The notes under the pieces were generated by a model that was given only the letters and a program-made list of their open reading frames with translations, ran no database searches and was not told where the DNA came from. Made by a program: the position numbers and the translations under genes. From NCBI GenBank assembly GCA_965242965.1, contig OZ251518.1, forward strand, positions 5,376,001 through 5,440,000: a DNA stretch of 64,000 nt. Reading direction: 5' to 3'. Of the stretch, positions 1 to 64,000 are shown in pieces (positions within the stretch are counted from its first letter, which is position 1; every line of letters starts with the position of its first letter). This stretch comes from Candidatus Poribacteria bacterium. Lineage in GTDB: Bacteria > Poribacteria > WGA-4E > WGA-3G.

Positions 1-1
1 G

Positions 2-538
2 GAGATGGTAGGCGTTAATCCTGAATTCGCGCATGAAACGATGGCGGGCCTGAGTTTCATCCACGGGGTCGCGCAGGCGTATGAGGCAGGGAAACTCTTC
101 CACATCGATCTGAATGACCAGAAGATGAGCCGGTTTGACCAGGATTTGCGGTTCGGTTCTGAAAACATCAAAGGCGCGTTCTTCCTTGTCAAATTCCTTG
201 AGGATACTGGGTGGGACGGCTGCCGCCATTTCGACGCGCACGCCTACCGCACCGAAGATGAACAGGGGGTCTGGGACTTCGCCGCGGGGTGCATGCGCAG
301 TTACTTGATTCTCAAGGAGAAGGCACGCCGCTTCAACGAAGACGCGGAAATTCAGGGTATCTTATCGCAATTGCAGGCGCGCGATGCGGAACTTGAGGGG
401 TTGATGGGCAACTATAGTGCCAAGAACGCTGGCAAACTGCGGGCGATTGATTTCAAACCGGAGACGCTCGCGCAGCAAGGGCTTGGCTATGAGAAGCTCG
501 ATCAACTCACATTTGAAATTTTGACCGGGGTCAGATAG
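2..538 (+). CDS. xylA: Xylose isomerase, C-terminal part (5'-truncated by window)
   Basis: [32 protein letters not shown] and HFDAH motifs of class I xylose isomerase. Confidence 0.93.
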
Positions 539-544
539 TTCTCG

Positions 545-1277
545 GTGGTAGGAGAGACTTCCCGGTCTCGATGCAATACCGTAGGTTCTTTCGCTGTAGC
601 GCGGGGGCCTGTCCCCCGCGATCTTGAAACGTTCTTTTCACCGTAGCGCGGGGGCCTGTCCCCCGCGATCTCAAAATTAATCGAGACCGGGAGGTCTCTC
701 CTACGGGAAAATCGGGTGCCTGTCCCCCGCGATCTTGATGGGGTGCTCCTCACGTCTGTAGTTCGGGAGCGCCCGCTCCCGAACGGATCAGGATCAGGCG
801 ATCCTGAACTACAGAGAGGGGGGCGATGCCTGCTGGTAGGAGGGACATCCTTGTCCCGGTAGTTTAAAAATCGAGACTAGGAGGTCTCTCCTACGGGAAA
901 AGGCGGGGGCCTGTCCCCCGCGAGCTCGAAGCGTTTTTTTCCCGTAGCGCGGGGGCCTGTCCCCCGCGATCGTTGGCATGGCGAGGGACAGGCCCTCGCC
1001 CTACGTGAAGGGGCGGCGTTTTTTTATTCGTAGCGCGGGGGCCTGTCCCCCGCGATCTCGATGGGGTGCTCCTCACGTCTGTAGTTCGGGAGCGCCCGCT
1101 CCCGAACGGATCAGGATCAGGCGATCCTGAACTACAGAGAGGGGGCGATGCCTGCCGGTAGGAGGGACATCCTTGTCCCGATAGTTTAAAAATCGAGACC
1201 GGGAGGTCTCTCCTACGGTATTGCATCGAGACCAGGAGGTCTCTCCTACCGGAAGAGGTGGGCCTGTCCCCCGCGAA
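545..1277. repeat. Mosaic cluster of GTAG-tagged palindromic (REP/BIME-like) repeats, including a ~180-bp direct duplication
   Basis: Multiple cgtagcgcgggggcctgtcccccgcg and gagaccgggaggtctctcctac units; 59-bp doublets at 756-814 and 1079-1137; ~719-897 nearly identical to ~1041-1217. Confidence 0.9.
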
Positions 1278-1300
1278 CCCTAAACCATCGGAAACCGCTT

Positions 1301-3238
1301 ATGAATACGCTTATTATCGCCGTTCTGAGTTTCGTCGGGTTCATTATCGCCTACCATACTTATGGCAAGTGGCTCGCCCGCAAGATTTTCGGTTTAGATG
1401 CGCACGCAACGGTGCCGAGTCAGGAACTGCGCGATGATGTCGACTACGTTCCTACCAAAAAGGAGATTATCTTCGGGCACCATTTCACGAGTATCGCTGG
1501 CACGGGCCCGATTGTCGGACCCGCCATCGCCGTGTTTTGGGGCTGGCTGCCAGCGTTGCTTTGGGTGATACTCGGCTCGATTTTCATTGGTGCTGTGCAT
1601 GACTTCGGCTCGCTCGTCGTCTCACTGCGCAATCGCGGACAAAGCATCGGCGAAGTCGCCGGTAGAATGATAGCACCTCGCGCCAAATTCCTCTTCCTTT
1701 TCGTCCTCTTCGCGGGATTAACCATCGTCCTCGCCATTTTCGGCCTCGTCATCGCCCTGATTTTCTCCTATTATCCGGAATCGGTGCTATCAGTGTGGGT
1801 AGAAATTCCGCTGGCTATTGTCATCGGGCTCTGGATTTATCGGCGAGGCGGTAATATCCTATGGCCCTCCATCATCGCCCTCGGCGTGATGTATATCGCC
1901 ATGGGGCTCGGTGCTTATGTGCTGCCGATTGACTTAGGGCAGTGGTTCGGCATTCCGCTGCTTGGGCAGACTTACATGAGCGTTGTCGTCATCTGGACGC
2001 TGGTGCTGTTTATCTATTGCTTCATTGCCTCCGTGCTGCCGGTTTGGACGCTTCTCCAACCGCGCGATTTTATCAACAGCCACGAATTGGTATTGGCACT
2101 GATTTTGTTAGTGCTTGGGCTCGGTGTCGCCGGGTTGACAGGCCAGGCAGACCTGGCTGCTTCTGCGCCTGCTATCGCATCGGATATCCCGCCGGATGCG
2201 CCGCCGATCTGGCCCTTCCTCTTTATTACGATTGCGTGCGGCGCGGTCAGCGGTTTCCACTGCATGGTAAGTTCCGGCACTTCCAGCAAACAGGTTGCGT
2301 CCGAAGGCGATGCGCAATATGTCGGATACGGCGCGATGTTGCTTGAGGGTGGGCTTGCGGTTGTGGTGATTCTCGCTTGTTGTGCTGGCATCGGGATGGG
2401 GATTTTTAATCGGACTGGCACCGGGGCGGACTATAGGTTTGAGGCGATTACGCAAGTAGCGCGCTCTGAAAGCGCGCCTACCGCGGGAGCAGAGATGGCG
2501 GCGGTGGTTGTCGGGCATGATGCTTGGCGAACCCGTTACGCGACGCAAACCACGGTGACAAACGCCGATGGCACGACTACCGTCAAAGGCGGTTGGGCAA
2601 GCCACGCTCTCAAACAGAAAGTGAGTGCTTTCGTTGATGGCGGCGGGAATTTCCTCGCCACGCTTGGCATTCCGCTGAAGATGGGCATTGCGATTATGGC
2701 CGTGCTTGTCGCCAGTTTCGCCGCGACGACGCTAGATACGGCGACGCGTCTCCAACGCTATGTTATCCAAGAACTTGCGCAGACTGCCAACATCAAACCC
2801 TTGCAGAATCGGTATATTGCCACGGTCTTCGCGTTAGTGCTCGCCGCGGCGGTTGCTTTGTTACAAGGACCGGGTGGCCCCGGCAGCGGCGGCTTAACCC
2901 TCTGGCCCCTCTTCGGCGCGACGAATCAACTCTTGGCGGGACTCGCATTTATGGTGATTGTCTTCTATCTCCTGCGTCGAAACAAGCCGATTTGGTTCGC
3001 GCTCTTACCGATGATAGTCATGCTCGTCATGCCCGCGTGGGCAATGCTCCATCAAATGTTCAATCCGCAAACAGGGTGGCTGTTTACGGGGAAGTATTTG
3101 CTCTTCGGATTTGGTGTTGTCGTGGAGGCCTTGCAAGGGTGGATGATAGTTGAGGGTATCATTGCTTGGCGCGAGGCGCGCGGGAATTATCCGGAACTTC
3201 CACCGTTGGAGACGCTTGCTGCAAGGGGTGAGGCGTAG
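1301..3238 (+). CDS. cstA: Carbon starvation protein A (peptide/pyruvate transporter)
   Basis: FGHHFTSIAGTGPIVGP, FITIACGAVSGFH, TTLDTATRLQRY, WPLFGATNQLL motifs; many TM segments. Confidence 0.95.
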   Translation: MNTLIIAVLSFVGFIIAYHTYGKWLARKIFGLDAHATVPSQELRDDVDYVPTKKEIIFGHHFTSIAGTGPIVGPAIAVFWGWLPALLWVILGSIFIGAVHDFGSLVVSLRNRGQSIGEVAGRMIAPRAKFLFLFVLFAGLTIVLAIFGLVIALIFSYYPESVLSVWVEIPLAIVIGLWIYRRGGNILWPSIIALGVMYIAMGLGAYVLPIDLGQWFGIPLLGQTYMSVVVIWTLVLFIYCFIASVLPVWTLLQPRDFINSHELVLALILLVLGLGVAGLTGQADLAASAPAIASDIPPDAPPIWPFLFITIACGAVSGFHCMVSSGTSSKQVASEGDAQYVGYGAMLLEGGLAVVVILACCAGIGMGIFNRTGTGADYRFEAITQVARSESAPTAGAEMAAVVVGHDAWRTRYATQTTVTNADGTTTVKGGWASHALKQKVSAFVDGGGNFLATLGIPLKMGIAIMAVLVASFAATTLDTATRLQRYVIQELAQTANIKPLQNRYIATVFALVLAAAVALLQGPGGPGSGGLTLWPLFGATNQLLAGLAFMVIVFYLLRRNKPIWFALLPMIVMLVMPAWAMLHQMFNPQTGWLFTGKYLLFGFGVVVEALQGWMIVEGIIAWREARGNYPELPPLETLAARGEA

Positions 3239-3285
3239 TATCAAATAACATAGAAAAGTGAGGGGGACGCGCATCGGGCCCCCTC

Positions 3286-3500
3286 TGTAGTTTGGGAGCA
3301 ATTGAGTTGCTCGTCAATAACGCTAGCGATGTCGGCATCGGGCCCACCTCTGTAGTTCGGGAGCGCCCGCTCCCGAACGGTTCAGGAGCAGGTGCTCCTG
3401 AACTACTTTAGGGAGAGTCTATTGTTCATCTTCAGTGGGGGCATCGAGACCGGGAGGTCTCTCCTACGGGAAGAATTCGAGACCGGGAGGTCTCTCCTAC
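3286..3500. repeat. GTAG palindromic repeat cluster
   Basis: Doublet at 3350-3406 and two gagaccgggaggtctctcctac copies. Confidence 0.8.
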
Positions 3501-3563
3501 CTCAAACGGCACCGTTCTGGTCCTCGCAAAAACCTCCTTCCCACCTTTTTTCTAAAATTTAAC

Positions 3564-3593
3564 TTGACATCAAAACCCTTCATAAGGTATCAT
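3564..3593 (+). promoter_or_regulatory. Putative sigma70 promoter
   Basis: TTGACA-18bp-TATCAT upstream of the S55 peptidase gene. Confidence 0.5.
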
Positions 3594-3677
3594 ATTATAT
3601 TATGCGCATTTGTTGCGAAAAAGAGACGCGAAATCGCTATAAAACCGAAATACGATAACAGAAAAGGAGTGAACATT

Positions 3678-5558
3678 GTGAAAAAGGCAACCTGGCTCTG
3701 CGCAATCGTGATGGTATTATCCTTCACGGCACTTCACGGCTACGCAGAGATTAAATGGGACGCGGAGAAGTTTATGCCGCTCACCGAAGTCGAAATCGGC
3801 ATGGAAGGCAAAGGCTATACCGTATTCTCCGGGGTAACCGTCGAAGAATTCGACTTTGAAGTTGTAAGCGTTGAATATAACTTCCTCCCGGGGTGGCATG
3901 TCGTCTGGTGTAAAGGGCTGAGCGACAACTTTAAGCGGACCGGTGTCGCGGGCGGCATGAGCGGCAGCCCGTGCTATATCAATGGACGACTCATGGGGGC
4001 CCTCTCGCTTGGGCATTTTAACCAGCGTGAACATGCCAATCTTTTTGGCGTAACGCCGTTTGAATTAATGGTGGCAGTCGCGGCACGCGGCATGCAGCCT
4101 AAGCTGAGTTACGAAGGCAGGCAGCTCTTTAACCTCAACTCGGCACAGGTGGAGGAAGGCCTGGATATGGGGCCCTCTCTCTTCGGCGATGGCAAGATGC
4201 CCCAGAGGCAGCGGCCGTTTGACCTGGGGCTTTTGGATAGCATCTCCGATGCATCGGCTCCAGGCCATGCCGCGCGCTTGGCGATTCCAGTCGCGATGCC
4301 GGCACTGAATTCGGACATGATGCGGTTTATCAAACCGCTGTTTGACACACTCAATTTTGAGCCGCTCCAAGCAGTAGGTGGTGGCAGTCCTGTCAAAGAA
4401 TCGCCTATTGAAGAAGGACAGATAGTCGGCATGGAAATCGTCCGCGGCGCGCTCTCATTTTTTGGCTACGGCACCATTACTTATGTCGATGGCGACGAGC
4501 TGCTCGCTTACGGGCATGCCTCATCCGGTGAAGGCCATGTCAATCTGCCGATGTCGGGTGGGTATGTGCATTTTATTTTGCCGAGCCGCAGCCGTTCCAG
4601 CAAATATGCATCTCCGACGCAGTTAATCGGAACCCGTGTCCAAGACCGGGATCCGGCCATCGCCGGCGTTATCGGGAAACATCCGCCTTATGTTCCGGTA
4701 AATATGAACGTTGAAACAAGCGATGGGCAACAGCGCGATACCTACTATGAAGTCATTCGGCACCGCAGTTTCACCCCACTTTATACCGGATTCGCTGCGT
4801 GGTTCATCATGGATTCGCTTGATTTCTATCAGGGAGATCACACGCTGAATCTCGGTGCGACGATTACCTTGAAGGAACAGCCGGGGCTCACCTCGCGGGA
4901 ACTCGTTTTCAAGAACACTTTTTCCTCTAGCGGTTCGCCGGGGTTCGGTGTCATGCAGACGCTGATGCAGCCGATGTTCCAACTCATTGGTAATACCTAT
5001 ACGAAGGTGGAAGTGGAGAACGTCACCCTCGATATGAAAATAGAGGACAAACGGCGGACAGCGGTGATTGAGAGCCTCAGCGTTGATAAACTCCGCTACC
5101 GTCCGGGGGAAACTGTCGAGGTGGAGATGGTGGTGCGTCCTTACCTTGAAGCACCGATGACGCAAACAGGAACGATTACGATTCCCAAGGATACGCCGGA
5201 TGGGCAAGTCACGCTGCTTGCCACGAACGCTAATTTCCATGAATTCTGGCAGCGTTCCCGCGCGCCGCTAAATTTCCGCCCGAAAAACATCAACCATCTC
5301 GTTGAACTCCTGCAACGTGGGGAGAGCAACGCTGATGTTATCCTTGAACTCTTTGTCCCGCAGCCGGGGCTTACTGTCCAAGGACAAGAATTTTCCGATC
5401 TGCCGACTTCCGTGATGTCCGTGATGAACACGGCGAAGCAGGTGGGCGAAAGCGGCTACACGATGGGCACGACGCTAGAAATTGACAAGGTCGCGACGGA
5501 TTACGTTATCTTCGGGAGCGGCATCATCCGCTTTGTAGTTGATAGAAACGCGCGATAG
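3678..5558 (+). CDS. Secreted SpoIVB peptidase S55 domain protein
   Basis: AAGGAG RBS then GTG at 3678; signal peptide; GVAGGMSGSP serine motif, GTITYVDGD.LLAYGH, LRYRPGETV. Confidence 0.85.
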   Translation: MKKATWLCAIVMVLSFTALHGYAEIKWDAEKFMPLTEVEIGMEGKGYTVFSGVTVEEFDFEVVSVEYNFLPGWHVVWCKGLSDNFKRTGVAGGMSGSPCYINGRLMGALSLGHFNQREHANLFGVTPFELMVAVAARGMQPKLSYEGRQLFNLNSAQVEEGLDMGPSLFGDGKMPQRQRPFDLGLLDSISDASAPGHAARLAIPVAMPALNSDMMRFIKPLFDTLNFEPLQAVGGGSPVKESPIEEGQIVGMEIVRGALSFFGYGTITYVDGDELLAYGHASSGEGHVNLPMSGGYVHFILPSRSRSSKYASPTQLIGTRVQDRDPAIAGVIGKHPPYVPVNMNVETSDGQQRDTYYEVIRHRSFTPLYTGFAAWFIMDSLDFYQGDHTLNLGATITLKEQPGLTSRELVFKNTFSSSGSPGFGVMQTLMQPMFQLIGNTYTKVEVENVTLDMKIEDKRRTAVIESLSVDKLRYRPGETVEVEMVVRPYLEAPMTQTGTITIPKDTPDGQVTLLATNANFHEFWQRSRAPLNFRPKNINHLVELLQRGESNADVILELFVPQPGLTVQGQEFSDLPTSVMSVMNTAKQVGESGYTMGTTLEIDKVATDYVIFGSGIIRFVVDRNAR

Positions 5559-5604
5559 ATGCAAAATAGTTCCGAAACCCCAACATCCATTAAAGGAGAT
5601 TACC

Positions 5605-7764
5605 TTGAAAAACCTAACTTACCGCACGCTTTGCGTAATGACAACAGGGCTCGTCTTGATAGTCCTAATCTATGCCGGCACCGCCGCTGCTGTGAAAACA
5701 TCGCTGTGGGAGCAGCAACAGCGGTCGGATTTTGATGCCGGCACACCGAAAAACCTCTCGCTCACCAGCAACGGGGATGTCATGTTGGCACCCAAGATAG
5801 AGGGGTTCACGAAACTGAAAGAGAACCAGGTTTGGGCACTCGTCGAAGATTCGGCGGGGAACCTCTATGCCGCGACGGGGAACGAGGGGAAAATCTATAA
5901 AATTAGCGCGGGCGGCGATACCGCCGAGCTCTTTTACGATTCTCCCGAAGTGACTATCTATAGCCTCGCTATCGCCGCGGACGATACCCTCTACGCCGGC
6001 ACCGGACCGGATGGGCTCATTTACAAACTCACTGATGCAACCACCCCGCCACAGACGATTCTGAGCAAAGGGGATAAATATGTGTGGGCCCTGCGTTTTG
6101 ACGCAGCAGGCAACCTCTATGCCGCGACCGGCACCGATGGCAAGATTTACAAAATCACGCCGGAAGGTGAATCCAGCGTCTTGTTTGATGCCGAAGAAAA
6201 AAACATCATGGCATTGCTGATGGTGGAAGATGGGTTCTACGCCGGCAGTAGCAACAACGGCATCATCTACCGTGTCATGGCGGATGGCAAAGCAACCGTT
6301 ATCTACCAAGCGAAAGAGAAAGAGGTGCGCGATTTGGCGATGGATAGCCAAGGCAATCTTTACGCCGCTGTCGTCACCTCCGCGCCCGCGGAACCGGGCC
6401 GGGGACGGCGTTCAAACGGCCCGCCTACGCCGGCAGGCCCTCCGCCACCAGGTGGCGGCCCGCCTGAAGAGAACGCCTCTAACATCTACAAGATTCGTCC
6501 GGATGGCACGGCGATGCCTGTCTGGAATTCGCCTGAGCCGCTTATCCTCGCCATTGTGCTGGAAAGCGATACGCAAATCCTGGTCGGCACGGGTGACGAA
6601 GGGAAACTATACCGTGTCAACCTGATGAACGGTGAGTCTGTGGAGCTCGGCAAGGCATCGGCGAACCAGGTGCTGGCGATTCATCAGAGAGAGGTGGAGG
6701 GTAACCTGCGCACGCTTCTCGCTACCGGCAATCCGGGCAAACTCTTCACGTTGACGGCGACGTATGTTGAGGAAGGCACGCTGGAGTCCGAAGTCCATGA
6801 TACGCGGAGTTTGTCGCGTTGGGGTAAACTTTCGTGGGAAGGCGCGATGGCGGAAGGCACCGCGGTTGAGTTTTCTACCCGTTCCGGGAAGACGCGCAAG
6901 CCTGATGATACGTGGAGCCCCTGGTCTGACGCATTGACGACAGCGGAGGGTTCGCAGATTCCGAGCCCGGATGGACAGTATATCCAGTGGCGCGCCAAGT
7001 TCACGACGAGTGACGCGATGCAAACGCCTATCCTCAAAAAGGTTACGCTTGCTTCTGTGCAGACGAACATCGAACCGAAGTTTAGCAGCATTGAGATAAA
7101 CGACGGTAGCGGTTCCGGTGCCGACAAAGGGCGGCGCGGCTCCGGCGGCGGTGGATTGCCCCCACCCGGGATGCGTTCCGGCGGCGACAGCGGCATGTCA
7201 AACAGTTCCGCTGACGCGCCCTCCAAAAAGTGGAAAATCAGCTGGAAGGTCGAGGATGCCAATGAGGACACGCTGCAGTATACCCTCTACTACAAAGGCG
7301 TAGAGGAGACGAACTGGAAGCGCGTCAAAAAGGAATTGTCAAAAGCGAACTACGATTGGGACATTACCGCCGTTGCAGATGGCAGGTATACCCTGAAAGT
7401 CGTCGCGACGGACAAACTGAGCAATCCGGTCGGCTGGGCGAAATCGGCGGAGAAGGTTAGCCAACCCTTTGATATCGATAACACGCAGCCCGATGTCGGC
7501 GCGATTCAGGTTACGGCGAACGGCGATGGCACCTACAAAATCGCCTGTGACGTGATGGATGCGATGAGCCCTATCAAGCAAGCCGTTTACAAGATCGATG
7601 ATGACGAGAATTGGAAAGTCATCTTCCCGGGCGATGGCATCTTCGATTCCAAGTCGGAGCAGCTTCTGTTGGAGACAGGTGAGCTTGAGGCAGGCGCGCA
7701 CACCATCATTATTCAGGTGACGGATCGTGCGCAGAACATGTCTGTCGGCCGCGCCAGTTTCTAG
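5605..7764 (+). CDS. Secreted beta-propeller (WD40/SBBP-like) plus Ig/FN3-like protein, partner of the S55 peptidase
   Basis: AAGGAG RBS then TTG at 5605; signal peptide; repeated GNLYAATG..GKIYKI blades; Pro/Gly-rich loops; C-terminal Ig-like domains. Confidence 0.75.
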   Translation: MKNLTYRTLCVMTTGLVLIVLIYAGTAAAVKTSLWEQQQRSDFDAGTPKNLSLTSNGDVMLAPKIEGFTKLKENQVWALVEDSAGNLYAATGNEGKIYKISAGGDTAELFYDSPEVTIYSLAIAADDTLYAGTGPDGLIYKLTDATTPPQTILSKGDKYVWALRFDAAGNLYAATGTDGKIYKITPEGESSVLFDAEEKNIMALLMVEDGFYAGSSNNGIIYRVMADGKATVIYQAKEKEVRDLAMDSQGNLYAAVVTSAPAEPGRGRRSNGPPTPAGPPPPGGGPPEENASNIYKIRPDGTAMPVWNSPEPLILAIVLESDTQILVGTGDEGKLYRVNLMNGESVELGKASANQVLAIHQREVEGNLRTLLATGNPGKLFTLTATYVEEGTLESEVHDTRSLSRWGKLSWEGAMAEGTAVEFSTRSGKTRKPDDTWSPWSDALTTAEGSQIPSPDGQYIQWRAKFTTSDAMQTPILKKVTLASVQTNIEPKFSSIEINDGSGSGADKGRRGSGGGGLPPPGMRSGGDSGMSNSSADAPSKKWKISWKVEDANEDTLQYTLYYKGVEETNWKRVKKELSKANYDWDITAVADGRYTLKVVATDKLSNPVGWAKSAEKVSQPFDIDNTQPDVGAIQVTANGDGTYKIACDVMDAMSPIKQAVYKIDDDENWKVIFPGDGIFDSKSEQLLLETGELEAGAHTIIIQVTDRAQNMSVGRASF

Positions 7765-7787
7765 CAATAACGAAGGCCGCCGTTTCC

Positions 7788-8350
7788 ACCGTAGCGCGAG
7801 GGCCTGTCCCTCGCGACCGTTCGGTCGAGACGAAAACCGTCCATTCACCGTAGCGCGAGGGCCCTCGGATGCCATACGCGCATCCGAGCGGGTTTCCCTC
7901 GCGATCGTCCAAGTCTGAAGCAGGATTTTCAAGATTTTCCAGATTTTCAGGATAAGAGTCGGCTGCATCGTCATGCGCGGCATGGCGGGGGACAGGCCCC
8001 CGCCCTACGGTAATAGAAACGCTTCTTCCACCGTAGCGCGAGGGCCTGTCCCTCGCGATCCCCCGGTCAAGACGAAAACCGCCCATTCACCGTAGCGCGA
8101 GGGCCTGTTCCTCGCGATCGTTGGGGTGCCAAGCACGTTTTCCTTAGCTCGCAGCATGGCGGGGGACAGGCCCCCGCCCTACGGTAACAGGACCGCCCGT
8201 TACCGTAGCGCGAGGGCCTGTCCCTCGCGATCGTTGGGGTGCCAAGCACGTTTTCCTTAGCTCGCAGCATGGCGGGGGAAACCCTCTCGCATGCGCGTGT
8301 GGCATGCGAGGGCCCCCGCCCTACGGTAAATGACCGCCCTCGCGCTACGA
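7788..8350. repeat. BIME-like mosaic repeat cluster (left flank of adhesin)
   Basis: About eight accgtagcgcgagggcctgtccctcgcga / inverted ggcgggggacaggcccccgccctacgg units with reused linkers and a caggattttcaagatt tandem. Confidence 0.9.
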
Positions 8351-8380
8351 TAACGAAAATTAAAAAAAAACGAAAAAAAT

Positions 8381-8410
8381 TTGACATTTTTTACGTATTT
8401 ATGATATTAT
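8381..8410 (+). promoter_or_regulatory. Putative sigma70 promoter of the adhesin gene
   Basis: TTGACA-18bp-TATTAT with TG extended -10. Confidence 0.65.
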
Positions 8411-8501
8411 ATCTATCAACACCGCTACGGTAGGAGAAATACCATATCAGGACAAGGATGTCCCGCCTACCAATAGCCAAAATATGTAGAGAGGAAAAAC
8501 A

Positions 8502-11500
8502 ATGAATATTACGACAAAATACCATAGGAAGACCCCCCCCGCCATCAACGTAAGTTAACAGATTGGATTTTCACCCCAAGTTCGCTGCCTCGCCTTGTCC
8601 TTCTGCTGTGCATCGGCATGCTTCCCTGGCTGGCAATGTCAACCACATACGCCGCAAATATAACAGTTCAACTCGCGGTATCAGGAGACACTGTGGGCGT
8701 AACCGCTGGGGCAGGAACAATAAACGCACGGACCGCGGTGAGTGGTGCGTTTACGCTCACAATCACTTACTCGGAGGAAGTCAACGGGCTCACGAGTAGC
8801 CAGTTTTCTACGTTTCCCGGTGCTGCAGTGAGTGTCACTAGCGGTCCGACGAAAAGTGCCTCCGATGCGAAAATCTGGACAGCGACGATTACCCCATCGA
8901 CAGCAGGCGATTTTCAACTTACAGTGAACAGTGTTGGACTCACACCTGCGGCAGGGAATAAGCAGATCAACTGGGCTCCGACTACACCATTCTATTACGA
9001 CGGCCCCCCGACGTTTGCTGCTGCAACCAGTGCAGTCTCTGTAGCGGAAAACACGCCTACTTCGACAAACCTCGCCACCTTGAACGCCACAGATATCAAC
9101 GGGACTACAATCAGTTATTCCATTACGGGCGGCGTAGATAAGACAAAGTTCCAGATTGCGGACACCAATAAGCTGCGGTTCAGTGCTGTTCTGGATTTTG
9201 AAAGTCCGCAAGATGTGCAGAGCACCACGCCGGTAAATGCGGCAAACAACAACGAATATATCGTTGTCGTGACTGCCTCTAGCACTGCCACCATCACCGG
9301 CGGGGTGAATCCAAACTTTGTCACGCAGATGCAGACGCTGACCGGCACGCAGACGGTGACGGTGACGGTGACGGATGTAACGGCACCGGATACGCCGAGT
9401 GCACCGACTGTGACAGCGGCGACAGCCACGCCGACGCAGTTGAGCGTGAGTTGGACCGCCCCCACTAACACCGGGCGGCCGGCGATATCGGATTACGATG
9501 TGCAGTATCGCGCCGGAACTTCCGGTGGATTCACGGATGCGGGTTTTGATGGCACCGGCACTTCAACAACGTTGACAGGTTTGACACCAGGCACAGCGTA
9601 TCAGGTGCAGGTGCGCGCGACGAATGCCGAGGGAACGAGTGCCTGGTCTAATTCTGGCACGGCGACTACGGCGGCGAACGCTGCGCCGATGTTCACGAGT
9701 AGCACAACGGCATTCGATGTTGCAGAGAATAGCACCACGGTAACGACTGCCACCGCCACCGATAGTGATAGCGGCGATGCTGTGAGTTATGCGATTAGCG
9801 GTGGTGCGGATAGCGCGAAGTTCTCCATCAATACGTCTAGCGGCGCGGTGACATTCGCCTCGGCACCGGATTTTGAAGATGCGCAAGATGTCGTGAGTGC
9901 CGATCCGGCAAATGCGGCGGGGAATAACGAGTATATCGTGACAGTCACGGCATCGAGTGGGACAGGTGGCCGTGCCCTGTCGGTGAGCAAGACGCTCACT
10001 GTCACGGTGACGAATGAGACTGAGGTGCCGTCTGCGCCGACTTCACTGTCGGTGACAGCGGATGATACCACGCCGACAGTGTTGAGCGTGAGTTGGACTG
10101 CGCCGACAAACACCGGCAAGCCGGCAATAACAGGTTACGCTGTGCAGTATCGCGCCGGGACTTCTGGGAGTTTCACGAATCATCCGCACCCCGACACCAC
10201 CACGGAAGCAACGATAACCGGGTTAACGCCGAATACAGCGTATCAGGTGCAGGTAAGTGCGACGAATGCGGACGGCACCGGGGCCGCGGCTACTGAAAGC
10301 GCGACCACGGCGGCGAATGTTGCACCGGTTTTCGACAGTGCCGTGACAACGTTCAGTGTTGCGGAGAATAGCACTACGGTGACAACCGCCTCGGCGACGG
10401 ATGCGGATACGGTGGTTACCGATGTGGTGAGTTATGCGATTAGCGGTGCGGATAGCGCGAAGTTCTCGATTAATGCGTCTAGCGGCGTGGTGACATTCGC
10501 CTCTGCACCGGATTATGAAACGCCGCAAGATGTCGAGAGTGCCGATCCGTCAAATGCGGCGGAGAATAACGAGTATATCGTGACAGTCACGGCATCGAGT
10601 GGTACCGGTGGCCGTGCACTATCGGTGAGCAAGACGCTCACCGTCACCGTTACGGATGTAACAACGGAGGCACCTGGCAAACCTACGCCGCAAGTCACTG
10701 TGACGACAACGACGAGTGTTACCATCAGTTGGAATCCGCCGACGAACACGGGCCCGGCGATTACGGATTACGATGTGCAGTATCGCGCCGGGACTTCTGG
10801 GGTTTTCACGAGTCATGCGCACACCGGCACCGGCACGACAGCAACGATAAGCAGTTTGACTTCGGGGACAGATTACCAGATTCAGGTGCGCGCGACGAAT
10901 GACGAGGGCACTGGCTCCTGGTCTGACGCAATTACGGGGACCCCGCAGGTGAACGTTGCCCCGGTTTTCAGTAGTAGTGCCACGGCATCGGTTGCGGAGA
11001 ATACGGCGGCGAGTGCTGTCGTGCTTACCGTGAGTGCTTCGGATGGCGATGCGCAAGACAGTGTCACGGGGTATACGCTGAGCGGCACGGATAGCGGTGC
11101 GTTCACGTTTGATAGTAGCAGCCGTGTGTTGAAGTTTCGCGCGTCACCGGATTATGAGAATTCGACAGATGTTGCGCATACGTCGCCTGCGCCGACGGAT
11201 GCGGCGAATAACAATGTCTATATCGTTTTGATTACTGCCACAAGTGGTTCGGGTGCGCGTGTGTTGTCAACGACGCAGCGGGTGGCGATTACCGTGGATG
11301 ATGTGATCGAGCCGCCGTCGCGCCCGCCGACCTTTACGGTAGACTCGGCGATTGCGACCCCGACGAAACTCGGTCTGAGTTGGGGTGCGCCTTCGACGAC
11401 AGGCAAGCCGGCGATATCGGGTTACGATGTGGAATATCGCGCCGGGACTTCCGGTACGTTCCTAGATGCGGGTTTCAGTGGCACTGGCACTTCCATGACG

Positions 11501-14500
11501 CTGGCAAATTTGACGCAAGGGACGCTGTATCAGGTTCGGTTGCGTGCGAAGAATGCCGAGGGTATGAGTGGCTGGTATGATGGCAGTGGGACAACTGCGC
11601 CGAACGTTGCACCGATGTTCAGCAGTGGCACAACGGCGTTCCCTTTGAAAGAGAACCGCCAGGCTGTGGGGACAACGGATGCTACCGATGCGGATACGGT
11701 GACTAACGATGTGGTCCGTTATGCGATTAGTGGTGGCGCGGATGGCGCGAAGTTTTTGATTCATGCCGCGACAGGGGCGTTGACATTCATCTCTGCACCG
11801 GATTATGAAACGCCGCAAGACGTGCAAAGCACTGCGCCGGCGAATGCTGCTGGAAATAATGAGTATGTCGTGGTAGTTGAAGCGCAGAGTGGTGCTGGCG
11901 AGCGTCAACTCGCCGTGCAGAAAACGCTCGTGGTGACTGTGGAGAATGTGGATGGCCCTGGAAAGCCGGCTGCCCCGCAAGTGACAGCGATGACACCGAC
12001 TTCGGTGAGCATTAGTTGGAGTGCGCCGGACACGGGGTTGGAGATATCGGATTACGATGTGCAGTATCGGCAAGGGAGGAGTGGTGCATGGAGTGCCTGG
12101 CCTCATACTGGCATCGGCACGACAGCGACGCTCACCGGGTTGACACAGCATGCGGTTTATGAGATTCAGGTGCGCGCGACGAATTCGGAGGGCTCGGGGC
12201 CCTGGTCGGATGCAGTCACGGCGGTACCGCAGGATAACAGGCCGCCGGTGTTCAGCGGTGATACTGTGGTGTTCACGGTGGCAGAAAATACCCCGGCGCG
12301 CACGCCTGTTGTCACTGTCGTTGCGGTTGACGGAGACCCGGCCGATGAAATTACGGGGTATACGCTGAGCGGGACAGATAGCGGTGCCTTCACGTTGGAT
12401 GCGCGCAGCGGTGTCTTGCGGTTTCGTGTATCGCCAGATTTTGAGAATCCGTTAGATGTTGCGCATACGTCACCTGCGCCGGCAGATGCGGCGGGCAACA
12501 ACACCTATATTGTCTTCGTCACGGCGACGAGTGGGACAGGCGGGCGCGCGCTGACAAAGACGCAGCGTCTCACGATTACCGTTACCGCTGTCGACGATAT
12601 GTCCGTCGGGCTGGTGCTTGAGAGTTCGGTTGCGCTGACAGAAGGAAGACGCGTGACAAGTGAACCGAGTTGGACAGTGACGTTCGATTTCTCGATGCCC
12701 CTGGCCGCCGTTGGAGATGGGGCGTTTAGCGTCTCAGATATCAATGTCAGCGTCAGTGGTGGCGCGGGGACAGCGACGTTCGGCGAGTTGACCCGTGCTG
12801 AACCGGCGGATGCGCGTTATACGGTGCCTGTCACCGTGAGCGCGGAAGGCACCTACACGTTCCAAGTGAAAAGCGGCAGTGTTGCCACGGCCACCGGCGA
12901 TACTTATGGCGGTGCCGCCTCGCCGTTGGTGGTGATTTACAATACGCCGCCGGTGATAACCGATGTCACCGTGGTGCCGCCCCCGGCGACAGGGTATATC
13001 GTGGGGAGCGAACTGTCCCTTGAGTTGACATTTGACGATGACAATGTGGATATCCCTGCGAACGTGGATATTACAAATCGGCCGTATATCGTCCTCTATT
13101 TAGGTGAGCGCACGGCGGCGAATCAGCGGCGCGCCTATTGGCAGTCGGCGCGGGATGCGAATTCCACCATTGTCACGTTTGCCTATGAAGTGCAATCAGG
13201 TGATGTTGCGAACGTGGTCCATTGGGAGCCGCGTCTCGTCGTGCCGGAGACTGCACCCATCACGAATGGCGTGAGCGCGATAGTGACAGGCGAGCCAGAT
13301 GACACCCGCGGGGTGCCCGTATCGGATACTGCAGGTATCGTCGTGTTTCCGGGGGAGACGACGCAACCTGCGCCGGGTCAGCCGCAGGAGCCGGTTGCGC
13401 CGTTAACGCAGGAAGTGCCCGTGCTGGGCGCGCCTGTAGTATTTCTGCCGCCAGAGACAGTGCAGCCTGTGAAACCAACGCAGATTTCGCGCACACCGTT
13501 GATTTTCAACGAACTCGGCAACGGTGCCGCGGGTGCCAACGAGTGGCTGGAACTCCGGAACGTCACGGCGGAGGCGGTGCCGCTGAAAAACTGGGGTATC
13601 AGCATCGTCACCGATGCGAAGAAAGTAGACAAACCTTTGGTGAGATTTCCATCGGATGCGGCGTTTAGTGTGCCGCCGAATGGCATTTTGCTCATCACGC
13701 GGCGGTCCCCGGAGAAAACACGGCTTGCAGGCGGGATTGACATCGCGAACCCCGGCAAGACAGGTGCAGTGCATCACTATTTCGTCGCGCCTGAGTTGAC
13801 GCTGCCCGATGATGGACAGTTCCTCTTGATTCTTCGCAATGCGAAGGGGAAACTCGGCAAAGGCGAGAATGTGATTGATGTCGCTGGCGGCGGCGGTCCC
13901 GATACGGATGCCTTTATCGCCGACAAAGGCGACGCGTTCCAGACAGACATCTGGCCCTTGCAAGCGACAGCGCATCCCCGTGAGGACACCGAGGGAACTC
14001 TTGGAGAAGGCAAAGTATGGCGACGCGCGAAGGCGGATAGCGTCGGATACCACAAAGATGCTTGGACACAAGCCGCCTACACCGGAGTCGGCTATGACAG
14101 GGTGACAGAGACCTCACCGGCGACAGCCGGCACACCCGGCTATCCCAACGATGCCGTGAAACCGGTGGCAGCCACACCGAAGGGCAGTGTCACCTTCAGT
14201 GAACTCATGGTGGATTCAGCCGGCGGCAAACTGCCGCAGTGGATTGAGTTGTATAATGCCTCCAAAACGGAAGCACTGAACCTCAACCGCTGGAAACTGG
14301 AAATCCAGAATGTGGATTCTGAGGACTTAGTCGGCAGACCTGTTGTCACCTTAACGCTGAAGGAAAAAATAATTCAACCGAATCAGACGCTCTTAATTGT
14401 CGCGGGGGATGCGCGTGCATCGTCAGCAGATGTCTTTCCTGCCGCGCGCGTCTACAACCTGCTCACCCTGCACGAGAAGAATCTGCGCATCAAAACGGCG

Positions 14501-15172
14501 CGGGATACCTTCTTAAGTGCCGAGGGGTTCACGTTGAAACTGCGGGATAGCGACGGGCAGTTAGTGGACGAAGTCGGGAACACCGATGGAAATCGCAGGA
14601 CGCGCGATGCGCCGGCATGGCAATTCCCGTTCGCCCCGGTTGAATCGGGACGGAGTTCCCTGATTCGGCGTTATGACAAAGGGACTGCCGAAGATGGCAA
14701 GGCGCGAGAAGGTTGGGTGCTGGCGGCGAACATCACTCGTTTCAGTGCTGATGTCGCTTATGGTCACAAGGACGACAAAGGCACGCCGGGATACCGTGAA
14801 GGCGGCGCATTGCCAGTGGAGTTATCCCGTTTCTCGATGACGCGCAATGAAGCCGGTGCGGTTGTGTTGACATGGACGACCGAATCGGAAGTCGACAACG
14901 CGGGATTCAACCTGCGCCGCAGTTTGGAACGCGATAGCGGTTTCACGCTTTTGAATTCCGCCTTAATCGCCGGTGCCGGCACGACGGGTGAGCGTCAGAC
15001 GTATACGTTCACGGATACGTCTGCGAAACCGGGGGTTGAGTATTACTATCAGATTGAAGAAGTTGCGTCTGATGGTAAGCCGGCGACGTTAGCGATGCGT
15101 CTGTTGCGCGGTTCCGTGTCTGCGTCAAATCGGATGCTGACCACGTTCGGTGAAGTGAAACAGCAAAAATAG
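8502..15172 (+). CDS. Giant surface adhesin-like protein: Ig-like, 6 cadherin-like alternating with 5 FN3, Ig-like, 2 lamin-tail domains, C-terminal LPVELSxF domain and sorting motif; N-terminus frameshifted at a C8 tract (ORF 8618..15172 in frame)
   Basis: Six xxENx..DY/FE cadherin-like repeats, five SW.AP..YDVQYR FN3 repeats, FNEL/FSELM..WIELYN LTD motifs; GAGG-RBS ATG at 8502 joins the long ORF only with one extra C in 8533-8540. Confidence 0.85.
8533..8540 (+). repeat. Poly-C (C8) tract in the signal-peptide coding region; candidate slippage switch
   Basis: C8 gives MNITTKYHRKTPPAINVS*; C9 gives a continuous signal peptide into the 2184-aa ORF. Confidence 0.7.
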
Positions 15173-15183
15173 CCGTTCTTCTC

Positions 15184-15826
15184 ACCGTAGCGCGGGGGCC
15201 TGTTTCCCGCGATCTCTCGGTTGAGACGAAAACCGCCGCTGCCACCGTAGCGCGATGGCCTGTCCTCCGCGCAGGGGCTCCTCCTCTGTAGTTCAGGATC
15301 GCCTGATCCTGAACTGTTTGCGATCAGGCGATCGCAAACTACAGAACGGAATAACGCAAACCGCCTGTTCACCGTAGCGCGGGGGCCTGTCCCTCGCGAT
15401 CGTCCAAGTCTGAAGCAGGATTTTCAAGATTTTTCAAGATTTTCAGGATAAGAGTCTGCTGCATCGTCGTGCACGGCATGGCGGGGGACAGGCCCCCGCC
15501 CTACGATAACAGAACCGCCTTTTCACCGTAGCGCGAGGGCCTGTCCCTCGCGAGGCTCCGGTCGAGACGAAAACCGCCGCCTCCACCGTAGCGCGAGGGC
15601 CTGTCCCTCGCGATCGTTCAAGTGTCTGAAGCAGGATTTTCAAGATTTTTCAAGATTTTCAGGATAAGAGAGCTGCTGCATCGTCGTGCGCGGCCTGGCG
15701 GGGGACAGGCCCCCGCCCTATGGTAAGAGAGGCCGTTCTGGATACCGTAGCGCGGGGGCCTGTCCCCCGAGATCCCCCGGTCAAGACAAAAACCGCCGCT
15801 GCCACCGTATCGCGAGGGCCTGTCCT
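15184..15826. repeat. BIME-like mosaic repeat cluster (right flank of adhesin)
   Basis: Same units and linkers as 7788-8350; blocks ~15392-15578 and ~15606-15798 resemble ~7897-8083; doublet at 15286-15344. Confidence 0.9.
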
Positions 15827-15832
15827 TCCGCA

Positions 15833-16807
15833 TTACATCGGCAGCGCAACCTTCGTTTTTTCCCGCGCCGATTGATAGGTTGCTAATACGACTTCCACCG
15901 CATGCCTTCCGCCTCTGCCATCGATGAGCGGCGGTTTGTCATCGCGGATGCACTCTACAAAATGTGTCAACTCGCCGATGACACCGCGCGGACCGGAACG
16001 GTCTGGCACTATTTCCTCCCAGCCGGAACTCCCCATTTTCTTGAGATAGGCAATATCTTCGCGCATATCTAAACGGAGAGAGCCCTTTGAGCCGTCAATG
16101 ATAGTTTCATTCGTGCCGCGCGCACCGAGGAAGCCACCCCACCGCAGAATTCCAACTGCCCCCGAATCGTAACGTATCAGCGAGACGGTGTAATCCTCCC
16201 AATCGTCATACCCAGAGAAACTGCCTACCTCTGCCGCGACGGTGAGCGCGGTGCCGCCGAACCAGTTAACCAGGTCTGACTTATGGATGCCGTTTTCTAA
16301 CAATCCGCCGACGGTGCCATACCAACTATCGGGACGAGTGCGCGGCGCGTTATAGGGCCCCGTGTAATCCGTCTCAATATAGACGATGTCGCCGATCTCG
16401 CCTGCATCGATGAGTTGTTTGCCGAGGACATGGACAGGATAGAAGCGCAGCACCTGTCCCACCATCAGATGCGTGCCAGCCGTGTCGCATGCGTCAATCA
16501 TCGCGTCCGCTTCGGCGAGCGTCAATGAAAGCGGTTTTTCGCAGAACGCATGCACGCCGGCCTGCGCCGCGGCGATGACTACCTCAGTATGCGCCACGGG
16601 CGGCGTTGCAACGACGACACCGTCAACAATCTTTAGCAATTCTTGATAGTCGCGGAACGCGCGAATCTGATGTTTCTCCGCGATGGCTTGCGCCGCTTCC
16701 AACCGTAAGTCAGCGACACCGACAAATTCACAATTTTCGACGTTCGGGAGAGAGTTGCAATGCGAGCCGCCCATCCCCCCAACACCGATAATACCTATCC
16801 GAATCAT
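15833..16807 (-). CDS. Gfo/Idh/MocA family oxidoreductase
   Basis: IGIIGVGGMG Rossmann motif, HAFCEKPLS, GGLLENGIH. Confidence 0.92.
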   Translation of the reverse strand: MIRIGIIGVGGMGGSHCNSLPNVENCEFVGVADLRLEAAQAIAEKHQIRAFRDYQELLKIVDGVVVATPPVAHTEVVIAAAQAGVHAFCEKPLSLTLAEADAMIDACDTAGTHLMVGQVLRFYPVHVLGKQLIDAGEIGDIVYIETDYTGPYNAPRTRPDSWYGTVGGLLENGIHKSDLVNWFGGTALTVAAEVGSFSGYDDWEDYTVSLIRYDSGAVGILRWGGFLGARGTNETIIDGSKGSLRLDMREDIAYLKKMGSSGWEEIVPDRSGPRGVIGELTHFVECIRDDKPPLIDGRGGRHAVEVVLATYQSAREKTKVALPM

Positions 16808-16820
16808 GTTGAATCCTCCT

Positions 16821-17516
16821 TTATTTCGCTTGCGATTTTCGCGTTTTCACCAGCCAGACGACAGCTGAGATTGTAACCACGAGCGCGATGCCCCACATCA
16901 TCAACTTGACATGCGCCGATGCCTTTTCGCCGAGATAAGAGTAGACGAGGGTTGCCGGCAGTTGGCCGATGCCGGTGGCTATCCAAAATCCGATGAACCT
17001 GATGCGCGTCAATCCCGCTGCGTAACTAACGGCATCGAACGAGATGACCGGGACTAAACGCGCAATGAGAATGGCATGGGTGCCGTATTTTTCAAAAAAC
17101 CGGTCCGCCTTCTCCGCTGCGCGTCTTCCGACTATCCGTGCAACGCGCTCGGGTCCGACAATGCGGGAAATGTAGAAGGCGATGGTGGCACCGAGCATGG
17201 CACTGCTCCACGACAAGAGTGTGCCGCGCCAAAAGCCGAATATCGCGCCGTTCGCGAACGTAATGACGAACGCCGGTAGCGGTGCGATGACGCTCTGAAA
17301 TACCATCAGCAGTGCCGAGATAGCAGGGCCCCAGGCACCGAAACTTTCAATATACGCGCGCGCTGTCTCAATGCTCTGGAAAGCGGCTCTCATCTGTATC
17401 AGATACGCCCAGAAATTTCTGTAGTTGAAAGCAGCCCAGAGCAGCGCAGCTGCCACCACGAGGACTATCAAAAGGTTACGTAAAAATCTGGGATTTTCGC
17501 GAAGTTTTTTTAACAT
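16821..17516 (-). CDS. TVP38/TMEM64 (DedA/SNARE-associated) membrane protein
   Basis: APLPAFVITFANGAIFG, ARLVPVISFDAVSYAAGLT. Confidence 0.9.
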   Translation of the reverse strand: MLKKLRENPRFLRNLLIVLVVAAALLWAAFNYRNFWAYLIQMRAAFQSIETARAYIESFGAWGPAISALLMVFQSVIAPLPAFVITFANGAIFGFWRGTLLSWSSAMLGATIAFYISRIVGPERVARIVGRRAAEKADRFFEKYGTHAILIARLVPVISFDAVSYAAGLTRIRFIGFWIATGIGQLPATLVYSYLGEKASAHVKLMMWGIALVVTISAVVWLVKTRKSQAK

Positions 17517-17562
17517 TCTTCCTCGTGGTGCGCGTTATTGATTTCGTTTGATACAGGCTGCG

Positions 17563-18960
17563 TTAACCCATTCGTGCCATGCGCTCACCAATGACTCGCA
17601 TCGCATCGGGGAGTTGCCCGCGACGTTGCGGCGATGGTTTGGCGCGCGCAGCGTTAATGTATGCATGAGGGACTAGGCGTTCCTCAAATCGGTTATAGAA
17701 TGTTACGGTGGTATCTGCATCCGTTTCATAGATAGGCGGCGGCAGCCCGAGTTTCTCCATCTCTTGCCGCATTTTTCGGGTGCCTTCACTCAGTGCTCGC
17801 ACCAGCGGCTCGCCTCGTTCATCCTTCATCAAACGCATCCATTCAGCAATTATTGAATTGCGCAAGACAGATGGGAGTTCGACATCAGCAAGGCTGAAAT
17901 GCCGGGGTACTTCTTGTGGAATGCTCCCAGGATTTGTCACCACCAAGCCATCTTTATAGGCAATATAGTGGATGGGGTTGGTGGCCCCATAGTCCTTGTG
18001 AATGGCGGCATTAACGAGTGCTTCGTCAAGCACAAATAGCGGATACTCGGGGTCTTCGATAAATCCCGCATTATCACTCCGCCTTATGATAGTCCGAAAC
18101 AGTGCCGAATCCCTGAAAAAGGTTCGTAGTTTCCGAATGAGGGTGGGTAGAGGCCCATCAAAATCCTTATCAAACGTTGTCGCGCCGCGGTTTCGGGCCT
18201 CGCCGACAGGGACTTCAAAGCGCAGCACTCTGACGAACGCACTCGCTAGCCGCCGCCGCGGATAGTCCGCGAAAAAGAGGTAACCTGCGTTTGTGAACGC
18301 GTAGCCCCCATCACGACGCGTGATGGCACCGATATTCAGGAGAAGTTCCTCTGTGCTATAATCAAACTGCGCGCCTCTCTCGGCGAGGAAAATGGACTTA
18401 AACTCCTCAAGCACGTCTTTATCCAGTTCTTCCGGATGATAGGGGCCGCAGGGCAACGTTTCAAAGTCAATTACGCCTTTGTCCCGTTGTAGCCTATCGC
18501 GTAAAAATGGCCGCAGCGGGAGGCTCTGTGCTCCTACCCGACACCAAGATCTCGGGAAATCTGCGCGCGTCTCGCAGATAGCATCCGGTGTCCAATACGT
18601 GTAGAAGAGATGTAATCGGTTTCCTTCCGATACCGGCACATCCACAACCTGCATCTCCGTGGCGTGGTTGTCTAAATCGTGCAACGCCTGCAGGATACCG
18701 TTCATCGTCTGTTCATCAACGTGCTGCGTGCCGGTGAGCGTTCCATCGTCAGCGATGCCGAGCACCAGAAGCCCGCCGGCGCGGTTGCTATTCGCGAACG
18801 AAGAGATGCATCGCCGAATACGCTCTTTTAACGCGTTAATCTGGTTCCGCGTCTCAATTCGGATTTCTTTTCGCTCGAAATACTGCCCCTCAAAATCAGC
18901 GGATTGTAGGAAATCCAGATGAGACAACGGGGCATCAAATATCTCTCTCGGGTCTGCCAT
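17563..18960 (-). CDS. Schlafen AlbA_2 domain plus HATPase_c_4 (RecG-C-like) protein
   Basis: EGQYFERKE, ISSFANS..GGLLVLGIADDG, EALVNAAIHKDY, NPGS, LRNSIIA. Confidence 0.8.
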   Translation of the reverse strand: MADPREIFDAPLSHLDFLQSADFEGQYFERKEIRIETRNQINALKERIRRCISSFANSNRAGGLLVLGIADDGTLTGTQHVDEQTMNGILQALHDLDNHATEMQVVDVPVSEGNRLHLFYTYWTPDAICETRADFPRSWCRVGAQSLPLRPFLRDRLQRDKGVIDFETLPCGPYHPEELDKDVLEEFKSIFLAERGAQFDYSTEELLLNIGAITRRDGGYAFTNAGYLFFADYPRRRLASAFVRVLRFEVPVGEARNRGATTFDKDFDGPLPTLIRKLRTFFRDSALFRTIIRRSDNAGFIEDPEYPLFVLDEALVNAAIHKDYGATNPIHYIAYKDGLVVTNPGSIPQEVPRHFSLADVELPSVLRNSIIAEWMRLMKDERGEPLVRALSEGTRKMRQEMEKLGLPPPIYETDADTTVTFYNRFEERLVPHAYINAARAKPSPQRRGQLPDAMRVIGERMARMG

Positions 18961-19020
18961 TTAAGAATCCCTCATGTTATCGCAAACGGGTGGACATCGC
19001 CAAAAATCGTATCTAACAAC

Positions 19021-19625
19021 GAGACTGTTTCATAAATCCGTTTCGGCATTTATCCCCCCCGAATATCGAGTCCTCTTGGTAGGAGAGACCTCCCGGTCTC
19101 GATGCAATAGGGCGGGCCGCCTACCAGGGCTGCGGCGGCAGAAAGCCCCCTTCATCGTAGGGCTTGGGCCCTCGGATGCCACACGCGCATGCGAGCGGGT
19201 TTCCTTCGCCATCGTCTGCGCACTCCAACGCTCGCGGGGGACAGGCCCCCGCGCTACGGTGAAAAACGTCTCTCCTTTCTCTTCAGGTCCTTTAGGTCCT
19301 GCATGTCTATAGCACGCGCGCCCGCGAAGAGCCCTAAGGTCCTTTAGGTCCTTAATGGATTTTGCTGCGCTGCGTGTTTTCCTACTAAGGTCCTAACGGA
19401 CCTTGAAAACGGGCTGACACGTGTTCTATAGACATTAAGGACCTAACGGACCTAAAACGCCCCTCTTGGTGATGGCGATCGCGGGGGACGGGCCCCCGCG
19501 CTACGGAAAAATCGAGACCGGGAGGTCTCTCATACCTCTTTTGAGACTGGGAGGTCTCTCCTACGAGGGATAATCGAGACCAGGAGGTCTCTCCTACCGA
19601 ACGCATCGATTTATGAAACACCCTC
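19021..19625. mobile_element. TIR-bounded non-autonomous composite element carrying REP-like repeats
   Basis: Left end gagactgtttcataaatc, right end gatttatgaaacaccctc; interior has GTAG hairpins and a ~172-bp nested palindrome (19283-19455); no clear TSD. Confidence 0.55.
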
Positions 19626-19678
19626 ATCTTAAACGTTCCACACCCGTGCTGTAGAAAATTCAAATTTTTCAAGCGGCG

Positions 19679-20623
19679 TTAAACCGTTTCGGTTTTTGCC
19701 TGCTGGAGCAGCGCGTGGTTCATCCTGTCGTGCAGTTCCCGCAGGTTTTCATCGTTCCACTTGTAAAAGCCTTCCTGGGATTTCACACCCAGTTTGCCTG
19801 CCTCCACCATTTCTCGGAGCAGAGGATTGATTTCTGGGGAGTTGTTCAATTCCCGATAGAGTTCTTCAAAAGCGGCAAGCACTAAGTCCCAGCCCGCGAG
19901 CTCAAAGACTTCAAACGGACCGGCGATGCTCAACCGCCGTCCGAAACTATTCCGCACGACAATATCTACGGTTTCCGCGCTCGCGATGCCTTGCTCCACG
20001 ATGAAAATCGCCTCCCGAATTAAGGCGGCTTGCAAGCGAGGCCCGACGAAACCGAGTGACTCTCTCTCCAAAATCGCTGGCGTTTTACCGACGCGCGTCA
20101 AGAGTGCCGCTGTCACTGAAACCGTCTCATCGGACGTTTCGGGACTCCGAATCAATTCCACTAACGGAATCAGATACGGTGGGTTAAAATAGTGCGTGTT
20201 AAGAATCTTATCCTGTCGTTTCGCCTGCGCGCCGATTTGACTCGGCATGAGTGCTGTCGTGTTGCTCGCCAAAATTGTGTGCGGCTGGCACATTGCGTCC
20301 AATGCCGCGAAAATCTGCTGTTTCAGTGGCAAATTCTCGGTAACCGCCTCCACGACAAAATCGGCGTTTTCAGTTACCGCCGCTAAGTCGGTGGTAGTCT
20401 GAATACGTTGTTGCGTTGGCGCAATCTTCTCTGCTGTGATAACCCCGTTTTCGGCGAGCAGATGCAAATTTTTTTCAATTTGCGCCTGCGCTGTCGCAAG
20501 TTTTTCATCGGTTACGTCGTGCAGATGCACGGTATAACCAGCGGTTGCGAATTCCTGCGCGATGCCGTGCCCCATGAGCCCGGCACCGATCACCGCTATG
20601 TGTGAAATTTCGTCAAGAGTCAT
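19679..20623 (-). CDS. 3-hydroxyacyl-CoA dehydrogenase family protein
   Basis: AVIGAGLMGHGIA, VVEAVTENL..K, ILASNT, HYFNPP, GKLGVKS..GFY. Confidence 0.92.
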   Translation of the reverse strand: MTLDEISHIAVIGAGLMGHGIAQEFATAGYTVHLHDVTDEKLATAQAQIEKNLHLLAENGVITAEKIAPTQQRIQTTTDLAAVTENADFVVEAVTENLPLKQQIFAALDAMCQPHTILASNTTALMPSQIGAQAKRQDKILNTHYFNPPYLIPLVELIRSPETSDETVSVTAALLTRVGKTPAILERESLGFVGPRLQAALIREAIFIVEQGIASAETVDIVVRNSFGRRLSIAGPFEVFELAGWDLVLAAFEELYRELNNSPEINPLLREMVEAGKLGVKSQEGFYKWNDENLRELHDRMNHALLQQAKTETV

Positions 20624-20632
20624 TTTTGGTTC

Positions 20633-21325
20633 CTATTTGCTTCCATCCGGAGCAATCACGATAGTAAATTCGCCGCGAGGCGCGGTGTTCTGAAATTTTT
20701 CTAACAGTTCACTGACGCATCCGCGGCTAATCTCCTCAAACCGTTTTGTTAGTTCGCGTGCGATGACGATGTCCCGTTCGCCCATCACTTCCAGCACGTC
20801 CTCCAGAAACCGGACGAGGCGATGCGGGGATTCAAACAAGACTAACGTTCTTTTTTCGGTTTTGAGTTCAGTTAATTGTCGTTTCCGTTTTCCCGTTTTT
20901 GGGGAGAGGAAGCCTTCAAAGGTAAAGTTATGTAGCGGCAAGCCGGAAACCGCCGCCGCCGTAATCACCGCCGATGCCCCCGGAATCGGCACGATGGGGA
21001 TACCTTCGGCGATGCACCCTTGTAAGAGTGGGTAGCCCGGGTCGGAGATAGTCGGCGTTCCGGCATCCGAGACGAGCGCGAGTGTCTCGCCATCTTTCAA
21101 GCGTGCCAGCAGTTTATCGCGCTTCGCCTGCTGATTCCCCTCAAAATAACTGGTTATCGGTGTCTGAATCTCGTAATGCGTGAGCAAACGGCGTGTCTTG
21201 CGTGTATCCTCCGCGGCGATAAGGTTCACTTCCTTGAGGATACGCAGGGCGCGCAGCGTAATGTCCTCTAAATTCCCAATCGGGGTGCTGACGAGATAAA
21301 GCGTGCCGGTTGAATTAGAATGCAT
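20633..21325 (-). CDS. rsmI: 16S rRNA (cytidine1402-2'-O)-methyltransferase
   Basis: LYLVSTPIGNLEDITLRAL, AEDTR, SDAGTPTISDPG, FESPHR, ARELTKRFEE, PRGEF. Confidence 0.96.
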   Translation of the reverse strand: MHSNSTGTLYLVSTPIGNLEDITLRALRILKEVNLIAAEDTRKTRRLLTHYEIQTPITSYFEGNQQAKRDKLLARLKDGETLALVSDAGTPTISDPGYPLLQGCIAEGIPIVPIPGASAVITAAAVSGLPLHNFTFEGFLSPKTGKRKRQLTELKTEKRTLVLFESPHRLVRFLEDVLEVMGERDIVIARELTKRFEEISRGCVSELLEKFQNTAPRGEFTIVIAPDGSK

Positions 21326-21441
21326 TTTGTGCTAAAATCGTTTATCCATTGAAGCGAAAGGTGAGTCAACGAACATACCAAAGTTTGACAATGTCAAAAT
21401 GTCAAGACGGCCTGATAAACACTGCTAGGAACGACAAAAAT

Positions 21442-22293
21442 ATGAGAACTGCGGCTCTTTTCACGTGGACGGTGTGCCTCTGGTGGCTGATAGTTCCCGC
21501 GCGCGGTGCAGAGAAATTGCCGTTTGAATTGGCGCGGCCCCTCTACGTCGGCGCGCGGGCATTAGGCAGGGGCAACGCCTTCACCGCCGTTGCAGATGAT
21601 GCCACCGCCGGGTTTTGGAACCCCGCTGGGCTCATCCAGTGGCAAGGCGTGAAACTATTCGGTGTCAATAAATTCCACGACAGACGCGATTACCGCTTCG
21701 ATCCGAAGGGCATCGGCTATAGTTACCGAGACTACGGACTCTTCTGGGGCAACAAAATCGCCCTCGGCGTTGACAGTGGTGTCCCCGATTTTAACTACTA
21801 CGGTGTTGCATGCCAACTCGGTGCTTACACCGCCCTCGGCGCGAGCCTCAAATTCAAACGACGACACCCGTCAGATGTCTATCAATTTTTCGGTTACCAG
21901 ACAGCGTATGACATCGGTATGCTGTTCAAACCGCGCGCAGACATCAAATTCGGCTGTCTCTTGCAGAACCTTGAGGGATACGGTGTTCAATGGATAACAC
22001 TCGGCTCGGCGTATCGCTACACTGCGAATCCAAGGTCGAAAAACGGGGTTTTTCACCTCGCACATTTTGAATTTTCAATTGATGTGGCACTCTCCACCGA
22101 GGGTGAAACGCAGGAACTTTATCTCGGAATGGCATGGCATCCGTTCCCCTATTTGCCTATTCGTCTCGGCAGTTCAAACGGCGATGTCACTGCCGGGATA
22201 GGTGTCGCGTGGAAAGGCATCCGCATTGACTATGCCCGCATTTTCGAGAAGCGTTTCGCATCGGATTTCGTCACTGCGGAATTGCGTTTTTAG
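21442..22293 (+). CDS. PorV/PorQ-like outer-membrane beta-barrel protein
   Basis: Signal peptide; VGARALGRGNAFTAVADDATAGFWNPAGL motif; C-terminal Phe. Confidence 0.65.
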   Translation: MRTAALFTWTVCLWWLIVPARGAEKLPFELARPLYVGARALGRGNAFTAVADDATAGFWNPAGLIQWQGVKLFGVNKFHDRRDYRFDPKGIGYSYRDYGLFWGNKIALGVDSGVPDFNYYGVACQLGAYTALGASLKFKRRHPSDVYQFFGYQTAYDIGMLFKPRADIKFGCLLQNLEGYGVQWITLGSAYRYTANPRSKNGVFHLAHFEFSIDVALSTEGETQELYLGMAWHPFPYLPIRLGSSNGDVTAGIGVAWKGIRIDYARIFEKRFASDFVTAELRF

Positions 22294-23706
22294 TCATTCC
22301 GGCACGTTCACCCAATCCAGCGCGTCCGGATTCCACTCAAACTGTTGCAGCGGACCGAATTTGAGGTTAACTGTCAAACTCTTCGGCGTTGGGGAACTGT
22401 CAAATAGGTTGAAATCTCGGACGACAACGTAGGTATGCTGCCCATCGGAAATGGCTTGGCACGCCGCGATGAAGTCGTCTAAATTGCGAATCTGCTTGCC
22501 GTTGATATTGAGGATGACGACTTTAGAGTTGCCGTTCCGTTCCTGCAAACCGACGCGGGAGAAACTGCTCCCGGCGACAGCGTGCGGCAAATAGACACCG
22601 TCTGCCTCAAGGTAGAGCATCCGCCGCAGTTGCGGCGTAATATCGTGGAAAACCGCACCGCCGAACCTGACGAACCGGCGAACCTTCTTTAATTCCAGGT
22701 CTTCGACAGGCACGTCAAGGCGGAGGTTCTCGCCGTTCCGATAAATGTCCAAACTGACATTTTTGCCTACGTGCTGATTCAGCACAGCGTCAAAGGTGTA
22801 GAGTTCATCCTTGATGAGTTGTTCGTTAATGCGATAGATAATGTCCGAGGCGCGAAGCATCGACTCGCCTGTTGTGCGCGGGACCATCGATTCAATCTGA
22901 ATCACTTTCGGCGTGCCGGCTTTAGAGGGGCCGATTTCCTTCCGCAGTGCTTCGGGGAAATTAAAGTGTTTAATCGCCTCGCCGATGGAAATAAGTTCCA
23001 GATCTACGCCGATTTCACCGCGCTGAATCGGCATCTCATTGCGAATTAATTCCAGCGCATCGGTGAGATAATCGACAGGCAATTCAAAACTGGAGGTATC
23101 CGTGCCGCGCGCATGAATGGCGATAACCTCACCCGCCGTATTCCACACAGGACTGCCGCTGGAGCCGCCCGTTCTGTCAAACGTGGTGTGAATGTAACTG
23201 GAATGCCTGTCGCCTTTGTTGACGTTGAGGTTGGCTACCGTGCCGAATTTAATGGAATATTCTTCCTTATCGTTGTTGCCGATGAGCAGCAGTTCATCGC
23301 CGAGGGAGAGTTCATCCCACGCGCCGAGTTCGACGGCTTGGAGTTCAAAGTCAACTTCGGTAGGGTTGATTTGATAGAAGCCAAAGTCGTGGGTGGCATC
23401 GTAGTGGAGGATGCGCGCCTCGGTGAAGCTGCCATCGTGAAAGTTGATTTTGACGTAGGCGGGGCTACTGCCTGTCACATGCCGATTTGTCGCGATGATG
23501 CCGCGTGCCGCGTCAACGACGAATCCGGTTGCGAAACTGGTGCCTTTCGTCTCCGTTTCAAAGACGACTTCGGAGGAAGTTTCAACGTTCACTACCATCG
23601 GTTTAAAGGCGGCGATTTGCTCTGTCCAATTGTGTGCTGCGTGCGCGTAGGCAAACGGGAGGAGCAGCCACACGCACAGCGCGATAAGTCTCTGTCTGAA
23701 GTTCAT
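22294..23706 (-). CDS. Secreted S1C (HtrA/Nma111-like) serine protease with PDZ-like domains
   Basis: ATGFVVDAARGIIATNRHV, HDFG, GGSSGSPV triad motifs; signal peptide. Confidence 0.85.
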   Translation of the reverse strand: MNFRQRLIALCVWLLLPFAYAHAAHNWTEQIAAFKPMVVNVETSSEVVFETETKGTSFATGFVVDAARGIIATNRHVTGSSPAYVKINFHDGSFTEARILHYDATHDFGFYQINPTEVDFELQAVELGAWDELSLGDELLLIGNNDKEEYSIKFGTVANLNVNKGDRHSSYIHTTFDRTGGSSGSPVWNTAGEVIAIHARGTDTSSFELPVDYLTDALELIRNEMPIQRGEIGVDLELISIGEAIKHFNFPEALRKEIGPSKAGTPKVIQIESMVPRTTGESMLRASDIIYRINEQLIKDELYTFDAVLNQHVGKNVSLDIYRNGENLRLDVPVEDLELKKVRRFVRFGGAVFHDITPQLRRMLYLEADGVYLPHAVAGSSFSRVGLQERNGNSKVVILNINGKQIRNLDDFIAACQAISDGQHTYVVVRDFNLFDSSPTPKSLTVNLKFGPLQQFEWNPDALDWVNVPE

Positions 23707-23794
23707 TGTTATCCTTTCAAGTCCGTATTTTGATTTTTAATTGAATTTATCACGTAGAAGAGAATTTGTCAAGTTTTTTAGCGAGGAGTTTAAA

Positions 23795-24718
23795 ATGGCG
23801 ATTCATCATTTTCAACCGACACACTATCACACCGCAATCGGCGCGCACGAGCCGGTGCTACACATCCAGAGCGGCGATACCGTCTTCACGACGACGGTGG
23901 ACAACGCCGGCTACGATGCAACCGACACGCAGGTTACGCCGGGAGGCAACCCACAGACAGGGCCTTTCTATATTGAATCGGCAGAACCGGGGGATACATT
24001 AGCCGTTCATTTTGACAAGATTCTGCCGAATCGCGAGATTGGGAGGACTGCCACCGTCATCGCGCCGAATGTCCTTGACCCGGGATATGTCGCTTCCGAG
24101 ATGCCGGAAGGCGGCCGCGCGGAATGGCACGTTGACGTTGAGAAGTGGACAGCGACGTTGATGTCTCCGGAAACGCAGCTCGGTGAATTCACGCTGCCGC
24201 TTGAACCGATGGTAGGCTGTTTCGGGGTTGCACCGCCGCGTGGCCAGGCGATTTCAACAGCGACTTCCTCAACGCACGGTGGTAACATGGACTACCGCGG
24301 TTTTCAGGAAGGCGTAACGAGCTACTTTCCGATTTTTGTGCCGGGCGCGCTGTTTCACCTCGGCGATGGGCATGCGGTGCAAGGCGATGGCGAAATCGTC
24401 GGCACGGGGGTAGAAATCTCTTTTGACGTGCAGTTTACGGTGAACGTTATCAAAGGGAAGAGCATTGGGTGGCCGCGTGCGGAGAATGCTGACTATATCC
24501 TCGCGGCAGGCAATGCGCGGCCGTTGGCTCAGGCTGTTCAGCATGCGACGACGGAGTTGGTGCGCTGGCTCGGCGAGTTGGGTTTAGAGAAGCGTGCCGC
24601 GCATATCTTGTTGGGACAAGCGGTGCAGTATGATATGGGCAACGTCTTCGATCCGGCATATACGATGGTATGCAAGGTAAAGAAGTCGATTTTGCGGGAT
24701 GTGGGGGTTTGGGAGTAG
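23795..24718 (+). CDS. Acetamidase/formamidase family protein
   Basis: GAGGAG RBS; NPQTGPFYI..AEPGD, HGGNMD, LGDGHAVQGDGE..GTGVE. Confidence 0.9.
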   Translation: MAIHHFQPTHYHTAIGAHEPVLHIQSGDTVFTTTVDNAGYDATDTQVTPGGNPQTGPFYIESAEPGDTLAVHFDKILPNREIGRTATVIAPNVLDPGYVASEMPEGGRAEWHVDVEKWTATLMSPETQLGEFTLPLEPMVGCFGVAPPRGQAISTATSSTHGGNMDYRGFQEGVTSYFPIFVPGALFHLGDGHAVQGDGEIVGTGVEISFDVQFTVNVIKGKSIGWPRAENADYILAAGNARPLAQAVQHATTELVRWLGELGLEKRAAHILLGQAVQYDMGNVFDPAYTMVCKVKKSILRDVGVWE

Positions 24719-24719
24719 T

Positions 24720-24852
24720 GGGTGTGCGTCTTCCGAATGCTTGAAACTGCTGTGAATTCGACTGCAGGTTTACCTCGCCCTGGTTGCAGTGCAACCAGGG
24801 CTGCAAGGTGGAACATTTCCTGTAAGATTTCAATATCGTTCACGAGCCTCAC
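24720..24852 (-). pseudogene. Possible truncated partner gene of the AAA ATPase
   Basis: GTGA overlap with the ATPase stop; NDIEILQEM.. start runs directly into the convergent acetamidase gene. Confidence 0.3.
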
Positions 24853-26231
24853 TCTGCTCCCCAGACGATGTCTCCTTGGATGCGGTTCATGTCGTCAATT
24901 GTATCGTCAAAAGTGTCGACTTCAATGCCGAACCGCGGATGGATATCTGCAAGCACGAGCGTCTGTCCACGCTCCCGTTTTTGCTCGTCTCTGTTAATGC
25001 CAGCCAATGTGACTATTTCGTCATCAACCTCGAAAACGCTCCTGCCTTTTTCCTCTTCCTCCAAAGGCAGAAAAGCTTCTTTTGCCATGTAAACCTTGAC
25101 CTGGTAGGCTTTAATCAATTCATCGCGCCGATAGCCATTTTCATCGGCGATTCGCTTCAGGTGCGGCATATCATCGTGGTTGAGCATGATAAGCGTATTC
25201 AGTTCCTTGACGATGTAATCGCTGTGCGTGATGATGAAGACTTTCACACCGATATTTATCAGTCGCGCGAAAAGTCTGGCGATACGACGCTGGTTAATCG
25301 GATGGAGCCCGATTTCCGGGAGATCTATCATGAGCAGCTCGCCTTTTTGTGCGACACACCGCAGATAGAGACCGAGGTCTGCGGTGGAACGCACTGCACT
25401 TGAACTCTCAAGCATCGTCAACGAGTTCGTGCCTTTCAGTCTCAAGGAACGCATCCCATATTCCGTGATGTCGGCATTCCCACCGATAATGTCAGCGAAA
25501 TCTTCCAATACCTCAGGGTGCTCTTTAGCAATAAAACTTTGGCAAGATGCAATATCTTTGAAACCGTGTGCCCAGTCTATCTGATCCTTTATCGGCAAAG
25601 GACAATGACTGTAATCGACAGCCCGCAGTTGTTGGAAGACAGCAGCACTAGTCCGTTCGGCTGAGAGGATAAAGGGGTTAGGGAGAGCACTAGAAAAAAC
25701 CGCATCGCCGATATACGCACGCAGCGTTTCAGCAACAGAGTTGAGATTGCTATCCGCTTGTTTCCTGGACAAAGCGACTGTCAGTTCTTCACTTCCTTTT
25801 CTTTTGGAAAAAGTCCAGTGACAACCGCCTTCTTCGGATGCGATTATCTTGTTATAGGTTTTATCACACGCGCGGAGTGCCCCAGTCTCAAGACTAAATC
25901 TTGTGTTATGAAACCGAGTCTTCGGTGCTGCAAAGACAATGCCCAGCTGAGCGGTATAATTCTCGCATGCCGCCGCGAGTGTCTGAGTGTCTGAGTTGAC
26001 ATACTGTGCCAAATCAATCTTGAGGACACCGTCTGTCAATAACCTTTGGAGTTGCGCATCGCTAACAGGAACTTGGACAAACCTACGCCAATTCTGCAAG
26101 AACCCGTATAACGCGGTCATCGCGTCGGTTTTGCCCGTGCCGTTTTCGCCGCAGATAATCGTCAAATCGCCCAGCGAAAATTCGGCATGCTTTAAAATTC
26201 CAAGGTTTTTCACCCGTATTTTCAGGCTCAT
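24849..26231 (-). CDS. ABC-type AAA_15/AAA_21 ATPase with degenerate Walker B
   Basis: IICGENGTGKT Walker A, ESSSAVRS signature, LLMIDLPEIGLHP (DEPE expected), IITHSDY. Confidence 0.8.
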   Translation of the reverse strand: MSLKIRVKNLGILKHAEFSLGDLTIICGENGTGKTDAMTALYGFLQNWRRFVQVPVSDAQLQRLLTDGVLKIDLAQYVNSDTQTLAAACENYTAQLGIVFAAPKTRFHNTRFSLETGALRACDKTYNKIIASEEGGCHWTFSKRKGSEELTVALSRKQADSNLNSVAETLRAYIGDAVFSSALPNPFILSAERTSAAVFQQLRAVDYSHCPLPIKDQIDWAHGFKDIASCQSFIAKEHPEVLEDFADIIGGNADITEYGMRSLRLKGTNSLTMLESSSAVRSTADLGLYLRCVAQKGELLMIDLPEIGLHPINQRRIARLFARLINIGVKVFIITHSDYIVKELNTLIMLNHDDMPHLKRIADENGYRRDELIKAYQVKVYMAKEAFLPLEEEEKGRSVFEVDDEIVTLAGINRDEQKRERGQTLVLADIHPRFGIEVDTFDDTIDDMNRIQGDIVWGAE

Positions 26232-26498
26232 GCGGAAACCTCCCTAATTGGCATCGTTTCCAAACCTCCATGTCCAGAGAGGTTTGGCATAATCCGAGGC
26301 GTATTCGGAAAACGCGCCCCGGCTGCGTCTAATAAAACTTATCTTAAATGATACCCAATTTTATCAGAAGAGTCAAATTTATTTTTTCGCGAAAAGCGGC
26401 AAAGATAATCCCACGCCGCGCTTAACGCCGAATCGGCAAGGGAAGCGAGGGATTCGTGGCATCCTCGTATCGCGGGGGTCTGTCCCCCGCGAGGATGT

Positions 26499-27048
26499 TT
26501 AAGACCGCAGCAGCGAGGGATTCGCGGTGAGAATGGAGATGTCCTGCGTTCTGAAATCGCTGTCGTGCGTTATCAGCGTCAATCCGTTGCTTTTGCAGAG
26601 TTCGGTGATGACCTGGTCATTGAAGTCAGCGTTTCCATCTGCGTATTCAGCGAGCAAGATATCCATGTCCAATGTTGCAAATCCGCTTTCAATCCGTGAG
26701 CAGTGGTTCATAATCTATCTGCTTGACATCATTGACAATATCTTGGGCAATTGGTTTGAAATCGGGGCTGTTGCGAAAAGCTTTAAACGTCCTGCGAGGC
26801 GGCGGGCTAAGTTCCCATTCCAGTCTAGCGTATCTGTTGATAAATTCTGAAAGGACGAGAACATCAATGTAAATTCGACTCCCTGCTTTCAAAATGCGGT
26901 TAAGAACGGGCGTGTAGGTGCGCCGCCAATAACCGCGCTGTTTTTGAGGGCCATGCAGGTACATCCAGATATTGGCATCCAGAAGTAGCCGGTCTTGGAC
27001 GGTAAAGTTGTGGTTCTCCACCGCCCTGGTTTTATGGTTCATCGTCAT
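26499..27048 (-). pseudogene. PIN-domain nuclease split by a 4-bp duplication
   Basis: LLLDANIW..SEFINR in ORF 26689..27048 and DFND..LITHDSDF in ORF 26499..26711; removing one ATCT of ATCTATCT (26713-26720) fuses them as KQIMNHCS. Confidence 0.8.
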
Positions 27049-27400
27049 CTTCTCCCATTACCTCGCGATACGCTTCTTCAAATCGCTGCGGGTCTGCAAA
27101 GTAACGTTTGGCGTTGGCAACCACCCGTTCCACCAGCGCAAGATCTTCTTGTTCCGCGTCCTCTACCTTCAACAGCGAACGAATTTGGTTTTCGCCGAAT
27201 GTCCCATACAACTGGCCAATTGCGGCATCGAGGAAAGCCGAGGTCAGTGCTGTGACATTGTGAAATGATAGGGCGACACCCCGGTCTGCCGCCAGTGCGG
27301 CAGCAAGCCGGTCATAGATTTTCTGTCCATCGTCGGAAGCGACGCAGAAGGGACCGCCTACGACTTCATACATGGATATCTTCATATTTTCTTGCATCAT
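27032..27400 (-). CDS. STAS-like (DUF4325) protein
   Basis: TAAGGAG RBS; CVASDDGQKIY..LSFHNV..LTSAFLDAAIGQLY. Confidence 0.75.
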   Translation of the reverse strand: MMQENMKISMYEVVGGPFCVASDDGQKIYDRLAAALAADRGVALSFHNVTALTSAFLDAAIGQLYGTFGENQIRSLLKVEDAEQEDLALVERVVANAKRYFADPQRFEEAYREVMGEDDDEP

Positions 27401-27409
27401 TCTCTCCTT

Positions 27410-27627
27410 AGCTGCAGAGGTGCTTATACCGAACACCTCCACGCTTGTCATCGTACCTCCAGAATGGCCGGCCGATGTTGCAGATTTCGGCGGTTTTGCC
27501 GTTTTAGACGAGTTCAACCTCGCGCTTATCTTCAAACGGTAGGAAGCGATTTTTGTCGGGTAGCGGTTCGTCTGCATCGATGAAACGGAATAACCTCTTG
27601 CCGTTCTTGCTCGGTGAGTTGTGGCAC
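27410..27627 (-). pseudogene. Remnant of a Mod-like DNA methyltransferase (N-terminus, internally deleted)
   Basis: GAGG RBS, GTG; reads MPQLTEQERQEVI / RFIDADEPLPDKNRFLPFEDKREVELV*NGKTAEICNI with a frameshift and a stop at the expected Trp; resemblance from memory. Confidence 0.5.
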
Positions 27628-27658
27628 GGTGTTCCTCGTGTTTTCAGTGAGGTTGTGT

Positions 27659-28150
27659 TCACCGGTGTCGGGAGCGGGCAAATCTCCTGACTGAGAACGG
27701 CATTGTGAAATCTCTTCTACGGGTATCGGAAACGGACAGTCTTTTCTTCCGATTTGCTCTGTCGGTTTCAATAACTTGGACGACAGAGTCGCGAACCTTG
27801 ATGGGACCATTTTCCGCATCAAGGTTGTCCATAGTTCTCGCCGTTTTCTTTAATGTCTCATACTTCGTCACCCAGTTGGGTGGCATGAGAGATCTGGCAA
27901 CTGGACCAAGGTTCATTTGGTACGTTGATGCCACTGAAAATTTTTCTTGAGTGTAGATGACACGCACTCTGACTTTCGGCATCTCAAGCGAACCTAGTTT
28001 TTCGCCGGTATCGGGATCTGTGATGTCTTCACGGACTCCCATTACATCAAAGTGCATGCCGACGGTTACGCCCTCTGCAGTTCCGATATTTAGCGCGATT
28101 TCTCGCGGGCTAAGCACGCGCGCGACTTTGCCGCGAATCGGTTCTGTCAT
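27659..28150 (-). CDS. Hypothetical protein, FlgT-C-terminal-like beta domain
   Basis: GKVARV..IALNIG..GV.VGM.FDV..ITDPDTGEKLG; ATGA overlap with upstream gene. Confidence 0.5.
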   Translation of the reverse strand: MTEPIRGKVARVLSPREIALNIGTAEGVTVGMHFDVMGVREDITDPDTGEKLGSLEMPKVRVRVIYTQEKFSVASTYQMNLGPVARSLMPPNWVTKYETLKKTARTMDNLDAENGPIKVRDSVVQVIETDRANRKKRLSVSDTRRRDFTMPFSVRRFARSRHR

Positions 28151-28662
28151 TGTTTAGCCTCCGTTGTGTCATCATCTTGGGATTTTAGGTTTGGCCATTG
28201 AAGAATGTATCCCGGATTGTCTAGCCCATTCTCCGACCAATCCTCTGGCCAATCGTCCAGCACATCGTCAGGAAAAATATCCTTCCAATCCTCCATTGCG
28301 TCGTCCGCTGAAATTAACTGTCCAGCAACGATTTCTTCAAGCCTAGCTAACGGCACTTGGTAGTCTTCATGAACGTCGGGTTGCTGTGCAGACTCTATTA
28401 CCTCTGCTGCCCGAGAGAGACTGTCATAGAGAGAGTCAAGTCGCCGTAAAGCAGATCGGACGTGCGGCCTGATAATTTCTTTCGCTGCCTCACGTGCCGA
28501 TTGTCTCCCGAAAATGAAAGAGCCAGCGAGACCTGCTGCCAAGGAAATGAATTGCAAAAGGACGTTCTCCAAACTGCTCAAAGTTCTTACAGTTGCTGTG
28601 TACACGAGCATCGCGAATGCTCCAATAGAAATGCTAACAAGCAACCATGCTAATTTTTTCAT
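28147..28662 (-). CDS. Hypothetical two-TM membrane protein with acidic tail
   Basis: Two hydrophobic N-terminal helices, helical middle, D/E/W-rich end. Confidence 0.6.
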   Translation of the reverse strand: MKKLAWLLVSISIGAFAMLVYTATVRTLSSLENVLLQFISLAAGLAGSFIFGRQSAREAAKEIIRPHVRSALRRLDSLYDSLSRAAEVIESAQQPDVHEDYQVPLARLEEIVAGQLISADDAMEDWKDIFPDDVLDDWPEDWSENGLDNPGYILQWPNLKSQDDDTTEAKQ

Positions 28663-28669
28663 AATTTAT

Positions 28670-28698
28670 AGTATATCAAAAAATTATATGTTTGTCAA
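28670..28698 (-). promoter_or_regulatory. Sigma70 promoter, probably producing a leaderless mRNA
   Basis: TTGACA-17bp-TATACT ending 7 nt before the ATG at 28662; no SD. Confidence 0.65.
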
Positions 28699-28978
28699 GT
28701 CAAATTGTTAAACATACGCCACAAATCCCGCGAGCGCGTGTTGATAACGTGCTAAAGGCTCCAGATTCAGATGCACCTACTGCCCGCGAAACTTGTTCAG
28801 ACCCCGGTTGAAGATGATATAACGGAACTCCCGCGGTTTCCATCACCACACCCGGGCGAGGATAGGCGGCGAACAAACATAAGGAGACACGTCCTCTGCG
28901 CGCCTACCCAGACGATGATAGTCCTTGCCGGAAAACGAATGGGGTTTAGACAACGGAAATCAGCGTGTAAAGCACCGT

Positions 28979-29806
28979 TTATTTTTTGTTCATCTCTAAT
29001 CCCGCCATCGTCCGCAAATTCAGCAGCGGTGTCGTCACGCCGCCTGCAGCAGGAAGGACAACCCCTGTATCGTACAACTTCATCGCGGCGACGGTGGCAT
29101 GCGCGACATCTTCCGGCGTGCCGGGACGCACCATGAAGATATAGCCTTTCTCTGCCGCTTCCTCGTAATCGGGAACGCGGACGCGCGATAAATCGGTATC
29201 AATCACACCGGCAGCGATGCCGTTCACCTTAATGCCGTGTGCCGCCAAGCGGCCCGCATACGCACGCATGCTCATCTCTAAACCTGCTTTTGAGATGCAA
29301 TACGCTGTCCGATTGTCCGATGCCATCGTATCCGAAATGGAGAGCGTATAGATAATGCACCCGCAGACCTGGTTGGCTACCATGTAGTTCGCCACGCGCT
29401 GCGTCAGGAAGTGCGGGGCCTTGAGGTTCGTGTTGACAACCAGATCGAACTGGTTCGGCGTTTCCTCAAGAATGTCGGCGATGCGCGTGATGCCGGCGTT
29501 GTTGATAAGGATATCTACCTTCCCGAAGGCATCGAGCGCGGTGTCAAGCAGTTTTTGGTGCGCCTTTAAATCGCCGATGTCGGCTTGGATAATCACCGCT
29601 TTTCTGCCGAGTGCTTCAACGGCGTGTTGCACCTCTCTGGCGGCCTTCCGGTTTTGGTTGTAGTTAATCAGCACATCGGCACCTTGGCGCGCCAATTCAA
29701 TCGCAATGGCGCGCCCAATACCGCGACTAGCACCAGTGACGATGGCGGCTGTGTCGGTGAGTGAAACGTCTGTCGCGAAAAAACCGAGGGACGTGTCTGG
29801 ACGCAT
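28979..29806 (-). CDS. SDR family oxidoreductase
   Basis: VTGASRGIG, NNAG, YCISK. Confidence 0.92.
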   Translation of the reverse strand: MRPDTSLGFFATDVSLTDTAAIVTGASRGIGRAIAIELARQGADVLINYNQNRKAAREVQHAVEALGRKAVIIQADIGDLKAHQKLLDTALDAFGKVDILINNAGITRIADILEETPNQFDLVVNTNLKAPHFLTQRVANYMVANQVCGCIIYTLSISDTMASDNRTAYCISKAGLEMSMRAYAGRLAAHGIKVNGIAAGVIDTDLSRVRVPDYEEAAEKGYIFMVRPGTPEDVAHATVAAMKLYDTGVVLPAAGGVTTPLLNLRTMAGLEMNKK

Positions 29807-29832
29807 GGTGTTCCTCCTTTAGGGTTTCTCCT

Positions 29833-31038
29833 TTAATCTGAGTATGGATCGGCGGCATCGCGCAGGGCATCCCCTAAAAAGTTGAAGGCGATAACTACAA
29901 CGAGGACCGGCACTGCCGGAAAAATCAGCCACGGATAGTGGAGCAAGACGGTGACGCGCTGTGCCTCTTCCAATAGCACTCCCCAACTCGTCATCGGTGG
30001 CCGGATGCCTAAGCCGAGGAAACTGAGCGAAGTCTCTCCCAAAATCATACCGGGGATGGCGAGGGTAGCGATGACGATGATATGGCTATAACACCCCGGC
30101 AGTAAGTGTTTAGTGATGATGTGCCAATGTCCGGCACCGGCGGCGCGTGCCGCCATCACGAAATCGCTCTCCCGATACGCAAGCACCTTGCCGCGCACCT
30201 GCCTCGCCAATCCACCCCAGCCGATAATCGACAAAATAATCGTGATACCGAAGTAAATCTGGATGCTGCTCCAGCCGGGAGGTAAAGCCGCACCGAGTGC
30301 CATCCACAGCGGAATATTCGGAAACGCCGAGAGGATTTCAATGATGCGCTGGATGAGGTTATCTACCCACCCGCCCCAATAGCCGGAAATCGTGCCGAGG
30401 ATGGAGCCGAAGACGATACTCAAAAATACGCCGACTAAGCCGAGTGTCATTGAGACGCGCCCACCGTAGATCATCCGAGAAAGCAGGTCGCGTCCCATCC
30501 GGTCCGTGCCGAACAGGAACATCGGGCCCTCGGAACTAAACAGATGCCGCCGCCCCTTCGCATCCTTGAAAAAGAGCGTGACAGGATGCCGTTGCTCCAC
30601 ATCTCGCGTAAATTCCAACTCAAGACTTTCCGGATTGCGAACCGACTTGAGTCCGTAGACATACAGCCCTTCGCTGGGCGAAAAGTGCAGGCGTTGCGGC
30701 GGCACATGACGCAGCCGCATGTTAATCTCGTTATAGTGATACGGCGCGAAGAAATCGGCACCGAGCGCGACGATGTAAAAGAGGAGCAGCACCCCACCCG
30801 CGATGAGCCCCATCCGATTCTTGCGAAATCGCTGCCAGATGAGTTGACGATAACTCAAGTGTCCTAATGCTGAAGAGCCCTCGGCATCTTCCGGTGAGCC
30901 CGGGTCATTATCGTAGCGCGGGGGCCTGTCCCCCGCGTTTCCCCTGTCTGCTGGCCCGGTGTTATCGTAGTGCGGGGGCCTGTCCCCCGCGTTTTTCCGG
31001 CCTGCTGTCTCATGAGCGTTTGAATTATCGTTATTCAT
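29833..31038 (-). CDS. Peptide/nickel ABC permease (OppC/DppC-like) with REP-derived N-terminal repeats
   Basis: FGTDRMGRDLLSR, FVMAARAAGA, ETSLSFLGLG..PPMTSWG, FNFLGDALRDAADP; NAGDRPP(H/R)YDN twice. Confidence 0.92.
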   Translation of the reverse strand: MNNDNSNAHETAGRKNAGDRPPHYDNTGPADRGNAGDRPPRYDNDPGSPEDAEGSSALGHLSYRQLIWQRFRKNRMGLIAGGVLLLFYIVALGADFFAPYHYNEINMRLRHVPPQRLHFSPSEGLYVYGLKSVRNPESLELEFTRDVEQRHPVTLFFKDAKGRRHLFSSEGPMFLFGTDRMGRDLLSRMIYGGRVSMTLGLVGVFLSIVFGSILGTISGYWGGWVDNLIQRIIEILSAFPNIPLWMALGAALPPGWSSIQIYFGITIILSIIGWGGLARQVRGKVLAYRESDFVMAARAAGAGHWHIITKHLLPGCYSHIIVIATLAIPGMILGETSLSFLGLGIRPPMTSWGVLLEEAQRVTVLLHYPWLIFPAVPVLVVVIAFNFLGDALRDAADPYSD

Positions 31039-32089
31039 ATCGAATCCTCGGGTCTACCCATGCCAGGGCGATGTCTGCTAATAGGTTTCCGATGACGAGG
31101 AGCAGACTCAGCATCATCAACAGCGTGCCAGCGAGGTAGATGTCTTCGTTGAGCAGGCTTCTTAAGAGTATCGGCCCCACCGTCGGCAAACCGAGCACGA
31201 TGGAAACGATAGCGGAACCGGAGAGGATGCCCGGCAGGCTCATCCCTAAAATGCTGATGAGCGGATTGATGGCGATGCGCACAGCGTGCTTCCCGACAAC
31301 GACAATTTCTTTCAATCCCTTTGCACGCGCAGTCTGCACGAACGGCTGTCCTAGCACGTCAAGCAGATTGCCGCGCATGATGCGCATTAAACTCGCCGTG
31401 CCGTTGACACCCACGACAATCACGGGAATCCAGAGATGTTTGATCAAATCTCCTAGTTTGCCCCATGTCCACGGCGCGCCTTCATAGTAGGCGGAGAAGA
31501 GCCCGAACAACGGCACGCCGAAAATGTCGAACGCGAACACCATCAGTGACAACGCCACGAGAAACGCCGGCAGCGACATCCCCACAAAACTGAGGAACGT
31601 CAAAAAATGGTCTGACCATTTATACTGGTGCGTCGCCGAATAAATACCGAGTGGAATGGCAACGACATACGTGAAAATCAACGAACCGATGGAGATGATT
31701 AGCGTGAACGCAAGTCTATCCCATATCAGTTCATGCACCTCGCGTTTATACTCAAACGATTCGCCGAAATCGCCGCGCACGAAGCCGCTCAGCCAAATGA
31801 AATAGCGTTCCCACAGCGGCGCGTTCAAGCCATAACGTTCTCGCAGTTCGTCGACTTGCGCGAGGGAGCTGCTATCGCCGAATTCTTCCTCAAGCCGCTG
31901 AATTTCCCTGTCAAGGTAATCGCCTTGCGGGAGTTGTATGATGATAAAAGAGATGATAGAAATCGCCAGCAGTGTCGGCAATGCGAGCAGACAGCGGCGC
32001 AGGATGTAAGTGCCTATGGTTTTTCCTCCTCTCTCAGGCAGAATTCCCGGTAGGCGCGGTTTGAAATCGCGCCTACGGAGATTATTCAA
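31031..32089 (-). CDS. Peptide/nickel ABC permease (OppB/DppB-like); start either TTG 32089 or ATA 32017
   Basis: YILRR, GDFGESF, TARAKGL, NLLADIALAWVDPRIRY. Confidence 0.92.
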   Translation of the reverse strand: MNNLRRRDFKPRLPGILPERGGKTIGTYILRRCLLALPTLLAISIISFIIIQLPQGDYLDREIQRLEEEFGDSSSLAQVDELRERYGLNAPLWERYFIWLSGFVRGDFGESFEYKREVHELIWDRLAFTLIISIGSLIFTYVVAIPLGIYSATHQYKWSDHFLTFLSFVGMSLPAFLVALSLMVFAFDIFGVPLFGLFSAYYEGAPWTWGKLGDLIKHLWIPVIVVGVNGTASLMRIMRGNLLDVLGQPFVQTARAKGLKEIVVVGKHAVRIAINPLISILGMSLPGILSGSAIVSIVLGLPTVGPILLRSLLNEDIYLAGTLLMMLSLLLVIGNLLADIALAWVDPRIRYE

Positions 32090-34017
32090 CGTCCGTTTTT
32101 ATCTATCCAGCACTGTTCGGGATAGCTCGTTGCGGGGGTGACGATAGCCCAGGGCCCCAAGATGCCGTCGTTTGGCACGTTATGAAAATGGTTCGCGACG
32201 ACGAGCAGCGAAGGCGAACGCGCCGCCGACCCGAGATGAAAAGGACCTTCGTCAATGTGGATGCGCACGGCATCGCGGACGTATTGGTGCCGCTGTTTTT
32301 CATCGGGTTCCCGCTTGATTGCGTCGTATAAATCGAGCAGTTTTTTGAGCGGCCCAGTAGGCGGTTCGCCTTTTTCGCCGCCGGTCTCATACCATTTTCC
32401 CACCTTCGGATGCCAATACTTGGGCAGCGTTGGAAACACCCAGTCAGGATAGGTAAACAGATCCATTTCTGCCTCACCGTGCATGCTAATCGTGAATTTG
32501 CCGAGGGTGCGGCGCAAACTCAACTCTGCGCCCGGCGGCGTGTAGAGCATCGTTTTTAAGCCGAGTGCCTCCCATCCCTCCTGAATAATCAACCCGATGT
32601 CGTTCTCTTGGCTGTTCAGATTGGAGCTCGGCACATCCATCAGCATCTCAATCCGTCTGCCATCGTAACGTAGGCGATAGCCGTCCTTATCGCGCGTGGT
32701 TAACTGCATTTCGTCTAAAAGTCGGTTTCCCGCGGCGATGTCAAAATCGGCATCGGCGCGCTTCCATTCTTCAAACAGCGTCTGTCCATCTTCGTCAGCG
32801 AAGTGCCAGCCTTCTTGGCTCACCGTAGCGGCTTGCGGTTCGAGCAGCCCGCGCCACGCAATCTCGTTGCATTTCTCTCTATCAATGCCGTAGGCGAGTG
32901 CCTTCCGAAACCGCTGATCGCGGATGAGCTGCCGTAACACCGGGTCTGGCGCAGTCCAGTTAATCAGGATGGCTGGCTGCGCGCCTGCCGTGCTTTTCCA
33001 CCGCCGCACGGTATAGCCGCCCTTCTCTTGGCCCTTCAGATAGAGAGCCAAATCTCGTAATTCCATGCCGCGGTATTGGCAATCAATTTCGCCTGCGAGG
33101 ATTTTGAGGACGCGCACCTGCGGTTCCGGCACCAAGCTGGTTTTCACTTTGTCAATGTAAGGCAGCTGCCTTCCTTCCGTGTCCACTACATAATAATACG
33201 GATTGCGTTCCAATTCAACCCGAAAGCCACCCTTTTCATATTTTCTGATGCGCCACGGCCACAGCGTTGGACGTTCGGGGTTTTGGTGCGGGAGATTCTC
33301 CTTCTCGAATTGGATAAAATTTTCATGCGCCGAACCGCTATCGGGGTGAAACTGCATCATGTAGTGCTTTGGGATGTTGTATTGATTGCACCACCAAAAC
33401 CCTGTCGCTAGCCACAGCGGGACGAGCCAATTCGGTCCGGCGAATTTCATCACGATGGTGTAGTCATCGGGTGTTTCAACCTCCATCGGGATGCCGTTCA
33501 CTTTGCACCAGACAGGGGGGCTACGTTTGTATCGTTCGTCAAGGCAGAGTTCATACCAGAAAGCGAACGATTCGGAGGTATAGGGATGCCCGTCAGACCA
33601 GCGGACTCCCTTACGGAGATATAGCGTCAGCACGCTGCCATCTTCGTTGAATTCCCATGATTCGGCGATGCCGGGTTCCAGACCGGATGCATCGAATTTC
33701 CAACGAATGAGCGGCGCGTAACCTGCAGTCATCTTCCATGTCCCGAGCTCTGGGTGCGTATGAAATCGGTGCCAGATGCCGCCGTAGATGCCGGGCTTCT
33801 CGTAGCCATCAAAGTCGGTTTTAGCGACGAGTGGCTTTTCCGGCAATCGTTCGGCGAGGGGAGGCAGTCCGCCATCGGCAACCTTTTTTGCGAGCATGGG
33901 TGCCTCTTTCGCCTCCAGTCCGTTTGGGAAGCTGGAGGTATCTTCGACGCGGTTTTCCGCGCATCCAACGAGCAAAACGAGTAAGGTGAACGTGAAAATC
34001 TGTCGACATATTTTCAT
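32086..34017 (-). CDS. ABC substrate-binding lipoprotein, family 5 (OppA/DppA-like)
   Basis: Lipobox LVGC, EAPMLA..LPPLAERLP, LRKGVRWSDG, ERNPYY, FRKALAYGIDR. Confidence 0.9.
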   Translation of the reverse strand: MKICRQIFTFTLLVLLVGCAENRVEDTSSFPNGLEAKEAPMLAKKVADGGLPPLAERLPEKPLVAKTDFDGYEKPGIYGGIWHRFHTHPELGTWKMTAGYAPLIRWKFDASGLEPGIAESWEFNEDGSVLTLYLRKGVRWSDGHPYTSESFAFWYELCLDERYKRSPPVWCKVNGIPMEVETPDDYTIVMKFAGPNWLVPLWLATGFWWCNQYNIPKHYMMQFHPDSGSAHENFIQFEKENLPHQNPERPTLWPWRIRKYEKGGFRVELERNPYYYVVDTEGRQLPYIDKVKTSLVPEPQVRVLKILAGEIDCQYRGMELRDLALYLKGQEKGGYTVRRWKSTAGAQPAILINWTAPDPVLRQLIRDQRFRKALAYGIDREKCNEIAWRGLLEPQAATVSQEGWHFADEDGQTLFEEWKRADADFDIAAGNRLLDEMQLTTRDKDGYRLRYDGRRIEMLMDVPSSNLNSQENDIGLIIQEGWEALGLKTMLYTPPGAELSLRRTLGKFTISMHGEAEMDLFTYPDWVFPTLPKYWHPKVGKWYETGGEKGEPPTGPLKKLLDLYDAIKREPDEKQRHQYVRDAVRIHIDEGPFHLGSAARSPSLLVVANHFHNVPNDGILGPWAIVTPATSYPEQCWIDKNGR

Positions 34018-34976
34018 TCCGAATATTCCTCCTTTTCGAGTGAGGCGGCGAAGGTATCCAGGTCTGCGCACACGCGTGCGAAGAGTTCGTGGATGTGCTT
34101 GGCATGCGCTTCGGTGAGTTCATAAATCAGTTCTTCACTGTAGATGTTATGAACTTTGTGGCGGAAATCTAGCAAATCTTTTAATTGCGCCGCCGTTTCC
34201 TCGGATATAACGGGCGGCCGCTCCGTGCGGCGTGCCCCCATCTGTTGCAGCAACTCGTTATGCCATTTCTCGCTATTTGGGACATGCCTGTCTACCGCGC
34301 GCGCTATCCTCTCAAAAATCGTTTCTACGCCATCGTAAACTTTAGTGAGTTTCATAGCAATCGATTCCTCTATATATTTGCTATGATTCGGTGCAACTAC
34401 TTTCATGTCATCCAACGCTTCTGCGATACTCACCACAGTTCGCTCAATTTTAGCGCGTTCATCGTTGATGCGCTGGATGAGTCGGCTTCGGTTCATTTCG
34501 TAGTGTGCTCTCTGTTCCGCTGCTCTCGGCGCCACATCGCCGGCAAACGTGTTTTGCTGTGTCCCCCCGACGCGGTTTTCAATAAAAACGGCTTGCCTTT
34601 TCACGCGCTCCCGGAAGAGTCCTTTCGTCTCCTCAAAGGTGACGAAATCGATGTTGAAAGTTGCATCGAAGTAGACGACTTTGCCATACGCGTCCCAATA
34701 GGCTTCGTTAGGCATGCCCCAGGCGACAATATCAATATCCGAGAACGCCGAAAACGCCTCCCTCTCTGCGAGGGAGCCGAACACGGCGACGCGCGTTGCG
34801 CCGAAGTCTTGATAGAGCATGTCTGCAATTTGATGTGCCGTTTTCCATGCGCGTTGGAGCAATGCTTCATCGACATGCCGCGTTTTCCACTGCTGCTCTA
34901 AATGCCGGCGGCAGTCGGCGAGTTCCTCCGGCGACATTGTATGCGGGGGTGGATAGGTTGCTGTGACTTTGCGCAT
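34014..34976 (-). CDS. MNT-HEPN single-chain fusion, copy 3 in transcription order
   Basis: FGS..SDIDI nucleotidyltransferase motif; WH..LL.QM..RPPV..FRHKVHNIY HepT-like motif; ATGA overlap with oppA. Confidence 0.85.
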   Translation of the reverse strand: MRKVTATYPPPHTMSPEELADCRRHLEQQWKTRHVDEALLQRAWKTAHQIADMLYQDFGATRVAVFGSLAEREAFSAFSDIDIVAWGMPNEAYWDAYGKVVYFDATFNIDFVTFEETKGLFRERVKRQAVFIENRVGGTQQNTFAGDVAPRAAEQRAHYEMNRSRLIQRINDERAKIERTVVSIAEALDDMKVVAPNHSKYIEESIAMKLTKVYDGVETIFERIARAVDRHVPNSEKWHNELLQQMGARRTERPPVISEETAAQLKDLLDFRHKVHNIYSEELIYELTEAHAKHIHELFARVCADLDTFAASLEKEEYSE

Positions 34977-34977
34977 T

Positions 34978-35943
34978 TTAAGCGTCCTCCTGCTGTGTAG
35001 CGAGTGCAGCGGCGAAGGTATCCAGGTCTGCGCATACGCGCGCGAAGAGTTCGTGGATTTTCATCACGTGCACCTTGGTGTAGTCGTAAACCAATTTGTG
35101 CCCGTAAATGTGAGTCACCTTGTGGCGAAAATTCAAGAGTTCTTCAAGTAACCTCGCCGTTTCGTGGGAGATGACAGGCGGCCGCCCTGCGCGCCGTTCT
35201 GCCATTTGTGCGAGGAGGCTTTTATGCCATTCCGCGTCACTAGGTAGAGCCCCATCTACCTCCTGGGCAACGCGTTCAAAAATGTTCTTGATGCCATTGT
35301 AGACCTCGGCAAGATCATAGGCAATCACCTTTTCAAATGCGCGTCTGTATTTCGGGGCAACCTCCTCCAGGCCTTCCAATTCTGTTGCGATTTCAGCGAG
35401 GGTTGATTCTATTTCGACGCATTCATCGGCGATGCGTTGGATAAGTTTGCGCCGATTCATTTCATAAGTTCCTCCCTGTTCGGCGGGATTCACCGGCTGT
35501 TGAAGAGCGGCGGCTGGGTATTTGTAGAGGCCAGCCTCTATTGTTTCAATACCGATGGCTTGCTGCTGTATCCGTTGGCGGAAAAGTCCCTTCGTCGCCT
35601 CAAAATTGACCAGGTCGATCTGGAACTCCGGACTAAAGCCGGTTGTTTTCCCGAGGGCATCACAATACTCGGCATCCGAAAGTCCCCACACGGCGATGTC
35701 AATATCTGACCGCGGTGTAAACCAGTCCCTCTCGGCGAGGGAACCGAACACGGCTACCTGCGTTGCGCCGAAGTCTTGATAAAGCATGGCTGCAATCTGA
35801 TGTGCCGTTTTCCATGCGCGTTGGAGCAATGCTTCATCGACATGCCGCGTGGCCCACTGCTGTTCTAAATGCTGGCGGCAGGCGGCGAGTTCCTCCGGCG
35901 ACATTGTATGCGAGGGTGGATAGGTTGCTGTGACTTTACGCAT
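34978..35943 (-). CDS. MNT-HEPN single-chain fusion, copy 2 (intact R-x4-H-x-Y)
   Basis: Start matches paralogue MRKVTATYPP; SDIDIAV; FRHKVTHIY. Confidence 0.85.
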   Translation of the reverse strand: MRKVTATYPPSHTMSPEELAACRQHLEQQWATRHVDEALLQRAWKTAHQIAAMLYQDFGATQVAVFGSLAERDWFTPRSDIDIAVWGLSDAEYCDALGKTTGFSPEFQIDLVNFEATKGLFRQRIQQQAIGIETIEAGLYKYPAAALQQPVNPAEQGGTYEMNRRKLIQRIADECVEIESTLAEIATELEGLEEVAPKYRRAFEKVIAYDLAEVYNGIKNIFERVAQEVDGALPSDAEWHKSLLAQMAERRAGRPPVISHETARLLEELLNFRHKVTHIYGHKLVYDYTKVHVMKIHELFARVCADLDTFAAALATQQEDA

Positions 35944-35944
35944 T

Positions 35945-36907
35945 TTAAACTCCCTCCTGCTGCGTGGCGAGTGCAGCGGCGAAGGTATCCAGGTCTGCGC
36001 ACACGCGTGCGAAGAGTTCGTGGATGTGCTTGGCATGTTCCTCGGTGAGTGCGTGAACCAGTTCCTCTCCATAGCTCTTGCGAACCTTGTGGCGGAACTC
36101 TAAGAGTTCTCTTAAGAGTGCTGTTGTCTCTAGGGAGAGGACAGGCGGCCGCCCTGCGCGCCGTTCTGTCATTTGAGCGAGGAGGTTTTTGTGCCACTCA
36201 GCGCCGCTTGGGACATGCGCGTCCACTTCACGAGCGATGCGTTCAAAAATGTTCTCTATCCCCTCGTAGACCTCGGCAAGATCCGTGGCCATCGCGATTT
36301 CAATGAATTCTCCGTATTTAGTGTCAGCTTCTTCATGCATCGCTACTGCTCTGTCGATCCTTGCAATCGTCCGCTCAATTTTTGCGCGTTCATCGTTGAT
36401 GCGCTGGATGAGTCGGCTTCGGTTCATTTCGTAGCATCCTCCCGGTGCCGCCGCTCTCGGCGGCACATCGCCGGCAAACGTGTTTTGCGGTGTCTGCTCG
36501 GCGCGGTTTTCAATAAAAACGGCTTGCCTTTGCACGCGCTCTCGGAAAAGTCCTTTTGTATTTTCAAAAGCGACGAAATCGATGTTGAAAGTTGCATCGA
36601 AGTAGACGACTTTGCCATACGCGTCCCAATAGGCTTCGTTAGGCATGCCCCAGGCGACAATATCGATATCCGAGAACGCCGAAAACGCCTCCCTCTCGGC
36701 GAGGGAGCCGAACACGGCGACGCGCGTTGCGCCGAAGTCTTGATAGAGCATGGCTGCAATCTGCTGGGCTGTTTTCCATGCGCGTTGGAGCAATGCTTCA
36801 TCGACATGCCGTGTTGCCCACTGCTGCGCCAAGTGCCGGCGGCAGGCGGCGAGTTCTTCCGGCGACATCGTATGCGGTGGCGGATAGGTTGCTGTGACTT
36901 TGCGCAT
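35945..36907 (-). CDS. MNT-HEPN single-chain fusion, copy 1
   Basis: SDIDIVA; FRHKVRKSY (catalytic His replaced by Lys). Confidence 0.85.
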   Translation of the reverse strand: MRKVTATYPPPHTMSPEELAACRRHLAQQWATRHVDEALLQRAWKTAQQIAAMLYQDFGATRVAVFGSLAEREAFSAFSDIDIVAWGMPNEAYWDAYGKVVYFDATFNIDFVAFENTKGLFRERVQRQAVFIENRAEQTPQNTFAGDVPPRAAAPGGCYEMNRSRLIQRINDERAKIERTIARIDRAVAMHEEADTKYGEFIEIAMATDLAEVYEGIENIFERIAREVDAHVPSGAEWHKNLLAQMTERRAGRPPVLSLETTALLRELLEFRHKVRKSYGEELVHALTEEHAKHIHELFARVCADLDTFAAALATQQEGV

Positions 36908-36948
36908 GATGCACCTCTGGTTGTTTGAACGCGGAGACAGGCCCCGCG

Positions 36949-38628
36949 CTACGTCACCTCAAGTTGGAGTTGCGTTTCTTCGACTTCTCGCACGGCTTTT
37001 GGAACTTCGCTTCTGGCAGAACTTGGCATCTGTGGTTGCCGATTTTCCATCAAATCGCTGACACTCCAGAATTGGAATGCGGGCCATGTTTGGCCATCTA
37101 ACGGATGCACGAATGTCCGCTGTCCCACCTGTTCCACCCGCGCTTTCGCCTCGGGTGTCAACACGTCGGCATAGTCCTTGTGCCGGTGTCCATGCAGGCT
37201 GATGAAAATGCCCATCGTTGCTTCTTCCGCCGACATCACGCCGAGGAATTCATCTATCTCACGCCGGCCGATGCGCTTGCTCGTCTTGACTTGGACGAGG
37301 ATGAGCCCCTCTTTATCCTGTCCTTTTTCGTCGACACCGAGGTAAAGCGTGCCCCATCCATCGATGCCGCCATCACGGCTGAGGCTCTGACTCGGCTGCA
37401 ACAGGAGACGGCCCTGTGCATCCCGAATCTGACCGAGGATGAAATTCTGGAAGTCATACCGTGCCTGATGTTTGTTTCGCCGGTTATTTTTGCTCTTCTC
37501 AGCAAGTGCTTGGATTTCCTGTGCCTCAAGTTCCGCGAGTTGGACGGCTTCCTCATAAGAGGTAGGCGTGTTGTAGAGGGAGAACCCGTTTCCGAGCCGA
37601 AGTTCTTCATCGGCGAATGCATCCTGCAGGCGTTCCTTGACGACGTTAATCGCGCCGTAGCTGATGTCCATGCCGAGCCAGCGGCGATTGAGTTTCTGGG
37701 CGGCATGGAGCGTCGTGCCGCAGCCACAGAACGGATCGAGAATCACATCACCTTCATTTGAGGAGGTTTTGATGAGCCGTTCTAGCAACGCGAGGGGTTT
37801 CTGTGTCGGATACCCCAGCCGTTCTTTCGCCTGCGAATTCAGCACCGGTACTTCAAAGACATCAAAAGCCGGCGTGCCCTCAGCTTTTCTATCAACAACC
37901 CGGCTGTATCGCGACATGTCAATCTCGCCTTTCGCGACAGCGGCATCAAATACCTCGCGGTCCTCCACGATAATCTGCCGCCGCCTCACGCCTTTATCAT
38001 TGTAAGTGTTCGTGCTATACCCCCGTGCAGAGGCTTCGGTTCTCTTCCTCGCCACATACTGGGTATTGAATACCAGATTCTGGGTTTTGGAATAGAATAG
38101 CAAGATATCGTGCATCCGCTGGTACTGGTTTGAAGCGGCCGCCCACCGCCGATAAAACCAGACAATCTCATTCCGGAAGTTTTCTTCCCCGAAGATTGCG
38201 TCCATCATCACTTTGAGATAATGACTCGCCGTCGCATCGCAGTGGAGATAAACGCTGCCTGTCGGTTTCAACACGCGATGGATTTCAATGAGTCGTTCTG
38301 CCATGTAGAAGCAGTAAGCCGTCATCGGTTTTTCACCGAGGAGGAGATATACGCCGCGCGCCATGTTTGCAATCTCCGCGCGTGGCGAGGCGAGGAGCCG
38401 TTCGTAAGCGCGCTGCGCGGCTGCATCCCAGTGCCACATATCGTGGAATGCCATCGCCGGTGGCTTTTGCTGTTTACCCTTTTCCTTGCGTTGAAAGGGC
38501 CGGTTATAGTTTGCATTGGAGTTGAAAGGCGGATCGAGATAGCATCCGTCCACCGTTTCATCTGCAATATATTTTCGGAGATTGTAGAGACAATCACCGT
38601 AAAAAAGCGCGTTACTGAGTGTCGTCAT
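36949..38628 (-). CDS. Beta-class amino DNA methyltransferase fused to Mrr-like endonuclease domain, paralogue A
   Basis: YLDPPFNS, GYPTQKP, LDPFCGCGTT; C-terminal DGGIDG..LVQVK. Confidence 0.88.
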   Translation of the reverse strand: MTTLSNALFYGDCLYNLRKYIADETVDGCYLDPPFNSNANYNRPFQRKEKGKQQKPPAMAFHDMWHWDAAAQRAYERLLASPRAEIANMARGVYLLLGEKPMTAYCFYMAERLIEIHRVLKPTGSVYLHCDATASHYLKVMMDAIFGEENFRNEIVWFYRRWAAASNQYQRMHDILLFYSKTQNLVFNTQYVARKRTEASARGYSTNTYNDKGVRRRQIIVEDREVFDAAVAKGEIDMSRYSRVVDRKAEGTPAFDVFEVPVLNSQAKERLGYPTQKPLALLERLIKTSSNEGDVILDPFCGCGTTLHAAQKLNRRWLGMDISYGAINVVKERLQDAFADEELRLGNGFSLYNTPTSYEEAVQLAELEAQEIQALAEKSKNNRRNKHQARYDFQNFILGQIRDAQGRLLLQPSQSLSRDGGIDGWGTLYLGVDEKGQDKEGLILVQVKTSKRIGRREIDEFLGVMSAEEATMGIFISLHGHRHKDYADVLTPEAKARVEQVGQRTFVHPLDGQTWPAFQFWSVSDLMENRQPQMPSSARSEVPKAVREVEETQLQLEVT

Positions 38629-40217
38629 TTCAGCACCTCCGCAACGGCCAATTCCAGCTGCATCTCTTCGACTTCGCGAACCGCCTTTGGAACTTCGCTT
38701 CTGGCAGTGCTTGGCATCTGTGGTTGCCGATTTTCCATCAAATCACTGACGCTCCAGAATTGGAATGTGGGCCATGCCTGGCCATCTAACGGATGCACGA
38801 ACGTCCGTTTTCCTACCTGTTCCACTCGCGCTTTTGCCTCGGGTGTCAACACATCGGCATAGTCCTTGTGCCGGTGTCCATGGAGGCTGATGAAGATACC
38901 CATCGCCGCTTCTTCCGCCGACATCACACCGAGGAATTCGTCTATCTCGCGCCGGCCGATGCGCTTGCTCGTCTTGACTTGGACGAGGATGAGCCCCTCT
39001 TTGTCCTTCCCTTTTTCGTCAACGCCGAGATAGAGGGTGCCCCATCCATCGATGCCGCCATCGCGACTCAGACTCTGACTCGGTTGCAAGAGGAGTCTGC
39101 CTTGCGCGTCCCGAATCTGGCCGAGGATGAAGTTCTGGAAGTCATACCGTGCCTGATGCTTGCTGCGGCCGTGCTGATTCTTCGCTTGAACCTGCTGGAC
39201 TTCCTCAGCCTCCCGTTGTGCTAAGGCCACCACCTGTTCGTAAGAATCAGGCGCGTTGTAGGTGGCAAAGCGGAGTTCTTCGTCTGCGAAAGCGTCTTGC
39301 AGGCGTTCTTTGACGACGTTAATCGCGCCGTAGCTGATGTCCATACCCAGCCAGCGGCGGTTCAGTTTCTGTGCGGCGTGGAGCGTCGTGCCACAGCCAC
39401 AGAACGGATCGAGAATGAGATCTCCCTCATTGGAACACGCTTTGACGATGCGCTCAAGGAGTGCCAGCGGTTTCTGGGTGGGATACCCCAATTTTTCGGT
39501 AGAGAAACTTTTGATCATAATTGAGTCAAGTCTATCCCCGGGATGACAATTCCAAGTGTCTTCTATCGGGATACCCTTGCCTGTCGGTTTCGACCCGTCT
39601 CGTCGGACATAATCCGGCGGATACGGCAAATACTCCTTGTTAAACACTTTTTGTGCTGCGGGAGTTTTCGTATAGTAAAGCAACGTATCGTGATTGCGGA
39701 TCCAACCGCGCTTCTGCGTTTTAAACCCGCTCACCCAGCCGATTCGCCAGATAACTTCATTCCGGAAGTTTTCTGTCCCGAAAATCGCGTCTAGCATTAC
39801 CTTGAGATAGTGACTCGCCGTGGCATCGCAATGGAGATAGACGCTGCCTGTCGGTTTCAACACGCGGTGAATCTCGATGAGCCGTTCTGCCATGTAGAAG
39901 CAGTAAGCTGTCATCGGTTTTTCGCCGAGGAGGAGATACACGCCGCGCGCCATGTTTGCAATCTCGGCACGTGGCGAGGCGAGGAGTCGTTCGTAAGCAC
40001 GCTGCGCGGCTTCATCCCAGTGCCACATATCGTGGAATGCCATCGCCGGTGGTTTCTTTTGTTTCCCCTTTTCCTTGCGTTGAAAAGGCCGGTTGTAGTT
40101 TGCATTGGAGTTGAAAGGCGGATCGAGATAACATCCATCCACCGTTTCATCTGCAATATATTTTCGGAGATTGTAGAGACAATCGCCGTAAAAGAGGGCA
40201 TTTTCAAGGTTTTTCAT
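38625..40217 (-). CDS. Beta-class amino DNA methyltransferase fused to Mrr-like endonuclease domain, paralogue B
   Basis: Near-identical to A outside the TRD and one linker; ATG overlaps the oppF stop (TGATG). Confidence 0.88.
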   Translation of the reverse strand: MKNLENALFYGDCLYNLRKYIADETVDGCYLDPPFNSNANYNRPFQRKEKGKQKKPPAMAFHDMWHWDEAAQRAYERLLASPRAEIANMARGVYLLLGEKPMTAYCFYMAERLIEIHRVLKPTGSVYLHCDATASHYLKVMLDAIFGTENFRNEVIWRIGWVSGFKTQKRGWIRNHDTLLYYTKTPAAQKVFNKEYLPYPPDYVRRDGSKPTGKGIPIEDTWNCHPGDRLDSIMIKSFSTEKLGYPTQKPLALLERIVKACSNEGDLILDPFCGCGTTLHAAQKLNRRWLGMDISYGAINVVKERLQDAFADEELRFATYNAPDSYEQVVALAQREAEEVQQVQAKNQHGRSKHQARYDFQNFILGQIRDAQGRLLLQPSQSLSRDGGIDGWGTLYLGVDEKGKDKEGLILVQVKTSKRIGRREIDEFLGVMSAEEAAMGIFISLHGHRHKDYADVLTPEAKARVEQVGKRTFVHPLDGQAWPTFQFWSVSDLMENRQPQMPSTARSEVPKAVREVEEMQLELAVAEVLK

Positions 40218-41224
40218 CAGACTCCTTTTAATTCCAACGTCTCGCTGTGATGACACGCTACCTGCACACCGGGCGCGACTTCTCGGAGTTGCGGCGTTTC
40301 TTGTTTACACTGCTCGGTTGCGTAACGGCACCGTGGGTGGAAATGACACCCGGTCGGCGGTTGCCCCGGGTCTGGCACGTCACCCTCTAATCGGATTTGT
40401 TCGCGTTTGCGTTGCACGCTCGGGTCGGGGAGCGGCACGGCGGATATTAACGCTTCCGTGTAAGGATGCTTTGGCGCGCTATACAGTGCCGCCGCATCGC
40501 TTATCTCCACAATCCTGCCGAGATACATCACTGCCACTCTATCGCTGATATGCTCAACAACGCTCAAGTCGTGCGCGATAAAAATATAGGAGAGTTGGAA
40601 CTTCTCACGCAGTTCCGCCAACAGATTCAGAATTTGTGCCTGCACAGAGACATCAAGTGCCGAGACCGGCTCATCGGCGACAATCAGTTCGGGATTCAGT
40701 GCCAATGCGCGCGCAATCCCGATGCGCTGACGTTGTCCACCGCTGAAGGCGTGCGGGTACCGCCGCATATCCTGTGGTTTCAACCCGACAGATTCCAAGA
40801 GTTCGGCGATACGTTCTTGGATTTGCGATTTCGTCAACATTAACGTTTGTGTATTGACGCGCAGCGGCTCTCCGACGATGTCCCCTACTGTCATCCGCGG
40901 GTTGAGGGAAGCGTGCGGATCTTGGAAAATCATCTGGATGCGCCAGCGATAAGGTTGCATCTCGCGATGCGTCAGTGTCGCCAGATCTACCTGTTCCTTT
41001 CCAAAGGTAAAGCTGCCGCTCGTCGGTGGAATTAAGCGGAGGATGCACCGTCCCGCAGTTGTTTTGCCGCATCCGCTTTCACCGACGAGGCCAAGCGTTT
41101 CGCCGCGCTGCACGTCAAAACTAATACCGTCTACCGCTTTGACATGGCCGACGGTGCGTTGCAGGAGCCCTTTCTGGATTGGAAAATATTTTCGGAGGTC
41201 TCGCACCTCTAGCAGTTTTGTCAT
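40217..41224 (-). CDS. Peptide ABC ATP-binding protein (OppF/DppF-like)
   Basis: [40 protein letters not shown]. Confidence 0.95.
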
Positions 41225-41249
41225 GGTTTTTGTTAGTTTTGCCGGACAG

Positions 41250-41479
41250 GCGAGGGACAGGCCCTCGCCCTACGATACCCGCGTGGTGTTTGGCGAGGGA
41301 TAGTCCCTCGCCATGCGTTTTGCTGTCAGGGCGCATCACCTCTGTAGGTCAGGATCGCCAGATCCTGACCCGTTTGTGATCAGGCGATCACAAACTACAG
41401 CGGTGGGCCCGATGCCTGCCGGTATTCGCCCACCCTCCAAGGCGGGATAAATACCGAAACGGAGATATGAAACACCCTC
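41250..41479. repeat. REP-like cluster plus solo TIR end between the two ABC ATPase genes
   Basis: ggcgagggacaggccctcgccctac, doublet 41342-41400; 41440-41479 is the reverse complement of the left end at 19021. Confidence 0.75.
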
Positions 41480-41491
41480 AGTAATTTGGTT

Positions 41492-42511
41492 TTACGTTTT
41501 TTCATGCAGCCAGCATCGCGCTGCATGTTTATTTTCGACGATTTTGAGTTCCGGCATCTGTTCGCACGCCGACATCCGTTCCGCGCATCGTGGCGCGAAC
41601 GAACAGCCAGCAGGCAGTCCCAACGGATGCGGCACCGTCCCCGGAATGGAGGGCAACGTTTCTTGTGCTGTCCCACCGAGAACGGGAATGGATTTGAGTA
41701 GCCCGTGCGTGTAAGGATGCAACGGGTTATAGAAAATGTCGTCAACGCTTCCCTTTTCAACGACTCGCCCGGCATACATGACAACGACTTCATCGGCGAG
41801 GTCGGCGATAACCCCGAGGTCGTGCGTGATGAGCATAATCGCCATCCCCATTTCGTCTTGGAGTGCCTGCATCAGTGCCAGCACTTGTGCTTGGATGGTG
41901 ACATCAAGTGCTGTCGTCGGTTCATCGGCGATGAGGAGTGCAGGCGAGCAACAGAGTGCCATCGCAATCATGACGCGCTGCCGCATGCCGCCGGAGAGTT
42001 GATGCGGGTATTCATCAACGCGCTGCGCAGGCGCGGGGATGCCGACGCGGGCGAGCATCTCAATAGCACGTTCTCGCCCCGTTTTCTTGTCAACTCCCTC
42101 GTGCAGTATCACTGCCTCCGCAATCTGATTGCCGACGGTGTAGACAGGGTTGAGGGATGTCATCGGCTCTTGGAAAATGATGGCGATTTCGTTGCCGCGG
42201 ATCTGGCGCATCAACTCGCTTTTCGGTGAGACTTGCGCGATATCCAACGGTGTTTCGTCGCCATTACGGTAAAATAGCAGTTCACCTGCCTCAATGCGCC
42301 CTGGCGATGGCACGAGTTGGAGCAGCGATAGCCCGGTAATGCTTTTCCCGCAACCGCTTTCACCGACAACGCCGACGGTCTGCCCGCGCGCAATTTCAAA
42401 ACTGACATCGTTCACGGCGTTGACGATGCCGTCTTCTGTCGGAAAAACGGTTTTCAGACCGGAAATTTCCAATAGCGGGTGTTGATAAGATTTTTCGGTT
42501 GTTGATGCCAT
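41492..42511 (-). CDS. Peptide ABC ATP-binding protein (OppD/DppD-like)
   Basis: [39 protein letters not shown]. Confidence 0.95.
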
Positions 42512-42561
42512 CCGCTCGCGGTGCTCCTCTCTCGCGCAAAAAGTTTTAAGTGATATTGCAT

Positions 42562-42590
42562 ATTTTACATAAAAAATGGTTTTATGTCAA
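42562..42590 (-). promoter_or_regulatory. Sigma70 promoter of the ABC/defence operon
   Basis: TTGACA-17bp-TAAAAT, about 50 nt upstream of oppD. Confidence 0.65.
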
Positions 42591-42597
42591 GTTTTTT

Positions 42598-42693
42598 TGA
42601 GCAGGATTGAGCAGGATTTACAGGATTAGCAAGATTGAGCAGGATTTACAAGATTGAGCAGGATTTACAGGATTCACACGATTTACCAGGATT
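42598..42693. repeat. Tandem 9-10 bp CAGGATT-core repeats
   Basis: gagcaggatt/tacaggatt/agcaagatt repeated about 10 times. Confidence 0.85.
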
Positions 42694-42740
42694 ATATTGC
42701 ATAGCAAGAGCGGTTTTCTTAAGGTCTGTAAGACCTGAAT

Positions 42741-43091
42741 GAGGATGTTTCATAAATCCGTGTCGGAGAGCCCTCCCGGTCTCGATGCAAGCGATGTCCC
42801 TTTCATCGTAGGGCGAGGGCCTGTCCCTCGCCATCGTTCATGCCCGTGCACCCCAACGCTCGCGGGGGCCTGTCCCCCGCGAGCTCCATCGTCACGATGT
42901 GTGTTTCCCCACTGTAGTTTGTGATCGCCTGATCACAAACAGGGCAGGATCAGGCGATCCTGAACTACAGAGCCTGGCGCGCGAACGCATAGCGAGGGAC
43001 AGGCCCTCGCCCTACGTGAAGGGGCGGCGTTTTTTTATCGTAGCGCGGGGGACAGGCCCCCGCGACGTTGAACGATTTAGGAAACACCCTC
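42741..43091. mobile_element. TIR-bounded non-autonomous composite element carrying REP-like repeats
   Basis: gaggatgtttcataaatc ... gatttaggaaacaccctc; interior GTAG hairpins and doublet 42912-42970. Confidence 0.55.
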
Positions 43092-43187
43092 AAATAAGTT
43101 TTCCGAAGTTGAGAGGGAGGGAGAGATGAATGCGTGTTCGGGCTCCGGAGGGTTGCGAGCCCGAACAACAGGGGGAGGAAATCGCGG

Positions 43188-43895
43188 CTATAGACTTGTC
43201 TTGATGTGGTTCCAAAATACCGTCAATTTCTGGTCTGCCGTCTGCACCTCACGTTGCAAGGTTTCAGAGGTATCGACGGCATGAGGCATCCACATTTTGA
43301 CGGCATCCAGCGTAAAGAATTGGTTCACGCGCTGAGTATTTTGGGGTGCCGCCCGAAAACGCTTTTCAGCGGGTTCGGATTTCTGTGCTGGCACCGCCAC
43401 GGGTGCGGCGCGTTCTTTCTCTGCCCCTTTTAGTAGTCCCCACGAAGCGCGCGACATCCGCACGTGTCGGAGGCGGCTCTCTTCCATGGCAGTCAAACCG
43501 AATTCTGGTTCCGGGGAACCGGTGAAGAAAGCGAGTTTGACGAGGAACGCGGAGGCGAGCACGTAGCAGAGCATTGCGATGACGTTGACGAGACGCGGCG
43601 ATAATTCTATCTTCATCCGCTCAAAGCACCACGACATCGGGTTGGCGAAGAACGCGATTTGTCGCCGTTTATGGAGGTGTCGAACTCCCTGCTGAATCTG
43701 GGCTAACAATCCCGCCGGTGGCATCGGTGCCTCTGCATTCTCTAGCACCGTTGCAGTGTGCCACAACGCCTCATACTCCACCTGACAGGCGGTGCATGTG
43801 CGGAGGTGCCGCAGCGCGGCGTTCTGCAATTCACCGGAGTGCGTATTCGCCTCACGGTGTAAAACGAGCTGTTTACGAGTTTGTTCACAATTCAT
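43188..43895 (-). CDS. Zinc-finger (zf-HC2) membrane anti-sigma factor
   Basis: MNC..HLRTCTAC (HxxxCxxC), one TM helix, downstream of ECF sigma. Confidence 0.8.
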   Translation of the reverse strand: MNCEQTRKQLVLHREANTHSGELQNAALRHLRTCTACQVEYEALWHTATVLENAEAPMPPAGLLAQIQQGVRHLHKRRQIAFFANPMSWCFERMKIELSPRLVNVIAMLCYVLASAFLVKLAFFTGSPEPEFGLTAMEESRLRHVRMSRASWGLLKGAEKERAAPVAVPAQKSEPAEKRFRAAPQNTQRVNQFFTLDAVKMWMPHAVDTSETLQREVQTADQKLTVFWNHIKTSL

Positions 43896-44009
43896 GTTTT
43901 TGTCTCTGCGCCAAGCATTGGATTCGGTTTGCTTGGCGGGTTACCTTTCGGCTGCGCGAGGCACGCCGAAATCCGGTTGAAAGTATCCTGCACACCCCAG
44001 TCAGGCTGA

Positions 44010-44576
44010 CTATTCCGGGGAGAGGTAATACTTGCTCAACTTCTTCTTGAGGTTTTTCAATGCCTGATTCAACCGGGACGCGACTGTCCCTTCGGAACAG
44101 CCCAAGACCTCGGCGATCTCGCGGTATTTCAGGTGTTGCATGTAGAACAGCGTGACTACCTCGCGCTGCTTCGGCGGAAGTTTACTGATGGCATCCTGAA
44201 CGAGCTGCTTCTGCTCCGCCTTAATCGCGAGCCGCTCCGGCGAGTATTTATCCGAAGCAACGCCGCGCGCCGCCACCTCATCGGTATAGGCATTTAGCGT
44301 CCGGTCGCGCGATTGCGCCTTGCGGAGATACTGCTGGCAGGTATTAATGCCGATGCGATAGAGCCACGTGCCGAACTGCGACTGAAACTTAAACGATTTA
44401 ATCGACTTGTAAGCCTCATAGAACGTTTCCTGTGTCGCATCAGCGGCATCGTCCGGATCGCCGAGCATCCGGTAAGCCAGCCCGTATATCTTCGCATGGT
44501 GGCGGCTGACGAGTTCGTTAAACGCCTCCGCATCGCCTTCTACGGTTTTGTGGACATAGACATCATCGGGTATCAT
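44010..44576 (-). CDS. ECF RNA polymerase sigma factor
   Basis: AFNELV, DATQETF, FGTWLYRIGIN, LPPKQREV..Y.EIAEVLGCSEGTVASRL. Confidence 0.93.
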   Translation of the reverse strand: MIPDDVYVHKTVEGDAEAFNELVSRHHAKIYGLAYRMLGDPDDAADATQETFYEAYKSIKSFKFQSQFGTWLYRIGINTCQQYLRKAQSRDRTLNAYTDEVAARGVASDKYSPERLAIKAEQKQLVQDAISKLPPKQREVVTLFYMQHLKYREIAEVLGCSEGTVASRLNQALKNLKKKLSKYYLSPE

Positions 44577-44754
44577 AAATCGTGGTCACCTTTTTCAGAT
44601 GTTAATAGGTTAGTTATATCAAGGTCAGGTTTTCTTCAATTTTTTTAATTTAGGCAGAAACGTAGAACCAGAGGATTTGAGACCAGGAGGTTTCTCCAAT
44701 CCAGAAGAATCGAGACCAGGAGGTCTCTCCTACTGGGAGAGTAGCGCGCAGTGC

Positions 44755-45300
44755 CTAGACACAATTCTCGCACGTTAACGCGAACCGCTTGGTATTACCG
44801 ACTTCAAACTCTGTCTCGTAATCGTGAGTGACTGGCACGTTTGTCGCGCTGCACCAATCACATTTGCCGGCAAAATAGTCCGCCTTCATGCCGATGAGCG
44901 CGCTTTTCTGCTCCTCTGTTTTCTGCTTCTCGGCGATGAGGTTGAGCGCGTTTTGACGGAGCCTCGGGTCGGTTTCCTCCTTCGCGATTTTCTCGAGGAG
45001 AGGTTCTAGCCTCGGGTCGTCGGGGTTTCCGCCATCTTCAAGGGTATGCCATGCGGCGCGACGGACGCGCAAGTCCGGGTCTACGAGGCCTCTGAAGAGT
45101 GCCACCCAGACTTTGTCAATGCGTTTCCGGACGTGGCAGGAACAGAGGTTATCCATCGCGATGACACGTTCGTTCGGATCTTCGGAATAGGCGAGTGCGA
45201 GGTAGTATTCGACTTCGTTGCCGCGCAGCCGGTCTTCGCGTCGCCGGTGCGATTTCTTCTGGTAATGGTTCATGCCGAATAATTTCTTTCGTTTTGCCAT
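44755..45300 (-). CDS. HEAT-repeat protein with C-terminal CxxC..CxxC zinc ribbon
   Basis: DPNERVIA, LVDPDLRVRRAA, ETDPRLRQNA; CSCH; CDWC..CENC. Confidence 0.6.
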   Translation of the reverse strand: MAKRKKLFGMNHYQKKSHRRREDRLRGNEVEYYLALAYSEDPNERVIAMDNLCSCHVRKRIDKVWVALFRGLVDPDLRVRRAAWHTLEDGGNPDDPRLEPLLEKIAKEETDPRLRQNALNLIAEKQKTEEQKSALIGMKADYFAGKCDWCSATNVPVTHDYETEFEVGNTKRFALTCENCV

Positions 45301-45405
45301 GGGGTTTTCCTTTTTTGGTCGAGACCGGGAGGTTTCTCCAATCCAGAAGAATCGAGACTAGGAGGTCTCTCCTACGGGGGATGCATCGGGAGCAGGAGGT
45401 TTCGC

Positions 45406-48400
45406 CTATTTACTAAACTTCAACTCATCCGCAACCTTGCGGAGTGTATCGTTTATCCGCTCCAACACTTCTGGTGATGGTTGTTCTCCTCTGGCGGTAA
45501 TTTGGATGTAGAATTCAAAGTCAATCTCCGGCGCGATTTCGGCTAGTTCACCGATTGTTTCAGCCAAATCCTGAATATCAGTTTCGGTGAGGGGTGATGC
45601 CGCCTGCATTCCCCATGGCTCATCCAACAAGCCAGGGGGTTCCGGCAGAGGTGGCTGCACAACCGAAGTTTGTGGAACTTGCAGACCTACTTGATCTGCA
45701 GCATTAGCATCGTGAGACCACGTGGAAACTCCACTAGTAATCTCAAAGAGATTGTCACTCAACGCCTCATTGATAGCATAAACAACCAATGTCCACGGAA
45801 TTGGTGAACCTTTGCGCTGTGCCAATGCCTGCATCACTTTGCCGATAGACGAGGTGTCTCCCTCCCACGCACCTGGCAAAGCCTCTCGGCTGAGTTCCGA
45901 ACCGCGAATAGGTTGAAGAGGTTTGACTAATTCCAATTCGTCGGTAAGTTCTGCGACCGGAATAGCCTCCCGCAAATATGCCTTATCGCCGCTGCGCGCC
46001 ATGAGGAATCCTGAACTGACTGTCTCCTTGACTGCCTCCAAAAGCACAGTATCAGAAGCGAGTTTCGGGACATCGTCTCTGCTGAAAAATTCGCGAATTG
46101 CACGCACTGTTATCGGGACATTTTCGTTCTGCCATAAGTCGGGCAATTGACCCGGGGGCAGCAGTTCCGGGCTAAGTTCGTAGAGTTCGGCATGCTCAAT
46201 CGGCACGATTTCTAACCCTTTTGTCCGGAAATCTTCGTCTGTGGGTGCTTCACGCCAATAGGTGCGATGCGTTCCATCCGGCCGGGGTGCGCGCAGGACA
46301 ATCCGGCCCTCCGCAACACTGCGCCGTAGCGAGTCAATAAACACCTGTCTGTTCAGCATCCGCGGCATCCGCGGCAGACTGGCAAACATGCCATAGAGTC
46401 CTTGAACCGGTTTTGCGGTTTCATCGGCTCCCCACAAGTCATAATAACTCTCGCGGGTGAGCAAATCCGGATCAAGTAGTGTTGTCAGGAGTCTGTCTTC
46501 GTCTTCCAAAAATGCCTTCACGCGTTCAAAAGGTACGGCTGTCCCGCGGGGCAGTGAACGCGCCGCAAGTTTGCCATCCTCGTCAACTGCAATGAGCACG
46601 CTATAAATCGATGTGACAGAGTCTCTGATGCCGGTTCCATCCTCTCGCTTGCGCTGTCGGAGGAGTGTTTTCTGCGCATCACTCAAATGCTCTATCTCGT
46701 CCCCGTTTTCAATATTCTCCCATCCGAGGATTTTACGAATGCGCTGACGCAATCCTGCTAACTGCGAGCGTTCCGGCGCGAGCACGATAACGCTGTTCCG
46801 ATAAGTTCTCTCAAAGAACACTTTGAGAGACGAAGGGATGTCTGTCCCCGGAACCGCCGCGTATTCGGGGGCGACGATGACAAAGTGGAGTTCGGGGGTA
46901 TCAGAGACATCGGCGGGTGAATTGGGAAATACGTGAACCGCCACCTTATCCCTATTCTGGCCAAGTTTCACGTCTTTTATCCGCTTCACCAAATTGTCGG
47001 TAATCTGCTCTTCCGTCACTCTTGCCATCGCGCGGGCATGCATGTTCGTAAGATTTGCTACCGTGCCGAGTGCCCAGGTATCTTCCTCTTCTTTCAGGAA
47101 CCATGAGCGTTTTCGCCACTCCGAGAGCCCTTGCTCTACTGACATCGAGTCGAGCTCGGCGTGTGCCAGCAACAGATAGAGTTCTGCCGTCTCGGCTTTC
47201 TTCCCTTGCGGTTGGGAATGCAAGAAGGTAGCTAGCACCGCCGCCTCAATTTCTCGGTTTTTGAGTTGCGGCAGTTTTTCTTGGACGGCCCGGGCGCGCT
47301 CAAGTTCCCCGGTGAGAATCGGTGTCCACCGATTGCTCTCTTCACACGCTTCAATGAGTTCTTGCACGGCTTTTGACAATTCGCCAGCGGTGCCGAGCAA
47401 CACACCCGGCCCGACAAAAGCGGATGCATCTCTCCCATCAGTCTCTCGCAAGGCGGTTGCAAACGTGCGAAGCATCCCACGCGTCCTTTGGAAGCGACTG
47501 AGTTGCGTCCATTTTTGATAGAAAACCTCAATGAAATCCGGGTGAAACGGGTAAGATTTTAAGAGACGTTGGAAGGCATCAGGAGTTGTCAGTGAATCGC
47601 GTATCGGTAATCTCCGCATTGCACCGACGAGTCTCCCGATGATGGCGCGATGTATCTTGTCATCCCCGACATATTCAAACAACCGCCGACGCAGCAATTC
47701 TGAAATATCGTCATGCGAGAGGGGTTCGACCGTTTCTTCCACGCGCCGAAAGACATGCTCCATCGCGGTTAAGACTTGCACCCCGGTCGGATCATTTGCG
47801 GCACTATCTGAGCTGATGAGGCTTGCAACGAGGGCGGCACGTTCAACCTTGTCAACCGCCTGTGTCAACATTTGGAAGAAATCCTGCAGGGTTCCCAATC
47901 GGCTTGCATCCATGTTGACTGCACTGCGCAGATAGAGTAGTGCCTCGTCAATCAAGATGAGTGTGGCAAGTCCATCCGATTGCGGCATGTTGAGGAGCTC
48001 AACCAGAATGGGTTCAGCTGGCGGGGTCCAACCCGCTTCATGCTCGGAAACCTTTTTCAGGCCTTCATCACCGGCGAGTTGATACGCCAGCGCACCCCAC
48101 GGCGTTTGCACCTGTCTCTCCTCACCTGCCGGGCTCTGCACCGAAAGTCCCAGTTTCACGTCAAATTTGTCAAAAGGTAACAGGGCGACTCGTGCCTTGG
48201 GGAGGCGGTTTAAGCCGCTGAAGCCGATGAATTCCTGCACGGTTGGATACTTTTCCAGCGTTTCTCCACCCTCTGCTAGATGCAACAAGGCGATGAGCGC
48301 GTGCGTCTTGCCGCCCCCGTAAGCGACTTGGACGCGGATAACCGGCTTACCGTCGGGGCTGCCAGACAACCGCAGCAACACGTCTCGCACCAATGTCTTG

Positions 48401-48567
48401 AGATTCTGTGCAGGATAGGTTCGCTCGAAAAACGCTTCGGGGAAGCGATAGACAGGCGGCGCGGTGCCTGTCCGCACACCGTAGAGATCCGCGGCGAAGT
48501 CTGCAAGCGTCAGCGTGCCTTCCCGCACGTCATCTCTTAAAGTGCAGTTTTCATGCCATGCGCTCAT
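45406..48567 (-). CDS. DUF499 AAA+ ATPase of a restriction-like defence system
   Basis: W..LRDDV..FAADL, YGGGKTH Walker A, LILIDE, LLRRRLF, SYPFHP, FQRTRGMLR. Confidence 0.88.
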   Translation of the reverse strand: MSAWHENCTLRDDVREGTLTLADFAADLYGVRTGTAPPVYRFPEAFFERTYPAQNLKTLVRDVLLRLSGSPDGKPVIRVQVAYGGGKTHALIALLHLAEGGETLEKYPTVQEFIGFSGLNRLPKARVALLPFDKFDVKLGLSVQSPAGEERQVQTPWGALAYQLAGDEGLKKVSEHEAGWTPPAEPILVELLNMPQSDGLATLILIDEALLYLRSAVNMDASRLGTLQDFFQMLTQAVDKVERAALVASLISSDSAANDPTGVQVLTAMEHVFRRVEETVEPLSHDDISELLRRRLFEYVGDDKIHRAIIGRLVGAMRRLPIRDSLTTPDAFQRLLKSYPFHPDFIEVFYQKWTQLSRFQRTRGMLRTFATALRETDGRDASAFVGPGVLLGTAGELSKAVQELIEACEESNRWTPILTGELERARAVQEKLPQLKNREIEAAVLATFLHSQPQGKKAETAELYLLLAHAELDSMSVEQGLSEWRKRSWFLKEEEDTWALGTVANLTNMHARAMARVTEEQITDNLVKRIKDVKLGQNRDKVAVHVFPNSPADVSDTPELHFVIVAPEYAAVPGTDIPSSLKVFFERTYRNSVIVLAPERSQLAGLRQRIRKILGWENIENGDEIEHLSDAQKTLLRQRKREDGTGIRDSVTSIYSVLIAVDEDGKLAARSLPRGTAVPFERVKAFLEDEDRLLTTLLDPDLLTRESYYDLWGADETAKPVQGLYGMFASLPRMPRMLNRQVFIDSLRRSVAEGRIVLRAPRPDGTHRTYWREAPTDEDFRTKGLEIVPIEHAELYELSPELLPPGQLPDLWQNENVPITVRAIREFFSRDDVPKLASDTVLLEAVKETVSSGFLMARSGDKAYLREAIPVAELTDELELVKPLQPIRGSELSREALPGAWEGDTSSIGKVMQALAQRKGSPIPWTLVVYAINEALSDNLFEITSGVSTWSHDANAADQVGLQVPQTSVVQPPLPEPPGLLDEPWGMQAASPLTETDIQDLAETIGELAEIAPEIDFEFYIQITARGEQPSPEVLERINDTLRKVADELKFSK

Positions 48568-48585
48568 CTGGTTACTTCTCCTCTG

Positions 48586-48897
48586 TTATGTCTTAATGAC
48601 GGGTTGGACCAAGGGGATCATGTCCCGGAAGACAGAATCTCGGATTTCCTCGCGGAGTGCAGGACGCGATACCACATCCACTTTGCATCCAAACTTGTCC
48701 TCCAAGAAGTGTTTCAAACCGATAGCATCAAGCAGATCGGCACTGTCATCGAAATCTACCAACAGATCAAAATCGCTGTCCTTGTGGAAATCCCCACGGG
48801 CATACGAACCGAAGATGCCCTTCACCTCGGCTTTGTAGCGTTGCCGAATCCGGTCTTTCTCAGATGCGAGTGCTTTCTGAATGTCCGTAATTCTCAT
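48586..48897 (-). CDS. Minimal nucleotidyltransferase (MntA-like), no adjacent HEPN
   Basis: GIFGSYARGD..SDFDLLV (GSx10DxD), LED.FGCKVDVV; ATGA overlap with upstream gene. Confidence 0.88.
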   Translation of the reverse strand: MRITDIQKALASEKDRIRQRYKAEVKGIFGSYARGDFHKDSDFDLLVDFDDSADLLDAIGLKHFLEDKFGCKVDVVSRPALREEIRDSVFRDMIPLVQPVIKT

Positions 48898-49178
48898 GGC
48901 GAACCTCTGTCTAGGAACTGCGCGGAACGTTTTCGGCACCGAGGAGGCACAATGACGACACCTATTAATACTAGCAGAGCCAACAACAGCACGGCAAAGT
49001 TCCGATCTAACTTTTTCTCAATTCCATCAAATCTGTCGGTGACTTTCGCGATTTCTTGGCCAACACTGTCCTTGACGATTGCGCGGATTTTCTCGATATC
49101 CTCAACGCTCAGCTCTCCAAACGCCGACGCGTTAAAGAGCAGCAAACCGAGGAGGAAACATAGGAAGCCAAATTTCAT
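48894..49178 (-). CDS. Small exported/membrane coiled-coil protein
   Basis: GAGGAG RBS; signal peptide, ELSVEDIEKIRAIVK, C-terminal TM. Confidence 0.6.
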   Translation of the reverse strand: MKFGFLCFLLGLLLFNASAFGELSVEDIEKIRAIVKDSVGQEIAKVTDRFDGIEKKLDRNFAVLLLALLVLIGVVIVPPRCRKRSAQFLDRGSP

Positions 49179-49189
49179 CTATTCTCCTC

Positions 49190-49628
49190 ACCGTAGCGCG
49201 GGGCCCCTCGGATGCCATCCGCGCGTCCGAGCGGGTTTCCCCCGCGAATGTCCGTTAGCCCGCAGCATGGCGAGGGACAGGCCCTCGCCCTACGCGGAAG
49301 GGAGGGGCCGTTTTTTCGACGAAGAAACCCTCCCGTTACCGTAGCGCGGGGGCCTGTCCCCCGCGTTGTCCATCGTCAAGCGGTGGCGTTTTAGGTCCTT
49401 TAGGTCCTTAATGTCTATAGAAAAACGTGTCAACCCGTTTTCAAGGTCCTTTAGGTCCTTAATAAAAAACGCGATGCACGTCAAAACCTATTAAGGACCT
49501 AAAGGACCTTAGGGTTCTTCGCGGGTGCGCGTGCTATAGACATTAAGGTCCTACGGACCTAAGAGACGTTTTTTCATCGTAGCGCGGGGGCCTGTCCCCC
49601 GCGACGTTGAGATTTATGAAACACTCTC
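49190..49628. repeat. REP-like cluster with ~172-bp nested palindrome and solo TIR end
   Basis: GTAG hairpins; nested palindrome 49391-49562; gatttatgaaacactctc at 49611-49628. Confidence 0.85.
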
Positions 49629-49633
49629 ATGTT

Positions 49634-49662
49634 ATTATACCAAAATTCCACAAAAATGTCAA
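49634..49662 (-). promoter_or_regulatory. Consensus sigma70 promoter
   Basis: TTGACA-17bp-TATAAT with TG extension. Confidence 0.75.
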
Positions 49663-49670
49663 AATTAAAA

Positions 49671-49805
49671 CAGGATTTTCAAGATTTTCCAAGATTTTCC
49701 AAGATGACGTTTGACGTGGCCTGCCACGCCTGTGTTGATGCCTCAGAGACCTAATCCTGTTAATCCTGTTAATCCTGTTAATCCTGCTCATATCCTTGCT
49801 CATAT
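49671..49805. repeat. Inverted pair of CAGGATT/AATCCTG tandem repeats
   Basis: caggattttcaagattttccaagatt.. and (aatcctgtt)x3 aatcctgctc. Confidence 0.75.
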
Positions 49806-49834
49806 CATCAAGACTGGGAGGGCGCGCCTACCCA

Positions 49835-52708
49835 TCACCGGAACTCCTCAAAATATTGCTGCGATTCAGCCACAGTAGCTGATGGCACCAACTGATACTC
49901 ACCCGGCTCGTAACCCATCAACGTCTCTAAAAGCGAACGCTCTTTGGCATCTTCGCTCGTTTCAATCACTGCCTGAACAACAGCCTTGAAGAGCTCGTTT
50001 TCCCCAAGCCCCTGCTCATGGAAATAGGCATCCAACAAGGCTCTATCCCCTTGCTCCCAAAGATTCATGACGCGGTGAATCTTGTCTATCATCGGAAGTT
50101 CACCGGAAGGATGCGGTAAACCTACACGCCCCGTGTGCCCCAACAAACTCCGTTTGTTGCCAGACGCTCGCTTCAGAATGCCGATGTCTTTCGCCGACAA
50201 ATCGTCAAGCGATAAACCATACCCCTGCGCCAACAGAATGCACTCTCCCACCGGCGCATCAGCCATCCCGAAATAGTCCCGATGCATCAGGTAGTAGCGG
50301 GTTTGCTCGTCCAACGCCTCCGTGTTTGCACCGTGGAGAATTTCCCCCAAAGCGAAATCTGTTACCATCCGCCGGACCTCTTTGAGAAAATCGGTGACTA
50401 TGAACGGCTTCCCGTCCATGCGGCGGACTTCCGGATACTGGGAATAACTCTCCAGTGCGGGGCCGATTGCCGCCCAAACGAAGTCAGGGCCTCGGATACC
50501 AACGTCCCAGAAATAGCGGAGGCGTTCGGTGATACGTTCCTGCATGTCGCGGCGGACTTTGCCGTAATGACCTGCTCTCGCATTTGTGGGCCGTTTTCGA
50601 CAAACGAGCCAAAGGGACGTTGCAAGTGCAGCCGAGTTTACACCTCTCATACGATTGCCCATCTCGGTATCAATAGGCCAGGATGCTGTGACAACAAGCC
50701 CGGCTTGAATCATTGCCGATGTTAGACTTTCCCAAGCCTCCGGGTCTTTATGAGCGAAGACAATCACTATCCGTCCATCCTCAACAAGTGAATCATGGGC
50801 TGATTGAAATGTTGCCGCCATTCCTGATTCATAAAATTCCTTCGCTGCTTGATTGTCCCCATCAAAATGATCTGCGTGTTGGACAAGTTCATCCAATTTG
50901 GGAGTGAGCAAGTCGCCGAATATCTGAGGGAATTTTTCCCCAATTGCGCGGCGAAGCCAGACATAGAAAAAATCGGAGAGATCTGCGTAAGGAATCGCGT
51001 CATAGTAAGGCGGGTCCGTAATGATGCCTTCAACCTTTTGTGAAACTGAATTTCGGCTTGACTGTAGGTGAATACAGGGACTAGAAGTCAATTTTACTGC
51101 GAGGACGTGTCTCAGAAAACGCACCACCCAACCGATGTGTGCAGAATAGCCACCAGTCGTTTGAGAAAACGGATTGACTTCAGCAAAATCCCAAGCCGTC
51201 GGTAAAGCGAATCTAGCGAAAGTGTGCCCCATATTTTCACCTCTGCTGCTCCAGAGACAGATTGTTGAATTATAATCGGCGATTCTGTCGACAAGAATCG
51301 CCGCATACATCTCAACTGCCTCACCCCATTCTGATGGGTACCCGAGCATCTCCATCTCAGCCTTCGCCGCTCGTGTCCACTTGACAAATGTCATTAACGC
51401 TAACAATTGCCGTTCAGTGAACAGATCTGACCATTTCTTAAAACCGTAGAGTGGGACACTAAACCCGAGTGTTTTCGGCCCGGGCAACGGTTCATCGGGG
51501 ATGCCATGCGGAATTTCATTAGCAATCGCCTCCAAAGTTTCCGCGGATATTTCCGCAGCATCAATGTCCGCGTCTGTTGGAGGACGGTATTCCTTGCCAT
51601 AGGTTTCCTGATAGACTACCGTAGTCATCTGTGCCTTGAGTTTGTCCTCGTGCCCGCACCGCTTGATGTAATCTCCCGGCTGATTTGAGTTGCAAAATGG
51701 GCAAGTCGCCGATGTGCCTGACATCGTTGGTTTATCAACCTCGCTGTCATTTTTCGGAGCAACAATCTCAAAGCGGACCTGTTTCGTCTCCTTATCCGGG
51801 TGGAGTTTGAGTGCGCGCTTTGCGTTGATAATGACTTTCGTCTGATTTTTCGTTTTCTTCAGTCGCAGAAAGTCAGGACGGTTCCGATTTTCGGGGGTGT
51901 CCGGAAGGGTTTTCTCCGGCTTCTTGCATACCCAGAGAGTTTTCAGGAGCGGCACCGTTCCACCACATTGCGGATCTTGACACGGAACCGTTCGGGCCCA
52001 GAGATAGGCGACTGTCGGTTTGCCATCAACTAGCGGATAGTAGCGCGCGAGTTCGCCGCGGGCTTTTTCCAATACCCACTGCCCCCACAAACGGACGTGA
52101 GCGGCGAGGTCTTCGGTTTTCAGGTCGGGTTGTTCAGCGAGTTCAAGTTTGGGGAGCGGGTGCGTTTTTCCGGCGAGGCGTTGCGGGTATTCCAACGTGC
52201 ATTTGAGGAGAAACCACGCCACGGGGTTATAGTCGTTGGCGGTGACTTTACAACCGAGGCGCATTGCTTCCAGCGGAATCGCGCCGCCCCCGGCGAACAT
52301 ATCCATGATGTGCGGCGGCTGTCCGCTGTTCGCCTTCAGGATGAGTTCTCTAGCGATGCGGAGTTTGTTGAGCCAGCGTCCCTTCTGGTCCTTCGCGTCC
52401 CATTCCGCGCCGCCATCTTCGGTGCCCCATCGTGTGAGTGACTCAATCAGATCGCACAGATATTTCCGCTGTCTGTCGGCTATCGGTGAGCCGGAGAACC
52501 GTTCGTATTCGTCTTTCATCGTTTGCGGCGCGTCGCCCGGGTCGGGGAGGAGTGTGGCTATTGTCACGGCGCGGCAGGCGGCGAGGGGTCTGCGTGCGGG
52601 CCAGATGTGCAGCGTGGAGATGTGTCCGTGTCGGACATTTTTCTCATGTTTTGAATCTGTGGAGACTTTTTGTAGTGGAAAAGCCTCCTCGATGAGTCTT
52701 CGTGGCAT
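49835..52708 (-). CDS. DUF1156 adenine-specific DNA methyltransferase
   Basis: RLIE..HEK..HIWPARRPLAACRA, DMFAGGGAIPLEA, ARTVPCQ..C, ITDPPYYD; upstream ORF extension is repeat-derived. Confidence 0.9.
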   Translation of the reverse strand: MPRRLIEEAFPLQKVSTDSKHEKNVRHGHISTLHIWPARRPLAACRAVTIATLLPDPGDAPQTMKDEYERFSGSPIADRQRKYLCDLIESLTRWGTEDGGAEWDAKDQKGRWLNKLRIARELILKANSGQPPHIMDMFAGGGAIPLEAMRLGCKVTANDYNPVAWFLLKCTLEYPQRLAGKTHPLPKLELAEQPDLKTEDLAAHVRLWGQWVLEKARGELARYYPLVDGKPTVAYLWARTVPCQDPQCGGTVPLLKTLWVCKKPEKTLPDTPENRNRPDFLRLKKTKNQTKVIINAKRALKLHPDKETKQVRFEIVAPKNDSEVDKPTMSGTSATCPFCNSNQPGDYIKRCGHEDKLKAQMTTVVYQETYGKEYRPPTDADIDAAEISAETLEAIANEIPHGIPDEPLPGPKTLGFSVPLYGFKKWSDLFTERQLLALMTFVKWTRAAKAEMEMLGYPSEWGEAVEMYAAILVDRIADYNSTICLWSSRGENMGHTFARFALPTAWDFAEVNPFSQTTGGYSAHIGWVVRFLRHVLAVKLTSSPCIHLQSSRNSVSQKVEGIITDPPYYDAIPYADLSDFFYVWLRRAIGEKFPQIFGDLLTPKLDELVQHADHFDGDNQAAKEFYESGMAATFQSAHDSLVEDGRIVIVFAHKDPEAWESLTSAMIQAGLVVTASWPIDTEMGNRMRGVNSAALATSLWLVCRKRPTNARAGHYGKVRRDMQERITERLRYFWDVGIRGPDFVWAAIGPALESYSQYPEVRRMDGKPFIVTDFLKEVRRMVTDFALGEILHGANTEALDEQTRYYLMHRDYFGMADAPVGECILLAQGYGLSLDDLSAKDIGILKRASGNKRSLLGHTGRVGLPHPSGELPMIDKIHRVMNLWEQGDRALLDAYFHEQGLGENELFKAVVQAVIETSEDAKERSLLETLMGYEPGEYQLVPSATVAESQQYFEEFR

Positions 52709-52769
52709 GATGTTGTATCCTTTTGGTGTTTTTGAATACAACGTTCGATTCATCGGGAGGTTACAGGGT

Positions 52770-53790
52770 GTCGCGGGGGACAGGCCCCCGCGCTCCGTTT
52801 CCTGAGGGTTTCTTTCTTCCACCGTAGGGCGAGGGCCTGTCCCTCGCCATGCAACGTTCGCAGGGGAAACCCTCTCGGATGCGCGTATGGCATCCGAGGG
52901 CCCCCGCGCTACGGTAGGTGAGGCCGTCCGTGTTCCCGTAGGGCGAGGGCCTGTCCCTCGCCATGCTGCGGTCTATCGGACATTCGCGGGGGACAGGCCC
53001 CCGCATTGTCCATCGTCAAGTTATGTCTTTAGGTCCTTTAGGACCTACGTGTCTATAGAAAAACGTGCCGGCCCACGTCAAGGTCCTTTAGGTCCTTAAT
53101 AAAAACCACGCGGCCCTGGCAAAATCCATTAAGGACCTAAAGGACCTTAGGCTTCTTCGCGGGTGCGCGTGCTATAGACATTCAGGTCCTACGGACCTAA
53201 GAGACGTTTTTTCATCGTCGTGCGGGGGGGCTCGGATGCCTCCCGGTCTCGACAAACACCGGTAGGAGAGACCTCCTGGTCTCAATGTTCCCGTAGCGCG
53301 GGGCCCCTCGGATGCCACCCGCGCATCCGAGCGGGTTTCCCCCGCGATGGCTCAAGAACTGTTTTTTTTATCGTAGCGCGGGGCCCCGTTCCCTGCGTTG
53401 TCCATCGTCAAGTTATGTCTTTAGGTCCTTTAGGACCTACATGTCTATAGAAACACGTGCCGGTCCCATGTCAAGGTCCTTTAGGTCCTTAATAAAAACC
53501 ACGCGGCCCTGGCAAAATCCATTAAGGACCTAAAGGACCTTAGGGCTCTTTTCGTGCTGGCGTGCTATAGACATTAAGGTCCTACGGACCTAAGAGAATG
53601 CGCGCCGTTTTTTTTTCGTTCTCCTCTCTCTGTAGTTTGTGATCGCCTGATCACAAACAGGTCAAGATCGGGCGATCTTGACCTACAGATATGAAGGAGG
53701 ATTTGCAGGAGAAGGAGGGAATACATTGAGACCGGGAGGTCTCTCCTACCGGGGATGCATCGAGACCAGGAGGTCTCTCCTACGGGGGCG
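52770..53790. repeat. Large mosaic repeat cluster
   Basis: GTAG hairpins, nested palindromes 53029-53200 and 53421-53593, doublet 53630-53688. Confidence 0.9.
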
Positions 53791-53793
53791 CGC

Positions 53794-56700
53794 CTACATG
53801 CAGGGTTCAGATTTTTGCATGATGTCGCTGGCGGAGATTGTGACGCTTACTTTGGAAGTGGCGATGAGTTTTGCAAACGGGTCTTGGCAGAAGTATGGCT
53901 GCGGAATTGCATCGCAATGAAAGACGGTATAGAGCCAATAGCGTTTCCCGTGATTGGCAGCCTGCCGCCATTCGTTTGCGGTTAATTCAACACTCGCCAC
54001 ACCGCTGCGGCCTTTTACCTCAATGTATCGGATTTCGCCATCGGGACGTTCGGAGCGAAGATCGAACCCCTTTTTGAGGTGTGGGTCAGAGACATCTTCT
54101 ACCCGGGCACCGTGCTTGCGTTCGTAATTGATAACGGTTTGGATGGCAATTTTCTCTGCGTCTCGGAGCGTTTTCGTCGGGATTGCATCGTCAATGGGAG
54201 GTGGGATGACAAGTGCGCGAACATAGAGGGTTACGTCGCCGAGTCGGATATTTTCAATCTCTTCCATGAGTTTCGCTTCCGCCGCCTTACGTTTTGTCGG
54301 AATTGCGTCTAGTTCGCGTTCACAGGTGTTTAGTTTCGTTTGCGCCGCAGGCTTCTCGTTAGCGACATCCTTTTGAAGTTCGGGCCGCTGTTTGAGGAGC
54401 TCAGCCTTCCTCAGGTTAAAAGATCTTCGGATTTGAGTTTTCTTGGCTGCTAATTCAGACCGGAGTGCCTCGCGGATGCCAATAATCTTGGGCTCACCAA
54501 AGTGTTCGGAAACATAGGCTTGGACAGGCGAGATTTCGTCGGCAAGTGGCAGCAAGGATAACGTATCCGTGGAGAACGTCTTCGCTTTTTCTGGCTGCGG
54601 TGTGAGTGTCAACAAGAGATGGGCTGGTGCGGGTTCGCAGCGGCCATCTGAAAATTGCTTGACACCGGTGACTACCTCGTCAATGACGTGAGCGGCTTGG
54701 AGGACAGGCACTCTCGCGAGATAAAAGAGATAGGGTTCGTCTGCTTGTGTATCGGCGTAAATGGCACCCCGGTCGCCTTCGTCGGCAAACTTTTCCAAGA
54801 AGTCGGTTAATATTGCTTCAAAGATTGGTTCGCCCGGGTGCAGGAAGATTGCCTGCGGTTGCGCAACGTCTGCAGGAAGCGCGAGTTCGCGGGTGAAGGT
54901 TAACCGCTCGCGGAGGTTTGACGAATAGTTCTGGAATGCTTCCCTCACGGAATCTGGGCAAGCGGACACCTTGAAAATCCCCTCGGTTTCACCCTCAAGT
55001 TGATACCCGAGCAACGGTGTGATGTCTTCAAAGAAGGCTCGCGCATAAGCCGGCATCATGCGTGATGTTTCGGCGGATTCACGTTGCGCCTGAACATTCG
55101 TCAATAAACGCCTGACTTCGCTAGTCGGGACAGATTTTTGCTGTGCCGCCAGTTGATTTTTCACATTTTCCAGCGTGAACTGTGTGTTGATAGTCTGGAT
55201 GGATGCCTCGGTTTCGTCCTGCGCGATGGCTTGCGTGATGAGTTGGGATAGCGAGATGTCGCTGAATTGCTGTCCGATGACATCAAAAACCTTATCGTCG
55301 CTCAGTTCCTCGCGCATCTGCTCCAATTTCTCCAAGAGCACCTTCAAGACGCGGCCTTCGCGAGTATCCTGCGCGACGAGGTTCATCATAACGACAGGGC
55401 GCGTCTGTTTATACCGGTGGATACGTCCCATTCGTTGTTCAAGCCGCGCGGGATTCCACGGAATATCGTAATTTACCATCAACCAACAGAATTGCAGATT
55501 GATTCCTTCACCGGCTGCATCCGTTGCGACGAGGTATTGGGCACCGTCAGGGGCTCGGAAAAATTCGACTTGTTCTTCGCGCTCGCGATAGTTCATGCCG
55601 CCATGAATATGAGCAACTCTCCCGCTGAAACCCAATGCCTCTAACCGTCCGATGACAAAATCGAGGGTATCGCGATGCTCGGTGAAAATCAGGACTTTGG
55701 TGTCTTGGTAATCTTCCAATGCCGCCCACAAATTCTCAAACTTACTCTCGGACCGGCGTGCGTGAACGGCTTTCGCCAATTCGACGAGTTCGTGAACGTG
55801 GCGAATTTCTTCTGCCAAATCTGCTGTTGAACGCGCTGTTGTCGCTTCTGCTAGACGTTCATCGGCCCGTTCTGCTTCTTCCTGTTCTTCCTCGTCTCCC
55901 GTTTTCTCATCTCGGATGTCGCTATCGGGCAGTGCCGTTTGTGTTTTCCCGAACTGTGCTTCGGATAAGCTGCCTGCGCGGAGTTCGCGAAGCGTCGCCT
56001 GGAGTTTCGCCTCGCGCCGGATAAGGCTTTGCAACAGCGCGTGGGTTGAACTAGCGAGTCTACGTTGCAACACCATCATCGCCATTTTTGCGGCAGACCG
56101 GTTGTATTGGCCCGCCAGGTCAAAATAGGTTTCACAATACTCGGTGACGCTTTCATACAGGGACTGCTCGCTGATTTCTCCTGTCTTAAGCGGATAGGCG
56201 ATTGTCTGGCTCCGCCGCGGCGGGTAGATTAACTGCCCCTCAAAACTGATCATCTCCTCCTTCATTCTGCGGAGGAGGTGCTGCGATTTTTCCACGTCAG
56301 ACAGTTGTTCAAACGCTTTTTGTGCGGCGAGGGGTTCCGGCAACAGCAGCCGCCAGAGAAAATAGTAGGCATCGTTTTTGCCCATGTGTGGTGTCGCCGT
56401 GAGTAGTAGGAGACTCTTCCCTTCAGCGGCGATGCGTTCGGCGAGTTGGTATCGCTTCGATTTCGTTACCGTGCCGTCTGCCTCTCGGCGTGCGGATAAC
56501 TTATGCGCTTCGTCAAACACCACCAAATCGTAAGGCGGCGCGTCAAAGAGATGTGCCTGCATCCGTTCCTGGCGCAACGTATCCAGACTCACAATGGCAA
56601 GGCGATTTTCGGGGTGGGCAAACGGATTCGTCCTTGTGGCATCAGGACTGGACAGTATGCGAAAAGGGAGGCGGAAGCAGACTCGCAGCTCGCGTTCCCA

Positions 56701-57033
56701 GTTGCCGATGAGGCCGGCAGGTGGCACGATTAGGACACGTTCCACCTGCCGCCGCATGAGCAATTCTTGGATATAGAGCCCTGTCATGATCGTTTTTCCT
56801 GCACCGGCATCGTCAGCCAAGAGGAAGCGCAGTGGCGAATGTCTCAGGAGATGGTGGTATACGGCGATGAACTGGTGCGGCAACGGGTCGATCAGCGATG
56901 TCTCTGTCGCAAAAATCGGATTAAACAGATAGGCGTGCCGAAGCCGATGCGCTTCGGCAACAAGGCGCACCACATTTGCATCCGCACTAAAAGAATGAGA
57001 TACCCCCGGAGTCTGCACGCTTTCACGTTGCAT
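53794..57033 (-). CDS. SNF2-family helicase with C-terminal DUF3883 (NOV-C) nuclease-like domain
   Basis: PLPHQ, LLADDAGAGKT, DEAH, LTATPH, EGINLQ, QRMGRIHR; GFDL.S..IEVKGR..LTANEW. Confidence 0.9.
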   Translation of the reverse strand: MQRESVQTPGVSHSFSADANVVRLVAEAHRLRHAYLFNPIFATETSLIDPLPHQFIAVYHHLLRHSPLRFLLADDAGAGKTIMTGLYIQELLMRRQVERVLIVPPAGLIGNWERELRVCFRLPFRILSSPDATRTNPFAHPENRLAIVSLDTLRQERMQAHLFDAPPYDLVVFDEAHKLSARREADGTVTKSKRYQLAERIAAEGKSLLLLTATPHMGKNDAYYFLWRLLLPEPLAAQKAFEQLSDVEKSQHLLRRMKEEMISFEGQLIYPPRRSQTIAYPLKTGEISEQSLYESVTEYCETYFDLAGQYNRSAAKMAMMVLQRRLASSTHALLQSLIRREAKLQATLRELRAGSLSEAQFGKTQTALPDSDIRDEKTGDEEEQEEAERADERLAEATTARSTADLAEEIRHVHELVELAKAVHARRSESKFENLWAALEDYQDTKVLIFTEHRDTLDFVIGRLEALGFSGRVAHIHGGMNYREREEQVEFFRAPDGAQYLVATDAAGEGINLQFCWLMVNYDIPWNPARLEQRMGRIHRYKQTRPVVMMNLVAQDTREGRVLKVLLEKLEQMREELSDDKVFDVIGQQFSDISLSQLITQAIAQDETEASIQTINTQFTLENVKNQLAAQQKSVPTSEVRRLLTNVQAQRESAETSRMMPAYARAFFEDITPLLGYQLEGETEGIFKVSACPDSVREAFQNYSSNLRERLTFTRELALPADVAQPQAIFLHPGEPIFEAILTDFLEKFADEGDRGAIYADTQADEPYLFYLARVPVLQAAHVIDEVVTGVKQFSDGRCEPAPAHLLLTLTPQPEKAKTFSTDTLSLLPLADEISPVQAYVSEHFGEPKIIGIREALRSELAAKKTQIRRSFNLRKAELLKQRPELQKDVANEKPAAQTKLNTCERELDAIPTKRKAAEAKLMEEIENIRLGDVTLYVRALVIPPPIDDAIPTKTLRDAEKIAIQTVINYERKHGARVEDVSDPHLKKGFDLRSERPDGEIRYIEVKGRSGVASVELTANEWRQAANHGKRYWLYTVFHCDAIPQPYFCQDPFAKLIATSKVSVTISASDIMQKSEPCM

Positions 57034-57034
57034 A

Positions 57035-58336
57035 TCACGCGTTCCGAACAAATTCTTCAACCGCATCAATCTCCTTCGGGACGCTGTCTGTCAAAACTTC
57101 ACAACCCGATTCGGTGACGAGGATATCGTCCTCAATACGCACGCCGATGCCGAGATACGCCGCCGGCACGTTCTTCGTGTTTTCCGCGACGTAGATGCCC
57201 GGTTCGATTGTTATTACCATCCCCGGTTGGAAGGTTTTGAAATCGCCGTTCGGTTCGTGGACACAATTGACATCATGCACATCCAAGCCGAGCATGTGTC
57301 CGACCCGATACATGTAAAACGCCTCGTAAGCCTTTTTCTTGATTAATTTCTTTCTCTTCCCGGTCAGAATGCCGAGGCGGCGCATGCCATCTGTCAAAAG
57401 TTCGATCGATTTTTGGTGCGGTTCGTCAATGGATACACCGGGCCGAATGCAGTCAATGATGGCGTGTTGCGCCTCTAGCACCAACTGATAGATGTCGCGT
57501 TGCGCGTTGGTGAACGTGCCGTTGGCAGGGAAGGTGCGCGTCACGTCGCCGCAGTAACGTTCGCACTCGGCACCCGCGTCGATGAGGACAAGCGCGTCTT
57601 CCTCAATCTGGCAGTTATTCGTGGTGTAATGGAGCGTCGTGGCGTTCGCGCCGCTTGCGACGATGGTTGGGAAGGCGGTGCCGTTCGCGCCGTTATGACG
57701 GAACGTGGCATCAACGATTGCCTCCAATTCGTATTCATACATACCGGGTTGGACTGCCTGCATCGCCGCCAAGTGTCCTGCTACCGTGACTTCCGTTGCT
57801 TTCCGAATGCGGCGCAGTTCTTCATCGTTTTTGATGAGCCGCAGTTCGGCGAGGATGGGGCCCGGGTCTGTGAGTGTATCAAATCCTTTGCCTGAGCGGA
57901 TGCGTTCCTTCACCGAATGTGTGAAGAGATGCAGGATTTCGCTGTCCACTTCGTCATTGGAACCGAGCGAATAGTAGAGTCTGTCGGCATTTTTCAGGTA
58001 TCTGCCGATCTTCTCGCTGAATTTATCGATGGAATAGGCTCTATCTGCTCCGTAGTGGCGACGGGCATTTTTCACGCCGACGCGCTTGCCGCTCCAGGTT
58101 TCCGCCTTCTTGTCTTTCGGACGCACGAAGAGGATGTATTGGTGCTTCGGGTGTTCCGGTGCTAGAACGCAGATTGCTTCTGGCTCTTCAAACCCGGTGA
58201 GATAATAAAAATCCGGGTTTGGACGATAGAGGTGTTCGGTATCGTGATTGCGCATTGCGGGCGGCGTGCTAGCGAAGATGGCAACGCTCCGCGGTCCCAT
58301 TTTTTCGATGAGTGCTTTGCGATTCTGTTTATGCAA
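57035..58336 (-). CDS. pepP: Xaa-Pro aminopeptidase
   Basis: RN.D..YR..DFYYLTG, LHY, LIDAGAE..Y.GDVTRTFP, GHMLGLDVHD, TIEPGIY, GVRIEDD. Confidence 0.93.
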   Translation of the reverse strand: MHKQNRKALIEKMGPRSVAIFASTPPAMRNHDTEHLYRPNPDFYYLTGFEEPEAICVLAPEHPKHQYILFVRPKDKKAETWSGKRVGVKNARRHYGADRAYSIDKFSEKIGRYLKNADRLYYSLGSNDEVDSEILHLFTHSVKERIRSGKGFDTLTDPGPILAELRLIKNDEELRRIRKATEVTVAGHLAAMQAVQPGMYEYELEAIVDATFRHNGANGTAFPTIVASGANATTLHYTTNNCQIEEDALVLIDAGAECERYCGDVTRTFPANGTFTNAQRDIYQLVLEAQHAIIDCIRPGVSIDEPHQKSIELLTDGMRRLGILTGKRKKLIKKKAYEAFYMYRVGHMLGLDVHDVNCVHEPNGDFKTFQPGMVITIEPGIYVAENTKNVPAAYLGIGVRIEDDILVTESGCEVLTDSVPKEIDAVEEFVRNA

Positions 58337-58372
58337 TGTTTTCTCCTTTTTGCGGTTCTTCCTCGTAGGGAC

Positions 58373-58547
58373 TCGCGGGGGACAGGCCCCCGCGCTACGG
58401 GTTGTGTGAGGGTCTGTCCCTCATCATGCCAAGAAACAGCGAGGATCGCGGGGGACAGGCCCCCGCGCTACGGGCCGTGTGAAAGTCTATCCTTCACCGT
58501 GCCAGTGGATAGCGAGCCATCGCGGGGGACAGGCCCCGCGCTACGGG
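58373..58547. repeat. Three same-orientation REP-like hairpins
   Basis: cgcgggggacaggcccc(c)gcgctacgg x3 with 33-50 bp linkers. Confidence 0.85.
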
Positions 58548-58558
58548 CTGTAAGTGGT

Positions 58559-60043
58559 TTAGGTATCTGCAGCCTCTTCCTTGACGTGAATGGCTACTAG
58601 AGCGTCAATGAGCGGCTCCAGTGTTTCGTGGAGTTCTTCATACCTACCTGTCAAGTTATCCAGGCTCGTTCTGAGGAATTTGTTGTCTTTCTCAAGAACG
58701 TTTACCACGACAGAAAGACTAGCAACTTCCTTGTGGAAGGCATCGTTTTCTTCCAGAAGGGTTTCCTGCTCTGCCATCAGCGTGTTGTGCGCTTGCGTTA
58801 TGGCGATGTGTTCCGCTTTCAGCTCAACGTGTTCTTCCTGCAGCGCGGTCTGCCTCTTGGTAAGCACGGCGTGACTGTTCTCAAGCGCGGCATGTTCTGC
58901 CGTTAAGGCGGCGTGGCTGTTCTCAAGTGCGGCATGTTCTGCCGTTAAGGCAGCGTGTCCGTCCTTAAGCGCGGCGTGTTCTGTCGTTAAGGCGGCGTAT
59001 CCCTCCGTGAGTGCGGCGTGTTCCGCCGTTAAGGTGGCGTGGCTATCCTGAATCGCTGCATGTTCTGCCGTTAAGGTGGCGTGGCTATCCTGAATCGCTG
59101 CATGTTCTGCCGTTAAGGTGGCATATCTGTCCTTAATCGCGGCATGTTCTACCGTTAAGGCAGCATATCTGTCCTTGAGCTCAGCGTGTTCTGTCCTCAG
59201 CGTTTCTTGTTCCGCTTTCAACGCGCTGTATTCTGTCCACAGGGCATCATACCTTTCACGAAGTTCGCGATTTTCGTTCTGAAGGGTAGTATAGCGGCGG
59301 TCGGACGTGCTCTGCAGTTCGCGGTACCGCTGTTCGGATTCTTCCTTCAGCGTTTCGTGTGCCACCCTCAGCGTGTCATGCTCTCCTTTCAGGTTAACAT
59401 GTTCGCTTTTCAGCGTTTCGTGTGCCACCCTCAGCGTGCCATGCTCTCCTTTCAGGGTGACATACTCGTCTTCCAGCGTTTCGTGTGCCACCCTCAGCGT
59501 GTCATGTTCGCTTTTCAAGGTAACATGTTCGCCTTCCAGCGTTTCGTGTGCCACCCTCAGCGTGTCATGTTCGCTTTTCAGCGTGTCATGCTCATTTTTC
59601 AGGGTAGTATAGCGGCGGTCGGACGTGCTCTGCAGTTCGCGGTACTGATGCTCCGATTCCGCCTTGAAGGTGTCGTATGCCACCTGCAGCGTGTCATGCT
59701 CGCCTTGAAGGATAGTATGACGGCTGTCTGTCGCGCTCTGCAGTAGGCAATACCGATGCTCCGATTCCGCTTTCAAGGTGTCGTGTGCCTCCTTTAGGGT
59801 GTCATGCTCGCCTTGAAGGGTAGTATAGCGGCGGTCGGACGTGCTCTGCAGTAGGCGGTACCGATGCTCCGATTCCGCCTTAAAGGTGTCGTATGCCACC
59901 TGATCGCGATGGCGTTGCGCTTCGGACTCTTTCAGCTCCTTTGCAATCCGGTCAGTCCGTTTTTTCTGCAACCATAAGGCGACTATCCCAATGCTTACGA
60001 TACCGATATCTATAACATTAAACGACAGCCAAGTGAATTCCAT
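58559..60043 (-). CDS. Membrane-anchored long coiled-coil protein with His/Tyr-core heptad and hendecad repeats
   Basis: N-terminal TM; repeats EHDTLKS, AHETL, TAEHAAL; 21-bp DNA periodicity. Confidence 0.8.
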   Translation of the reverse strand: MEFTWLSFNVIDIGIVSIGIVALWLQKKRTDRIAKELKESEAQRHRDQVAYDTFKAESEHRYRLLQSTSDRRYTTLQGEHDTLKEAHDTLKAESEHRYCLLQSATDSRHTILQGEHDTLQVAYDTFKAESEHQYRELQSTSDRRYTTLKNEHDTLKSEHDTLRVAHETLEGEHVTLKSEHDTLRVAHETLEDEYVTLKGEHGTLRVAHETLKSEHVNLKGEHDTLRVAHETLKEESEQRYRELQSTSDRRYTTLQNENRELRERYDALWTEYSALKAEQETLRTEHAELKDRYAALTVEHAAIKDRYATLTAEHAAIQDSHATLTAEHAAIQDSHATLTAEHAALTEGYAALTTEHAALKDGHAALTAEHAALENSHAALTAEHAALENSHAVLTKRQTALQEEHVELKAEHIAITQAHNTLMAEQETLLEENDAFHKEVASLSVVVNVLEKDNKFLRTSLDNLTGRYEELHETLEPLIDALVAIHVKEEAADT

Positions 60044-60153
60044 TTTTCTTTTCGTTCCTTTGTTAGAGTGAGGCAGATCTCGTAATCCGCCGTTTTTTCA
60101 GTTTTTGCAGACATTGCGCTTGATTAAAAACGCGATTTGCGATTACTTAATAT

Positions 60154-60182
60154 ATTATATCATAACCTGCAAAAAATGTCAA
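60154..60182 (-). promoter_or_regulatory. Consensus sigma70 promoter for the coiled-coil gene
   Basis: TTGACA-17bp-TATAAT with TG extension. Confidence 0.75.
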
Positions 60183-60196
60183 AGTTAAATTTTCCC

Positions 60197-60225
60197 TTGA
60201 TAGCAAAACAGATTTCTGATATATT
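60197..60225 (+). promoter_or_regulatory. Divergent sigma70 promoter for rpiA (very short leader)
   Basis: TTGATA-17bp-TATATT with TG extension, 10 nt before the ATG at 60236. Confidence 0.5.
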
Positions 60226-60235
60226 ACTCTCCGTT

Positions 60236-60928
60236 ATGAACACCGAATACCAGAAAAAAATCGCAGCAGAAAAAGCCACAGAGGAGATTTGCCCCGGGAT
60301 GGTTGTCGGGCTAGGCACCGGTTCTACCGTCTATTACGCCCTCCTGAAAATCGGGACTTTGGTGAGAGATGGGTTGGAGATTGTCGGTATCCCTACGTCT
60401 GAAAGCACCGAGAAAATCGCTACTGCGCAAGGCATTCCGCTCTCAACACTAGCGGCGCACCCAACAATCAATCTGACGATTGATGGCGCAGACGAAGTCG
60501 ATCTTCGCTTGAACCTCATCAAAGGCGGCGGCGCGGCGTTAGTGCGGGAAAAGATTATCGCCAACGCCTCACAACGCATCCTGATCGTCGTTGATGAAAG
60601 TAAGTGCTCGCAGGTTCTCGGCACCAATTTTCCGCTTCCCGTGGAGATTGTCCAATTCGGATGGGAGGCGACACAGAGAGCCGTTAATCAGTGCTGTGGA
60701 AGTTCTACTTTGCGCGGCGGGAACAAACATCCGCTCGTCACCGATAACGGAAACTATATTCTCGATTGTGACTTCAGTCAAGTTGGCGGGATTACGGAAC
60801 CCGCGAAGGTTGAATTAGCGTTAAATAACCTACCCGGTGTGGTAGAAAACGGGATTTTCGTCAATCGCGCCGATAAAGTCATCGTCGGAACGTCTACCGG
60901 CATTCGTTATATGGAGGCAGACTTATGA
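60236..60928 (+). CDS. rpiA: Ribose-5-phosphate isomerase A
   Basis: GLGTGST, IDGADEVD..LIKGGGAAL.REKI, LPVEI, TDNGNYILD, PGVVENGIF. Confidence 0.96.
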   Translation: MNTEYQKKIAAEKATEEICPGMVVGLGTGSTVYYALLKIGTLVRDGLEIVGIPTSESTEKIATAQGIPLSTLAAHPTINLTIDGADEVDLRLNLIKGGGAALVREKIIANASQRILIVVDESKCSQVLGTNFPLPVEIVQFGWEATQRAVNQCCGSSTLRGGNKHPLVTDNGNYILDCDFSQVGGITEPAKVELALNNLPGVVENGIFVNRADKVIVGTSTGIRYMEADL

Positions 60929-61719
60929 TGCATCCAAAAAACGGCTGCTGGCTCATGCTTATCGCGTGTCTCCTGCTTCCGAACGTTGTCAACGGTGCGA
61001 TGTTTACCGAAAGCGGCTTGATGGATATTCCCACCGGCGGTGTGCTGAAACACGGGATATTCGGCGCGGGAACGTCCCTCGCTTTTGAGAATTCGCAGGG
61101 TGAGAACGCGCAGTGGACTCATGAAACCGCGCTGCGCCTCAACTTCGGGCTGTTTGATAGCGTGGAGATGGGGCTGTCACACCAAAACCGGGCAACAGGT
61201 GTGTTGGCTCATCTGAAAGCGCAACTCTTAAAAGAATCAGGGGCGATTCCGAGTGTGGCGATAGGCGTTGAGAACCTTCTGGCGGAAGAAACTGACTTTT
61301 CGCAAACCGCGCGCTCCGAATTTCTCGTCGTCAGTAAGACCTTCAATTTACCGAAGATCCACCTGATTTCCGGTCACATCGGCATCGGGCGCGGGCGTTT
61401 TGCATCCGAAGACCGGGGTATCGGCCCATTTGTCGGCCCATTTGTCGGAATAAGCACCGAATTCCATCCAGCCTTCGCAAGAGGCGATATCGCTCTCAGC
61501 CTTGAATTTGATGGCAGCGGCGTGAACGCCGGCATCCGGCATACTGCCACGAGTGGACTGCAGTTCGCGCTTGGCATTGAGGCATTGAATACTCCCGAAG
61601 AGGCACGCTACCTCGTCGCTATCTCCTGGTCCAACGCGCAAGTCATGGAGCAGATAGCGGCGGCGAAACGGTTGGCAAAACAGGCTGCACTCGTGCGCAA
61701 GTCGGCATCGAACAACTAG
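60925..61719 (+). CDS. YjbH-like exported beta-barrel protein
   Basis: Signal peptide; SGLMDIPT, K.QLLKE..PSVAIG, FLVVSK, EFDG..NAG. Confidence 0.55.
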   Translation: MMHPKNGCWLMLIACLLLPNVVNGAMFTESGLMDIPTGGVLKHGIFGAGTSLAFENSQGENAQWTHETALRLNFGLFDSVEMGLSHQNRATGVLAHLKAQLLKESGAIPSVAIGVENLLAEETDFSQTARSEFLVVSKTFNLPKIHLISGHIGIGRGRFASEDRGIGPFVGPFVGISTEFHPAFARGDIALSLEFDGSGVNAGIRHTATSGLQFALGIEALNTPEEARYLVAISWSNAQVMEQIAAAKRLAKQAALVRKSASNN

Positions 61720-62021
61720 CGGCTTCCCGCTACCACGCGAAGAATGGCATCGAAATCGTCAACGGCTGACGTTTTGTTACGTCTTTCAACGGCGCACTTC
61801 GTGCAGCGGTGGTGCAGGATGTAAGTGCCTCGTTTTTGCGTCACGGCGACAGGTTCCATCATCCCGCGGCATGTTTCACCCCGGTCGCCGGGGTTGACAT
61901 CGACGTGCCGGCTCCACAGGCATTCGGGACAGTGGTTGGTGTAGCCGTTTCCTTCAACAAACGCGCCGCAATTGCCGCAGGTGAAATTTTCGATGTGGCG
62001 TTGGAATTGTTTGTTCATCAT
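61716..62021 (-). CDS. RNHCP domain protein
   Basis: F.C.NCG..V..TNHCP.CLWSRHVD..PGDR..CRG.M.P..HRC..C. Confidence 0.85.
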   Translation of the reverse strand: MMNKQFQRHIENFTCGNCGAFVEGNGYTNHCPECLWSRHVDVNPGDRGETCRGMMEPVAVTQKRGTYILHHRCTKCAVERRNKTSAVDDFDAILRVVAGSR

Positions 62022-62031
62022 TGAGTGAGTC

Positions 62032-63908
62032 TCACAGCGTTTTGAGGCGACACTGCAACGCCAGATTCGCCGCCAGCGTATCTGTTAACGCAATATCACG
62101 GCAGATAAACACCGAATCTTTGGATAATCCCAAGCGAGCGACATCCTCTTCCGAAAGTTCTGCGTCTAAAGATAAATAAAACGTCCGCCTCTCGGCCCCG
62201 GTAGACGTGCTTTCCAAGCGTGCATCTTGCGGCGCGGTAATGCAAAAAACGGTGTTCGTTTCAAGTCCCTCTATCTTCTCAATCACGCTGTCAAGCGGAT
62301 AGCCTTCCTTGAGCGCAACTTCGTAAAGGACATCTTCCACGCGCCAACCGTCGCGAAGCAGATCTACGGTGTTCTCCAATTGCGCAATGTAACCCTGAAT
62401 ATCATCGCCGGGAAGAATATCCTCCCGACGCAAATTAGATTCGGCGAGAGTGAAGACGCTGAAGCCGTAATCGCCGCCAGCCAATGCAGGCATATTCTCG
62501 CAGACGCGCCGAAGACGCTCCTTCCCGATTTCCGCAATCGTTTCAAATCCCGCTTCACGCGCCGCCGATTTTTCGGGAGTCTGTTCCGGCAATTGCACCA
62601 TGATAAACTGCCGACTCCCGCCATCCTCTTGGTTAAGTTCCAGCACCGCCTGCGCTGTCGTGCAGGAACCCGCGAAAAAATCTAACACAATCGAATCGCG
62701 CTCGGTGCCGAATTGGAGCAGGTGCTTGATTAAGCCGACCGGTTTCGGATTGGTGAATATGCCATCTTTACGGAAGATTTCTCGCAGTTGGACCCTGCCT
62801 CGGCTATTTTTCTCCACTTTTGTCAGCAAACTGCGAGGCACTCGCATCGCTTCGTTAAGATAGAGTTTATACTCTACGCGCCACTCCCCTTTGCGATTCT
62901 GCTTAAAAACAATTCTGCCATCGCTTTTCGCTTGCAGAAAGCGAGATTCCTTTTGCTTCCACTCGTTCAAAACCTTTGTGCCATCAGGGCACTTGATTTC
63001 GTACCGCAAACTGGGCGCAGGATTATCAGGGCGCATTGCCAAGAAAACGCTAGTTTTATAGGGACCGCGGCTTGCATAGTGTTCGTCCCTCTTCGTGTAA
63101 TCCGCTTTCTCTTTTTTTGTGAGTGGCCGTCTCAGTTTGTCAATTGCGGACAAATTTTTCGCGTAAACGAGGATATACTCGTGGTCCGTCGCAAAATACC
63201 GCGCGTCATTCCCACCGCCTGCGTGCCGCTGCCACACGAGTTGTTGCAGGCAGTTCTCCTCGCCAAAGATTTCGTTCATCAAGAGGCGGAGGTTGTAAAC
63301 CTCGCGGTCATCGATGCTGACGAAGATGATGCCATCTTCCGTAAGCAATTGCCTTGCGAGAAAAAGCCGCGGATACATCATCGACAGCCACGCCGAGTGG
63401 TAACGTCCACTTGTCTCCGGGTTGCTCGTTTGCAGATTACCGGCGGCATCGATTTGCCCGGATAACTGGAGGTAGGTATCCAACGGCTTCGCGTAGTTAT
63501 CGGGATAGACGAAGTCGCTGCCGGTGTTGTAAGGCGGATCGATGTAAATCGCCTTGATTCTGCCAAAGTAAGGTTTGTAGAGGAGTTTCAGCACCTCCAA
63601 GTTATCGCCTTCAATGAAGAAGTTGCGCGTTGCGTCAAAATCGCCACACGGACGCAAAGTCGCCTCTGTCGGCATATTGAGCAACCGGATTGCATCGTGC
63701 TTGCCTGCCCACGTGAAGTGGTATCTTTCCGCCGCTTTATCGGAAGCGTTAGCGTTTACCCCCCCCCTTCAGAAATATGTAGTAATTGTTTAAGTTTTCC
63801 CAGATCTACTTCGCCTTCGGTGACGCAGTCGGGGAAGAGTTGTTTGAGTTGTCGGAATCGTTCCGTATCCGGTGCGAGTGTCGCCGTTTCGATTTTCTCA
63901 ATGGGCAT
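62032..63908 (-). CDS. mod: Type III-style Mod adenine methyltransferase, frameshifted at a G9 tract (ORF 62032..63684 in frame)
   Basis: FIEGDNLEVLK, IYIDPPYNTG, WLSMMYPRL, NPKP, LDFFAGS.TT; N-terminus LKQLFPDCVTEGEVD from ATG 63908 joins ERYHFTWAGK only with one extra G. Confidence 0.88.
63759..63767 (-). repeat. Poly-G (G9) tract in mod; candidate phase-variation switch
   Basis: GAA GGG GGG GGG TAA stops after 50 aa; G10 restores the frame. Confidence 0.75.
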
Positions 63909-63943
63909 GATAGTTCCTCGTCTTGCGCAAATCGAGATGTCTT

Positions 63944-64000
63944 CTACTGATTTGTCGTTACCGCCTCCAATTTTTCTTGGAGCCAGCGGTTCACCAATTT
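63944..64000 (-). CDS. C-terminus of a probable CopG/BrnA-like antitoxin (truncated by window)
   Basis: Reads KLVNRWLQEKLEAVTTNQ*. Confidence 0.4.
   Translation of the reverse strand, partial: KLVNRWLQEKLEAVTTNQ

Follow-up and report, generated by a model that had tools for sequence, protein, structure and literature searches.

Type VII toxin-antitoxin systems, reportedly described by Yao et al. in 2020, are said to consist of two genes, HepT and MntA, with structures in PDB entries 5yep, 6m6v and 7ae6. A fused MNT-HEPN toxin-antitoxin, FhepTA (SO_1440), is known from prophage CP4So of Shewanella oneidensis, and the Tyr of its motif is oligo-AMPylated according to the available part of the paper (Yao et al., NAR 2026, PMC13000451). 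According to Anantharaman et al. (2013, PMC3710099), HEPN domains in fusions with MNT typically lack catalytic residues and activity and represent domesticated toxin-antitoxin systems. In domain content and motifs, the fused MNT-HEPN proteins considered here appear to resemble FhepTA.

They are encoded in the genome of a sponge-symbiont Candidatus Poribacteria, in a window of 64,000 nt of contig OZ251518.1 (assembly GCA_965242965.1). All eleven genes of the operon region lie on the minus strand, in the order oppD-oppF-MTase-Mrr B-MTase-Mrr A-MNT-HEPN x3-oppA-oppB-oppC-SDR. The oppD-type ABC ATPase (42511-41492; Pfam ABC_tran and oligo_HPY, OppD/DppD models) and its oppF-type neighbor (41224-40217; the same two Pfam families) are conserved backbone genes. 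They are followed by MTase-Mrr B (40217-38625; Pfam N6_N4_Mtase at E 5e-41 and Mrr_cat at E 1e-7) and MTase-Mrr A (38628-36949; E 4e-45 and 6e-8), both Mrr_cat matches being over the gathering score. Next come three fused MNT-HEPN copies (copy 1, 36907-35945; copy 2, 35943-34978; copy 3, 34976-34014), each matching Pfam Polbeta and HepT-like_2 at E 1e-25 to 2e-24, and then an oppA-type substrate-binding lipoprotein (34017-32086; SBP_bac_5), oppB-type (32089-31031) and oppC-type (31038-29833) permeases, both BPD_transp_1, and an SDR oxidoreductase (29806-28979; Pfam SDR), a conserved gene with which the backbone operon ends. The sequence TGATG forms the oppF/MTase-Mrr B junction, with an AAGGAG site upstream of the B start, and an ATGA overlap joins B to A; both MNT-HEPN/MNT-HEPN junctions read TAAaATG, with 1 nt spacing, and a further ATGA overlap (34017-34014) joins copy 3 to oppA. 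The MTase-Mrr and MNT-HEPN genes are tightly coupled to the transporter genes, probably at the level of translation. This gene order, every stop/start junction and the Pfam domain identities agree with the earlier note, which had seen here a five-gene defense cassette spliced into a peptide transporter operon, and the absence of an integrase or transposase domain that it reported also holds for the 40 ORFs scanned (8 short ORFs of 47 being left out).

A sigma-70-like promoter candidate (TTGACA-17-TAAAAT, 42590-42562, minus strand) matches the consensus at 11/12 positions, the joint top score on that strand upstream of oppD, and the genes are presumably co-transcribed. Between oppD and oppF lies a MITE/REP-like structured spacer of 267 nt (41491-41225, minus strand; -126.4 kcal/mol, z -8.1), a 64-nt arm of which is 92% complementary to a copy at 42909-42972, upstream of oppD. 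Relatives lack this spacer, their oppD and oppF genes overlapping or abutting; in L001 the two are contiguous. The 41-nt spacer between MTase-Mrr A and MNT-HEPN copy 1 (36948-36908, minus strand) contains a GAGGTG ribosome-binding site and a degenerate REP-like hairpin which, at -21.3 kcal/mol and z -1.0, is no better than shuffles. Two REP palindromes (30918-30990) occupy the annotated 5' end of oppC, so the true start of that gene may be downstream.

The history of the locus was approached through the MNT-HEPN family. The best 80 of 247 matches gave 74 loci, 71 of them titled Poribacteria; the search was seeded with MNT-HEPN, empty oppF-SDR junctions being outside its reach, and the synteny counts leave out contigs with the closest relatives of the window (MTase-Mrr 78-98% identical, MNT-HEPN 60-93%). 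In 24 of these 74 loci, from 24 separate assemblies, the arrangement is oppD-oppF-[MNT-HEPN x1-3]-SDR. Orthologues of oppD (71-78% identity to the window, median 74%) and oppF (78-83%, median 81%) are present in all 24 and SDR (81-88%, median 85%) in 23, while the MNT-HEPN proteins are 48-54% identical to those of the window and number one in 12 loci, two in 9 and three in 3. Thirteen loci have an oppF/MNT-HEPN junction of -4 nt (an ATGA overlap) and five have one of +2 nt; at 14 of the 15 MNT-HEPN/MNT-HEPN junctions the spacing is exactly +1 nt, as in the window, and SDR follows the array directly on its 3' side, after 5-15 nt, in 19 of 23 loci. Common flanking genes are ECF sigma (21/24), formamidase (14), HtrA-like (10), TP_methylase (8) and 3HCDH (8). 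None of the 24 loci has MTase-Mrr or oppABC between the backbone genes, or any counterpart of the 24849-28662 block, of 17563-18960 or of the Hma genes; the MTase-Mrr query finds there two distant matches (31-34% identity), both Mrr-less methylases on the other strand. Because 24 loci carry the same junctions without MTase-Mrr, the MNT-HEPN array is an old resident of the operon. The HEPN-domain tree contains position-specific clades that run across species (first copy, middle His-type, last Asn-type). As for the transporter genes, oppA was seen in the window and in L005 and is missing from the 24 loci; from the sequences compared, oppABC appears between array and SDR only in the lineage of the window and its close relative AGPOR5. 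The earlier note had suggested looking for empty or alternative cargo at the oppF-oppA junction; relatives have the array without MTase-Mrr between oppF and SDR (24 of 74 loci, best 80 of 247 matches), and the five-gene unit is not borne out.

Across the MNT-HEPN family the NTase motifs (GS, DxD and the third Asp) hardly vary, and in copies 1 and 2 they are intact. The HEPN motif reads FRHKVRKSY in copy 1, where Lys stands in for the canonical His, FRHKVTHIY in copy 2, the only one in the window with canonical Rx4HxY, and FRHKVHNIY in copy 3, with Asn at the His position like most of the family. Among 306 aligned members, 272 cover the motif; the His position is N in 212 of these, H in 26, Y in 17, K in 11 and R in 5, so that Asn is found in about 78% and the canonical His is gone in about 90%, while 269 members retain the Arg and 264 the Tyr. 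The three HEPN RNases of the earlier note are thereby reduced to one plausible candidate, copy 2 with its Rx4H. Since most members are without the His, and in the light of the statement in the available text of PMC3710099, a toxin reading of copies 1 and 3 is weakened; they are probably RNase-dead AMPylation modules that serve as regulators or are domesticated enzymes. Split homologues occur on cyanobacterial plasmids as genes for 124 and 160 aa with a 4-nt overlap and the motif FRHVVRHVY. The AF2 model of copy 2 has a pLDDT of 74, with residues 136-162 below 50, a predicted disordered linker of about 25 residues.

MTase-Mrr B combines a beta-class N6/N4 DNA methyltransferase, an 82-residue target-recognition region (TRD) of a class common to 6 of 26 aligned homologues, and a C-terminal Mrr-type nuclease domain. 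MTase-Mrr A is its paralogue, with a near-identical scaffold and a different TRD of 110 residues, so the earlier description of these genes as diversified is apt. The conserved parts of A and B show dS of about 0.5 and dN/dS of 0.03-0.07, the scaffold being under strong purifying selection, and the TRD is saturated. Neither the DPPF nor the FCGCGTT motif is disrupted. The methyltransferase core is of the beta class, like RsrI, CcrM, MboIIA and EcoP15I Mod, and matches the PADLOC Type II and Type III MTase models.

We favor, with moderate confidence, the reading of this locus as a composite of two unrelated modules, an ancestral MNT-HEPN backbone and an inserted MTase-Mrr pair. The earlier note's view, taken to mean that the five genes form one mobile defense cassette and one combined system in which MNT-HEPN RNases provide an abortive-infection back-up and the opp operon stabilizes the unit, is very improbable, being largely refuted by synteny. 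The genes are contiguous, on one strand and tightly spaced, both types come from families associated with conflict systems, and HEPN genes are frequent in R-M operons according to the part of PMC3710099 available; but the array sits between oppF and SDR without MTase-Mrr in 24 of 74 loci, MTase-Mrr lies within 10 kb of it in just one of the 74, and MNT-HEPN most often has housekeeping genes as its neighbors (DUF6785 in 39 loci, VWA_CoxE in 39, E1_dh in 36), all among the best 80 of 247 matches. The full-length plasmid MTase-Mrr homologues H7 and H10, the two contexts examined, likewise stand alone without an MNT or HEPN neighbor, so that the co-occurrence of the two gene types which the note had proposed to check does not emerge. 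The RNase His is missing in two of the three copies, and the 41-nt spacer between MTase-Mrr A and copy 1 interrupts otherwise overlapping junctions. The one locus with both gene types, L035, has an 85%-identical MTase-Mrr located 25 nt after E1_dh, with an MNT-HEPN pair 3.3 kb further downstream on that strand. This E1_dh slot holds MNT-HEPN in about 35 other genomes, so that the two gene types may be linked in some way or share a preference for insertion sites.

Two further alternatives concern the nature of the proteins themselves. It is rather unlikely that the MNT-HEPN proteins are domesticated nucleotidyltransferases comparable to ANT(4')/AadA or GlnE, not toxins, with the HEPN-derived helical domain binding a small molecule (handled by the Opp-type transporter and SDR) or a protein that the NTase adenylylates. 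Their stable position inside housekeeping operons of at least 24 species, the invariance of the NTase residues in a family of which about 90% has lost the canonical His, and the published view of HEPN-MNT fusions as domesticated (PMC3710099, in the text available) speak for it, as does the fact that the aminoglycoside nucleotidyltransferases ANT(4'), AadA and AAD(9) are the top full-length Foldseek matches. Those matches reach a TM of just 0.25-0.32 at an rmsd of about 10 A, however, and the proteins match no ANT or KNTase Pfam family. Between 96 and 99% of members keep the Arg, the His at +1 and the Tyr at +7 of the HepT motif, residues for which a domain that only binds substrate would have no use, and in a subset including copy 2 RHxxxHxY is complete, as it is in the split plasmid homologues. 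The family also occurs in at least three unrelated contexts, with tandem arrays of up to four copies (best 80 of 247 matches). Copy 3 is only 75% identical to its L005 orthologue, which is also upstream of oppA, vs. 96% for oppA itself; the dN of 0.148 vs. 0.021, about 7 times faster than the neighbor, looks like that of a conflict or addiction gene, not a pathway enzyme. The idea that the MTase-Mrr proteins are orphan regulatory or epigenetic methyltransferases, the Mrr-like domain being a dead DNA-binding or dimerization module, seems distinctly unlikely. Public annotations of homologues mostly read "DNA methyltransferase". The Mrr_cat match is confined to profile positions 31-88, the acidic residue of the first helix is seemingly replaced (DFQ), and NA-iREase1, an "inactive REase" model, picks up distant homologues as well, so that nuclease activity is not assured. 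On the other side, DGGIDG...VQVK, which we take to be the D...QxK core of Mrr, is the same in all 28 clade members, and the whole C-terminal domain has a dN/dS of 0.04. In homologue P0053 (51% identity) an HNH nuclease takes the place of Mrr_cat, a swap that makes sense only if a nuclease is wanted, and the five recognition-region classes on one scaffold, together with the tandem paralogues, form a typical restriction-specificity pattern.

In the composite reading, the backbone would consist of ECF sigma, a 235-aa protein, oppD, oppF, one to three fused MNT-HEPN genes and SDR, apparently conserved across Poribacteria, each MNT-HEPN gene being presumably translationally coupled to the preceding gene. 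By analogy with FhepTA, the NTase domain would use ATP to AMPylate the Tyr of R-x6-Y in its own or a sister HEPN domain, and this may keep a dimerization-dependent RNase off while ATP is plentiful; in the window copy 2 alone has kept the His that such a role would require, copies 1 and 3 being probably RNase-dead. The two tandem MTase-Mrr genes would have been inserted exactly between oppF and the array in this lineage, to which the insertion appears specific, and would encode single-polypeptide restriction-modification-like enzymes in which the target-recognition region lies between a beta-class N6/N4 methyltransferase and a C-terminal PD-(D/E)xK nuclease of the Mrr type. Given the shared scaffold and differing recognition regions, two different DNA sequences would be methylated and perhaps restricted, presumably independently of the MNT-HEPN genes.

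Among known systems, Type IIG/IIC-like R-M enzymes resemble MTase-Mrr in that a single chain contains the methyltransferase, the target-recognition region and the nuclease, and they share with Type III Mod the variation of specificity by recognition-region swapping. In the characterized Type IIG enzymes MmeI and BpuSI the nuclease is N-terminal and the methyltransferase of the gamma class, whereas the nuclease of MTase-Mrr is C-terminal and of Mrr type; unlike Type III, MTase-Mrr has no helicase/Res partner. A literature search found no characterized member of the MTase-TRD-Mrr architecture. The MNT-HEPN proteins share with HepT/MntA the domain families, the MNT-before-HEPN order, RxxxxHxY in copy 2 and, in the model of copy 2, the predicted per-domain fold (Foldseek TMt 0.53-0.74 for MntA, 0.63 for HepT). 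They differ in being fused, in the absence of the catalytic His from most family members, and in having no significant sequence match to the solved HepT and MntA proteins, the NCBIfam MntA model giving copy 2 E 2e-6 and 27 bits, under its cut-off of 60. With ANT(4')/KNTase and AadA they share a plan of two domains, a Pol-beta NTase joined to a helical domain related to HEPN; besides the low TM, there is no significant sequence match to solved ANT structures, and the ANT enzymes are without the R...Y HepT motif that the MNT-HEPN family conserves. The conserved chromosomal position of the MNT-HEPN genes counts against our preferred explanation, FhepTA being reported from a prophage or island. 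As far as its published description is available, FhepTA has 276 aa and a linker of 3-5 hydrophobic residues and is found in prophages and islands, while the window proteins have about 320 aa, an extra N-terminal helical segment and the longer modelled linker, and their family occupies conserved chromosomal operon slots in tandem arrays. Their HEPN part belongs to Pfam HepT-like_2, usually with Asn for the canonical His, in a family almost exclusive to Poribacteria among the best 80 of 247 matches. Set against the same description, the window proteins share with FhepTA the NTase motifs and the Arg...Tyr motif, and they have close split two-gene relatives.

The opp genes of the window are read from the minus strand in the order oppD (42511-41492, from Pfam and the gene call), oppF (41224-40217), MTase-Mrr B (40217-38625, 530 residues), MTase-Mrr A (38628-36949, 559 residues), three MNT-HEPN genes of 320-321 residues each (36907-35945, 35943-34978 and 34976-34014), and finally oppA, oppB, oppC and SDR (34017-28979), with a structured repeat element of 267 nt between oppD and oppF and a spacer of 41 nt between MTase-Mrr A and MNT-HEPN copy 1. 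All five genes of an Opp/Dpp-type importer are present in the window, namely two oligo_HPY ATPases, a family-5 binding protein and two permeases. Two REP palindromes (30918-30990) fall in the 5' end of oppC as annotated and are translated as a repeated GDRPP(H/R)YDN peptide; the true oppC start probably lies downstream of the annotated one, which would leave a spacer between oppB and oppC. An earlier note on this DNA took the five genes between oppF and oppA as a single defence cassette spliced into a peptide-transport operon. The gene order and the stop/start junctions it gave (TGATG, ATGA, TAAaATG twice and ATGA) are those of the window sequence, and the promoter-like site at 42590-42562 matches the consensus at 11 of 12 positions, while a scan of the cassette for internal promoters gives 9-of-12 matches at most, in a number (16 vs. 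9.6 +/- 3.6 expected) at the level of chance. The domain identities (N6_N4_Mtase with a C-terminal Mrr_cat in both methylase fusions, Polbeta with HepT-like_2 (HEPN) in the three tandem copies) and the tight coupling stand; the reading of these genes as one cassette, one combined system and three RNases does not. A packed operon with overlapping stop and start codons does not prove one system, and it is comparative synteny that here tells an old resident, the MNT-HEPN array, from a recent arrival, the MTase-Mrr pair.

An alignment of MNT-HEPN proteins (A3) served as the query for a scan of contigs from one genome per species, which gave 247 encoding stretches; the best 80 of these resolve into 74 loci, 71 titled as Poribacteria and 3 as 'uncultured bacterium'. 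Eleven window proteins were compared with these loci by tblastn and the junctions were then measured; the copy counts are tblastn-based, strict stop-to-stop ORF counting giving too few copies by comparison, and with MNT-HEPN as the query, oppF-SDR junctions empty of it are invisible to the search. The order oppD-oppF-MNT-HEPN-SDR, with one copy of MNT-HEPN in 12 loci, two in 9 and three in 3, is found in 24 of the 74 loci (best 80 of 247 stretches), in 24 different assemblies, with identities to the window of 71-78% for oppD, 78-83% for oppF, 48-54% for MNT-HEPN and 81-88% for SDR. The junctions follow the pattern seen in the window: there is a 4-nt overlap between oppF and the first copy in 13 loci and a 2-nt gap between them in 5, copies are separated by exactly 1 nt at 14 of 15 junctions, and the array lies 5-15 nt from SDR in 19 of 23. 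The flanks are also held in common, with genes for an ECF sigma factor, a ~230-aa unknown protein, an HtrA-like protease, a formamidase, a tetrapyrrole methylase and a 3-hydroxyacyl-CoA dehydrogenase. Neither MTase-Mrr nor oppABC lies between the backbone genes from oppD to SDR in any of these 24 loci, so that the MNT-HEPN array is an old resident of the oppDF...SDR operon; the comparison of junctions across relatives for which the earlier note had called thus speaks against a single five-gene cassette. Nor is oppABC present within 10 kb of oppDF in the 24 related loci, and the five-gene opp set is therefore not a conserved unit. The close relative AGPOR5 (locus L005; oppA 96% identical) has the same MNT-HEPN-oppA-oppB-oppC order, on a contig that begins inside the array.

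The arrays of the relatives show some irregularities. One locus (L022) has, at 9510-10942, a 162-aa oppF fragment with the oligo_HPY end only, followed by MNT-HEPN, upstream of a complete oppD-oppF-MNT-HEPN set (11409-14423); the extra piece suggests that the oppF/MNT-HEPN junction was partly duplicated. Early stops are seen in the first copy of L012 (3568-3807) and the third copy of L031 (11890-12123), and a gap of 1525 nt before SDR in L029 may hold another interrupted member after its MNT-HEPN copy. Such interrupted members indicate that the arrays decay too.

No counterpart was found in the 24 syntenic loci for the MTase-Mrr pair, oppABC, the 24849-28662 block, the gene at 17563-18960 or the upstream Hma genes, with the exception of two distant Mrr-less methylases on the opposite strand near MNT-HEPN (L024 and L027, 31-34% identity); the backbone has accordingly taken up several separate insertions, mostly of defence genes. 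Three large minus-strand genes at 45406-57069, which the 24 loci lack in their syntenic flanks, match the PADLOC Hma system: an HmaC-like AAA+/DUF499 protein (45406-48567, E 6e-99), an HmaB-like DUF1156 methylase (49835-52822, E 1e-137) and an HmaA-like SNF2 helicase with NOV_C (53794-57069, E 7e-191). The minus-strand block at 24849-28662, between SDR and the HtrA-like gene, encodes a 460-aa AAA_15/AAA_21 ATPase that matches PADLOC PDC-M47A (E 1e-140) and PD-T4-4_A (E 7e-114), with a DUF4325 (STAS-like) protein (27032-27577) and three small ORFs belonging to no family downstream of it; the same place in relatives is empty or holds the formamidase only. The gene at 17563-18960 (minus), absent from all 24 loci, encodes a 465-aa SLFN/AlbA_2 + HATPase_c_4 protein whose match to the PADLOC 'pAgo' model (E 3e-146) covers only the first 441 of 1121 positions, making it a stand-alone Schlafen-ATPase module lacking the Argonaute part. 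Fusions of SLFN and pAgo are reportedly the subject of a 2026 preprint. Near the end of the window a minus-strand gene (62032-63684) encodes a 550-aa N6_N4_Mtase protein matching the PADLOC Type III methyltransferase model (E 2e-152), whose Res partner, if any, would sit beyond or near the window end. On the plus strand, 8618-15172 encodes a protein of 2184 aa that combines fibronectin-III, cadherin and lamin-tail domains, eukaryote-like repeats of a type frequently noted in sponge symbionts.

A GC-rich REP-like palindrome, GCGRGGGCCTGTCCCYCGC, has 79 matches over the window on both strands vs. 0.31 expected, and forms intergenic clusters, for example at 601-1274, 7796-8228, 15196-15770, 41250-41311, 42813-43063, 49270-49602, 52773-53004 and 58375-58536. 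Inverted copies of a composite MITE-like element, one of them in the oppD-oppF spacer, bracket oppD and its promoter (41340-41403 and 42909-42972; 64 nt, 92% complementary), with a second inverted pair around oppD at 41249-41276 and 42805-42832 (28 nt, 100%). The 267-nt oppD-oppF spacer is highly structured (-126 kcal/mol, z -8.1), and since Rfam returns 0 families at the gathering score for the whole window, it does not belong to a known RNA family. A TGAGGATGTTTCATAAATC motif related to the MITE-like element is also present 3' of the MTase-Mrr gene of L035, the one other locus with such a gene. At 42602-42693, immediately 5' of the -35 hexamer in the candidate oppD promoter, AATCCTG-type units recur every 9-10 nt, about one helical turn; this run could bind a regulator or act as an UP-like element.

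The two MTase-Mrr proteins match N6_N4_Mtase strongly (Pfam E 5e-41 for B and 4e-45 for A), with DPPF and DPFCGCGTT invariant in 28 of 28 clade members. To judge from their domain order and their PDB matches to RsrI, CcrM, MboIIA and EcoP15I Mod, they would belong to the beta class, in which the recognition region is central, preceded by the N-terminal block with DPPF and followed by the FCGCGTT block. That region (TRD, residues ~158-268) falls into five classes among the 28 members, on flanks and a scaffold that are at least 85-100% conserved, and each window paralogue belongs to a different one of the five: A and B are 82% identical overall and near-identical except at residues ~155-243 and in the linker at ~317-352. 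In the conserved parts they differ with dS ~0.5-1.2 and dN/dS 0.03-0.07, indicating that both genes are old and maintained. The Mrr_cat matches (32.6 bits for B and 33.2 for A vs. a cut-off of 21) cover profile positions 31-88 only; DGGIDG...VQVK is invariant in 28 of 28 members, and a first-helix acidic residue is not evident. The partial Pfam match, the matches of distant homologues to an 'inactive REase' model and the poor AF2 model of MTase-Mrr A (28-sequence alignment, mean pLDDT 49.6, pTM 0.40, too poor for use) leave the nuclease activity putative, and a PDB sequence search with the C-terminal 183 residues of A gave nothing significant. In one homologue an HNH nuclease replaces Mrr_cat. 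We infer that A and B are single-polypeptide R-M enzymes (Type IIG/IIC-like) with two specificities and a predicted nuclease. The architecture is very common, with at least 8000 candidates at E 1e-3 and both PF01555 and PF04471 in most among the 120 matches listed; our literature search found nothing specific on fusions of a methyltransferase with Mrr_cat. The pair is a clean example of specificity diversification by swapping of the recognition region, within a widespread R-M architecture for which we found no characterisation in the literature.

That the two gene types may work as one system was a further suggestion of the earlier note, and their co-occurrence elsewhere bears on it. Counting as a neighbour any MTase-Mrr at E at most 1e-8, with at least 40% coverage, within 10 kb of MNT-HEPN, we find one in only 1 of the 74 loci (best 80 of 247), namely L035, which argues against one combined system; in two further loci the methylase nearby is a distant one (32-34% identical), lacks Mrr and is encoded on the opposite strand. 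PADLOC gives only generic MTase_II/III matches and weak PDC-S09 matches to the MNT part, with no named multi-gene system for either gene type. Full-length MTase-Mrr homologues are found on eight plasmid records, and in the two plasmid contexts viewed (H7 and H10) they stand alone among plasmid-maintenance or unrelated genes. A census of MNT-HEPN neighbours covered 592 ORFs in 110 clusters, with 96 representatives scanned, 13 more identified otherwise and L014:7465-7890 left out. The commonest neighbours within 4 kb in the 74 loci (again the best 80 of 247) are housekeeping genes: DUF6785/6784 and VWA_CoxE in 39 loci each, pyruvate-dehydrogenase-type E1 and Zn-ADH in 36 each, SDR-like in 34, squalene-hopene-cyclase-like in 33 and SRAP in 30; defence and mobile genes in the same set are sporadic (Uma2 7, MazF 3, GmrSD, Cas6 and HNH 1 each, plus IS elements). 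On the side of a link, the L035 MTase-Mrr (85% identical) begins 25 nt after an E1 gene and 3.3 kb upstream of an MNT-HEPN pair, in the post-E1 slot that MNT-HEPN occupies in ~35 other genomes (L006, for example), so that both contexts seen for the clade, the window and L035, are at the 5' edge of an MNT-HEPN slot. With n=2, and with L035 retrieved via its MNT-HEPN genes, this coincidence is not counted as evidence for one system. No decayed MNT-HEPN remnant is found in the 1.1-kb gap downstream of the L035 MTase-Mrr (best tblastn E 0.39), and the oppF 3' end, read against the spacer between MTase-Mrr A and copy 1, gives no evident target-site duplication for the MTase insertion in the window.

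The resident MNT-HEPN arrays are the more interesting part of the locus and worth further study. Like those of MTase-Mrr, the nearest named homologues of MNT-HEPN are from Candidatus Poribacteria, and the fused family numbers 788 matches in the homologue search. All three window copies have the NTase motifs FGSLAE, SDIDI and IDL/IDF (G-S, D-x-D and the third Asp), which are near-invariant across the family: of the 271 members that extend over the SDIDI site, 261 have it. The HEPN family motif is F-R-H-K-V-x-N-I-Y; of 306 aligned members 272 cover it, with the Arg kept in 269 and the His at R+1 in 260. At R+5, the canonical catalytic His position, Asn predominates (212), followed by His (26), Tyr (17), Lys (11) and Arg (5). 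All window copies have the acceptor Tyr (R+7, RxxxxHxY), as do 264 of the 271 members whose sequence reaches that position. Where the earlier note saw three HEPN RNases, the canonical His is in copy 2 only (FRHKVTHIY, the one Rx4-6H motif), copy 1 having Lys and copy 3 Asn with a His one residue earlier; copy 2 may still be an RNase, and the other two are probably inactive as RNases. Outside Poribacteria the closest relatives, at 35-38% identity, are split two-gene pairs on cyanobacterial plasmids, adjoining AAA ATPase, Uma2 and Dnd-associated genes, in which a 124-aa NTase and a 160-aa HEPN protein overlap by 4 nt; as these keep the His (FRHVVRHVY), its loss is derived. In the AF2 model of copy 2 (pLDDT 74), a disordered linker of ~25 residues connects two domains. 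Foldseek matches these separately to MntA (TMt 0.53-0.74) and HepT (TMt 0.63), and the chain taken whole finds aminoglycoside nucleotidyltransferases weakly (TM 0.25-0.32); PDB sequence searches gave nothing significant with copy 2 or with the A3 family profile (best match HI0073, E 0.12). In a HEPN-domain tree the arrays of the oppF-SDR slot form position-specific clades across species: one of first copies, one of His-type copies from the middle (FRHVFAHLY) and one of Asn-type copies from the end. Their MNT domains evolve in concert within genomes; between window copies 1 and 3, dS is 0.18 in the MNT core and > 3 in the HEPN core. Compared with L005, the copy-3 orthologue has dN 0.148 and dS 0.59, and oppA dN 0.021 and dS 0.39; the family is fast-evolving yet under purifying selection. 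The best reading of the family is of a toxin-antitoxin-derived module that would be self-AMPylating.

A bolder joint reading would make these phylum-specific, inherited paralogues an ATP-sensing RNase switch set in housekeeping operons, with slots whose 5' edges could also be favoured insertion points, or partners in function, for MTase-Mrr genes. The set could be vertically inherited and translationally coupled, placed behind oppF, behind E1_dh and ahead of VWA_CoxE; each array could combine a single copy able to act as an RNase (RHxxxHxY) with copies that lack the His (RHxxxNxY) and carry the adenylyltransferase and the acceptor Tyr; and the paralogues could form hetero-oligomers, in effect a domesticated toxin-antitoxin. 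If true, the switch would make RNA decay or growth arrest depend on how well the cell is supplied with energy or nutrients, but as a whole we regard this reading as improbable. The more modest account is that MNT-HEPN is a family of fused proteins resembling type VII toxin-antitoxins, with an apparent expansion in a single phylum of sponge symbionts, and the conserved slots, the old tandem paralogues and the loss of the His in most copies with the AMPylation machinery kept look like a toxin-antitoxin module caught in domestication. Sponge-symbiont genomes are reportedly rich in R-M and toxin-antitoxin genes (PMC5649159, PMC5099237), and the Poribacteria arrays offer a natural test case for the regulation and role of fused MNT-HEPN proteins in an unculturable host.

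According to the report on FhepTA of Shewanella (PMC13000451), fused MNT-HEPN was first characterised in 2026 under that name; a Tyr beside the RxxxxH motif is oligo-AMPylated by the MNT domain, which also blocks HEPN dimerisation, HEPN alone is toxic, and the genes reside in prophages or on mobile islands. Anantharaman et al. 2013 (PMC3710099) had predicted the nucleotidylation of the Tyr and described MNT-fused HEPN domains as typically devoid of catalytic residues and domesticated in appearance. The Poribacteria family shares with FhepTA the same plan and the Tyr, and differs from it in that the His is missing from most copies, the linker is a long one and the genes form arrays of old paralogues. 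Unlike the FhepTA genes in their prophages and islands, they also occupy conserved chromosomal slots between housekeeping genes, between oppF and SDR in 24 loci and after E1_dh beside DUF6785 in ~35 (best 80 of 247). The Poribacteria family thus falls between FhepTA and the domesticated MNT-HEPN proteins pictured by Anantharaman et al.

Follow-up and report, generated by a model that had tools for sequence, protein, structure and literature searches.

MNT-HEPN gene array within a peptide transporter operon

Within the window, the 64,000-nucleotide stretch of Poribacteria DNA that was analyzed, the list of open reading frames (ORFs) contained three co-oriented minus-strand ORFs of 320 to 321 aa, each encoding a fusion of an MNT (Polbeta) domain and a HepT-like_2 (PF20797) HEPN domain. 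As assigned from the ORFs and Pfam, copy 1 (P0003, 320 aa; positions 35945 to 36907) is the first gene of the array and carries the HEPN sequence FRHKVRKSY; copy 2 (P0002, 321 aa; 34978 to 35943), the middle gene, carries FRHKVTHIY; and copy 3 (P0001, 320 aa; 34014 to 34976), the last gene, carries FRHKVHNIY and ends in the tail SLEKEEYSE. The length of copy 2 is counted from its MRKVTATYPP start, the longest ORF extending upstream to 36072. A sequence-only reading had placed three tandem units across exactly this span (34014 to 36907), and all of the strings it listed were found (RHKVRKSY, RHKVTHIY, RHKVHNIY, DLAEVY, ERRAGRPPV, and HELFARVCADLDTFAA). Direct repeats of 300 nt were identified at spacings of 964 and 967 nt, with 69 to 91% identity.

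The array sits among closely spaced minus-strand genes that form the operon of a peptide ABC transporter. Located 41 nt upstream of copy 1 is a gene encoding a 559-aa fusion of a DNA methyltransferase and an Mrr-like endonuclease (36949 to 38628, minus strand), followed further upstream by a second such fusion (530 aa from MKNLEN; 38625 to 40217, minus strand), which shares an ATGA overlap with the first and whose start overlaps the stop codon of an ATPase gene (TGATG). Two oligopeptide ABC ATPase genes occupy 40217 to 42511 (minus strand) and are conserved neighbors in slot A. Downstream of the array are genes for a family-5 solute-binding protein and two permeases (29833 to 34017, minus strand), beyond which lies an SDR gene (28979 to 29806). 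The minus-strand junction of copies 1 and 2 (35932 to 35965) consists of GGAGG within the copy 1 tail, the stop codon TAA, one base, and ATG, and that of copies 2 and 3 (34965 to 34998) has an identical layout; at the junction of copy 3 with the peptide-binding-protein gene (34003 to 34035), GGAGG is followed by an ATGA stop/start overlap. By these junction sequences, translation of the array genes is coupled to that of the transporter genes.

A promoter scan returned 6 promoter-like sites, where 4.3 ± 2.6 would be expected, a scan for minus-strand terminators within the array gave none that was convincing, and the composition profile revealed no foreign island. Contigs from four DNA runs were too fragmented within the array to span it. 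In three of the four runs, a few joints were seen between homologous positions of neighboring units, skipping 967 or 972 nt with sides of 26 to 30 nt, which may be strain variants or assembly-graph artifacts.

Domains and predicted fold

In the HMM search proposed by the sequence-only reading, PF20797 matched all three copies (E values of 1e-25 to 2e-24; 86.2 to 90.2 bits; Pfam gathering cutoff, 27), with 7 matches above the cutoff in the whole genome. Polbeta (PF18765) scored 31.9 bits for copy 2, 25.7 for copy 1, and 24.9 for copy 3; as the cutoff is 26.9, only copy 2 passes. Every copy has the MNT catalytic residues G67, S68, D80, D82, and D110, with the catalytic motif at 36662 to 36709 in copy 1 (G67-S68 ... 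D80-I-D82) and, as GS...DID, at 35698 to 35745 in copy 2 and 34731 to 34778 in copy 3 (all minus strand). The HEPN motifs, also on the minus strand, are R272-H-K-V-R-K-S-Y279 in copy 1 (36071 to 36094), R273-H-K-V-T-H-I-Y280 in copy 2 (35104 to 35127), and R272-H-K-V-H-N-I-Y279 in copy 3 (34140 to 34163). Across 66 aligned sequences, G67, S68, S79, D80, and D82 were invariant, and D110, R273, H274, and Y280 were present in at least 90%. The downstream Tyr, which the earlier reading had described as kept by all copies, does lie at +7 in each, in the R-x4-H-x-Y register, and was found in 94% of the 66 sequences.

No Pfam match at an E value of ≤0.1 was obtained in the three copies for PF01934 (HepT-like/DUF86), which had 0 matches genome-wide, while the control was found in 8 of 14 reference genomes. 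The sole relevant NCBIfam match was MntA_antitoxin on copy 2, below threshold (27.4 versus 60 bits). A PDB sequence search matched the MNT part alone (1wot, 1no5, and 5yep_A), with no sequence-level match to the HEPN part, and in PADLOC the MNT domain alone matched the candidate PDC-S09 (E value of 1e-8), with no whole-protein model.

The predicted model (pLDDT of 85.1) contains a disordered linker at residues 137 to 156. Residues 163 to 315 of the model matched the HepT toxin 7ae2_A (Z score of 14.9; rmsd of 2.9; 139 residues aligned), with further HepT matches to 5yep_B (Z score of 14.6) and 1ylm_B (Z score of 14.3), nearly the whole chain being covered in each, and residues 36 to 136 matched the MNT antitoxin 8xeh_E (Z score of 10.8). 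At the level of predicted fold, the units are, as described, MNT-HEPN fusions in a single chain and relatives of type VII HepT/MntA systems. The top rows of a full-length Foldseek search were ANT(4') and AadA (E values of 2e-3 to 1e-2; TM scores of 0.22 to 0.31, and of 0.23 to 0.28 at the E value of 2e-3); structural comparison with ANT(4') gave a Z score of 8.3 at an rmsd of 9.9.

Distribution of the fused family

The proteins belong to a family of single-chain MNT nucleotidyltransferase and HepT-like_2 HEPN proteins that is common in Poribacteria and is present here as a three-gene tandem array. The fused family comprised 788 matches and was found in 23 of 24 same-family genomes. Two conserved chromosomal slots, one of them occupied by the present array, hold arrays across Poribacteria, among housekeeping genes (75 of 75 loci syntenic), and the copy-number survey in relatives suggested by the earlier reading revealed two to four tandem copies at 53 of the 75 loci. 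Fusion had been taken as exceptional, but it is the standard form of this large family, and a fused type VII system is described in the excerpted text of PMC13000451. Stand-alone relatives were also identified, with HEPN proteins of 155 to 170 aa and MNT proteins of 120 to 130 aa, as in two-gene toxin-antitoxin pairs. A single-protein query against genome contigs returned no related loci, whereas an alignment query did succeed, and a metagenome scan returned only one unrelated locus (26% identity). The literature search found no functional study of PF20797 and no mention of the family; the PF20797 fusions represent a large uncharacterized branch of the HEPN/MNT world.

Each copy defines an orthologue type. 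The copy 1 type (P0006 to P0015) has FRHKVRKIY, the copy 2 type (P0004 and P0005) shares 82 to 100% identity in every segment, and the copy 3 type (P0017 to P0019, P0022, P0024, and G001_A) mostly has FRHKVRNIY; within each type, the variable segment is 90 to 100% conserved across strains. Among species of one genus, copy number was three in G000, one in G002, and at least two in G001.

In the Poribacteria genome studied, the array in each of the two slots has methyltransferase-Mrr genes immediately upstream. Among the matches listed (150 of 386), the methyltransferase was in such positions only within the genus, and outside the genus it adjoined only 2 of the 75 loci; a phylum-wide functional methyltransferase-HEPN system was rejected on this basis.

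Mosaic structure and selection

Copies 1 and 3 share 85 to 100% DNA identity across codons 61 to 180 (dS of 0.14), falling to 45 to 57% across codons 181 to 220, where dS is saturated. Copies 1 and 2 share 90% identity across codons 241 to 260 (dS of 0.23, versus 1.6 to 1.9 in the flanks), and copies 2 and 3 have a dS of 0.12 across codons 1 to 60; copy 2 has its own MNT core and its own HEPN type. The pair of copies in agreement shifts along the gene (chi-square of 100.6, 16 degrees of freedom, P = 2.6e-14), and the mosaic test held on third codon positions alone (permutation P ≤ 2e-4). The mosaic interiors attributed to diversification by recombination in the sequence-only reading were borne out, with significant heterogeneity that includes synonymous sites.

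Between copies, dN/dS was 0.28 to 0.33, and relative to orthologues in G001 and G002 it was 0.24 to 0.25, reaching approximately 0.8 in the linker; within the HEPN domain, copies 1 and 3 gave 0.09 to 0.24 against orthologues. Neutral decay of copies 1 and 3, which that reading had named as grounds for abandoning its proposal, is not seen. In the MNT core, copy 1 and copy 3 share 96% identity with each other versus 80 to 93% with orthologues, indicating concerted evolution. On sequence grounds, the copies are intact, recombining paralogs under purifying selection. Homogenization by gene conversion affects the first 60 codons, approximately the last 20 codons, the MNT core shared by copies 1 and 3, and the gene junctions, each of which bears the ribosome-binding site of the following gene. 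HEPN helices 1 and 2 remain paralog specific and are conserved across strains.

Predicted HEPN dimer

An HEPN-HEPN homodimer was predicted with a score of 0.62 versus 0.00 for the best control. Of 30 solved pairs, 20 attained this mark, as did 1 of 23 single chains; because solved HepT dimers exist, this pass may reflect no more than likeness to them. Three runs shared at least 84% of contacts, with a partner pLDDT of at least 79. The predicted interface consists of residues 177 to 213 and 280 to 282, with Tyr280 contacting partner residues 177 to 181, and no high-confidence MNT-HEPN contact was present in the predicted dimer. Residues 177 to 213 of copy 2 (HEPN helices 1 and 2; 35305 to 35415, minus strand) form the most paralog-specific segment, the equivalents being at 36272 to 36382 in copy 1 and 34341 to 34451 in copy 3. 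Among predicted interface residues, 21 of 23 vary between copies versus 60 of the 133 remaining HEPN positions (P = 2.5e-5), a contrast that is overstated since mostly exposed residues are set against positions some of which are buried. Heterodimers between copies had been suggested; the differences at the modeled interface instead point toward separate homodimers. Such divergence at the predicted dimer interface amid gene conversion elsewhere would make the array a clear example from nature of insulation between paralogs.

The +5 His

The R-x4-H catalytic motif is found in copy 2 only. Within the family, a His at +5 is carried by 8 of 131 Poribacteria members and, in a wider set, by 30 of 94 representatives (21 of 66 stand-alone and 9 of 28 fused). 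The family signature is R-H-x-x-x-x-x-Y, in which the Arg, the adjacent His, and the Tyr are conserved, and all three copies keep these residues together with the MNT GS...DxD. The wider-family consensus has Arg at +4, and by that measure copy 1 is the most typical. As the +5 His is rare among Poribacteria members, it does not follow that only copy 2 is active, and the proposal of one active site with two decoys is not sustained. RNA cleavage by the HEPN domain, if any, would have to use Arg-His (0, +1) in place of Arg...His(+5).

Interpretation and alternatives

The explanation that we favor, tentatively and at slightly short of an even chance, is that the array encodes three insulated, self-AMPylating type VII-like modules of the fused, FhepTA-like kind. 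Each protein would be a self-contained module in which an active MNT domain adenylylates the invariant Tyr, located seven residues past the HEPN-helix Arg, which is likewise invariant. This modification would control a HEPN domain acting as a homodimer through helices 1 and 2, and interface divergence would keep the paralogs apart as three homodimers, in contrast to a single active enzyme with two decoys. Against this explanation stand the absence of the canonical Rx4H His from copies 1 and 3 and from most of the family, the description of MNT-fused HEPN domains by Anantharaman et al. 2013 (given below), the lack of a high-confidence MNT-HEPN contact in the predicted dimer, and the location in conserved housekeeping contexts rather than on mobile elements, which is unusual for toxin-antitoxin modules. 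The fixed places of the genes within housekeeping operons, in a phylum of sponge symbionts, would suggest toxin-antitoxin modules domesticated for regulation, not selfish elements. A more specific version, which we consider doubtful, holds that these are insulated self-AMPylating HEPN enzymes in which Arg and the adjacent His (+1) replace Arg...His(+5), one helical turn away, with interface cassettes shielded by selection from gene conversion. On that version, the array would be a chromosomally fixed, phylum-wide system of RNase switches that act in parallel and are tied into operons for transport and metabolism. If the proteins self-AMPylate and keep RNase activity without the canonical His, a broader definition of the active HEPN site would be called for.

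A serious rival to self-AMPylating modules, possible but less probable than the favored explanation, is that the proteins are domesticated nucleotidyltransferases whose paralogs differ in the small molecule or protein nucleotidylated, the targets perhaps being connected with the neighboring transport and metabolic genes. The excerpted text of Anantharaman et al. 2013 (PMC3710099) describes exactly such a fate, HEPN domains fused to MNT typically having lost their catalytic residues and being probably inactive substrate-binding domains; the scarcity of the +5 His, the syntenic slots among housekeeping genes, the presence in nearly all same-family genomes, the translational coupling to transporter genes, purifying selection on every type, and the lead of ANT(4') and AadA in the full-length Foldseek search all agree with it. 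However, the best per-domain matches are HepT toxins, well above ANT(4'), and no match to KNTase_C or NTase_sub_bind was obtained in Pfam at an E value of ≤0.1. The Arg, adjacent His, and Tyr are retained in the HepT register, the predicted dimer is HEPN-HEPN, and the stand-alone HEPN and MNT relatives resemble two-gene toxin-antitoxin pairs.

It is improbable that the proteins are single-chain, CapRel-like abortive-infection sensors, in which the paralog-specific HEPN surface would recognize different phage proteins and the methyltransferase-Mrr genes and array would form a defense cluster. Variable copy number within the genus, diversification focused on one surface, the methyltransferase-Mrr genes upstream in both slots, the PDC-S09 match, and the CapRel analogy drawn in the excerpted text of PMC13000451 are in keeping with this proposal, but the variable segments are conserved within types at a dN/dS of <0.3, with no arms-race signature, the methyltransferase is seldom a neighbor outside the genus, and the neighbors are housekeeping genes. 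Least probable is the model of the sequence-only reading, with copy 2 as the sole competent HEPN toxin and copies 1 and 3 as decoys or heterodimer partners through a shared dimeric active site: R-x4-H in copy 2 alone, the origin of HEPN active sites at dimer interfaces (excerpted text of PMC13000451), and the predicted contact of Tyr280 with the partner speak for it, but the +5 His is no family feature, the copy 1 and 3 orthologues are conserved with constrained HEPN domains, the interface residues differ between copies, and copy 2-type partners are not required, since the single G002 copy (FRHKVRNIY) has no +5 His.

Comparison with known systems

Neither fused MNT-HEPN proteins nor tandem toxin-antitoxin-like paralogs are new in themselves. 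For the favored self-AMPylating modules, the closest counterpart is FhepTA (SO_1440) of the Shewanella oneidensis prophage CP4So, published in 2026, which, according to the excerpted text of PMC13000451, is a fused MNT-HEPN protein that oligoAMPylates its own Tyr and whose HEPN function requires dimerization. By that text, it shares with the Poribacteria proteins a single chain, an N-terminal MNT domain, a C-terminal HEPN domain, and a conserved Tyr beside the HEPN motif. It differs in length and linker (276 aa with 3 to 5 residues, versus 320 aa with a disordered linker of approximately 20 residues), in its HEPN domain (type VII HepT/MntA kind with R-phi-xxx-H, versus PF20797, in which the motif is R-H-x5-Y and the +5 His is not conserved), and in its setting (a single prophage gene, versus conserved chromosomal slots with tandem arrays of one to four).

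Both domains find their best structural matches in the two-gene type VII HepT/MntA systems (SO_3166/SO_3165, PDB 5yep; cyanobacterial HEPN/MNT, PDB 7ae2), which have in common with the array the RX4HXY Tyr register and the MNT GS...DxD; separate genes, a canonical Rx4H, and membership in PF01934 set those systems apart. Stand-alone PF20797 HepT-like_2 proteins (approximately 160 aa) share their HEPN family with the array proteins, carry the motif F-R-H-x-x-R-[N/H/S]-x-Y, and are encoded by separate genes. ANT(4') and AadA resemble the array proteins in having MNT fused to a helical (HEPN-like) C-domain without a full Rx4H, but the similarity is weak, the Pfam models of their C-domains find no counterpart in the array proteins, and they act on antibiotics.

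Organization and coupling of the fusion array

The three MNT-HepT-like_2 fusion genes are arranged head to tail on the minus strand and occupy positions 35945 to 36907 (copy 1), 34978 to 35943 (copy 2), and 34014 to 34976 (copy 3) in the ORF list of the window. A repeat search of the array identified 300-nt direct repeats spaced 964 and 967 nt apart. Each copy has an N-terminal Pfam match to Polbeta/MNT (E values of 1.5e-7 to 2.2e-5, with only copy 2 passing the gathering score) and a C-terminal match to HepT-like_2 (PF20797; E values of 1e-25 to 2e-24). Copy 1 shares 65% protein identity with copy 2 and 74% with copy 3. The amino acid strings quoted in an earlier sequence-only reading were all found in the translated copies. 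Two longest-ORF calls are too long, each extending into the upstream gene: 34978 to 36072 for copy 2 (364 aa; conserved start at 35943) and 32086 to 34071 for the binding protein (661 aa; conserved start at 34017). Elsewhere, the window holds a 2184-aa plus-strand ORF (8618 to 15172) and several ORFs of 995 to 1091 aa.

The array is flanked by genes for an ECF sigma factor, two oligopeptide ABC ATPases, a family-5 binding protein, two permeases, and an SDR. Stop and start overlap as TGATG between the ATPase gene and methyltransferase 2, as ATGA between methyltransferases 2 and 1, and as ATGA between copy 3 and the solute-binding-protein gene, while a 41-nt spacer lies upstream of copy 1. Both joints between copies consist of TAA, one base, and ATG, with GGAGG placed within the last codons of the preceding gene (..QQEGV or ..QQEDA); thus, the near-identical gene ends also hold a translational-coupling signal. 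A terminator scan revealed no convincing internal terminator in the array, and a composition profile revealed no GC anomaly there.

The two methyltransferase genes (36949 to 40217, minus strand) encode tandem N6_N4 DNA methyltransferase-Mrr_cat endonuclease fusions with 74% overall identity. They are near-identical at residues 1 to 155 and 262 to 559, with a swapped central block of approximately 100 residues that is probably the target-recognition domain, and in its conserved ends and variable center this mosaic resembles that of the neighboring array.

Mosaicism and gene conversion among the copies

Mosaicism was measured using sliding-window DNA identity and Nei-Gojobori dS estimates per codon segment. 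Across codons 1 to 60, copies 2 and 3 share 90 to 97% DNA identity (dS of 0.12), compared with 87 to 93% for the other two pairs (dS of 0.30 to 0.42). From codons 61 to 180 it is copies 1 and 3 that agree (85 to 100%; dS of 0.14), with copy 2 at 35 to 77% identity to either (dS of about 1.65). All pairs are at 45 to 78% over codons 181 to 240, with dS ranging from 1.6 to saturated; copies 1 and 2 then agree over codons 241 to 262 (dS of 0.23; 90% identity at codons 241 to 260), and all pairs are similar over codons 291 to 312 (dS of 0.15 to 0.45; 83 to 97% identity at codons 291 to 310). The shift of the agreeing pair along the gene was significant (chi-square, 100.6; 16 d.f.; P = 2.6e-14), also when only third codon positions were used (chi-square, 73.4; permutation P ≤ 2e-4). 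The mosaic described in the sequence-only reading is therefore borne out by window identity, dS, and both tests and, as synonymous sites are also heterogeneous, it is the product of recombination or gene conversion, beyond uneven constraint. Within this genome, copies 1 and 3 share 96% identity in the MNT core, higher than the 80 to 93% found across genomes for either type, which indicates concerted evolution of the MNT core.

Sponge-metagenome contigs were found to join homologous positions of adjacent units (window positions 34744 to 35717 and 35717 to 36675). These joints skip 967 or 972 nt in three of four runs, with back-joints also present and sides of only 26 to 30 nt, and could represent copy-number or mosaic strain variants or assembly-graph artifacts.

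Orthologue types and selection

Segment-wise identity allowed related fusion proteins to be assigned to each copy. The copy 2 type comprises P0004 and P0005 (82 to 100% identical outside the shared N terminus), and the copy 1 type comprises P0006 to P0015 (68 to 97% in HEPN segments). The copy 3 type includes P0017 to P0019, P0022, and P0024 (82 to 100%), as well as G001_A from the same-genus genome G001 (78 to 93%). Against the G001 orthologue, copy 3 has an overall dN/dS of 0.25 (0.24 for residues 159 to 230, 0.09 for residues 231 to 290, and 0.80 for the linker), and copy 1 has a dN/dS of 0.24 against the same-genus genome G002. Copies 1 and 3 are thus not decaying neutrally, as dN/dS would then approach 1; both purifying selection and gene conversion act on the array.

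The HEPN motif

In a 66-sequence alignment, HEPN residues Y215, D230, Q246, and R254 (copy 2 numbering) are invariant and R273, H274, and Y280 are at least 90% conserved; position 278, the His of Rx4H (+5 relative to the Arg), shows no conservation. Among Poribacteria locus members with a recognizable motif (n = 131; the other 22 of 153, some of them truncated, fell outside the search pattern), +5 is Asn in 107, Tyr in 16, and His in 8. Stand-alone representatives (n = 66) carry His in 21 and Asn in 25 cases at +5 and Arg in 59 at +4, the corresponding counts for fused representatives (n = 28) being 9, 14, and 21. From these tallies and the alignment, the family signature, as read from sequence, is R-H-x-x-(R)-x-x-Y. 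R, H(+1), and Y(+7) are present in all three copies, with the family's usual R(+4) found in copy 1. Among orthologues, the motif for copy 3 is mostly FRHKVRNIY, and that for copy 1 is FRHKVRKIY.

Predicted structure and pairing

For copy 2, an AlphaFold2 model (pLDDT of 85.1; pTM of 0.77) comprises an MNT domain (residues 16 to 132), a disordered linker (137 to 156), and a five-helix HEPN domain (159 to 314). Using VIA-align against all representatives, model residues 163 to 315 matched the HepT toxin 7ae2_A (Z of 14.9; rmsd of 2.9; 139 aligned), with further matches of residues 167 to 310 to the HepT toxin 5yep_B (Z of 14.6) and 162 to 317 to 1ylm_B (Z of 14.3); arrangement alone can bring helical bundles to a Z of about 13, and the HepT matches lie just above this value, yet with whole-chain coverage. 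Residues 36 to 136 matched the MNT antitoxin 8xeh_E (Z of 10.8). The full-length model matched ANT(4') (Z of 8.3; rmsd of 9.9) and, using Foldseek, ANT(4') and AadA (E values of 2e-3 to 1e-2; TM of 0.21 to 0.31).

A two-copy prediction of copy 2 scored 0.62, whereas the highest-scoring of three controls gave 0.00. In the calibration, which holds roughly because a custom alignment was supplied, the level passed by the pair was attained by 20 of 30 solved dimers or complexes, compared with 1 of 23 single chains. Contact agreement between runs was at least 84% and partner pLDDT at least 79, although this pass may reflect likeness to solved HepT dimers. The predicted interface is symmetric (residues 177 to 213 and 280 to 282), with Tyr280 modeled in contact with residues 177 to 181 of the other chain. 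This predicted HEPN dimer interface is paralog specific: 21 of its 23 residues vary among copies, compared with 60 of the 133 remaining HEPN positions (Fisher P = 2.5e-5), a contrast that is probably inflated, since the comparison set includes buried residues and the interface is exposed in the monomer. Within residues 159 to 230, 19 of 20 predicted interface positions vary, compared with 24 of 52 others (P = 1e-4).

Family spread and chromosomal slots

With copy 2 as the query, a protein search gave 788 matches at E ≤ 1e-3; the 120 matches listed have lengths of 306 to 322 aa and share both domains, and wherever a source is named it is Candidatus Poribacteria. An exhaustive search gave 2261 representative clusters, including stand-alone HEPN (~160 aa) and stand-alone MNT (~125 aa) proteins. 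In the ESM Atlas, PF20797-Polbeta fusions also occur in Cyanobacteriota and PF01934-Polbeta fusions in Archaea. Searches of this genome identified seven fused copies and, by profile, no canonical PF01934 HepT. The fusion is carried by 23 of 24 same-family genomes (1 to 8 matches each), and 53 of 75 Poribacteria loci have two to four copies in a span of 6 kb, in every case on the same strand.

Two conserved positions were recognized. Slot A (23 loci), which the window array occupies, runs from an ECF sigma factor gene through an unnamed gene, two opp ATPase genes, and one to three fusions to an SDR gene (22 of 23); one locus has a second ATPase pair and fusion. Slot B, in the order SDR, SRAP, E1 dehydrogenase, fusion, DUF6785/6784, further fusions (most loci), VWA-CoxE, and ADH, accounts in whole or part for most of the remaining 52 loci, including this genome's second cluster (L009). 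A conserved neighbor there is a DUF6785-DUF6784 protein (643 to 648 aa; L009 positions 8561 to 10507 and 42 related loci); in most slot B loci, its gene immediately follows one MNT-HEPN gene, and further copies, where present, come after it. Family size, arrays, and slot conservation make tandem arrays and fusion ordinary in this lineage, in a context that is housekeeping and not mobile. Copy number varies within the genus: at this slot, three methyltransferase genes accompany a single fusion in G002 (two and three, respectively, in this genome), and at least two fusions are present in G001, where the locus lies at a contig end.

The methyltransferase family is strongly expanded in the genus (48 matches in this genome, 53 in G002, and 45 in G001, with 0 to 27 in searched genomes of other genera). 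Within the genus, a methyltransferase-Mrr gene lies directly upstream of MNT-HEPN genes in both slots and ~3 kb from a solo copy (window 36949 to 40217; L009 5353 to 7113; loci L010 2519 to 3568 and L086 4379 to 9361); outside it, only 2 of 75 loci have this neighbor.

Possible mechanism and relation to known systems

The MNT domain retains its catalytic residues, the HEPN fold is HepT-like, and the HepT register of Arg, His, and Tyr is conserved. The analogy with HepT/MntA and FhepTA (PMC13000451) suggests that the MNT domain would adenylylate the HEPN Tyr, thereby gating dimeric HEPN function. Interface divergence could insulate paralogs from each other, and the +5 His might be replaced in catalysis by the His at +1, which is one helical turn away. 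On this analogy copies 1 to 3 may well be self-modifying modules, a reading we favor tentatively.

A less likely but serious alternative is that they are domesticated nucleotidyltransferases. Its basis is the statement in a 2013 survey (Anantharaman et al. 2013, PMC3710099) that MNT-fused HEPN domains typically lose the motif and are probably substrate-binding domains; according to the same survey, N, D, or H usually follows the Arg. A role as defense sensors, at slots of housekeeping character, is unlikely. Least probable is the sequence-only model of one toxin (copy 2) with decoys, as there is no justification for regarding the copy 2 site alone as active when the +5 His is not conserved in the family.

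The literature search found no paper mentioning PF20797, and PF20797 fusions are uncharacterized. Fused MNT-HEPN modules as such are already known, through FhepTA (2026; PMC13000451) and the 2013 survey (PMC3710099). What the present family adds to these, within an existing category, is its fixed chromosomal slots, its arrays, and a diversification focused on the predicted interface.
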